A DNA stretch of 45,051 nucleotides, counting the filler, from Jimgerdemannia flammicorona (Eukaryota), in the NCBI GenBank assembly GCA_003990765.1. It is 2 parts of 2 records of this genome, joined end to end, with 100 filler letters (N's around TTAATTAATTAA, not from the genome) between each part and the next. Parts side by side here need not be neighbours in the genome. Positions count along the whole stretch, not along the records: positions 1 to 22,476 come from RBNJ01001272.1; 1 more part is not named here. One strand, written 5' to 3'. Made by a program: the position numbers and the translations under genes. Positions 1-45,051 of this stretch are shown here, one piece after another. The notes beneath the pieces are model-generated. The model had not been told where the DNA came from. It did no database searches and saw only the letters and a list, made by a program, of their open reading frames with translations. Numbering within the stretch: the first letter of the stretch is position 1; each line of letters starts with the position of its first letter.

Positions 1-884
1 ATCTATGACATTTATTTGTTCATATTATTCTTATTACTATTGGCTGTCCTTTTCTTTCTTTTTATGTGCAATTTTGTTTATAGTATTCACACTTATCACA
101 ATTAAAGTATTTACTATCAAATTTAGCTTGTTGATCATTATACTGCTAGTTTTGCCCTTATCCTTTGTTTGGCTTGCCTTTGCCTCATTTATGTACTCTG
201 TAGAATACTTTTTCATTATCTTTATTGTTATTATTACCACCCAGCCTTTAAAAGACTTACAATAATATATTTATAGTCCAATAGTTTGCTGAATTTTCTC
301 ATAGTAGTGATAACTATATTATATATCTCAGAAAGATTATATATAAGAGCCAGAACCTTGTCTTCATCCTTGATAAGATCTACTGGTATAGAAAGAGAAT
401 TTACTTAATTCATTAGATTATTAATATAGTTAGTATAGTTCTGGATACTCTTCTTGGACTTAATTCAGAAATTGAACAGTTGTACTTTTAGGTAGAATAT
501 GTTTAATACAGATACCTACTGATAGTAATTACATAAGATCTTTCAGACTTTGTTTGCTATTATAGCATTGATGATAAGTTTTATTTACATATTCAAAAGA
601 GTGAATATAATCTCTCTTAGTACTCTGCAATTCTTTATAGTATTATATCTCATTATTTGTATCTGTAGCTTTCAGTAGTTCTCTAGACTATATTTCTTTA
701 AAAGATTCTTTATATGGTATATCTATATAGTATAGTTCTTATCATCAAAGATAGGAATTGTCTTCTTTATTATTATTAGCATTACTGTAGGAATAGTTGT
801 AGTTATGATCATTATAATAGGTATACTTATACTATTAGTACTCATTCTAGATCTCATTCCACTTATACTATTTGGTGGGCTCAT
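1..884 (-). pseudogene. Degenerate Ty1/Copia-like gag remnant (runs off window start)
   Basis: Minus-strand translation near 300-460 gives KKSIQNYTNYINNLMN*VNSLSIPVDLIKDEDKVLALI*YLSEIYNIVITTMR, which resembles the Copia gag UBN2-type region (..I.DED...LL.SLP..Y..VVT). TATGAGCCC at ~877-885 resembles the Copia GGTTATG(A/G)GCCC primer site. Confidence 0.5.
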
Positions 885-937
885 ATTTAATATATCTGAT
901 AAGTGTGATATGTATCTTCATATAGTGTAGTATATAT

Positions 938-2564
938 TATCATATAGTAGTTGCTGAGTCCTTTAAATATGTCAGATTTTTTTCAAGGTGTATCTATTAG
1001 ACTAACTATAAGTTTGTTATAAGTAAGTTCTTATTGGATTATCTTCTCAAGATCTTATAGTCCTCAAACTTCTTATCTATAAACTACCTTGTTATCTCTT
1101 AGATTATTTGTATGAAATTGAGTATAAGTGAACTGAAACTAACTTTATTTCAAAAGAAATAAGAGGAGTATTTATATAAAATATAATTCAATAATTGCTA
1201 AGTTATAAAGCTAAATATAAATTCCAATAACCAAATAAAATACTGGAATACAGAAAACTACAGTTGTAAGTATAAGTTCAAGTGTCTGTACAACTGGTTA
1301 CATAAGTTCAGAATATCAGTAGAATTTTGGTGGTACAGAAAAAGAATACCAGAAGAATTTCTGAGTTATGTAAGATCAGAATGCTAAAAGAATAACAGTT
1401 ATATAAAAAAAGGATACTGGTAGAATCTAGTATTACCAAGAACTTAGAGCAGAAAGTTCAGAACTATGGAAGCTTCATCTTCATTACTATCATCAAGACC
1501 AGAAGTCAGAGACAGGATATCTTTGAAGGAGATGTAGTCTATGAACATTTTATCCATTTTATATATATTGTACATTTCATGTGCTTCATATATGTTGTGT
1601 GGAATGACATCATCATTGATGATATCATCATGAGTGATATTATCTCATTTAGTGGTGGGGAAAGCAAGGAGGTCTGGGACTCTCCAATCTATAAGGTTCT
1701 CTTCTACAAAATAAGAGACAAATGTAGGGTCTTGAAGAGGTCTAACCTGGATACTGGGGCTTTGAAATGCTGAGATCAATTCTTACAGAAATTGATCAGG
1801 ATTGTTCTTGAGGATAGGATTCCAGAACTCTCCTACCTTGTCACTATTGAGGGTAATAGTGGACTGAGCTTCTGTGGCCACTATGGCCTCTAGTATATTA
1901 GTATAGTGGGCTGACAGTTCCTTGAAGTCTGAGATCCTAGTGTACTCTAAGTTAGGGATCGACCACAGTGCATACCTAAAGATCTGATGAATCTTTTTAG
2001 CTATTCTTATTTCATATATATCCATGGAGGTAGTATCTGGTATTTCTTGGTGACCAGTCTGAGAGAATTCTCGATAGAGGAGGTTTCCTATTTCATACTT
2101 CTACTACATCTAGAGGTATTCAGTAGCAATGGTGATCCTTGTTTCCATTTTGTAGTAGTAGAGAATATAATGATAAGGGTCACCAGTATCCAGATTAAGA
2201 CTAGGAGTCCTTCTTATATAGATCCTCATGGCTCTTCTGATGTCTTGGAACATCCTTTCCTAGACTAAAGGACCTTAGTAGTTCCTGGACCTTGAGGTTT
2301 GGCAAACAGTAGGCATTTTGTTTATAGTAAGTATTTAGAACTATTCCTATGAGCTTTGTTTGAATTACTACAACTGCAGTTTCTTGATCCTTTTTTTATA
2401 TTCCTCAAGATGTCCATCTTGTGGTCACAATGACTTATGGTTGATCATCATTGCTCATCTGATAGCCTGAATAAGTCATATCATATGTATGATCTTCTTA
2501 TACTTTGATCTGATGGCTTATAAGGAAAGGCTATCTCTTGTGCTGATATCATTATTCTGAGGTC
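938..2564 (-). repeat. 3' LTR of G1 (~1.63 kb)
   Basis: Colinear with 8357-8706 plus 14552-15608, and with the reverse complement of 43529-45051. Confidence 0.9.
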
Positions 2565-2940
2565 CTCCTGAATAAGAATCTTCTCTTGAACATCTTTATT
2601 CATTAGTCCAGTCTGAAAAATTTGCTGATCCCATAACCTCTGATAGGGGGTTAAAAAGTGGTATTTATGGGCTGGTATCTTCTCTATGTATTTTGGTATG
2701 ATAGTAAAGGATCACTCTCTTCATATAGAGCAAGGGCCTGATTCTGATCTTGATCAATCAGTTGATAGTTTGAACTTCTCTGGCTTTGAAAGTCTCATAA
2801 ATGAGTAGTTGCTGGTGCTGTATCTCTTAGAGAATGGTCCAGACAGATTGTCTACTAGTTATGGGACATGCTGTTATGATTCATGAACTAGAATCTCTCA
2901 GGTGGTCATTATATTTTGCTTCTCTTATATAGATTTATAG
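1444..2940 (-). pseudogene. Extra ORF3 of G1 (env position, overlapping the LTR), unknown function
   Basis: One frame without indels from ~2940 to TAA at 1444, including track ORF 1783-2025 and ending DDSNEDEASIVLNFLL*. Stops checked inside the LTR part read CAA/CAG/TGG in the younger copy at 43.5-44.6 kb. The start is uncertain, and the 2565-2940 part has no second copy to confirm it. Confidence 0.7.
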
Positions 2941-3921
2941 TACTTCTTGAGTCTGTTCCTGTGTACTATAGTAGGCAGTATGGTCTCTGAGAGTTTTATA
3001 AGCCAAAAGGTAGTTCTCTTGATATCTTGTATATAGAAGGATTCTTTCCATTTGGGCTCCAGTTTTCATGACTATAAGGCTTCTATCATATTTTGATATA
3101 GTAGGACCTTTTCTCTGATTTGGATGAGTTTTAGAGTCTTGTGATTCTTTTTTGAATTCTTCCTTATTAGTACTTATAACTTGATGATATAATCTTCAGC
3201 CTTCTTTCTGATTTGGTATAGTCTCTAGATTTCTGAGTCAACCTATCTCCAAGTTAGGTCTAGATTTGTAGCTGAGGTTCCATCAGAATCTTCTTCTCTG
3301 AAGAGCAGTTCTCTTGGGGTAAAGTGTGTACTCTGTGATCATATATCTTATAGGACAGAGAGGGCAGTTGGGAGATAGTTATCCCAATTATCATATGTAT
3401 CTGAGATCTTTACCAGAATATTCTTAAGAGTCTTATTGGTTCTCTCTATCTGTCTATTCTCTTGAGGGTGGTATGTAGTGATCTTGATATACTGAAGCTT
3501 GTATTTCTGATATATTATCTCATAGAATCTATTGACAAATTCTGTGCTGTAGTCTGTAGTAATTTGTCTTAGTGTCTTATAGTGGCAGATGATTTCTTGA
3601 TACAGGAAGTTGGCTATAGAGAGAGCATTGACTTCTTATAATGCTCCTACTTCTATTTATTTGATAAAGAGGTCTATAATAACTATAATATAGCAGTTTC
3701 CTAATAGTATCACTGGTAGTGGTCTAATAATATCTATTGTGATATGTATAGTGGAAGGGGATAGGCTCAATTCTTAATGATCTAGATATCTGGTCTTATT
3801 GATCTTATTTCTGTTTTTAGTACTTGTCATACTCTTTGACAAATTGGTACAGGTCTTCTTCTATCTTAGGCTGCCATATAGTTCTTCTTACTTTATTATA
3901 TATATTGGTTTCTCCTAGATA

Positions 3922-4050
<129 letters not shown>

Positions 4051-5769
4051 TCCTAGGTATCCTTGTTCATGTACTTCCTTTATTACTTGATACTTCTTAT
4101 ATTCAGATATTATGAGCTTTTCTCCTTTTCTAAGTATAGTGTTATTTAGTTCAAATTGTTTCCAAGTCTGATTGATGATGATGATAGTCTATAGTTTGAG
4201 GTGATTAGGCATCTTCTGCTATCTGAGGTAGCTGATTAATTCATAGTATAGCTCTTAATTCATATTGAATAGTCTTGATGAGGGTATTTCAGAGTGTCCT
4301 TGAGAGTATATCAGCATTAGCATTGGTTCTTCCTGAGCAGTACTTGATAGTATAGTTATACTCTTACAGCCTATAGATCTATCTAGTATATATTTCTTTA
4401 GGGTTCAGAGTATAGAATAGCTAGGTGAGAGCAAAATAGTCTGTTTGAATTATGAAGTGTTTCCTGACTAGGTAGTAGTAAAACTTATCTACTACCCAAA
4501 CTACTACTAAGCATTTGAGCTTGCATGACTCATAGTTCTGTTCTGCTCTATAGATACTTTGGCTTATATAGAAGATAATATATTTATGTCTATCTTTCTT
4601 CTGAGCTAAGACTGCTCTAAGTCCTATAGCACTTATATATGTCTGCAGGATGAACTCTAGGTTCCAATCTGGTCTTCTGAGGATTGGTGCTTGGGTTAAC
4701 CTGGTCTTGAGTTCATAAAAGGTTTCTTGACATTTCTTGGTCTATTCAAATTTGGTCTCTTTCTTCAGTAGCTCATAGATAGGTACTACAATATTAGAGT
4801 ATTCTTTGATGAATCTTCTATAGTAGGAGGCCAGTCCAAGGAAGGCATGGACTTCTGTAGTTGTTCTGGATCTTAGATAGACTGCAACAGCCTCAATCTT
4901 TATGGAGTCCATGTGAATTCCAGTCTGGTTGATAAGGTGTCTTAGGTAGGTGATTTCCTAAGCTGTAAACTTACACTTCTTGGGCTTAATGTAGAGGTCA
5001 TACTCCTTGAGCTTCTTAAGAGCCAGCTATATATAGTTAATATGTTCCTGTGTGGTATTGCTGAAGATAATCACATTATAAATATAGATAAAGAGCTATT
5101 TTCTAATCTCATTGCTGAAGACTCTATTTATCATTCACTGAAAACTTGTTAGGGCATTGTACATTCCAAATAGCATTCACAAGTAGACATAGGTGATATT
5201 AGGTATAATGAAAGCTGATTTCTCACTAGTATCTTAAGTGAGACCAATCTGATAGAAGTCTGAGAACAGATCCAAGGTGGTGTAGTATTTGGCTTTGCTT
5301 TTAAGAGTAGTAAGAATTTCTTGAATATTTGACAAGAGCTACCTATCCTTCTTAGTAATTGTATTGAGCTTCCTATAATCAATACAGAGTCTTGGGGCAA
5401 ACTCTCCAGGCTTACTTCCTTTTTTTGGGATGAGGACAATAAGTGAAGCCCAGGGGCTGATAGCTTACTTAATGATTCCAGCTTCTTCCATTTCCTTGAG
5501 TTCTGCTCACAGCCATTCTCTGTAGGCAGATGATATAGGTCTGGCTTTCTGGTAGATGAGCTTGATATTACCAGTGTCAACTTCATGATCATACTTGGGT
5601 TCTTGATTGTAGATATCTCTGAAGTCTGTAGCAAGTACTCTTTCATTCTGGTATAGGATCTTGAGAAGTTGTTCTTCTAGGGGAAAGTTTTCTCTGATGA
5701 TATATGTGTGCTTGTTCTGGTCCTGGTCTTTCTTATACTCAAGTTCAGTAGTCTTGATAGTAGTATAGA

Positions 5770-6170
5770 CTTCTCTTCCAGTAGATCCAAAGTCTTGTTC
5801 TCCTCTCTTGATCTTGATGAGTTTAATGACTTCAGTGGTCTTAGGCTTCTTGACTTCATGGATCAGTATCTGGCCAATCCTGTCATACTTCTTGACTTTG
5901 AATAGAGTGGTGGGGTTGTAATTCCTAACTATAAGAAAGATCTCACCAGTATAATCAGAGTTAATTACTCCTCCTTCAACTGAGATTTTGCTTTTGGCCA
6001 GACTGCTCCTGATCTTGATAATTCCAGCATAGTTCTCTGGCAACTTGACTCCAATTTCAGTATCAAGTAGAGTAGTGGTTTGTGGTTTGAGGATAACTAG
6101 CAAGATTCATTCCTATAACTCCTTCAGTCTTGCATTCTGGGATCTTGGCTTCAGGGTAGAACTTCTTGAC
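5770..6170 (-). pseudogene. dut: Trimeric dUTPase domain within G1 pol, between protease and RT
   Basis: All five dUTPase motifs are recognisable: (A)GMNL, IKIRSSLA, GGVINSDYTGEI, DRIGQIL, RGEQDFGSTG (track ORF 5507-6103). Confidence 0.93.
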
Positions 6171-8337
6171 CTTGAGAGTGATGTTTAGTTCTTGTTTCTC
6201 CTCATTATTGCTATTAGCTTGAAGCTCTGGGGGCTGGTCATCTTCTTCAGCTTCTCTTTTTACTTCAGCAGCTTCTTGCTCATACTTTTGTTAGCAGATT
6301 TTCCTAACTTCACTAATAAAGGATCAGCAGTCATTCAGATATTCAGAGCAGTATATTCTGATACCATAGGGGTATCTTTCTTGAGAGGCCTAGCCATCAA
6401 TAATCTTGTTATACCACTGCTCATCTGTGAGCTTGGGTGTCTTGCTCTTGTTCTTGTACATTGAGTGTATGAAGATTTCTATGTCCTCTTCATCTCCTTT
6501 CTCTATATCTGGTAGTACTCCTTTGTGAATATTGATAGAGACTCATACCTTTCTTTCTCTATAATTGATTTGCATCTTCTGGATATTGAGGTCAATGACA
6601 GTCTTGGCCTTATAAAGCTATTTGTTGTCAATGAGAATATCATAGTTGGTGGTGCTTATAATAATTATATCTACTGAAATAGTAGCTCCTCCTATCTTGA
6701 TGGATACTTCTCAGATCTTACCTAGGGGGGTAGCTTATATACCATCTGCTGTGATATAGACCATCTTGATAGACTCTTCAATATCCCAGCCTAGGTAGTC
6801 AATTGCCTTCTTACTTATAAGGTATCCTCCAGTACTGGTATCAATAATGGTATCAAAGATACAATCTTCAATCTGATATGAGGTATAGACTCATATCTTG
6901 TGCTGGTCTTCAGATTTTTTTTGTACATTGTGAGCTTTTACAATCTTATACTCTTGATTTTTGGCAGTGATTGCAAGTTCTACTCTGAAGGCAGAGACTT
7001 CAGCTAGTTATCCAAAAGTAGTATTGATCTTCTATTTCTTGAGGTCCTTATAGATATCATATTGGTAGATCTTTGTCTTGTGCAACTTCTGTTCTTTCTT
7101 ACTTTCACTTTCTCCTGAGACTGAAGTAGTGCTTTCAATAATTTGACATGCAGCTTTATCTAACTCTATGTCTTGATCAATCTCCTTGAGTTGGGTCTTG
7201 CTTTGAATAGTGATAGCTGGGGTCTTCTTTGGTCTTCCAACTGGCTTACTGTTACTCTTCTTATCATAGGACTTGGATTAGGTTCTGGTATCTTTAGTAA
7301 TAGGGTAAAATTCAGACTTCTCATAGTATTCTTCATCATCAGTATTACCAATCTCCTCAATGACTACTATATTGATTTATTCTCTAGTTCTGGTAGTATT
7401 GCTTAGTTGGGCTTTGCATCTTGTTTCAGTTATATAACTCTTTGCATAGTGGCCTTCTACTCTACATCTGAAGCATATGATATTGTATTCTTCTATAGTA
7501 GTTACAAATCTCTATACTGGTCTCCTATTGGCACTTCAGACTTCTTAACAATATTACCAAGGTGTGCAGTCATCTCAGCAAACTGCTTGGTGAGTTCCTC
7601 CACTGGATCAGCTTTGGCTATCTTGGAGATAGGTGGGGATAGTTGTCTGTTTATAACTGTGGTGGGTATGATACTGGTTGGCTTTGATGACTCTATCTTG
7701 ATACTAGTTATTTTCTCTATTGAGTGTTTGGCAGAGTATCTGAAAATCTAATATCTCTGTATAAAGACCACTTTCTGATCAAGGATTAGAGCAGTTGGAG
7801 TAGACTGGGTTACTAGAGCAATTTCAGAGTAAACTTCTTTGAGAAAGGTTGAATCTGTTATTTATTTCTTAAAGGCATCATCATAGCCAGTCAAGACAAT
7901 CTGGTAGTAAATTTGAATGTAGAATGAGTTGGAATCTTCACTAAGTCTCTGGTAGATAGTATTGAGTTGATTCTTAAGAGCTTGCTTGATCTCTTCAATA
8001 TAGTATGTAGTTATGAGAAAGGTCTTCATGTTGGCAAGTTTGGCTGCACTAGTATCAGTAATGATAGCTGTATTGAACTTGTCTCTGGTAGGTTCTCTGA
8101 GGCTAACTAGTAGAAGAGCCAATTATGCATCTATGCCAAGAGCTCATATGGCAGCAAATTGTTCAAAGTTTTCAATGAAGGTCAGGATTGACTCTTTAGT
8201 AGTATATCTATAGAATGTTGGGGGATATATTTCTATCTTATCTTGAATTCTTGCAGGGGTGACTCTTGTAGTCAAAGTAGTTGTTATGGTGGTTGTTTGT
8301 TTTTCAGCTTAAAAGTGAGGAATTCATCTTGAATTAC

Positions 8338-8353
8338 CAGTTAATGGATACCA
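8338..8353 (-). promoter_or_regulatory. Putative primer-binding site of G1
   Basis: The minus strand reads LTR end ...TGACA, then ACT, then TGGTATCCATTAACTG. TGG 3 nt after the LTR is the usual PBS geometry. The cognate tRNA was not identified. Confidence 0.7.
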
Positions 8354-8787
8354 AGTTGTCATGTAGTAGTTGCTAAGTCCTTCAAATATATCAGATTCTC
8401 TTCAAGATGTATCTCTTAGACTAACTATAAGTTTGTTATAAGTAAGTTCTTATTGGAATATCTTCTTAAGATCTTATAGTTCTCAAACTTCTTATCTTTA
8501 AACTGTCTTATTATCTCTTAGATTACTTGTATGGAATTGAGTATAAGTAAACTTGAACTGACTTTATTTCAAAGGAAATCAGAGAGGTATTTATACAAAA
8601 TATAATTCAATAGTTGCTAAGTTATAAAGCTAAATATAAATTCCAATAACCAAATAAAATACTAGAACATAGAAAACTATAGTTGTAAGTACAAGTTCAA
8701 GTATCTCATCTCTCTTCAGTACTACTCAGGTTATACAACCTTTGAAAAGCAACTACAACATTGTTTTTGGAGAAAAGAGACTAGCAA

Positions 8788-10816
8788 CATAGCAACCAAC
8801 AGGCAATCTGAGGTGTGTACTGGGCAGGGTGGCCCAAGTGCATTCAACTGGCAGTAGGTGGGGAGAGGCCCTGGCCTGGGGGAAGGTATGAGGGGGCTGC
8901 TGGTAGGTAAACATGGAAGAGAAGGAGGCAGTAGTAGAGGACAGGGATCTGGGAGGGCAAGCTTTACCAAGATGGTAAAGGGGAGAGGGCAGATATTGGG
9001 GCTAGAGGGTTGGCTGTGGAAAGGCAAGGAAATAGAGAAGGTGGCAGTACAGGGGGGAGTAGCCCTTAGCAGAGAAGGTGGTAGGGCTGAAAGTATAGTG
9101 GCTAGGGGGAGTATGACAGCTGATGGAGATGGGACTGCTAATCTGGAAAAAAAATCCAGATGTGACTGTGGATGGTGGCTGAGCAACTGGGGCTTGGAAG
9201 ACAAGGAGATTTGGCAGATAGTGTGATGGGCCTAGCAGTGGTGCCATTACTCAAGAAATTGATCTCAGCATTTGTAGTAATACTGTGCTTCCGGGGCCTA
9301 GCAGTGATGGTGAAAATGGTGCTGGGGCTGATTGCTAAGCAGGTGGCTAGAGCAGCATCTGTAAAGTTTTTGAAGGGACTGGAGGAAGTGGAGGTGGGCT
9401 TTGAGGAGGCTGAGTCTTTGGAGGAAGTGCTGAAGGTTGGATTGATAGTTGGGGAGATGTGTATTCCAATGGCATGCTGCCTGAAATGGGATCCCAGGGT
9501 GGTCCAATTGCTGGTGAAAGGGGTGCCCATGGTGACAGTGGTGGAGACAAGAAGGAGAGTAGAGAAGGCCATGGTGGAGTATGGAGAGGTGGTGGATATT
9601 GGATTCAGAGTCTGAGAGGGGACCTCACTCAGGACTAGGAATGTGGATGTGAGGATTTGGCTAGCAGGAAAAGAAGCCACTGAGAAAGCAAGAGACTGGC
9701 CTTCTGAAATGGTCTGGGAGGTGATCTTGTATAAGATAACGAGGGTGAAGGGGAGTGAGGAGGAGGAAGAGGACTTACTGGAGGCACTGGAAGAGTTGAG
9801 TGATACAGTAGAGTAGCAGGCAAAGACTTGGAAGGCCTTTGAGGAGGTGATGCACTTGGAGGTAGTGGATGGGAGGCAGATTTGAGTGAACAAGGAGCAG
9901 TGGGAATGAGAGCAGGGATGTAAGAGACAGAAGGAACTACTGGTGAAGATAGCAGATATGTAGGTCTCTGAAGGATATGAGCAGAATGGTGGCCACAGGG
10001 GGGGCCAAAGCGAGTGTCTGGGTAGGCGAGGGTAGTGGGAGTGCTGGGAAGGGGGCTGGCAAGAACAGGGAGGCAACTGGTAATGATCTGTATACTGATA
10101 GTATACTGGAGGTTTGGGATGAGATATGGGAGGACTCTCCTACCCCTACTCCCCTTATCAGGCAAGGTCCAGCTTCTCAAAGCAGAGTAGTGGAGAATGT
10201 GTCAATGTGGAGGGTCCAGCAAGTGCAATTTAGAGTTCCAAAGGTGGCAAAAGGGGGACAAGTAGTAGTGGCTGGGGAGGAGGAACTGGTGGATATCCCA
10301 GAGGAGTGGGATGAGGCTGTGAGTACTGGGGCTGATACCACAATACTGGTTGGTGGGAGGCCAGTGACCCCTGGAGAGAAGGAGGTGGGAAACCTACTCT
10401 GGATGTATAGGATGATGAACAACCTGGTGGCTGAGGAGCTGGGAGAGGTGGATTTGAGAGTAATGAGTGATAAGTATTGGGCAAAGATCCTGCAGAGAGA
10501 GGGAGTGGTGTTGGCATTGAAGGCAGAAATTCTTGCAGTATATCTGGAGAAGGAAGGCTATGAGGTAGATAAGGAGTGGGAGGCAGAGTTGGTGAGAGTT
10601 GTGAGAGAGAGGACAGAATACTGCTGGACCAAGCATTATAGATTGCAGCTCTGGCAGGAAGCCTGCCTGGAGTTCTAAGAGGAATTTGAGGAGAAGGCAG
10701 ATAGGGAGATGAATGAGCTGTTGGCTAGATTGGAGGCTCAGAGGGCTGAAGAGGAGGCGGTGACCATAGAACATAATCTGGACTTTGCGCAGGAGGAGAT
10801 GAACATAGAGCAGTAA
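8788..10816 (+). pseudogene. LINE-A ORF1 (gag-like RNA-binding protein), disrupted
   Basis: Fragments 8858-9226, 9172-9615 (…AMVEYGEVVDIGFRV…, RRM-like as in L1/Tx1 ORF1) and 9977-10678. Homologous sequence occurs in the other LINE copies. The start is approximate. Confidence 0.7.
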
Positions 10817-10847
10817 GGAAGGACTTGATAACATAACATTCTTCACT

Positions 10848-13800
10848 ATGAATAGTATAACCAACATTTTTTCTTTGAACATGAATGGGTTATAGAGTGC
10901 TTATTGATATAAGAACATTTTTACTTAGCTGAAGAGATTAGAGGCTGATCTCTTCCTCTTGTAGAATGTCAGGTGTGAGAATGATTTAGATAGACTGGAA
11001 TGGATGAGGGAATGGGAAGGTGAGGCAGTCTGAAAGGACAAGGTTGGAATTCTGGTATGGAAAGGCAGAGGGGAGATAAGGGATGTGTGGAGCTGGGGGG
11101 ACAGATTGGTCTGGGGAGAGTAGATATGCACAGGTTGGGAGCCAGTCACAGTGGGCTCCTGTTGCTGCTCTGCAGTATGGAGTGAGCATGTGGATTGAGT
11201 GAAGGGCCTACAGGAGAGCGGAATTCTTATAGAGGTTGGAGTGGATATGCTTGATGGGGATTTCAATATGGTTTGGGATATGTTGAGGGATAGAACTGAT
11301 GGAGGATGGGGAGCTGAGGGTCAGAGTGGAGGATTAGCAGCATGAGAGGAAGTAGAAAGACTGAGTGTACTGGTGGATGTGGGTAGAGAGTGTTGGGGGA
11401 ACAGGAGGGTATACATACACTGGGCTGAGGGCCTGGAGATGAGGATTGATTGGATTCTGATGGCCAGCTGCTGGGGCTTGGATGTTTGGAAGTCACTGGA
11501 AGTGGAATGGTGTCCTTGGTCAGATCATTGGGGGCTTTTAGGACAGGGACATTTTGGGGAGAGTGGGGATGGGCCTGGACATTGGCATCTCAACTCCTCC
11601 TTATTAGATAATAAGATCCAGTGGAATGAGTGGGCTGAAGACATTCAACGAAGAGTAGAGTGCTAGAGGTAGGAAGGTGCCCCAGTTGGTATTCAGTAGA
11701 TGAGGATGAAGGAGATGGCCAGGACCTACTGGAGTGAGGCTGATAAGGAGGCTGGGAAACAGAGGAGGTGATAGGTGCAATAGACTTCTAGTAGACTGTC
11801 TAGACTCTTGGAGGACTAGGCAAGACTGGTGACATTGGAGGGGAAAGAGGATTGGAGATTGATAAGGATGAAAATAGAGGTGGTTTAACTATAACAGGTG
11901 TTGTGGAAAGAGGAAGAGGCAAGGGTACAGGGTCTGGTGGTATGGCTTCATTGGCAGGAGTTGGAGGAAGGAGAGAGACCCTCAAAGTTTCTCACAAGAG
12001 CCCTTCAGGTGAGAAAGGTGTAACAAAGGTGGGAGGGGGTGCTTAATGCTGATGATATATTGGTGCATGGTGTACGAGACATTCTTGAATTGTTAAAAGA
12101 GTGTTGGAGTAGACTGTAGAGTGAGGAGGAGGGTGGGGCAGATACTGAAGCCATTGACCAAGTGTTGGAGAATTGGCATCCTGCATAAGTAGATGGGCTG
12201 AGTGACCTAGTGCTGCCAGTACAAGAGTAGGAGATCCACCAGGTTCTTGCTGTGACATCACTGGGTATGGTGCCTGGAGAGGATGGTCTGCCCTGAGACT
12301 TATGGAAGAAGATGGTGAGAGTTTCAGGAGTACTGGATGAGATGATAGCACTGTGTGATTGAATTCTACAGACAGGGAGATGGGTGGGGGTACAGGATCT
12401 GAGGTTGCTAGATATGGACAGAAAGTTGATTATCAAGGTAGTGGTCACTAGGCTGCAAAAGGTGACCCAGCAAGTCTTGGGTGATGAGCAGAGGGGCTTT
12501 GTGAGAGGCCAGCTCATTAGGGATAGCACAGCCTGAGTTCATGGAGTTATTGAAGAGATGTGTACCAGTGGACTGGATGGGTGACTGGTCTTTCTGGACC
12601 AGGAGAAGGCTTATGACAGAGTGTGGCAGATCTGGCTGGTGAAAGTATTGGATAGAATTGGAGTCCTACACCAGTTCAGATTGGCCATGGTCAGCCTACT
12701 GGAAGGAAGTAGGGCTGCACTCATGTGTAATGGACACAGAGGGATAGTGTTTCCCCTGGGTAGGGGGGTACCTCAAGGGGACCCACTGTCCCTTATTTTG
12801 TATACTCTTTCCCTGGAGCCCTTCATGGACAGAATAAGGTAGAAGATAGTGGGGCTCTCTACCTTTGGCATTGGGTGGAAAGTAGGGGCCTTTGCAGATG
12901 ACATAATGGTTGGCCTGAGATCAATTGCAGATGTTGAGAAGCTCAAGGAAATAGTAGAGTAGTATGAGGAGAACTCAGGGGCTAAGCTTAATTGGTATAA
13001 GTGTGAAACAATGGTGTTAGGCAATGGTCTGGTGAGAGGGGAGATTATTGGAACCATTGTCCCTACTGGTGAGGCAGTACAGTACTTGGGTATTTATTTG
13101 TCAGTATATGGGTCGGTTTTGCCCAGACTTTAGTGGGAGCAGCAGGTTGGAATCTGGGAGGAGGCTCTGCAGAGTTAGGAGGGCTACCAATTGTCTCTGG
13201 CAGAGCATGTCTCGATTCTGAATATCTATTGACTGCCAAAGTTGTAGTATCTGGCTTGTCATCTGGACTTCTCAGTTTGGGTGGTAAAGCAATTGATAAA
13301 GCTGGCCAAGGGGTGGATCTGGGCTGGGAGATGGAGTCAGATCAGCTGGGAGATAGAGTCAGATCAGCTGGGAGGTCTTGTCCTTACTGGTGGTAAGTGG
13401 GGGACTTGGACTGGTTGACGTTCCTAAGAGGCTGTACTGCTTGAGAGTATGGTGGCTGAAGAGAGCAGTGGAGTTGAGTGGGAGAGATTGGGTCCCCCTA
13501 TTGTAAAAAGTCTGAGAGATGAGGTCCTCACCTAGGGGTTCGATGGTGATCTCCTAGCATTTGTTGGCCTTTGAAACACCAAACAATTATGATACAAAGG
13601 CTTCTGGTGGAGAGTGGCAGAGGGGGTGTGCTGTATTGAAATTCAGTGGCAAGGAAATGAAGGGGAGGCAGCTTGGGGCCTGGCAATGTGGAGATGGGAC
13701 TGAGTATTACTGGGTGGTATTCTCTTAACTGAGTTTGACATTAGTAATGAGATCGAATGCCAATGGGGACCAGGCCAGAATCTGTGGTCTAGTAGTTAGC

Positions 13801-14500
13801 AAAGAGTAGGAATCAATAAGGAATGAGACTGGTATAGCATTTGGGCTTGGAGTGCTGAGGTGAGGAGGTGGATACTGCTGAAGTACTGGGTGGCCTGGTG
13901 GTGCATGCTGAGGCAGAATATTATGCTCAACTTCTGCTCAGATCACCTTATTAAGGGGGATTGCTTTAACTGTGAAGAGTGTTATAATGTAGGGCAGGAA
14001 GGGGGTTATGTGCAGATATCTGAACATTGGCTAGGAGAGTGTGAGGTACTTAGTACCTTTTGGCAGACCATTAGGGATCATTTGGAGATAGTGTGTAGGA
14101 GAGCTGGCATGGGAGGATTTGAGAGATAGATTGGTGGAGAGGGTGGGGAAGAAATAGCTTACATTAGGCTGGGCTTTGGCCATTTGGGTGGGGCTGGCCA
14201 GTTACTGGTTATTTTTTTTTGAGGATGGGAGGAGACTAGGCTCAGAGGTCAGGCTGCTGCAGTAGCATAGCCTTATGGAAGACACCTTGACAAGCTAGTG
14301 GCTTGGTTGGGGGGTTGCAGAGTGGTCAAAGGCATCATTTGGTAGAGAAAATCTATAGGCAGAGTGGGGGGAGAGTTGGAGTCACAGGTGAGAGAGTGGT
14401 CTTTGTTCGTGAAGATAGGAAGAGTGGCCCCCCTATGGGGATCAGGTAGTGGGAGGGTATACTGTAAACTTATTAATAGACTGATAATAAATGGCAGAGT
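10848..14500 (+). pseudogene. LINE-A ORF2: APE endonuclease, RT and C-terminal Zn knuckle, disrupted
   Basis: MNSITNIFSLNMNGL, GDFNMV, RIDWIL, WSDHW, WHLNSSLL, LDQEKAYDRV, RGVPQGDPLS, AFADD, YLGI, CFNC…HWLGEC. The 3' end is approximate. Confidence 0.92.
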
Positions 14501-16728
14501 CCAAGTAACAATAAAAAAAAAAAAAAAAAAAAAAAAAAAGTTCAAGTATCTGTACAAATTGTTATATAAGTTCAGGATGTTAGTAGAATTTTAATAGTAT
14601 AGAAAAAGGATACCAGAAGAATTTCTGAGTTATGTAAGATCAGAATATCAGAAGAATAACAGTTATATAGAAAAAAGATACTAGTGTTACTAAGAACTTA
14701 GAGCAGAAAGTTCAAAATCATAGGGGCTCTTCAATCTATGAGGTTCTCTTCTATAAAATAAGAGACAAATGTGGGATCTTGAAGAGATCTAATCTGGATA
14801 CTGGGGCCTTGGAATACTGAGATCAATTTTTGTAGAAATTTATCAGGATTGTCCTCAAGGATAGAGTTCCAGAACTCTCCTATCTCATCACTATTGAGGG
14901 TGATAGTGAACTGGGCTTCTGTGGTCACTATGACCTCTAGTGTATTGGTATGGCAGGCTGACAGTTCCTTAAAGTCTGAGATTCTAGTGTACTCCAAGTT
15001 GGAGATTGACTATAATATATGCCTGAAGATCTGATGAATCTTCTTAGCTATTCTTATTTCATATACATCTATGGAAGTGGCATCTTATATTTCTTGATAA
15101 CTGGTCTGAGGAAATTTCTGATAGAGAAAGTTTTCTATTTCATACTCCTGCTATATCCAGAGGTATTTAGTAGTAATGGTGATCCTTATTTCTATTTTAC
15201 AGTAGTAGAGAATATAATAATAAGGATCATCAGTACCTAGGTTAAGGCTAGGAGTCCTTCTTGTGCAGGTCCTCATGACTCTTCTGATGTCTTGGAATAT
15301 CCTTTTCTGGACTAAGAGGTCTTAGTGGTTTCTAGACCTTGAGATTTGGTAAGCAGCAGGCATTTTGTTTATAGTAAGTCTTTAGAACTATTTCTGTGAG
15401 CTTTGTTTGAATTGCTACTACTGTGGTTTCTTGATCCTTTTTTTATATTTCTTAAGATATTCATCTTATAGTCACAATGACTCATGGTTGGTCATTATTG
15501 CTCATCTGGTAGCCCAGATAAGTTATACTATATGATCTTCTTATATTCTAATCTGGTGACTTGTAAGAAAAGGCTGTCTCTTGTGCTGATGTCATCATTC
15601 TGAGATCACTATTATAATATATATTAGAGGGATATCTTTGTTATTATCCACTTTTGCTAGTAGGGTTTATAATCTTTTATTATAGAATACTTAAGAAAGA
15701 GTAGAGAGAAGATAGTAATTATTTATTGATACTAGCTTATGTACTTATATATATATATATTAATAATATTTATAGTAATGATACATATAGTCAGACTATA
15801 TCACTATATATTGAGTTACTATAACTAAGATATTTTAATACTTAAGTAAATATTACTACTTAATCTTATCATTTGTATATATTAATACTATTGTATAAAA
15901 TGTTTATTTTATTTTTTACTTTAAATTTCAAAATACTACAATTATAGTATAATAGAAAAAATAAAATATTTACTCTTCTGATAAATATTTAATAAATTAT
16001 TACAGTAATAGAGAGATATAAAAGATGTTTTATTAATTAGAATACTAAATATTTTCAGTATACATAGTTCAGTATTCAACTATTATTTTAATAATATAAC
16101 TGTATTATGTTGTTGAAATAAGAAGTGGGCCAAGTATAGAATATGGGTTCCAAATACTAACATTTCACTAGAAATTAGTGTATCATAAGACAACCTGTCA
16201 AACCTGAAAAGTGAGCGCCGGATGTAGGTAGATGAAGTGACCGCTGGATGCAGGTAGATGTCCATCAGATGCGGATGCTCACTAGATGCAAATGTCAGAT
16301 GTCCTTAATGTAGATATCAGATAGCCCCAGATGTCCCGGATGCAAAAAAATTCGTGATGCTAGTAGAGCTCGAGAATGCTACCTGCTTTCATCTCTCTGG
16401 AGAATGACTGCCTGCGGTGACCTAGAAGATTTCTAGGTGCCATCTAGAAGTTGTAGAGTCCATTTCTAGACGTTTCGTAGACGACGTCTTTGGTTGTAGA
16501 GTAATGTACTTAGGTGTCGCTTTGAGGAGCTGTGAAATTGTAGTTGTAGAGAAAAATGCCCGACTCGGAAGCGACCGGAACGAAATGAGAGAAAAGAGCG
16601 AGGGCATCGAATACGAAAAAGTCCTCCATGTTGTTTGTCGACTAGTCCCTGTACTTCGCCACCATCCGTCTCAGAGGTAGCTGCATCACAAATCCTGGTA
16701 CCGTACGTTGGATACCTGCGCCATCATT

Positions 16729-16820
16729 TAAGCCATATGGAACCGTGACGGCCGCTAAGCCAATGGAACCGTGACGGCTGTTAGCCAATGGAACCGTGAC
16801 GGCTTCTAGCCAATCGGCTG
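16729..16820. repeat. Tandem ~25-bp repeat (3 full units plus a partial) upstream of the RBR gene
   Basis: Unit T(A/T)AGCCAATGGAACCGTGACGGC(C/T)G, seen directly. It contains CCAAT and the palindrome CCG-TGA-CGG. Confidence 0.85.
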
Positions 16821-17065
16821 CTAATATGCTCAAATAGGACAAATTCCGATGCTGAGGGGTGAGATAGATTAAAAAAGGGAGAGAGGTTCTCAGAGTGAAT
16901 GGTCATTAGATCATGTATGCAGATAACCTTAATATACATGTGCCCCTTGCGAAATACACTTTCGGCTGAGCATCGATTCGGAATAAAAAGCGAATCTCTC
17001 ATTTACCACAATTCATACTGCACACACCGTACACATTTCTGACTCACTTTATTGATTCAAGAAAA

Positions 17066-18502
17066 ATGTCACTTACCACTCGACGTCGCCCATATACATA
17101 TCCATCTTCCAGAGAGGAAGCGGAATCCCTCCTCACCGCCGTCGACCTCCAACTCGCCGACCTCTCCGACCTTCGCGACATCTCAAAGGGCAAATCCGTA
17201 GACCCAAGCAACTACGAAATTGCCATTGATGACTACGAATCAGAGCTTGTCGCCTTCAAGACGTTCCTCCGGGATCGTATTCAAGTGATGGGTCATAGAG
17301 AAGCACAAAGGACCGACGCCGCTCTTCTGGAGAATTTTCAGAGGCTTGAAGAGCAAGAACGCCAAGACCACGAACTCGCGTTTCTTCTGTCCCGCGGTTT
17401 GAGCCTGAACGGCGCACAGGCCAGGATGGAGTTGCCATCTGCGGAGCCAAGTACTGCCGGTCCGAGGTTGAGCCGCCCACCGGCCAGGGTAGAGTTGCCA
17501 TCTGCGGAGTCAAGTTCTGCCGGTCTGAGATTGAGCCGCACACCGACCAGAGTGGAGTCGCCATTAGTTCGTGCGGAGTCAAGTACCACCCGTCTGAGTT
17601 CGACCAATATGTTCGGCCGCGCGTTGGGCAACTTGAAATGGTCGAGTAATACCGAGCCCATAATGGATTCTGCAGAATGCGCTTCGTGCTTGAACGCGAC
17701 CGACGATCTCCACAAGATGGACAACTGTGACCATTATTTTTGCACCGATTGTTTGCGTACGCTCTTCACTCTGGCATCCAAAGACGAGAGCCTACTTCCC
17801 GTTTCCTGTTGCAGTAAGCCAATTAACCTCCAGCTCGCTCACCACGTCCTCAAGTCAAACGATCTCAAGAACCTCCTTCGCGCTGTTCTGGAGCACCAGA
17901 CTCCCAACAAACTCTACTGCCCTGTCCAAACCTGCTCGAGATTTATTCCCCTCACCGACATCTCCCCTGCAAACGGTAAAATTACCTGTCCAGGTTGTGC
18001 CTGTTTCATCTGTGTCCACTGCAAGCAGCGCGCGCACGGCACACAAGACTGTCCTGAGGACGCCGACGCCCATTCGTTCGCCGCATTTGCGCAGGAGCAA
18101 GGGTGGCAGCGGTGCGGCCGGTGCGGCAAGTATGTCGAGCTCGAGCAAGGATGTTATCATATGACGTGCGCCTGCTCGTACCAATTCTGTTACCTATGCG
18201 GAGTTGAATGGAAGAAATGTGAGTGCCGGCAATGGGATGAGAATAGGCTCATCACTATGGCGAGGGAGCGTGTGCACATCCAGCAGCCGCAATTGAGAGG
18301 AGAGCGGTTGCGTGCAGAGGTACAAGAGTTTGCCCAGCGGCTTAGGAACGACCACGAGTGCACGCATCAGTGGAGAAAACAAAACCTGGCAGCTCGGAGG
18401 AATTGCGAACGTTGTAGGTTCAGCATGGCACACTATTGCTATAACTGTTCAACCTGTCTTATTAACGTGTGCCATACTTGCCGGTTCCACAGGATTAGGT
18501 AG
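17066..18502 (+). CDS. RBR (RING1-IBR-RING2) E3 ubiquitin-protein ligase, fungal IBR-finger type, intronless, 478 aa
   Basis: RING1 CASC…CDHYFCTDC…CC; IBR CPVQTC…CPGC…CVHC…H…C; RING2 CGRC…GCYHMTCACSYQFCYLC with the catalytic Cys motif; C-terminal Cys-rich CERC…CSTC…CHTC. Open frame, CpG-rich. Confidence 0.95.
   Translation: MSLTTRRRPYTYPSSREEAESLLTAVDLQLADLSDLRDISKGKSVDPSNYEIAIDDYESELVAFKTFLRDRIQVMGHREAQRTDAALLENFQRLEEQERQDHELAFLLSRGLSLNGAQARMELPSAEPSTAGPRLSRPPARVELPSAESSSAGLRLSRTPTRVESPLVRAESSTTRLSSTNMFGRALGNLKWSSNTEPIMDSAECASCLNATDDLHKMDNCDHYFCTDCLRTLFTLASKDESLLPVSCCSKPINLQLAHHVLKSNDLKNLLRAVLEHQTPNKLYCPVQTCSRFIPLTDISPANGKITCPGCACFICVHCKQRAHGTQDCPEDADAHSFAAFAQEQGWQRCGRCGKYVELEQGCYHMTCACSYQFCYLCGVEWKKCECRQWDENRLITMARERVHIQQPQLRGERLRAEVQEFAQRLRNDHECTHQWRKQNLAARRNCERCRFSMAHYCYNCSTCLINVCHTCRFHRIR
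17420..17600 (+). repeat. In-frame 63-bp tandem repeat (about 3 units) in the RBR linker
   Basis: ARMELPSAEPSTAGPRLSRPP / ARVELPSAESSSAGLRLSRTP / TRVESPLVRAESSTTRLS, with units starting at 17420, 17483 and 17546. Confidence 0.9.
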
Positions 18503-21363
18503 CGGCGTTTATATGTATCATGCTAATATCAGTAAAAAAAAAAAAAGGGTAGTATAGAATAGTTTGTAGCTTGAATAAATAAACAGGTCGTCCGGATTGC
18601 GTTGCAACCGTCAAATATGCGAGTAAGATGATCGTCGCCGTTTTCACAGGCATCAGTAACGACTCCTTGCATGCACATCCCAACGGTTTAGTTGGTCATG
18701 TGAAATGTCGGGAAATCCAATCCAGTATTATGTCGAATATACGTTCTCGTAAGTTACGCAAAGCCCCTCAGGCATGCAACCCAGCCTTTTTTTTTTACCT
18801 TCCCTCAAGAAAGCAACTGAAAATCTTTACAGGGCTTGCTCAACAATTCCGCTCTAAATCTACGAACCAATCTGCCAGGCCCTCCATACGAACAGTTGTT
18901 TGAAGACTACCACAGCCCGAAAATCTTCAAACATCTCATGAATAATTAGAAAAAATCGTATCCCGAGTACATCGCGTCCTGCAGATGTTTGTCACTCACG
19001 CACGGACTAACGGAGTCTTGCTTCTTGGCCTGTTCGTTGCGGTGCGAACTTGCCACCCCGAATGACGTCGTATACCCTAGGAAGACTTGAACCGGGTTCC
19101 CACTTTGAGCCTGTCCGGATGGCGAAAGAACGAGCAAACAGCTGATGGGGGTGAAATTTGATTTGGATAAAAAGGGATCTGGCTGAGGAGAAATGGTAAT
19201 TCAGGTTATCGGGGGAGGTCTTTGATGAAACTGTTCGTAGATAATGAGAGATTCGTTCTGTTCCCATATTCCGATTTGCACATTGCTATTCAAGCTGAAA
19301 CCTTCAATCACATCTTGGTTTCTTACTCGTACTTTTGGGCGGCAACCGTTGGGGAGGAGGGGGTTTTAATATTTTAAATATAGTAAAATTTTACCTAGAA
19401 TTTGTTATATTTTTCTTTTTATTTGGAGGGTAACCAGCGCCTACTCCGTTTTCGAAAGATGAGCAAGAGCATATACTCCACAAAGCTAACACAGCGAGTG
19501 TCGGAGAGAGATTTCTTTTTTCCAAGTACAAGCTGACATTTCAGTGACCTATTACTAGGCAGGTCATATAGCCCAGGCCTTCCTATGGGACTTCAAGCTC
19601 GCATTTCCGAAGTGCACGTCATCACATAATGATGCACATGACTCGGTCGGATCTTGACTTTACATCGAGGTGCATCCATTTAATCATTCAAATGCAAACC
19701 GGATCCGTGCGCGTAAGCATAACAATAAAATCTCCATGCTCGTCGCATTTCTACCGCATTGCCGACCCGTCGTCGGATTTCGCCACAATTTCGTTTTCGG
19801 GTAGTAAACATGTGCCAAAGGATGGAAAAGTTGTGTTGATTTCCCCGATTCCATGCATCCGTGGAACTGCCATTTCCTATACAAAATGCTCCAGCGGATT
19901 TATTTACGATTGGCGCGGCGGGAATTGACTTGAGCTGTTTGGCTCCACCTCTGAGGTGGGCGCACTCTCTATTGAATATTTGTTATTGTACATGTTTACA
20001 AATGAACAGCGCGACGTGGGAGCTATTGGCGGCCTGCGGTTTCTGAGGACAAGAAGCTTCATCGACCCCAGTCTAAGTGTTTAAGTTGTAATTGCCACGT
20101 CTTCGGATTATTCTCTCCGATTTCGATGGCCTCAAATCTACCGCTCACAAAGTAATATGTTATGCACCCACACATGCAAATGGTTTTTCTATGTATATAT
20201 ATGAATGGCGTATTGTCCCTACTAACCTTCTCAGTCCTCTTCGACCAAAATATCTGTCCAACAAGAAACTCTCTCCACTCTGTCACGCCCGCGCGGACAA
20301 AATCGTCGTCGTTCATTCCGTGGTGGCCTTTGTCGGCGCAGTGGTCGACTAGTCTGTCTCTCCATCTCAGCAATACCATCCTTATTATCGCCTTTGAATT
20401 TTTCGCTCCTCAATATGAATTAATTCCGCGGCAGTTGAACTCACAACGGTGCCATCTCAACCTTTGTATTTGCAGCGTGTCTCCTGGTTCGCCCGGATAT
20501 TGAAGAACCGCTGCCACTGTAACAATTCGGCGCTGTCGGACCGGGCTGGGTAGGAGAGGTATGTAAGGGAGGTCGGCAAGGCCGACCGGTTGTGTGGTTC
20601 CGATATGACTAAGAGGTATATGTGTATGTGGCGAGGCGGGTTTGACCGTCGTGATGAATATATGGGTGAAATATAAGATAAATACCGAAAGCCTCATGAT
20701 CTGCCAATGTCCGACTACCTCGCTCAATGACGTTCGACTTCCTTGAGTCACGATGAAGACCGTCCTCAATAATTACAACCTTACCTCTACGAATAATTAA
20801 TATTCAAACATCTACTCGCTCTTCCTCGCCATCCATCGTAGTTTTGAATGAACGGTTTTATAGACTGGCTCTGGAGAGTTTGTGTGTTTCCATGAGGATT
20901 TGGTGTGTTGTTTTATTCAAGCGTTCGGATACTTCCCATCAAATGTAAGAAATAAATTCGGACATTCTGCCATAGACATACGATGCAAAACTTATTTTGA
21001 CCCTTGGGCCGCATACAATGCAGGGGTTTGCATTTGGTCTCGAGTTGGGTTTGGTCGAACGGCCCTTACGGAACATGAATACCTTGAAGAACTTTTAATT
21101 TCTGGGCATTATCGTGCTTCGGAAATATGTCGGAAATCACGAAATTGATCGTTTTAGTGCACGACAACAATGAACCGCAGCAAGTTGTCCCTGACATGGT
21201 TAGAAACCAATACCTTCTTGCTGCAAGATATCTCGGCGACTGCCGACAGCTCTCCTGATGGCAGAGCCGCAGCAACGTTACATTTGGCTGTGACTGTATT
21301 CGCTTATTATAGCTTATAACATTTGTGACTTCCACTCTGATGCCGCAGTAACTTTAATTGCCC

Positions 21364-21370
21364 TATAAAA
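21364..21370 (+). promoter_or_regulatory. Putative TATA box of the ABC gene
   Basis: TATAAAA about 70 nt upstream of the ACC-ATG at 21434. Confidence 0.55.
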
Positions 21371-21433
21371 GCACCACCTCCTTGCCATTCTTACCAGCAA
21401 CACAGAAGTGTGTCATCCCTCCCGCAATCCACC

Positions 21434-22451
21434 ATGCCCCTGACCCAACACTTTTTCACCGTCCTTTCCACAAACTACCCCTCCCTTATTCTCGAACCCG
21501 ATGTTCGCGAGTACCTTGAGTCCATGCTTGCGGATGAAGCCATCGGCGGCGATCCTGTCGCATTGAAGGAAGCCACCGAGGGGTTCCTGACCGATGCCGG
21601 AATGGCAGAGGATGACAAGGATAGCTTTTACGAGGCTCTCAAGTCTGTGCATGATGGGCCTGAGACAAGCGAAGCCAATGCGACGGAATCGAAAAAATTG
21701 ACGGAGGAGGATCGCAACAAGATCATCCGACCTACAGCAGTGACAACGACAGTAAGTTGTTCCGGATGCTTCAATCGACAAAAATTGGTTTGTGAAAACC
21801 CCAACCGTATATTCACATCAGCACCACAATCCATTTGTCTCCAGCCCGTCCCTCCCTCCATTCCATCCACCACAACCACCACCACCACCACTACCACAAC
21901 CACTGCCACCACCACTACCACCACAGCGCCACCTCCCTCCGGTTCCGTCAAACCCAAACGACGCGATAAAAAAGCTGCGCTTCCCGAGGTCCTGGGCACA
22001 CCCGAGATTGTGGCGATTTCCCAGCAATCAAGGTTCCACCTCGAGACCATCGAAGCTAACACGACTGAGATAGACCTCAAGCAGGTCAACATCACGGTCG
22101 GCGATCGCGACCTTCTCGTCAACGCGCATCTAAGGCTCAAGTCCGGAATTCGATATGGACTGTTTGGGAAGAATGGAGTAGGGAAATCGAGTAAGTTGGG
22201 TACCAGCCTTTTTTTTTTTTTTTTCCCTCCGGAGAAACTTAATCCTGCGGCTCATGTTCGTCATTATTCAATCGCACGATGTATCATAGCTCTACTCCGT
22301 GTCATGGGTGAAAACATGCTGGTCGGTCTTCCCCAAAATGTCAGAATTTTGTACATACAGCAGCTCGAGGTTTTAGACGACACACGTTCCATTCTGGATA
22401 CAGTTCTGAGTGCTGACAAGGAGAGAGAGAGGACGGTTAGGGAAGCAGATG
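21434..22451 (+). CDS. ABC ATPase, probably soluble ABC-F subfamily; 5' part only (exons 21434-21751, 21845-22190, 22290-22451, then intron and gap)
   Basis: GT-AG introns 21752-21844 and 22191-22289. Removing the second restores Walker A GKNGVGKSTLL. Also RYGLFG before Walker A, Q-loop ILYIQQ, SQQSRFH ahead of NBD1, and no TM domain before the NBD. The intron 1 acceptor is less certain. Confidence 0.85.
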
Positions 22452-22476
22452 GTATGCATTTGAATATTGCGGTTCT

Positions 22477-22576
22477 NNNNNNNNNNNNNNNNNNNNNNNN
22501 NNNNNNNNNNNNNNNNNNNNTTAATTAATTAANNNNNNNNNNNNNNNNNNNNNNNNNNNNNNNNNNNNNNNNNNNN
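22477..22576. other. Assembly gap with TTAATTAATTAA spacer
   Basis: 100-nt N block with a six-frame stop linker at 22521-22532. Confidence 0.97.
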
Positions 22577-23830
22577 CCCCCTCACTCTTATATGATGAAA
22601 GACAACTTTGTCATTCACTATCTCCACCTGCCCATCACTCTGTTCACAGATCCCTTCCACCAGACAGCAATATTGCTCACCCTAGAGACCCCAACCAACC
22701 CACTACCCAGTTAGCAAATCTCCCATCAACCCCTCCCACCTTAATAACTTCTTCTATATATCTATCTATCACTCCTCTTTGAAAATAAAGAGCCAATGTC
22801 CAGCCAGTTCTACTTATACCACTAAAACCCACCCTACAGTAAGTCAACCATTGCCCATACTACTCACTAACTGAGATCTCAAATCCTCCCAGTGATCTCT
22901 CTCTCCATCTGACCTCCTCTCTACCCCTAGCCAGATCTCTACCACTATCCAAAAGTCCCCCAGAACCTCATACCCTCTCAGCTAATGTTCTGGCATCTGC
23001 ATAAATCCCCCAACTTGCTCTATATTATAATACTCCTCACAATCAAATCAGCCACCATCCATCAGATGTCCAGCATGAAAATTCAATATGATATTTCTCT
23101 GCAGTATCTACTACTATATTACTCAGAACTTGGGAGGAAGCCACCTCCGCACCTCAGCACTCTATGACCAGACTTCTGCCCAGTTCCACTCCTTACCTAT
23201 TCTCACTGCCTGCTAACTACTTGGCCAAAGGTCCTGGTTAAGACCTCACTGATACTCTACACCATCACCAATATCAAACTCAGCAAGTAGAATACTCCCC
23301 AGAAGCAGTTTGTCCTATTGCTACATAGCTGGGCCCTTATGCCCTGCCCCTGTCTAGCCCTACTATCAACTATCATATTTAGATTTTTTTCCAGATTAGC
23401 AGTCTCCCTTCTATCAACAGTTCTACTCTCTCTAGCTATAACTCCTCCAGCTCTGCCACTACTACTCCTAGGAGCCTCCTTACCAGACCTTATATCTCTC
23501 TCCTTCTTCTTATCACTCTGCAGCCAGATCTCTAAGTATATTGATGAGTACTTAGCCTTGACCTTATCTGCAAAGCTCACTCTTCCAGTCATCTGTCTCT
23601 CAGCACTACCTTCCCCTCTTTCATATCCTTTAGTCAGCAAGCCTAATAGACTTCCTCTCAAACCATGACTCCTCTCCACATGCTATCAATTGAATACACT
23701 GGGGTTACTCTGTCCAGTACACTCCTCCAATCTCTTATTGTTTATTATGTTATTATTACCTTTACTTCAAAAACTATATTGAAAGTATTGTCAGAAGTTT
23801 GTATAATGTGAATTGTAGCAGAGAGAGATA
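22577..23830 (-). mobile_element. LINE-B: 5' end and ORF1 part of a related L1/Tx1 element, running into the gap
   Basis: The reverse complement matches the LINE-A 5' UTR and ORF1 (…GRVSFADKVK…ETANLEKN…; track ORF 23257-23679). Confidence 0.88.
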
Positions 23831-23833
23831 ATT

Positions 23834-24820
23834 ACTAGTTCTCTTATCTCTTTACTTTGAACTGTTTTAATCTGAGGTTTATTTTCTCTAGATATTAGAG
23901 ATATTTATATAAGTTTGCTAGCTATATAGCAGCTAAGTTAGAACTTCTTTTCTTGTGAGTTATTTTATATAGTTGAGAAATCTATATATTTATATAATTT
24001 ATATATCTATATAATTGTAAGTTTTATATAATTATACTTTTTATACAATTATACAAATTATATAACTGTAAACTTGAGTAATTACTAACTATAATACTAT
24101 ACTATATTGAGAATCAGATTTAGATACTATGATCAAATATATATCTTCTGATTATATTTTCTAATTTAGATCAACTATTATAACTTTCTTCTAAATAAGT
24201 AATTTCATCTCTAAATTATCTTATGTAAACTCCTAAGTTTTCACTAGTTATATATTCTTATATATTATAATATATGTAGTAGATGTCTAACTATAGAAGT
24301 ATAGTAGATTTCTATATCTTGAAACTTGATCTTATTCTGACTCTCTCAGAGTCTTTGGGTATAGAAATGTAAGTTCAAAGTATATCTATTTATAGGCTTA
24401 CTAGTTCTCTTACTTTTTCTTTGCTTTGAACTATTTTAATCTGAGATTTATTTACTTTAAATACTGGGGATATTTATATAAGTTTGCTAGCTATAAGATA
24501 GCTAAGTTATGACTATATTTCCTATAAGTCATTTTTCACAAGTATGGATTCTTAATTTGTAAAATTTCAATAATTATCAAAATTCAACATTTGTTAAATC
24601 TCAATATTTGTGAAATAACTATTATTTATATAGCTATACTATATTTGAGAATTAGTTTAGATACTATGATCAAATATCTATTTCTCTGATTTATATTTCT
24701 AATTTAGAATAACTATCACAACTTTCTTCTAAATAGGTATTTTATCTCTGAAGTATTTTATTTACTTGAACTCTCAAGCTTCTATAAGTTATGTATATCT
24801 CTTTATACTATATAATTTAT
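23834..24820. repeat. Diverged direct duplication (~23834-24270 and ~24400-24820), probable 3' LTR region of element G2
   Basis: Both copies begin ACTAGTTCTCTTA…CTTTGAACT.TTTTAATCTGAG and share GATACTATGATCAAATAT…CTAATTTAGA. They lie 3' of G2 pol. Confidence 0.7.
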
Positions 24821-27800
24821 GTCATTATATTCTCTAAATAATATTTTTTAATATATCTAAAGTCTCTTATAACTACTTCTCAGAAATAAGCTAAGACTGG
24901 CTTATTATCTTTAAATAACTTATATACTCTTTTAATAATAGTGATATAGATATAAGAGAGCTAATACTCTAATTTAGTCTTCTTTTCTCATTTCTGATTA
25001 CAAATTTAGTAGCTATCCCAACTTGAAGTATTCTTAAAACTTGTTTCAGTTCTAATAGACCTTGAAGTGTAAGATTTATTATAAGTATATCTGTATTATA
25101 TTTTGAATACTATTGAAGAATTTCTCTATTGTGGGTGGCTCAGTAGTATACCATCATCTTTCTATAGCTTATTAGATAGTACTAGTAATTTTGAGAGCTA
25201 TAATAGTACTTTGTTGAAGAGCTATGATACTTCTTGAGTTAGTTTTGATGAATGGTAGTAGGGATAATTATACTTAAGAGTTTTTATAGTCAAAAGATAG
25301 TTCCTTTTATATCTTGTACAAAGTAAGATCCTTCTTACTTAGACTTCAATTTTTGTGACCATAAGACTTCTACTATGTTCTAATATACTAAAACTTTGTC
25401 TACTATCTTAATAATCTCTAGAGGTTTATAAATATTTTCTACATTATTCTACTATAGAGCTTATACTTTGATTATATAATTCTCAGCCTTCTTCCTGATT
25501 TGATATAATCTCTATATCTCTATATTTATATATTTCTATATAGTATCTCCATTTGATAATAGAATTTCTTAAGAACTTTCTTCTCTAAACAATATATTTC
25601 TCATAGAGTAAAATAGGTGCTTTGTAATTAAATATCATAATATATTGGTAGATAGTGGTCCTAATTTTTGTAGTTATTATAGATCTTAGTGATAATATTC
25701 TTAAGAGTCTTATTGATCCTTTTTGCTTATCTATTTTCTTGAGGATAATAAGCTATAGTCCAAATGTACTAAATCTTATATTTCTTATAGAAAACCTCAA
25801 AGAACTAGTTTATAAATCCTGTTCCTCTGTCTATTATTACTTATACTAGGGTCTTGAATTAGCAAATAATTTCTTTGTAAAAAAAATCAGCAATTGACTA
25901 AGTATTAGCTTCCTTGAGTAATTCTGCTTCTATCTATTTTATAAAAAGGTCTATAATAATAATGATATATTAGCTGCTATTCAAAGTCAAGAGTAGAGAG
26001 CTAATTACATCTATTGCAATATGAGCAAATAGTATTAGTTCTATATATACTGATTCTTGGATCTGATTTTGCTAATCTTGTTTCTATTTCTGATATTTAT
26101 CATAGGTCTTAACAAATTGTCTAATATCTTTCTTTATTTCTGGTCACTATATTGTTCTTCTTACTTTATTATAGATATTTCTTTCTTTTAGATAGCTAAG
26201 TTTATATACTGTCTTCATTATTTGTTTCTTTTTATACTTATACTCAGATATAACTAGTAGTTTTTCTTTCTTTAGAGTTTCTTTATTAGTTTTGAATTGT
26301 TTTTATATTCTACTAATAATCATTTGTATCCATTCTTTCAGATATTGGAGCATCTTTTACTATCTTAGATAGGTGATAATTCTATAGTAGAGCTCCTTAT
26401 TCATAGTTGGTTTACTGGTTGGAAGTTTTTCAGAATATGTATCTATAAGAGAGTATCTATATTGATATTAGTTTTTTCTAAATAGTATATAATAGTTATA
26501 TCATATATCTGTAACTTCATAATCTATCTGATATAGATTCCTTTGGGTTGTCCAGTAGTTAGTAGTTAAGTAAGGGCTGAGTAGTTTGTCTAAATGATAA
26601 AGTATCTTTCAGTAAGATAATAATATAACTTTTCTATAACTCAGATAACTGCAAGATATTCCAACTTATAGAATTTATATTCTTTTTCAGCTTCTTGGAT
26701 TCCTTGACTAATATATATAATAATATATTCTACTTTATCTTTTCTCTAAGCTAGAACTACTCCTAATCTGACTATACTTATATCTATCTATAAGATGAAT
26801 TTTTGAGTTCAATCAGGTCTCCTCAGGATGGATACCTGAGTCAGCCTGATCTTGAGTTTGTTGAATACTTTCTATTATCTATCAGTCTACTGAAACTTGA
26901 TATTCTTCTTATTGAGTTCATAGATTGGACCTATAATATTGGAAAATTCTCTAATAAATTTGTAATAGTATGAGCCTAGTCTCATAAAGACTTTGCCTTC
27001 AGTAATAATAGTGGGTCTTGGATATGCTACTACTGCTTATATCTTGAGAGAATCTGTGTATATTCTATCTCAGTTGATGATGTAGCTAAGATAAGAGATC
27101 TTAATTTCTATAAATTTGCACTTCTTAGACTTGATATATAGGCTATACTTCCTTAGCTTCTCTATTATCTACTAAATATACTATATATACTCTTCTGGTA
27201 TCTTACTGTAGATGATCACATTATCTATATAAACTACTATCTATCTTCTTATATCATAGCAGAAGATTTTACTAGACTTGCTAGAGTATTATATATTCTG
27301 AATAATATTTATAGATAGATATACATAGGTTTTATCTGGGATAATAAAGGCTGATTTCTTACTTGCTATTTCTATGAGATCAATTTTGTAGAATTCTGAG
27401 TATAGATCTAAGATACTGTAATACTGTACTTCTCTTTTAAGATTATAAGAATATCACTAATAAGAGATAGTAATTAGTAATTCTTTTTGGTAACTAGATT
27501 GAGTTTTCTATAGTCAGTATAGAGTCTTGGAGTAAATTCTCCTGACTTACTTCCTTTCTTTAGAGCTAGCACTACTGGTGAAGTTCAGGGATTGCTGACT
27601 TTTTTAATAATACTAGTTTCTTCTATCTATTTAATTTCTTCTCTGAGCCATTCTCAATAGACAGATGGAATTGTTCTTACTTTTTGATAAATTGGATCAG
27701 TATCTTCTATATATATATCATAGTAGTAGTGTAGGGTCTTTCTTTTAATATTCTTGAAATCTGTAACTAGAATATCCTCAAATTTATAAAATATCTTCTT

Positions 27801-29580
27801 GAGTTCCTTCTTGAGTAAGAATTATTTCTGATGATATAATTATACTTATTCATAGTTTTCTCCTTCTTGTAGTCTAGCTTAGTAATCTTAGTACTGATGA
27901 AAACTCCTCTTTCTATAGATCAGAATTCTTTCTTTTCTCTGTTCATTTTCTTCAACTTTTTGACTTCTATAATTTTTGGCTGTAGAACTGGGAAGATCAA
28001 CATCTATACTAATTAGTTTTTCTTTTTGATTAGAAATAGAATTGTAGGATTGTAGTTCTTAGCAATAAGTAATATTTCTCTAATATAATCTAAATCAATA
28101 ACTTCTTCTTTAATGGTGATTTTACTTCCAGCCAGACTATTTCTTGTCTTGAGAATTCTAATATAGTCCTTCAGAATAGTCATTTCTAGACCAGTTGTAA
28201 GTAAGATAGTTGTCTGGAGCTTGAGTATAGTTTCCTCTACTGTGGTGATATCTATTCATACTGTATTTTCAGACTTATATTCTGATAGTACTATATCAAA
28301 ATAGATTTTCTGAATCTTGATCTTAATCTCTTCTCCATTATCACTATCTTCTAAGAGAGCTAATGGTTTATTATCCTCTTTTTCATTCTTTTCTTCTTTC
28401 TCCTCTCTAACTTATTTCTCTAGAGCCTTCTGTCTTCTTTAATAATATATTTCCTTAATTCTATTAGTATACTAGTAGTAATTATTTATATACTCTATAT
28501 AGTGATCTTATAGAGACAGACAACTTCTTATGATATATATTCTTCTATAATCTTCTTGCACCAGTTCTCTTTACTGATCCATCTGACTTTCTCTTCTTGC
28601 TTACTATCTCTTTTCTCTATCTCAGGAAGTACTTCTTTATTAATATTAATTAAGATCTGTATCTTCTATCCTCAATATATAATCTACATTTTCTGAGCAT
28701 TTATATAAATTATAACCTTAGTCTTATAGAGCCACTGGTTACCAATGAGAATATCATAGTTGATACTATTGATTATAATTATATTTATTGAGATAGTTAC
28801 TTCTCCAAACTTGATAAAGACATCTTGAATTTTTCCAAAAGTGTAGCTCTTGTGCTATCTGTTGTAATAAATATTAACTTAATTACTTCTTCAACTTTCC
28901 AACCTAAGCAGTCTACTGCTTTTTTACTAAAAAGACATCCTTCTGCTCTTATATTAATGATGACTTCAAAAACTCTATCTTTGATTTAACATATTATAAA
29001 GGCAGATATTTTATAATTATCTTCACTCTCTTCTCTAGAATCTTCTTAAATATTGTTATCCTCAATTATCTTTCAATCTTGGTCTTTGGCTATTTTAGCA
29101 AGTCTAAATCTTATTTGTTATCTAAATGTAGGAATTTCTGCTAGTTGTTCAAAGGTTATATTAATATTTTATTAGCTGAAGTTTTTGAAGATATCATACT
29201 TAAAGATCTTGCTTTTGCAAAGCTTCTTTTCCTTTTTTTCTTTGCTAGCTGAGACTAGAGTAGTTTCTCAGATAATATCTTAAACTATCTACTCAAGCTC
29301 TATATTTTGATCTATTTCTCCAACTTGACTTTCCATAGTAATCTCTATTTATCTTATTACTGAGTTCTTCTTGGGTCTTTCTGGTGGTCTTTTATAGAGC
29401 TCTTTATAAATATTCTTCTTAGTAGTTTGGATAGAATAGATCTTCTACTTCTTTTCATCTGATTTTCTAATCTTTTCAAAAGTAATAATATTGACTTGTT
29501 CCTTATTTTAGATAGTATTGCTTAGCTGGGCCTTATGCTTGGTCTCACTTATATATTTATATAAGTAGTAGTAGTGACCT
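24820..29580 (-). mobile_element. Second, divergent dUTPase-bearing Ty3/Gypsy (G2), 5'-truncated at the gag Zn knuckle
   Basis: Zn-knuckle tail GHY…SETKHKAQLS (G1: TETRCKAQLS); protease IINIRAEGCLFSKKAVDCLGW; dUTPase ~27910-28290 (LKTRNSLA, EEVIDLDYIREI); RT VYIDNVIIYS; RNase H; integrase YPQENRQAKRIN. Confidence 0.88.
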
Positions 29581-32500
29581 TTTCTCTAGTAACATTCAGA
29601 TTACACAAACTTCTGACAATACTCACAATATCATTTTTGGAGAATAGATATTAAAAATATAGTGACCAATAAGTATTCCAAGATATATGCTGGGCAGAGT
29701 GGCCCTAGTATATTCAACTGGTAGCATATAGGGAGGAGTTATGGCTTAGGGAGAAGTATGCAGAACTTGCTAGCTAGAGGATGTAAAAGAGAAGGAGGCA
29801 GTACTGAGAGGCAGGAGACTGAGAGAATGGCTTTGCTAATAAGATCAAGAGGGGACATCTATTAATTGAATTGGAAGATTGGCTGAGAAAGAGCAAGGAG
29901 ACAGTGAGGGCTGTGGGGTCTGATAGAGTAGCCTATAGCAGTGAGAGCAGTGAGGCTGAGAGAGTAGTGGCTGAGGAGAGTGGGACTGCTGATGGCAAGG
30001 AGACTACCAATCTGGAAAAAAATACAGATGTGATAGTTAATAGTAGATCTGGACAGAGAGTGGGCACAAGGCCTGGAGATCTGGTAGATAGTATAATAGG
30101 TCTAATGGTAGTACTATTACTTAAGAAATCAAGGTTAGAATTTACTATCACATTGTGTTTCCAAGACTTAGTAGTTATAGTAAGGATGATTCTGGGGCTT
30201 TTGGTCTAAAAGGTGAAAGGAGCAGTCTTGGTGAAATTTTTGAAAGATTTGGAAGAAGTAGAGGTGGACTTTGAGATAGAGGATATACTGCTAAGAGCAA
30301 TAGAGAAGAGAGTGGTAGTAGGGGAGTGGTGATCCCCATGGCTAGGTGCTTGTACTGGAACCCCCAAGTAGTATAGTTGACAGTAGTGGATGTGCCTATA
30401 GTGTCAAAGGAGATGGCCAGGGGGTTGATTATAGAGGCTGTCAAGGAGTATATGGATATCATAGATATTAGATTTCAGGTCTAGGAGGGTATAGAGTTCA
30501 GGATAGAGAACATAGATATCAGAGTGTGACTAGTAGATAAAGAGAATATGGGGAAAGCAAGGGACTGACCAGCAGTTCTCAAATGGGGACCTGTAGATTA
30601 TAAGGTTTTAAGAGTGAAAGAGATATCAGAGGAAGAAGAGAACTTGCTAGAGATATTGAAGGATCTGACTGGGGCTGTTGAGAGGAGGAGATTGGTCTAA
30701 AAAGAGTTTGAGACCAAGACAGTAGTAGAGATTGTGAATGTTAAGAAGGTGTGATTGAATTGAGTGGTCTAAGAGAGAGTATAGGGAGGTATATTTAGAA
30801 GAATCTGTTGGCAAAGTTGAGAGAGGGGGTAGAGGAGGGGACTGTTGCTGTAGATGTTGAGTTGAGGACAAGTGCCTAGGTAAGAGAGAAGGGAGTGACA
30901 TCAGTAGAGACCCTAGGGGAGAACAGAGGCTCAACACAGAGTGCAGTAGTGGAAGATGAGATGATGGACAAGGAGGAGTACCTACAGTATGGGGTATTAG
31001 TAGGGGCTGAAGGGGATGACAAACTACAGGATATGCTAGAGGAGGATTGGGATAAGTCAGCAAGAATAAATAGAGAGAGAGGACAGGTGGAAGGGGAGAA
31101 AGGGGTGGCTCAGGGAGTAGAGAAGGCAGTTGATAAGAAGAAGTAGCTGTGGAAAATACTGGTAAATGTGACAGCTGAGGAGCTGAGGGGAGAGGACTTT
31201 CAGATACTTAGTGAGAGGTACTGAAGAGAAATTCTACAAGATGAGGAGGTGCTATGGAAACTCTGAGATAAGATAATGATAGCTTTGCTGAAAGCTGAGA
31301 CATATTAAGTAGATGATGAAAGAGAGACAGTACTTCAGACAATTGCAAATGACTAGACTACTTATTTATGGAGTTCAAAAAAGGGACTGACAAAGTGGCA
31401 GATAGTATATAAGAAGTATCAGACAGATATGGAAGCTATAGATGGTGTGAGTTATTAGGAGATCTTGGAGATATTAGAGATTCAGCAGAGAGAGGCAGAT
31501 AAGCTTGAGATAGAAAGAAATCTAGATATTGCTAGTGATACAGTGAGTATGAAATTGTAGAGTAGGCAGCTGTTCTTTGAAAAACATTATTCAATATGAA
31601 CAGTACAACTAGAATCTTCTCTTTAAATATCAATGGACTATAAGAAGTGATGAGGTATAGAAATATCTTCTGCTAGCTAGAGAGACTAGATGTAGATTTG
31701 TTTCTACTATAGGATATTGGATGTGATAGAGACTTAGATATTCTGGACTGGATGAAAAAATGGGGTAGAGTAGATATTTAGTATAGATGTATGGATATTC
31801 TGGTTTGCAAGAGTAAGGGGGATATTGGGGATATTGGACATTGGGGGAGCAGAGTAGTGTGGGGAGTTTGGAAGAGGCCAGGCTGGAGGCTCTTGACTAT
31901 TGGATCATATTATTATCCAGCAGAAAGAGGGGAGAGAGTGGAATAGATTCAGAGACTATGAGAGTCTGGAGCATTGATAGAGGTGGAGATTGACTGTCTA
32001 GGTAAGGACTTTAATATGATATATAATGGGAAGTTAGACAGAACTGATGGGGGAAGGGGGATGACTGGTAAGAGTAGTAGTATAGAAGCCTAAGAGGAAG
32101 TTGAATGTCTGAGTTCATTAGTGAATGCTGGGAGACTTGGATGGGGGGATCATAGGGTCTATACTCACTAAGTGGTAGGGTTGAGCCCAAGGATTGACTG
32201 GATATTAACTGCTGAATACTAGAGAGTTAATATCTAGAGAACTTTGGAAACTATTTAGTGCCCATGGTCAGATCACTGGGGCCTTCTAGAAAGGAGGTGT
32301 TTTGGAGGAAGTAGGGAGGGGCCTGAATATTAGCATCTAAATACCTTATTGCTAGGAGAGACCTTCTTATAGAATACATGAGTAATAGACATTTGCTCCA
32401 GAATACTTAGCCAGAGAGTAGAGGGGCTAGTGATTGGGGATTACTGAAGGAGATTGAAATCAGATGTACAACAGTACTGAGGAGAGGCAGAAAGGATGCA

Positions 32501-33158
32501 TGGTACTCAGAAAAGAAAGTGAGTGAGATAGGTCTCTCAGAGATTGGTGAGGTTATTGATATCTTGGGCAGATCTATTGAATAATAGTAAGAAGGGGGAT
32601 TGGAGGATACAGTAGGTCAGGCTAGAGGTGGAGAAGTTGAAGGATATGCTGAGGTGAGAGAAAGATCTGCAGGTGAAGAGCATGGCAGCTCAGCTGAGGT
32701 AACAGGAATTGGAAGAGGAGAAGGAGTCTACAAAGTTTTTATTATAACTTCTATAGATAAGGAGAGTCTGGCAGAGATGAGAGGGGGTATTGGATGAGGT
32801 AGGGGAGTTAGTTGTTAGGATACTGGAGATTTTGGACCAGTTGAGCAAATGGTGGAAGTAATTGTAGAGTGAGGAGAAAAGAGGGGTGGGGGCACTAGAC
32901 ATTGAAAGGCATCTGGAGGACTGGTATCCTGATCCAGCAGAGGGTTTAGGTGATCTTGGTGCTTCTGTTTGAGAGTAAGAGATTTAGCAGATATTGATAA
33001 TGATGAGCTCAGAGACAGCACTAGGAGAAGATGGCCTACTATGGGATTTTTAGAAAAAGATGACAGAAGTTGAGTTAATTCTAGAAGAGATACCAGCAAT
33101 ATATGAGGAGGTCATTAGTTCAGAAGAGTAGATTGGAGGGCAGCACTTGGGTCTTGTA
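29578..33158 (+). mobile_element. LINE-C: 5'-intact, 3'-truncated L1/Tx1 element (ORF1, endonuclease, start of linker)
   Basis: Colinear with LINE-A 8707-~12390. ORF2 starts MNSTTRIFSLNINGL at 31596; also RIDWIL and WSDHWGL. Confidence 0.9.
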
Positions 33159-33692
33159 TAGTTCTATTACACCATCTGCCAGATCACTAGACCTCATGCC
33201 TTTCTCACTGCTTGGTCCACCATCAGCAGTCCCATCTAGATTTTTTTTCTGATTGCCAGTTATACTCTCATCAGCAGTCACCCCCTCAGCCCCTATACCA
33301 CCAGCCCTGCCACCCTGGTCCTCCAGAGATACTCTCCCAGGAGGCTGCTGTCCTGCAGTCTTTGCCATCACCTTACCTCCCCTCAGCCAACTCTCCAGTC
33401 TAGCTCTCTGCTGCCCCCCCTTTACCTTCTCCATGAAGCTTGTCCTCTCTATCTTCTGGCCTCCAGCACTGCCTCCTCCCCTGCCATGTCCTCTCACCAG
33501 CAGGCCCCTCATGCTTCCCCCCAAGCCAGAGCCCCTCCCCACATACTGTCAGTCAAAAGCATCTAGGCTACCCTGCTTAGTATGCCTCTCAGGATACTTA
33601 TTAGTTACTATGATACTAGTAGTTTTTCTTCAGAAACTATATTGAAAGTATTGTCAAAAGGTTGTGTAATCTGAATATTACTAGAGAAAGGT
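33159..33692 (-). mobile_element. LINE-D: inverted 5' fragment of the same LINE family
   Basis: Track ORF 33120-33542 (GRGSGLGGSMRGLLVRGH…) matches LINE-A ORF1. The 5' end CCTTTCTCTAGTAATATTCAGATTACAC matches the LINE-C start. Confidence 0.88.
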
Positions 33693-34188
33693 ATTGTATA
33701 AATATTCTTATTCTTTACTTAAATAAAGCTCACAATATTTTCTCTCAGAATTTTTTTAAGAATACTTAAATCTATAAGTATCTCTTTAAACTACTTTAGA
33801 TTTATCAGAATTATCTATCTTAGCCACTTCCTCTTAAAGAAACTAGAACTATTATAGATTACCATCAAATCTGAATCAAGCTAGAAGATTTCTAAGACTA
33901 TGTTCAAGACTCTCTTTAGACTTTATAAATTTCTAGTCTTAGCATTTGATCTTACTAATATATCTGCTATATTCTAGACCCTCATGAACAAGATATTTAA
34001 GGACCAACTATTTATCTTCTTATTGGTATATCTTGATAATATCTTAATCTTTAGTATAACTAAAGAAGAATACTTTAAGTATATCTGAATAGTCTCAGAG
34101 ATCCTGTAAAAATATAAGCTATATATAAAGCTCAAGAAATGTGAATTCTTTAAAAAAATAAGTTAAATATCTTGACCATATTATCTCT

Positions 34189-35319
34189 TTTTTTTTTTTT
34201 TTTTTAACTATCTATAACATATCATATGTCCTCATAAAACATCAGTAGCCCCATTCCACCCTAATCTCAACCTACCTTCATACTTACCCAGCCTTATACC
34301 TTTAGGGTGTGAGTTGTGACCTCACTGCCTGAGTAACTAGATCCTCCTACCTGGTCTGTCCCACCCAGTGAGTATAGGTTGTGAGCCCCAACTATCTCAA
34401 GTATTTGGCATCTAGTACATCTGACCTACTTCTATTAGTATCTTCTGTCTTACCCATCTAGTCTGTCTTGTCCATCTTGCCCATCTTGTCTGCCTGTATT
34501 ATCCATATTACCATCTTGCCATCTTGCCCATCTTGCCCATCTTGCCCACTCATGTTGCCTGCATTGCCCATATTGCCCATATTGCCTATATTGCCTATAT
34601 TATCCATTTTGCCTATTTTGCCCATCTTGTCTATTTACTCATATCACTCATCTTGCCATCTTACCCATCTTGCCTATCTTGTCTGTCTTGCCCACCTATA
34701 TTGCCTATATTATCCATGTTGCCTATATTGCCTATGTTGCCCATATTGCCTGTATTGCCCATATTACTCATATTGCCTATATTGCCTATCTATATTGCCT
34801 ATGTTACCTGTTTTACCTGTTTTGCCTGTTTTGCCCATCTTGCCCATATCACCTGTCTTGCTATCTACCTATCTTATCTATGTTGCCCATCTTGCTATCT
34901 ACCTATCTTGTCCATGTCATCCATCTTACTGTCTTACTGTCTTGCCTATCTTATCTATCTTGCCCATCTTACCTGTCTTACCTATCTTGCTCATATCACC
35001 TGTCTTATTGTCTTGCCATCTTATCTGTCTTGCTCATCTTGCCCATCTTGCCCATCTTGCCCATCTTGCCCACCCATATTGCCCATGTTGCTCATATTGC
35101 CCATATTGTCTGTTTTACCCATTTTGCCCATATTGTCTGTCTTACTGTCTGCCTATCTTGCCCATATCACCCATCTTGCCATCTTGCCATCTTGCCTGTC
35201 TTGCCCATCTTGCTCATCTTGTCTATCTTGCCTACCCATGTTGTCCATATTGCCCATGTTGACTCAGAAGGTTGTCTACCAAACCATTGTAACCAGTAAG
35301 GTAGCAGAGAAAGGATCAG
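34189..35319 (-). mobile_element. Non-autonomous poly(A) retroposon with a 9-bp minisatellite core, inserted in the chromovirus RT
   Basis: 17-bp TSD TTGAC(C/T)ATATTATCTCT (34172-34188 / 35320-35336), T run 34189-34205, and a head resembling the local LINE 5' ends. Confidence 0.85.
34440..35260. repeat. Degenerate 9-bp tandem array (TTGCCCATC/TTGCCCATA)n, ~820 bp
   Basis: Directly visible, and the source of the LPI/CPY/AHL low-complexity ORFs in three frames. Confidence 0.95.
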
Positions 35320-37675
35320 TTGACTATATTATCTCTGCTTATACAAGATAGAGATAATTCAAAAATATTCTATTTCATCAAATCTCACAGAACTTCAGTT
35401 CTTCTTTGGTCTAGCTGGTTACTATTATTACTTTATTAGAAATTTCTCTAGTATTGCTAAGCTACTGACTAATATTATGAGGAAGACTCCTCACTTTGAT
35501 TACTATATATCCTATACCTGAGACTTCTTTTATCAACAAGTCTACCAAAAACTTAAGAATTACCTGATCTATACTCTAGTTCAGTATAATATAGATCTAA
35601 GTCTGAAATTTACCATTATTACTAATATATCAAATTTTACCATTAGAGCAATTCTGTTATAAGATGATGAGAAAGGACATCACTCTATTGTCTTTGAGTT
35701 TTATAAGTTATTTTTAGTAGAACAAAAGCTAACTACCTATGAGAAAGAGCTACTAGTAATAATATATATACTAAACTACTAGTGATGCTATCTAGAAGAT
35801 ATTGAGTTTGATGTTACATATTACTGATCATTAATCTCTTAAGTATATATCAATATCCAATCTATCCTATTATATCTATAAGCTAAGTGGAGTCTAAAGC
35901 TTCAAATCTTTGATCTGATAATTATCTATAGGTCTGGCAAAATACTTATAGTACTAGATATCTTATTCAGATACTCAGATCTTGCTATAATCATATAAGT
36001 CACTTTGGCATCAGAATTCCTAGACCAATTAAGTAAGCTTATAAAGAAGATACTATTACTACTAGAGTTTTCTCAAATAAGCTCAAGAATATATATACCA
36101 TCAAAGATAACCTGATCTACTATCAAGACAAAGTCTATCTATCTAACAATATGAGTCTATACTATAAGATACTATAAGAATACCATAACTTGTCATTTTG
36201 GAATTGAGAAAACTATTAAGAATATTCAGTATCACTACTATTGATCAAGTATAGTCAATAAAATTAAGAACTATATTGCTAGCTATGACCTCTGTCAGTA
36301 CAATAAGTCTACTAACCAGATACTAGCTAGTTTATTACAACTACTACTAATTCTAACTAAGAAATTTGAATAAGTTATAATAGACTTTATAACTCAACTA
36401 CTATGAATCTAATTTAGTATTAATATTATTATTATATTTGTTAACTGTCTGACCAAAACTATGATTGCTGAACTAACTACTATCAATGTCATCATACTTA
36501 AGATTATAAGAATCTTCTAGTCTATTTTCTATCACTATTATCTACTATGAGTAATTGTCAGTAACTATGACCTCAAGTTCACCAGTCACTTTTGGCAAGC
36601 TCTTTTCAAGACTCTAGAAATCCAATTGGTCATATATACTACCTTTTATCTACAAACTAATTGACAAACTGAGTATATGAACAGAACCCCAGAACAAATT
36701 CTCAGAAACTATATTTCTTATGAATAAGATAATTGAGACTATTATCTGACTTATATAGAATTTATATATAATAATACCATTCAATCATCTACTGGCCTTT
36801 TCTCCTTTCAGCTACTCTATAGTTAAGATCCTAAGACTTCTGTAAGTTTAGTCTCTTTTAAGAAAAGTAGTTAAATATAAGTTCTTACTATCAAGAACCT
36901 TATAGATAAAATAGATGAACTACTTAAGATTATTACTATAAACCTCTAGAAAGTCCAACAGCATCAAGCTAAGTATGCTATATTATGATATTACTTATAC
37001 TATTAGTAATCAAGTTCTACTGTTTACTAAGAATCACAAGATATAATCTCAAGTCAACTATTCTTTGAATAAATTTTAGTCTAAGTATATTAGATCCTTT
37101 GAGATTTCTGAATAAGTCTCTATATCCTTCTATTATCTCAAGCTATCTGAAACCATGAGAGTATATTCAGTCATTTATATATTATATCTCAAGATCTGGA
37201 ACTAGTCACCACTCTATCTTGATTGAATTTCTAAGCTATCTGTCTCTATGATTATTGAAGACTATATTAAGTATAAAGTTGAGAAAATTCTTGACAAATG
37301 AATCTACTATCATCATTCTGAATATCTGGTCAAACAGATGGACTGTTCTGAATATAATACTACTTAGAAACCACTAGTTAACCTTAAGAACTCCTAAGAC
37401 CTAGTCCAAGACTTTAAGATAAAATACATTGCTTAATCTCTAATGACCTACAGCAATAACTAGTACCTTATGTATTGAAAGTTTACTTTAGAACTCCAGA
37501 ACTAGTAAAATATCTAATAAATAAGAAGTATATTAAAATGAAACTACTAGCTAAGTTTGAACCTCTTCTAGATAATTAGTCTAGTAATAGACCCTCTATC
37601 CTATATAAGAATAGTTAGTTCTTACTAATGTACTAATATAAGTTTGAGAAATTTTGATTGAGGATATTGGTTCTT

Positions 37676-37688
37676 AAGAAGGAAAGGA
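37676..37688 (+). promoter_or_regulatory. Polypurine tract of the chromovirus; 3' LTR starts at ~37689
   Basis: TTCTT-AAGAAGGAAAGGA-TATAAC (decayed TGTAAC) downstream of the chromodomain. Confidence 0.7.
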
Positions 37689-38343
37689 TATAACAATTTC
37701 ACAGTTATTATTATGAAAAAATAATTTAGTTCTAAGTGTGTTTCTCAGAAATCTACAAATTCTAGTATATGTTTACAATAGTATATTATAAACTTGAACA
37801 TATTTTATAGATAAAAATATATATATATTCAAAAATTTACTATAGACATAAACTTGTTTCATTAATAATAGATATAAACCCTTTAATATAAGTAATTAAC
37901 TAATATTCTATAGATATAAACTCTTTAATATATATATAAACTTATATTATATAGATATAAATAGCTTGCAAATAATAAGTAAACACAAGGTTGAATTTTC
38001 AAAAAAGACTATTTTATTTCTTTTTTTATTTACAAAACTCTCACAAATAATTACTCTCTATAGATACTTTCCTTCTACAAATACTTTCTTCTTCTGTAAA
38101 TAGTTTCTTCTACTACTATGTATCCTGCTCTGTATTCTACTTATCTCTCTCTTAGATCAGATTATTTTTATTTAATAAAAGAGAAATATTAGAGATATCA
38201 ATCATCTCATTATTTTCATCTGAGTCAATATCTTTATACAGGTCACAAACTGTTTTTTCAATCTCAAGTAGATCAATGTAGTTATAAACTTTATTAATCA
38301 TTCCAAGCTATTTTATATACATATATTTTCTTGTACTCTCTTT

Positions 38344-38402
38344 TATTTTTTTTTTATTTTTTTTTTTTTATAGTCACTTGGACTCTGTCTTTATTATCAG
38401 TC
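38344..38402 (-). mobile_element. Extremely 5'-truncated LINE stub (about 33 nt of 3' end plus poly(A))
   Basis: The reverse complement CTGATAATAAAGACAGAGTCCAAGTGACTA-An matches the LINE-A 3' end. TSD TGTACTCTCTTT at 38332-38343 / 38403-38414. Confidence 0.88.
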
Positions 38403-39361
38403 TGTACTCTCTTTCATTGAAAGTTCTTGGTAAGACATCAGACCAGATAATATAATCTAGCTATAATTATATAAAGGAATAAGTATATACTAAATAAGTA
38501 TATACTTATAAATATAAATCTACAAACTTAAAAATATACTTACAAATATATAAATAATAGTAACTGTATAATAGTTAATATATTTGTCTTTTTGAAACAT
38601 ATTTACAAACTAATGTTTCCATTTGAAGAATATGAAATAAAGTAATTACTTTATATAGTTACTATAGAATAGCTTGCTGAGCTCACCCTTATTATTCTTT
38701 AGATAAATGAAATTATTCTGGACTTACAAATATTATACTACTTGTTGGTGAGTATGAGCAAGATCTTTTGAAGCTATAGCTCTTAGCTGGTTCACATTGA
38801 AGAAGATTTGATCAAACTTTTTATCAAAGACTTTGCAAATATAGAAATAATAGACTATAATTTGATAGTATAGCTATTGTGGCATATAATTTGTATATCT
38901 GGTTTGCTGATATATAGCTTAATATGCTACTAGATATCTGTATACTTATTTATCTCTTTATCTAACAATATTCTAACACAATATTTATTTTAACTACTAT
39001 TCAATTTATTCATATTTGTAACTAGTTGAAGTTTATATATTATTGGTCATATAACTAGTCATTCAGAATGACAAAAAGGTTAGAATAGTATATATCAATC
39101 ATACAGCTTCCTGTGTTATTTGCAGGGTTTCTAGTAATCATTTTCACATATTTTCTATATTTTCTGGAGTTATTTCTATTGGCTGAAGTGGTATTTTCTA
39201 GTCTTATTTCTTATATCTTGAGTTCTATGATAATTTTCCAATTTCTATAATAGTTCTTGGTATTCTAAATAGTAGTCATTTTCTTATCTAGCTGTGATGA
39301 CATATTCTGATTTTGTTTTCTGAATGGTGGATGTTTCTGATATCTGATTTTATAGTAGTAT

Positions 39362-39982
39362 TAACTAACTAACTTATATCATTAATGTATAGTCTTGATC
39401 TTATATCTTAAATTCTGTAGTAAGAGAAATTCTTCATCTCAAACCTTGAGCAATTATTACTCTAGTTATCTTATTTCTTAGAATTATTTCTGTCTCTTGA
39501 AGGCAGTATATTTCTCTATAAAACTTCTTTTTACTTCAAACTCAAACTGACTTATATTTTGAGTTTTGTATAGTCTGTAGTCTTGTATTCAATTTCATAG
39601 TAGTAGTAAGAGTAATTCTTTAACTTAAATCTTAAGTAATTATTGCTTTAATTATCTTGTTTCTTAGAATTATTTCTATCTCTTAGAGATAGTGTATTTC
39701 TCTATAAAACTTCTTTTTACCTTAAACTTGAACTAACTTGTATCTTGAGTTTCTTGGTGAATTTTGATTTCCAAGGTGACATTAACTAACTAACTTATAT
39801 CTTGAATTTTATATGGTCTATGGTCTTTTATCCAATTTTGTAGTAGTGATAAGAGTAATTCTTCAACTCAAATCTTAAGTAATTGTTACTCTAGTTATCT
39901 TATTTCTTAGAATTATTTTCATCTCTTAGAGATAGTGTATTTTTCTGAAAAACTTCTTTTTACTTTAAACTCAAACTGACTG
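39362..39982 (-). repeat. Three diverged ~150-240-bp repeats in a decayed coding-like region
   Basis: A shared core CTTAGAATTATTT…ATTT.TCT..AAAACTTCTTTTTAC.T.AAACT at ~39478, ~39663 and ~39906. The minus strand reads FE.KRSF.EKYT…EIR.LE. Confidence 0.75.
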
Positions 39983-40191
39983 AGATTTATTCACTACAGA
40001 TCAGAGGATATTTATATAGTTTTCAGGCTATGTATAAGGTTAGATAATTGGTTTTAACTCACAATTACTATAAAATACTAATTAGAATAATTTTGAAATT
40101 TAGGTAACTAACTAACTGGATTAGGCTAATTTTATATTTGTAATAATTTTGACTAGTTAATATATAGTCACTATTTATTCAACTAACTAAC

Positions 40192-41345
40192 TTACTCAAT
40201 TTGGCTAATAGAGCCATCCTCATGTATCTTAAAATTCAATATAACTAGAATTATATCATTCTTATTCTCTTCCTTATTTTCTTCAGGAAGTCCAGCTAAA
40301 TCATTTTCTATATCTTCCAGAAAGTTGTTGAAGTTATCTTCTAACAAAATTAGTAAGTTATCACTATTCTCTAAGTTATTATTGATAATATATATTACTA
40401 AGGAGTATAAGATCATTCTATTCTTAATATCTCTAGTTAATAGTAAGGTCATCCACAAAATAGAAAACATTTGTTAAATTCTGAGAGAAGTAGACTCTTA
40501 AGGAGGGGGGCCTTGAAATAGTACAATTAGACCATAGATGAACTGATCTGAATTATCCTCTAGAATAGAGTTCTAAAGGTCTTAAACCTCATCACTCTTG
40601 ACCTATAATGATAGATTGAGTTTCTTCTGTAATCATTTCTTCAAGATAATCTATATGATAGTTTATTAGTTCTTAAATATTAGAGACTTTAATATATTCC
40701 AGATTAGGAATGGTCTAGAGTATATATCTGAAGATCTAATGAACTCTTTTAACTAATTTCTATTTATGTCTATTTATGTATATAATGTCTGTAATTTCTT
40801 AGGAGTTGACTTGTGAGAATTCTTAGTAGAGTGATATCTCTTCTTATATTTTTACTATATCTAGAAGTACTTAGTAGTAGTGATTCTTATCTTCATTTCT
40901 CAGTAGTTAAGAGTATAGTAACAGGGGTCTCTTATATAGAGATTCAGACTAGGGGTCTTTCTTGTATATAATCTCATTACTCTTTTGATATCAGTAAATA
41001 TCAGTTCTTGAACTGATGGATCTGAGTAACTCCTTAACCTTACTATTTAGCAGATAGTAGGTATTTTGTTTTATAGAAAGTCTCTTATTTATAGTTGATG
41101 TTTTTTACTTCTTCTCTTAATACTTCTTTTATATCTTGAGGGTCTTTTTCTTTAATCCATAAGATAGGGTCACCTGACTTATAGTAATATACTATTAGAC
41201 TTATTATGAGTCATTATGAGTTCAGATAGGAATTATCTTCTAATTAAGATAAGTTATAGTTGAGTCATATCTTGCAACTAGTGGCTTACAAAGTTAAGAC
41301 AGTCTTCTAAATTCTGATATCACTGGTTTTGAAGATATCATTACA
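40192..41345 (-). mobile_element. Old, diverged copy of the ORF-bearing LTR (related subfamily)
   Basis: The minus strand encodes KRVH*IFRYIL*TIPNLEYIKVSNI and an acidic tail ending VILNFK. The terminus …CATTACA at 41345 keeps the TG start. The left boundary is unclear. Confidence 0.75.
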
Positions 41346-43530
41346 CTATATAAAAATGAAAATAGTTGAGTTTATGAACTATCAAATAAATATATAAATA
41401 GAATATGAATGAAACTCACTATAGTATAAATTGAACTATTGCTGTCTTTGGTCTTTAAGCTCATGTTCTTCAAAATTTAACAATAATATCTGTTTTTAGA
41501 TTACTATTATACTTTGAGAAAAGGTCTTTAAGAAAAAGATATTAAAGAAGTATATATATCTACTGTAAGCTTCTAGATCACTTTATTAAACTTATATTTT
41601 TAGCAGAGATTACTGATACCTATGAATCTACCAAATTATAATATGAAAATTCAATTTATATTCATAAACAGGCTATAATATACAAACTATAATTCATAAA
41701 CTTATTATCAAAAACAACTTACCTGTTTCTTTTTCTATCTCACTTAACTATCTGTTCTATATATTTGACCAAATGAGCCTCTACATCATTGTTCTGAAGT
41801 ACTTTATTATCTGGAAGTATCTCATCATTATCTGAAAGCATTTTACTATATGAAAACACCTCATCATTCTGAATTATAAGCTTGGATTATTTATTATTCT
41901 CTTCTCTACCTCTGCTTTATTTACTCTCATTCTATTCATCTTGATCTTATACAGTCTTTTGCTATTTGGCTGCTCTCTTTTCTGGGTATAATGTGGTCTG
42001 CTTTTAGTATTATATATATTTATGGTCTGGTACAGCCTGTCTATAGTCTGCTTCTTAATTTTATACATCTTTGTAGTCTTCTCCTTAGTTTTATATATCT
42101 TTATAGTTTGGTACAGCCTGTCTATAGTCTGCTGCTCCTTGGTTTTACAGAACTGACATAATTTGTTCATAGCTTGGTATATATTATTTATAGCTTAGTA
42201 CTTATTATTTATACTAGAATATATTTTATTTATCTTAAGATATGATCTGTTGTCTTTAGATATGAAAAGATTGTAGTAGGGGAGAGGATAAGAAAAGATA
42301 TAATTCTTCTAAGTGAAGACCTCTTTTTATACTTATAATATTCATAATGAATATATATATATTAACAGATATCAGAAAGTCTAATAAGTGAGAGCTTACT
42401 TATATTAAGTTAATATAATTATATAATGAGTTTAATTAATATAATAATATATATAAATATAAGTATATTAAGTAAGTATATTAAGTAAGTATAAGTATAT
42501 TAAGTAGGTAAAGAGCATTAAGCAAGTACAAGCACATTAAGCAAGTATAAATACATTATATAAGTACAAAAGTATAAAGCCAATCAGATAAAGAATTCTA
42601 TTTTAGACTAGTATGTTTTGTAATTATGAACTTACTAATAAACTTATAGTTAAAATTCATGAACTCAAAATATTATATATATTTCAAATTCTTCTTTACT
42701 TTTCAAATCTAATATAAATATAAAGCTTTCTTACTCATACTGTAACCTAAAGTATAAATTTACCTCAGGATTGACTTAACATATTTGTAAGATGTATGAT
42801 ATACTTACATAATATTAGAATGATTAGTTTATTCTTGAATTTCCAGTTCATTAAGATTTTAGTAACTTTAATATTACACTATCATTATCTATAAATTTAT
42901 CTATAGTTCATAAGTTAATCTTGAATTTCACATATATTTCAAGTTCAAGCAATCTATGTAAATGAACTTAGAAGATTTCAAATAATTATACTAAGTATAT
43001 ATATATAATTCAAATTAAGAGGAAAGATAATTGTTTAGGAAGAATAACAATTCAATTTAAGATCAAAGAAGTCCATCTACTATATTAGAGTTTGATGAGA
43101 ATTATATTATTTATAAACCAACTGGTAGTCAGATTATTAATAGTAAGAAAGTACTTATATAGCATAATGAATTTATTTTTAAACTCAAATAAGTACCTAT
43201 AACTGATATAAATAATCCTTTATATTCTTGAAAGAATGATAGGGAAATTTGGTTCATAAATCTATTATTTTGAAGTGAAAATATATCCTGAAAGATTGTA
43301 AATAAATGTTTTAATATATTTGCAGATAGAAGAATTTCAATAGTAAATAGGCCTCTTTAGTACACAAACTCAAGAGAGATGATAAAACTTTTAGATATAA
43401 TAGCTAAAAACAGAGTAATACATAATTAAACAGTTAATGTTTCTGTTAAATAAATGAACATTCAGTAATTCTCTTTTTCAAATTAGCTCTTTAATTGTAA
43501 AGTTTTTAATATTACTTATTATAATAGTGA

Positions 43531-44614
43531 CCCCAGAATGATGACATCAGCACAGGAGACAGCCTTTCCTTACAAGTCACCAGATCAGAGTACAAGAAGA
43601 TCATACGGCATATGAGATGAGCAATGATGACCAACTGTGAGTCATTGTGACCACAGCACAAGCATCCTGAAGAATATAAAAGAAGGATCAAGGAACTGCA
43701 GTAGCAGCAACCAACAAGAACCACCAATCCCAAAATAGCTCAAAGACTTACCATAAACAAAATGCCTGCTGCCTGCCAAACCTCAAGGTCAAGGAATCAT
43801 CAAGGTATCTCGGTCAAGGAAAGGATGTTCCAAGACATCAGAAGAGCCATGAGGACCCACTCAAGAAGGACTCCTAGCATCAACCTGGGTACTGCAGACC
43901 CTTATCACTTTATCCTCTACTGCCATGAAATGGAAACAAGGATCACCATTGCCACCGAATGCCTCCAAATGTGGCAGGAGTACGAAATAGGAAACCTCCT
44001 CTGCCAGGAGTTCCCATAGGCCAGCCCTCAAGAGCTACAAGATGCTACTCCCATGGACCTACATGAGGCAAGGACAGCAAAGAAGATCCATCAGATCTTC
44101 AGACATGCACCATGGTCAATCCCCAACTTGGAGTATGTTAGAGTCTCAGACTTCAGAGACCTGTCATCCCACCGCATCAATACACTAGAAGCCAGGGTAG
44201 CCACAGAAGCCCAGTCCACCATCACCCTCAACAGTGAAGAAGTAGAAGACTTCTGGCACCCTATCCTTCAGGACAACCCAGACCAATTCCTGCAAGGATT
44301 GATCTCAGTATTCCAAGGCCCAAGCATCCAGGTTAGATCCCCCCAAGACCCCACATTTGTCCCCTATTTTGTAGAAGAGAACCTCATAGACTGGAGAGCC
44401 CCAGACCTTGTTCCCAACATCCCCGCCACAGCCAAATGTGATGACATCATCGATGACATCATCCCGCGCGACATACCTGAAGCACGCGAACTGTGCGATG
44501 AGGCATATGAAGTATGCGAAACATGTGACCTATGATGAATTCGCAGACCTCATCTCCTTCAGTGATAATGATGATGATGACGAAGCTCCCATGATCCTGA
44601 ACTTTCTGCTCTAA
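43531..44614 (+). pseudogene. Best-preserved copy of the LTR-encoded part of ORF3
   Basis: Track ORFs 43762-44019 and 44053-44535 are the same frame, separated by one TAG. The frame extends back to the LTR start with three more stops. One frameshift near 44530 precedes the tail DDDDEAPMILNFLL*. Confidence 0.75.
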
Positions 44615-44625
44615 GTTCTTTGTTA

Positions 44626-44752
44626 CACTGGATAATGCCAGCACTGGTATTCTCATGTAACACTGGATAATGCCAGCACTGGTATTCTGAGGTGACACGA
44701 AATTGTTCCAGCACTGGTATTTTGATATGGTACTAAATAATGCCAGCCCTGG
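44626..44752. repeat. Short tandem repeats in the LTR, downstream of ORF3
   Basis: ACACTGGATAATGCCAGCACTGGTATTCT twice (35-nt period), plus partial CCAGCACTGGTATT and ATAATGCCAGC copies. The core CCAGCACTGG is a near-palindrome. Confidence 0.8.
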
Positions 44753-45051
44753 AACTTAGTAGTTTTAGTTATTGGAATTTATATTTAGCTTTATATCTTA
44801 GCAACCATTGAATTATATTTTGTATAAATATCTCTCTGATTTCCTCTGAAATAAAGCCAGTTCCTCTCAGTGCAATACACATACTTCCTTGCAAGCAATC
44901 TAAGAGATAACAAGACAGTTAAATATAAGAAGTTTGAGGACTATAAGACCTTGGGAAGGCACTCCAATAAGAACTTGCTTATAATAACTTGAGTTAGTCT
45001 AAGAGATACACCTTGAAGAGAATCTGGCATATTTGAAGAACTCAGCGACCA

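Follow-up and report, generated by a model that had tools for sequence, protein, structure and literature searches.

A conserved sense-strand reading frame, and candidate accessory gene, inside the long terminal repeats of a dUTPase-bearing Ty3/Gypsy lineage of Jimgerdemannia flammicorona

Accessory genes reaching into the long terminal repeat (LTR) are treated as a hallmark of the complex retroviruses, and accounts of LTR retrotransposons usually mention gag-pol alone, with extra open reading frames (ORFs) now and then in the internal region. Among the retroviral cases, sag of MMTV is a superantigen ORF in the U3 of the LTR, and nef of HIV/SIV as well as bel2/bet of the foamy viruses are 3' genes overlapping U3. 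For fungal Gypsy elements, the passages on brtn of Botrytis Boty/BcGypsy1 (Zhao et al. 2011) in PMC7264820 and PMC8365987 place this ORF in antisense orientation between pol and the 3' LTR. The additional ORFs of plant elements (Athila env-like, Grande, RIRE2, Retand) are situated in the internal region, between gag-pol and the LTR, in the part of PMC7264820 that treats them, and dUTPase-bearing fungal Gypsy elements are on record as well (PMC2864245). In our literature search, no description of a sense-strand ORF within a fungal LTR came up; a supplementary figure of Botrytis extra ORFs in PMC8365987 could show a similar case.

The DNA analysed here, referred to as the window, is a stretch of 45,051 nucleotides (filler included) from the genome of Jimgerdemannia flammicorona (assembly GCA_003990765.1), in which two parts of two records are joined by 100 filler letters and positions 1 to 22,476 come from RBNJ01001272.1. 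Our explanation for it, held with somewhat more confidence than doubt as a whole, is a sense-strand accessory gene of ~270-340 codons in the 1.6 kb LTR of a dUTPase-bearing Ty3/Gypsy lineage. Like MMTV sag, it would be a sense ORF of ~300 codons in an unusually long U3, upstream of the TATA box of the LTR; unlike sag, it shows no sequence relation to that gene (Pfam, E<=1) and no membrane anchor, belongs to a Gypsy element in a host of fungal type and not to a retrovirus, and has a putative TATA box of its own. With nef and bel2/bet it shares the character of a 3' accessory gene that reaches into the LTR and has a soluble, non-structural product, whereas the retroviral genes begin ahead of the LTR and depend on spliced or internal-promoter mRNAs, and the Gypsy ORF lies wholly within the LTR. 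Homology to sag, nef or bet was detected neither by Pfam (11 members of the ORF family) nor by a profile search of PDB sequences nor by Foldseek with a low-confidence model. The ORF resembles brtn in being an extra ORF of unknown function in a fungal Gypsy element, but its sense orientation and its position inside the LTR set it apart from brtn as the latter is described in the relevant passages (PMC7264820, PMC8365987), and an antisense ORF of the brtn type was rejected on the same two grounds. The plant additional ORFs, in the account given of them in PMC7264820, are likewise lineage-specific, conserved and of unknown function, but belong to the internal region and not to the LTR. What is possibly new here is the combination of an LTR-borne accessory gene in a Gypsy retrotransposon, an orphan protein and, perhaps, a promoter of its own.

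The window combines, in mosaic fashion, decayed AT-rich repeats with two gene islands of normal GC content. A repeat of 1.6 kb (937-2564) recurs at 8356-8706 plus 14538-15607 and, inverted, at 43517-45051 (blastn self-comparison). The first copy (copy A) and the second, divided one (copy B) are direct LTRs, 84-90% identical by blastn, which bracket a coding interior; read on the minus strand, this comprises a D(T/S)G motif (6848), dUTPase (5974), reverse transcriptase (RT; 5086), RNase H (4741-4421) and a piece of integrase (3635-3348), in the PR-RT-RNaseH-IN order expected of Ty3/Gypsy (Metaviridae). Since an interior of the form PR-dUTPase-RT-RNaseH-IN lies between copies A and B, the repeat is the LTR of a minus-strand Ty3/Gypsy element, here element 1. 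Pfam recognises its RVT_1 (5.9e-19), RT_RNaseH_2 (4.3e-25) and, between protease and RT, dUTPase domains (PF00692, 5507-6106, minus strand, E 3.1e-21 and 9.8e-20 in two scans); the integrase remnant yields only rve_3 at E 0.0062, under the Pfam cut-off, and stops and frame changes occur in all the internal domains. A PBS-like TGG stands 3-4 nt past the 5' LTR and a purine-rich tract (2565-2590) directly upstream of the 3' LTR; a clean target-site duplication was sought at the outer flanks and none was found. The integrase region also holds a long A-run (3817-4048, poly-Lys on the minus strand), which probably reflects the expansion of a microsatellite within a dead copy.

Other components of the window are noted for completeness. 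Element 2 is a second dUTPase-type Gypsy element (Table 1), whose segment 27821-28228 (minus strand) aligns with the dUTPase region of element 1 at 47% amino acid identity (tblastx), and LTR remnants of the type of copy D adjoin it. Fragments of a third, distant Gypsy-like pol lie in the opposite orientation at 33924-36703 (plus strand), with 30-37% amino acid identity (tblastx). The LTR of copy B is interrupted by a 5.8 kb LINE-like insertion at 8707-14537 (plus strand; RVT_1 E 1.5e-25, 3' A-run), nested in the 5' LTR of element 1, 14 nt of which are duplicated at the junctions, and relatives of this LINE-like element are found at 29583-33689 (plus), 22900-23860 (minus) and 33217-33720 (minus). 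The sense strand of the nested LINE-like element is rich in G (35%) and poor in C (13%), and between copies, A<->G differences on the sense strand outnumber C<->T differences 2-4 fold (114 v 55, 63 v 29, 62 v 22, 92 v 25); this purine hypermutation is strand-asymmetric, whereas the Gypsy LTRs are changed on both strands. Tandem repeat arrays occupy 34439-35266, 39360-39988 and 23832-24822, in the last of which the 3' part of a D-type LTR is present twice. The GC-normal islands contain two host-like ORFs, one for an RBR-type E3 ligase (16970-18502, plus strand, IBR domain E 7.1e-13) and one at 21341-22528 (plus strand), which looks ABC-F-like by eye, has no Pfam match and runs into the N run.

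Table 1. Positions of the retroelement features along the window
Feature	Position	Strand	Remarks
Element 1, internal region	2565..8355	-	gag zinc knuckle, protease, dUTPase, RT, RNase H, integrase
LTR copy A (3' LTR of element 1)	937..2564	-	1628 nt; boundaries +/- about 20 nt; blastn and three-copy alignment
LTR ORF, copy A	1444..2316	-	ATG 2316 -> stop 1444-1446; 290 codons + stop in a single frame; 7 in-frame stops; pseudogene
TATA-1 (TATAAA), copy A	2395..2400	-	84 nt upstream of ATG
TATAAATA box and AATAAA, copy A	1144..1176	-	1176->1171; 1149->1144; putative promoter/polyadenylation module
LTR copy B, 5' part (5' LTR of element 1)	14538..15607	-	ORF 15363->14722, 5 stops in 214 codons
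LTR copy B, 3' part	8356..8706	-	TATA box 8595->8590, AATAAA 8568->8563, then PBS-like TGG
LTR copy C	43517..45051	+	least decayed; truncated by the window end
ORF, copy C	43762->44409	+	ATG 43762; one TAG 44017-44019; frameshift between 44409 and 44528
Last 28 codons of ORF, copy C	44528-44611	+	other frame; stop 44612-44614
TATA-1, copy C	43675-43680	+	motif coordinates
Downstream TATA box and AATAAA, copy C	44823-44828; 44850-44855	+	motif coordinates
LTR copy D (second subfamily, L001-like)	about 39925..41134	-	blastn of L001 3-1311 to 41134->39925, 62.6%
ORF remnant, copy D	41064->40198	-	heavily decayed: 34-41% amino acid identity, two frames; ATG now ATA (tblastn)
Element 2, internal region (second dUTPase-type Gypsy)	25199..29594	-	~65% nucleotide identity to element 1
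Two tandem remnants, 3' part of D-type LTR	23847..24856	-	blastn of D 1008-1449 to 24856->24412 and 24275->23847

The existence of four LTR copies with a homologous sense ORF, which an earlier note on this DNA had claimed, was borne out by blastn and tblastn, and the same single sense ORF emerged from a sense alignment of three copies, from three-frame translations and from tblastn with an intact relative. The clearest match is that of residues 1-271 of the metagenomic protein P0003 to copy A (2316->1447, 62% identity, E 7e-108, tblastn). A conserved ATG stands ~250 nt into the LTR and the ORF ends ~500 nt before the LTR does, so that it lies wholly inside the repeat; the two thirds of the LTR and the ~500 codons that the note had assigned to it shrink to 873 of 1628 bases (54%) and about 290 codons. 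All four copies in the window are pseudogenes, inactivated by RIP-like C>T and G>A changes, to which one frameshift, one deletion and the loss of one start codon are added; in copy B, a gap of ~200 nt after 14722 has removed most of the C-terminal part.

As originally envisaged, the gene was larger, an ORF3 of 500 codons starting near 3051 at the integrase end, overlapping pol and continuing into the LTR. The frame of copy A can indeed be traced upstream without an indel, which is trivially so for any frame, but between 2937 and 2317 it contains 15 stops in 207 codons: six in the non-LTR part, in accordance with the approximately six counted before, and nine in the first 83 codons of the LTR, where the frame had been said to be open. 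In copy C, three stops occur in the LTR codons preceding the ATG, and in L001, a relative with an intact ORF, the frame is closed by a TAA 20 codons upstream of the ATG, which means that the ORF is not continuous with the integrase. The frame is thus closed upstream in every copy as well as in L001. Relatives did not exceed 342 amino acids in a profile search without length limits, the full-length ones all start at the homologous Met, and both the start codon and its context AAACAAAATGCC are conserved, the latter across both subfamilies of the LTR. We therefore give next to no credence to an ORF3 of 500 codons. The notion of an accessory gene in the LTR persists, as the ORF is in sense orientation, conserved, constrained and distinct from env; its extension from the end of pol has to be abandoned, and the role of transactivator or anti-silencing factor proposed for it is speculative.

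Relatives of the ORF were sought with copy C as the query of a word-indexed search, its single TAG being replaced by X, which returned six relatives among 143 candidates; a profile search in which all of 1.84 billion cluster representatives were read placed five clusters in the ORF family, and a broader profile search added one further relative. The full-length relatives comprise 271, 323, 325 and 342 amino acids, come from unrelated metagenome contigs and share an MP..R start at the homologous position. At the DNA level, a metagenome scan gave one locus, L001 (1345 nt), which is intact with 343 open codons and whose longest ORF on the minus strand is 88 amino acids. All 17 listed cluster members are metagenomic (ENA or JGI/IMG assemblies), their contigs measuring 0.5-4.8 kb (4848 nt for P0010, 2375 nt for P0012), and a reference-database accession was found for none of these 17; the LTR setting of the family is known from this window alone, the other members residing on short metagenome contigs. 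A scan of viral contigs produced 332 pattern matches, of which none was confirmed.

Comparison with characterised proteins was similarly unproductive. In Pfam, 11 members gave no credible family at E<=1; two hits, ATG5_HBR (E 0.088, two of the 11 members) and NpmA (E 0.026, one of the 11), were taken as chance. No PDB sequence matched the family profile at E<=10, and the ESM Atlas offered no lead, its best hit (0.91) being to an unnamed cluster and its recognition falling below threshold. Derivation from gag by duplication was rejected at an hhalign probability of 0.1% against the element's 86-amino-acid gag piece, the only piece compared. By these searches the protein is an orphan, with no detectable relative outside its own small family.

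The substitution pattern between the copies argues that this orphan is under constraint. In the frame of the ORF, pN/pS is 0.315 between L001 and copy C, 0.405 between L001 and copy A, and 0.251 between copies A and C, as against 1.11 and 1.41, 0.94 and 1.16, and 0.90 and 0.91, respectively, in the shifted frames; between the two subfamilies, DNA similarity extends over only about the first 650 nt of the ORF. Nei-Gojobori estimates of dN/dS are 0.14 (L001-C) and 0.17 (A-C), rough values since dS is saturated (pS 0.68-0.77). Copies A and B, which diverged after the insertion of element 1, show a frame effect too (0.40 in frame vs 0.64 and 0.80), and from this it follows that transition bias explains part of the frame-specific signal. 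Transversions were also counted on their own, as the earlier note had advised, because RIP makes only transitions: the in-frame ratio is then 0.34-0.54 and the lowest of the three frames in all five comparisons, though the signal is moderate and the distance between frames reduced, one shifted frame giving 0.61-0.98.

Decay of the copies has a recognisable signature. Of the 13 stops in copies A, B and C, 12 fall on codons that read CAA, CAG or TGG in another copy, so these stops read as single-step transitions of the RIP type. Among private changes, 61 of 88 in copy A and 65 of 78 in copy B are C>T or G>A, with CpA and CpC contexts favoured, which is a RIP-like spectrum. Copies A and B have the stops at codons 15 and 72 in common; the element may have moved with the ORF already broken, in which case the gene would not be needed in cis, or the shared stops may have arisen by parallel RIP.

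These two common stops are also among the observations that would suit a mere passenger, i.e. a captured fragment of a host gene or a fortuitously open frame without a role for the element, as would the circumstance that neither a function nor a fold could be assigned from Pfam, PDB, ESM Atlas and Foldseek searches. A passenger is, however, difficult to reconcile with frame-specific constraint between lineages that share 30-60% of their amino acids, with the conservation of both start and stop, with the lack of any cellular homologue among the 1.84 billion representatives, and with an open length that shuffling never reached (343 codons in L001 vs a maximum of 193 in 2000 shuffles), and we judge it quite improbable. 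The ORF in the LTR is, on the evidence of these alignments, very probably a real gene, conserved across several diverged lineages and kept by purifying selection.

The encoded proteins are acidic overall (pI 4.5-4.9) and polar in their layout: the first 45 residues are basic in three of four members (pI 11.2-12.0; the exception, P0010, has pI 7.8), and the last 70 residues are acidic in all four (pI 4.05-4.25). The largest Kyte-Doolittle mean over 19 residues is 0.47-0.74 in four members, in agreement with the earlier statement that a transmembrane segment and a signal peptide are missing, and identity with env was rejected for want of a signal peptide or membrane anchor. Two AlphaFold models, of low confidence (mean pLDDT 40.5 and 45.5), are both helical over residues ~20-190, so that the proposed helical core, together with the acidic tail seen in the pI values, holds up; a usable fold match was not obtained, Foldseek with a low-confidence model against the PDB giving no match at E<=0.001 and a best E of 1.0, which we treat as meaningless. 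In sum, the product is a soluble and not a membrane protein, for the most part helical or disordered, basic at its N-terminus and acidic over its C-terminal third.

How such a gene could be expressed is suggested by motifs that recur in the LTRs and that, together with the start context, are conserved more than any other non-coding feature across both subfamilies. A GAATATAAAA box (TATA-1) is present 65-84 nt before the ATG in copies A, B, C and in L001 and is degraded in copy D. Past the stop, at a distance of 180-270 nt, there follows a TATAAATA box and, ~20 nt further on, AATAAA or GAAATAAAG, this module being invariant in all five aligned LTRs. Of TATAAA, L001 contains exactly two on either strand, the first (4-9) 65 nt ahead of the ATG and the second at 1218-1223, whereas its single AATAAA occupies 1244-1249; the sense strand of copy C repeats this pattern of two and one. 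The invariant TATAAATA with the only AATAAA of the LTR ~20 nt later would constitute the promoter/polyadenylation module of the genomic RNA. Some retroviruses are known to have a polyadenylation signal shortly ahead of the start site, where it serves at the 3' end alone. Given that AATAAA comes just after the TATA box and thus probably just before the start site, the U3/R boundary would fall just past AATAAA and the ORF, which lies upstream of this conserved module, within U3; promoter, U3/R boundary and polyadenylation site are in this sense inferred from motifs.

TATA-1 could alternatively be the genomic promoter itself, so that the ORF would belong to a very long R/U5, open the full-length RNA as its first cistron and recur at the other RNA end. 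Its position ~165 nt into the LTR corresponds to a typical U3 length, and the ORF comes next with a good start context; the genomic RNA would, however, then meet the AATAAA of the 5' LTR ~1.2 kb downstream and be cut prematurely, and the invariant TATAAATA ~20 nt before AATAAA fits better with a signal upstream of the start site of the retroviral kind mentioned above. We regard so long an R region as improbable. To a similarly low degree we expect a spliced subgenomic mRNA made from the 3' LTR only, in the manner of nef or sag, with the 5' leader joined to an acceptor just upstream of the ATG and TATA-1 being incidental. The U3 position would match the retroviral cases, and TATA-1 is weak evidence to the contrary insofar as at least two TATAAA motifs arise in 15 of 200 shuffles of L001, but nothing else speaks in favour of splicing, and against it stand the in-frame stop of L001, the absence of AG from the last 22 nt before its ATG, and the conserved position of TATAAA before the ATG in A, B, C and L001.

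In the remaining arrangement, TATA-1, 65-84 nt before the ATG, would drive a short monocistronic mRNA that ends at the AATAAA of the LTR, and every LTR, be it 5', 3' or solo, would thus amount to a complete cassette of promoter, ORF and terminator. From the order of these motifs, we consider such an own-promoter cassette plausible and its chances about even. What its product does is a matter of speculation: it might act in trans in the nucleus on the expression of the element or on host silencing, the basic end perhaps serving nucleic-acid binding or import and the acidic end activation or recruitment. A nuclear regulator of LTR transcription or silencing is suggested by the charge layout of the protein and by analogy, and remains speculative.

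The widest reading of these data is that fungi harbour 'complex' retrotransposons whose LTR holds a complete gene in U3, each LTR, including the solo ones that recombination leaves behind, supplying a trans-acting nuclear regulator that activates the LTR promoter or blunts silencing; we rate this as a tentative idea that is rather unlikely to hold in full. If the LTR-borne gene is true, retrotransposon LTRs can carry coding cargo, solo LTRs gain a possible protein-coding afterlife, and an unannotated orphan protein family is added to those known; if the cassette and the regulator were true as well, a new protein family would come together with a new mode of accessory coding for an LTR element. 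In practical terms, it is advisable to look for ORFs in long fungal LTRs before masking these as non-coding.

What the first reader, a model, noticed from the sequence alone, without database searches (positions are those of the whole stretch)
24844..24936. ORF3 core motif is conserved in a second, divergent dUTPase Gypsy
Seen: downstream of G2 integrase the minus strand encodes IKRVYKLFKDNKPVLAYF*EVVIRDFRYIK. This aligns without gaps to G1-family AKKIHQIFRHAPWSIPNLEYVRVSDFRDLS (pattern K[KR][IV]xx[IL]F…Vx[VI]xDFR), although the DNA is not obviously alignable by eye. In G2 the ORF is short (~25200-24810) and appears to lie outside the LTR. Inference: protein-level conservation at the same position in two families points to an ancestral, selected module defining a lineage. 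From memory and unverified, the motif resembles an 'A.KIY.LF…I..I' helical motif in expanded hypothetical proteins of early-diverging fungi.
Basis: partly seen in the sequence, partly recalled or inferred. Interest (0 to 1): 0.75.

Follow-up and report, generated by a model that had tools for sequence, protein, structure and literature searches.

The report
Swappable accessory gene of Gypsy retrotransposons
The flagged stretch is a decayed piece of a small, unnamed extra gene that five different families of Gypsy-type jumping genes in this genome carry at their tail end and appear to have exchanged with one another; its job, possibly switching the element on, is untested.

Summary
The motif is real. 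It is the core of a 153-aa gene (ORF3) that overlaps the end of G2 integrase; the window copy is broken. Intact copies show G1 and G2 ORF3 are homologous (0 of 1000 shuffles; leave-family-out HMM E 3e-6, decoys 0.45). The gene does not mark one lineage. Five dUTPase Ty3/Gypsy families in this genome carry it, two of them chromoviruses. It lies inside the LTR in three families and before the LTR in two. G1 and G2 are sisters by RT, but their ORF3s are not (AU p=0.001); G1's groups with chromovirus G3's. G3 and G4 share 255 bp of post-integrase DNA at 76% although their RTs are 36% identical. The gene is under purifying selection and has a TATA box 62-88 nt upstream. The protein is soluble, mainly helical, often acid-tailed, with no family or fold match. 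Best guess: a DNA-binding activator or anti-silencing factor (about 45%). The recalled link to expanded fungal proteins was not confirmed. The scan found this family before on other DNA of this genome.

The parts
24844..24936 (-). Flagged motif: predicted basic helix plus following loop of the ORF3 core in G2 (one stop inside)
24762..25225 (-). G2 ORF3 remnant (153 codons in intact relatives); many stops, frame broken near 24966 and near 24795
   Evidence: tblastn of intact P0011; comparison with natural copy L070
25305..25311 (-). TATAAAA box inside the integrase D-I-K-G codons, 86 nt before the ORF3 start
   Evidence: sequence; 37 of 40 G2 copies against 0 of 12 G1 copies at the same codons
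25230..29569 (-). G2 pol remnant: protease region, dUTPase (28228-27917), RT (27698-26827), integrase without chromodomain (to 25230); gag start and 5' LTR missing
   Evidence: Pfam on intact-frame relative L107
24722..24738 (-). G2 polypurine tract
24276..24720 (-). G2 3' LTR (a second, partial LTR copy follows at 24209-23832)
937..2564 (-). G1 3' LTR (about 1.5-1.6 kb) containing ORF3 at 2316-1447
2937..8320 (-). G1 internal region: gag, protease, dUTPase (6103-5777), RT (5557-4691), integrase (ends 2937)
8356..8706 (-). 3' part of the G1 5' LTR; its 5' part is at 14538-15619, separated by a 5.8-kb insertion (inferred)
14538..15619 (-). 5' part of a G1 LTR with a broken, shortened ORF3 (15363-14713)
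43517..45049 (+). G1 LTR running to the window end, with ORF3 (43762-44611; broken by a stop at 44017-44019 and near its end)
40198..41064 (-). Decayed ORF3 of a G1-related subfamily (P0008-like); its element context was not resolved

Best explanation
The stretch is a dead copy of a real third gene of Ty3/Gypsy retrotransposons. SHOWN: it is one protein family with a shared core of about 120 aa; at least five dUTPase-bearing families in this genome carry it (G1, G2, G4 without chromodomain; G3, G5 with); it lies just before the polypurine tract (G2, G3) or inside the LTR (G1, G4, G5); it is under purifying selection; its tree conflicts with the RT tree. INFERRED (about 0.85): it travels as a 3' cassette, exchanged between unrelated co-resident elements by recombination, plausibly template switching during reverse transcription, and a shifted polypurine tract puts it inside or outside the LTR. 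INFERRED (about 0.7): it is transcribed from its own TATA promoter 62-88 nt upstream, independently of gag-pol, so solo LTRs of G1, G4 and G5 could still express it. INFERRED (about 0.45): the product is a nuclear regulator. A helix-turn-helix-like core with a basic A-K/R-R-I-H/Y helix would bind the element's own DNA, and the acidic tail would recruit host transcription machinery or counter silencing.
Against: The HTH-like fold scores are at noise level for helical proteins and are tied with unrelated hits. The E. coli YhcG N-terminus did not align (probability 0.1). G2 ORF3 has no long acidic tail (pI 6.8). The G1+G3+G4 HMM misses the window's own decayed G2 copy, and the G2-only HMM misses G3. 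The ORF3 tree has long branches; the place of G4 changed between trees. Faster evolution of G2 ORF3 could inflate the conflict. Copies within a family share ancestry, so the TATA counts amount to a few independent observations. Most copies used for dN/dS were picked by protein similarity, which biases dN down. A dUTPase chromovirus without the gene exists (L179, best E 19 inside the element), so the gene is dispensable for at least one family.
Confidence: 0.5

Rival explanations
1. ORF3 is an RNA-binding factor for export, packaging or transcript processivity of the element's RNA, working like CERV of Cer1 or retroviral Rev.
Against: That model had pLDDT 48.6. The better model did not list M2-1 among its VIA hits. 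Acidic tails and a place inside the LTR fit transcriptional control better (inference).
Confidence: 0.2
2. ORF3 acts through protein contacts: it blocks a host defence enzyme (methyltransferase, RNAi or hypermutation machinery) or restricts competing elements, without binding nucleic acid.
For: ORF3 diverges fast (16-39% identity between families against 36-66% for RT). The host mutates these elements heavily at CpG (87 of 161 sites) and CpA (239 of 890) between paired LTRs. All five carrier families also have dUTPase.
Against: No partner is known. Conserved basic residues on one helix suggest a nucleic-acid ligand (inference).
Confidence: 0.18
3. One reading: ORF3 was inherited vertically from a common dUTPase-Gypsy ancestor and marks one lineage; the tree conflict reflects unequal rates and losses.
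For: All five carrier families have dUTPase; G2, G3 and G5 share a Cys/His knuckle beside it. L137 keeps the G2 layout. The deep ORF3 branches are unresolved.
Against: Carriers fall on both sides of the chromovirus split. RT rejects G1+G3 (p-AU 4e-45) and ORF3 rejects G1+G2 (0.0012). DNA 76% identical between G3 and G4 cannot date from their RT split. dUTPase sits after the protease in G1 and G2 but before it in G3 and G5.
Confidence: 0.08
4. ORF3 is an env-like membrane protein.
For: It occupies the env position in G2 and G3.
Against: Highest 19-residue hydropathy is at most 1.05 in 9 of 9 proteins; the predicted fold is soluble.
Confidence: 0.02
5. The G1-G2 similarity is chance between AT-rich decayed repeats.
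For: Only 6 of 30 identities in the window; hhalign on decayed copies was weak.
Against: Intact proteins, bridging relatives such as P0030, and leave-family-out HMMs with reversed decoys are significant.
Confidence: 0.02

Closest known systems
Non-env ORF3s of bdelloid rotifer LTR retrotransposons (Juno, Vesta, TelKA; PMC5408684, abstract and passages read)
   Same: dUTPase-bearing Gypsy-type elements; an ORF3 after pol; the same ORF3 type turns up in unrelated lineages, read by the authors as gene sharing.
   Different: Those ORF3s are recognisable enzymes or membrane proteins (DEDDy, GDSL, env, TM). This one matches no family, has an upstream TATA box, and lies inside the LTR in three families.
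Sense additional ORFs between pol and the 3' LTR (aORF-3S) of plant and insect elements (PMC7264820, first third of the text read)
   Same: Position and orientation in G2 and G3; present in most copies; unknown function.
   Different: Those are described mostly as env-like, with transmembrane segments and splicing. This one has no TM segment, and the part read describes no LTR-internal form.
dUTPase-bearing fungal Ty3/Gypsy elements (PosPlaTy3, Phanerochaete, Tuber; PMC2864245, passages read)
   Same: dUTPase at variable places in Pol; the figure legend lists an 'add. ORF' of unknown function in some fungal elements.
   Different: Whether that 'add. ORF' is this family was not checked; the figure is not held and the supplements (.doc) were not opened.
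VANC anti-silencing proteins of VANDAL DNA transposons (PMC6719617, passages read)
   Same: Model for the proposed function: an element-encoded, family-specific accessory protein that counters methylation.
   Different: A DNA transposon of Arabidopsis; no sequence comparison was made and no function is shown here.
CERV of C. elegans Cer1 (PMC10309623, abstract read)
   Same: A non-env regulatory protein encoded by an LTR retrotransposon.
   Different: Made from a spliced mRNA and needed for RNA export; no sequence comparison was made.
LTR-borne or LTR-overlapping retroviral genes: MMTV sag, HIV nef, foamy virus Tas/Bel (recalled, not read)
   Same: An accessory gene in or beside U3; Tas is an LTR transactivator made from an internal promoter.
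   Different: Vertebrate retroviruses; analogy only.

Membership tests
Ty3/Gypsy LTR retrotransposon (host element G2) | Pol order protease-RT-RNase H-integrase | tested here: met
   Pfam on L107: protease, dUTPase, RVT_1, RT_RNaseH, then Integrase_H2C2 and rve; the window copy aligns over 5.3 kb at 71-72%
Ty3/Gypsy LTR retrotransposon (host element G2) | Two LTRs with TG...CA ends, primer-binding site and polypurine tract | tested here: met
   12 G2 loci examined show paired 450-500 bp LTRs at 89-95% identity; the window copy lacks its 5' LTR
Chromovirus | Chromodomain at the integrase C-terminus | tested here: met
   Met for G3 (PF00385 E 2e-11) and G5 (E 4e-16); not present in G2 or G4; G1 integrase ends like G2's
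Env / env-like ORF3 | Transmembrane segment | tested here: not met
   max 19-residue hydropathy at most 1.05 in 9 of 9 proteins
Sense additional ORF (aORF-3S / ORF3) | Conserved sense ORF between pol and the 3' LTR in most copies | tested here: met
   G2: 57 of 58 loci; G3. In G1, G4 and G5 it lies inside the LTR instead.
   AU tests
ParB/KorB-type or DUF3102 helix-turn-helix domain | Significant sequence or fold match | tested here: inconclusive
ParB/KorB-type or DUF3102 helix-turn-helix domain | DNA binding | not testable with these tools
   needs gel shift or DAP-seq
   not retrieved by the G1+G2 profile or the wider profile; no reference sequence was available; names of the distant hits could not be looked up

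The most novel reading that the evidence does not exclude
LTR retrotransposons of this host share a mobile 'regulator cassette': a self-promoted gene for a previously unnamed DNA-binding activator or anti-silencing protein. The cassette moves between chromoviruses and non-chromoviruses and in and out of the LTR, so that large numbers of solo LTRs are expression units able to act in trans on full-length elements. This would be a retrotransposon counterpart of VANC or foamy virus Tas in a probable fungus.
Probability: 0.3. Interest if true: 0.85.

Novelty: new variant of a known kind. Interest (0 to 1): 0.55.

Why it matters
Accessory genes of LTR retrotransposons are mostly uncharacterised, and a 2019 review knew only three transposon-encoded anti-silencing systems, all from plants (PMC6719617, passages read). 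Here one small, soluble, well-folding protein family is kept under selection by five divergent high-copy families in a genome that mutates its repeats heavily. Intact natural copies exist, so function can be tested directly. The family also documents exchange of a 3' module across the chromovirus boundary and a gene moving into and out of the LTR.

Tried and rejected

Relatives elsewhere. None in viral contigs, prokaryote genomes (P0031 only) or phages (P0031 only). P0029 and P0031 were not found in G000 with these queries. P0028 hit only G2 copies weakly. The P0008 search used too strict a cut-off, so the context of the 40.7-kb copy is unresolved.

HTH test. Testing DUF3102 directly failed for lack of reference sequences. 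YhcG-N did not align.

Expression. No RNA holder listed; two runs of guessed type held small shares and are uninformative.

Other ideas. That G1's 400-bp post-integrase spacer is a decayed G2-type ORF3: DNA scores were only 1-2 SD above shuffles (4 to 20 of 200), unproven. One search used a wrong reading frame and was repeated. The 'RT' probe was in the wrong frame and was replaced from then on. The host organism was not identified; 'fungus' is an inference.

Full report
OBSERVATION. The flagged 30 residues are at window 24936-24847 on the minus strand, and G1-type motifs are at 44077, 2001, 15048 and 40753. The ungapped match has 6 of 30 identities and score 24. It is the best non-G1 window among 89,918, and 7e-5 of shuffles reach it. 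The window copy is AT-rich and broken, so I turned to better copies in the same genome (G000, 231 Mb, unnamed; a fungus by inference only) and in protein collections.

THE G2 GENE. DNA and protein searches of G000 gave 3770 and 2013 candidates (candidates, not copy numbers). A protein search returned 13 relatives, one complete at 153 aa (P0011); stop-free genomic copies exist (L107, L136, L147). Its ATG overlaps the last integrase codons. It follows the integrase directly in 57 of 58 loci and stops about 42 nt before a 450-500 bp LTR. G2 is gag-protease-dUTPase-RT-RNase H-integrase, without chromodomain.

THE G1 GENE. It is 277 aa (P0003) and lies inside a 1.5-kb LTR. Both LTRs of L117 and L121 carry it. 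38 of 40 starts lie within 300 nt behind the LTR start motif, 12 of them behind a polypurine tract.

HOMOLOGY. P0011 against P0003 scores 80, against 30.5+-4.7 for shuffles (0 of 1000). Of the 20 pairs tried, the five with P0012 were not significant and several others were marginal. A G1+G2 profile against 1.84 billion representatives gave 12 hits, including distant P0024-P0031. P0030 alone hits G2 copies at E about 1e-8. On contig L137 it overlaps the end of a G1/G2-type integrase exactly as in G2. An HMM of G1+G3+G4 without G2 finds G2 copies at 3e-6 to 2e-4 among 12,774 tiles, with the best reversed decoy at 0.45. It misses the window's decayed copy, and a G2-only HMM finds G4 (4e-5) and G1 weakly but not G3. 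Homology is therefore well supported but remote.

FIVE CARRIER FAMILIES. Searching G000 with P0025 and P0026 revealed two more families. G3 is a complete chromovirus: gag-dUTPase-protease-RT-RNase H-integrase-chromodomain-spacer-ORF3-PPT-LTR (L149). G4 (L176) has RT 42% identical to G1, dUTPase, no chromodomain, and ORF3 inside a 2.5-kb LTR; this pol link rests on one locus. G5 emerged from the HMM (E 2e-8 with a model lacking G5; 0.011 with G1+G3+G4 only). It has dUTPase and a chromodomain, with ORF3 inside an LTR of about 1.9 kb (L103, internally deleted). One dUTPase chromovirus (L179) has no ORF3 hit.

NOT ONE LINEAGE. RT identities: G1-G2 66%, G1-G3 41%, G1-G4 42%, G3-G4 36%. ORF3 identities: G1-G2 21%, G1-G3 39%, G1-G4 29%, G3-G4 34%. 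RT trees join G1 and G2 (99-100) apart from the chromoviruses. ORF3 trees join G1 and G3 (92/92, 90/92). AU tests reject G1+G2 for ORF3 (p 0.0012; 0.0027 with G5) and G1+G3 for RT (4e-45). Long branches make deep ORF3 nodes unreliable, G5 has no RT in my loci, and no named reference RTs were in the trees. Independent of trees, G3 and G4 share 255 bp of post-integrase DNA at 76%, and G2 and G4 share a 67-bp LTR core at 88%. I infer exchange of 3' modules between co-resident elements; template switching is the likely route, from general retroelement biology.

SELECTION AND EXPRESSION SIGNALS. dN/dS is 0.12-0.30 within and between families, similar to integrase (0.19). Between two G2 subfamilies synonymous sites are saturated (pS 0.84, pN 0.19). 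These copies were chosen by protein similarity. In 24 of 29 copies chosen by DNA similarity (5 had too short a match), transversions per site are 0.022, 0.016 and 0.043 at codon positions 1-3. The integrase residues D-I-K-G are written with TATAAAA in 37 of 40 G2 copies, 86 nt before the ATG, but in 0 of 12 G1 copies, whose ORF3 has its own TATAAAA 83-88 nt upstream inside the LTR (40 of 40). G3 (14 of 14) and G4 (9 of 9) have TATA-like boxes at 71-73 and 62 nt. The ATC/ATA difference is a transversion, so C-to-T decay does not explain it. No transcript evidence was obtained.

MECHANISM. My best reading is a separately transcribed nuclear regulator that binds the element's own DNA and activates it or shields it from silencing (function about 0.45). 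The host decays these elements at CpG (87 of 161 sites differ between paired LTRs) and CpA (239 of 890), which gives such a protein a motive. RNA export or packaging (0.2) and protein-level antagonism of host defence (0.18) remain open. An env role and chance are excluded.

KNOWN WORK AND NOVELTY. ORF3 sharing between unrelated dUTPase-bearing elements is described in bdelloid rotifers (PMC5408684, abstract and passages). Sense additional ORFs are reviewed for plants (PMC7264820, first third read). Fungal dUTPase Gypsy elements and an unexplained 'add. ORF' appear in PMC2864245 (passages; supplements not opened, and they may bear on novelty). Nine literature searches (listings only) showed no description of this family; the library is open-access only. 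The scan has noted the family many times on other pieces of this genome, several times with homology left unproven. Verdict: a real, unnamed, swappable accessory gene; new variant of a known kind; interest 0.55.

Noticed in passing
window 8711-14539: A 5.8-kb G-rich (plus strand) element with a poly(A) run at 14513-14539 splits the G1 5' LTR; related ends lie at 23826, 29583 and 33687. Probably a LINE; not tested.
   Followed up: no
   Followed up: partly
L107, L155, L103, L126 (pol, beside dUTPase): A Cys/His knuckle (C-P-H-G-I...C-x2-C) next to dUTPase is shared by G2, G3 and G5 although dUTPase lies on different sides of the protease; no Pfam hit.
   Followed up: partly
L149:7490-7740 and the matching spacer of L176: The 255-bp post-integrase segment shared by G3 and G4 may hold a further small ORF or an RNA element.
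   Followed up: partly
ten LTR pairs in L091-L149: Differences between paired LTRs are almost all C-to-T type, at CpG (87 of 161) and CpA (239 of 890), far fewer at CpT (25 of 978): methylation decay plus a RIP-like bias.
   Followed up: partly
L176 pol: G4 appears to have two dUTPase-like segments in tandem and an unusually long region between protease and RT.
   Followed up: no
window 16970-18502 (+): Host gene with RING and IBR domains (RBR-type E3 ligase) between the repeats.
   Followed up: no
window 34448-35232: An 88-copy 9-bp tandem array inside a decayed RT region (33897-35581) that has a chromovirus-type integrase piece at 36623-36979.
   Followed up: no
G1 and G2 loci: G1 and G2 share the same primer-binding site and polypurine tract although their LTRs do not align.
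   Followed up: partly
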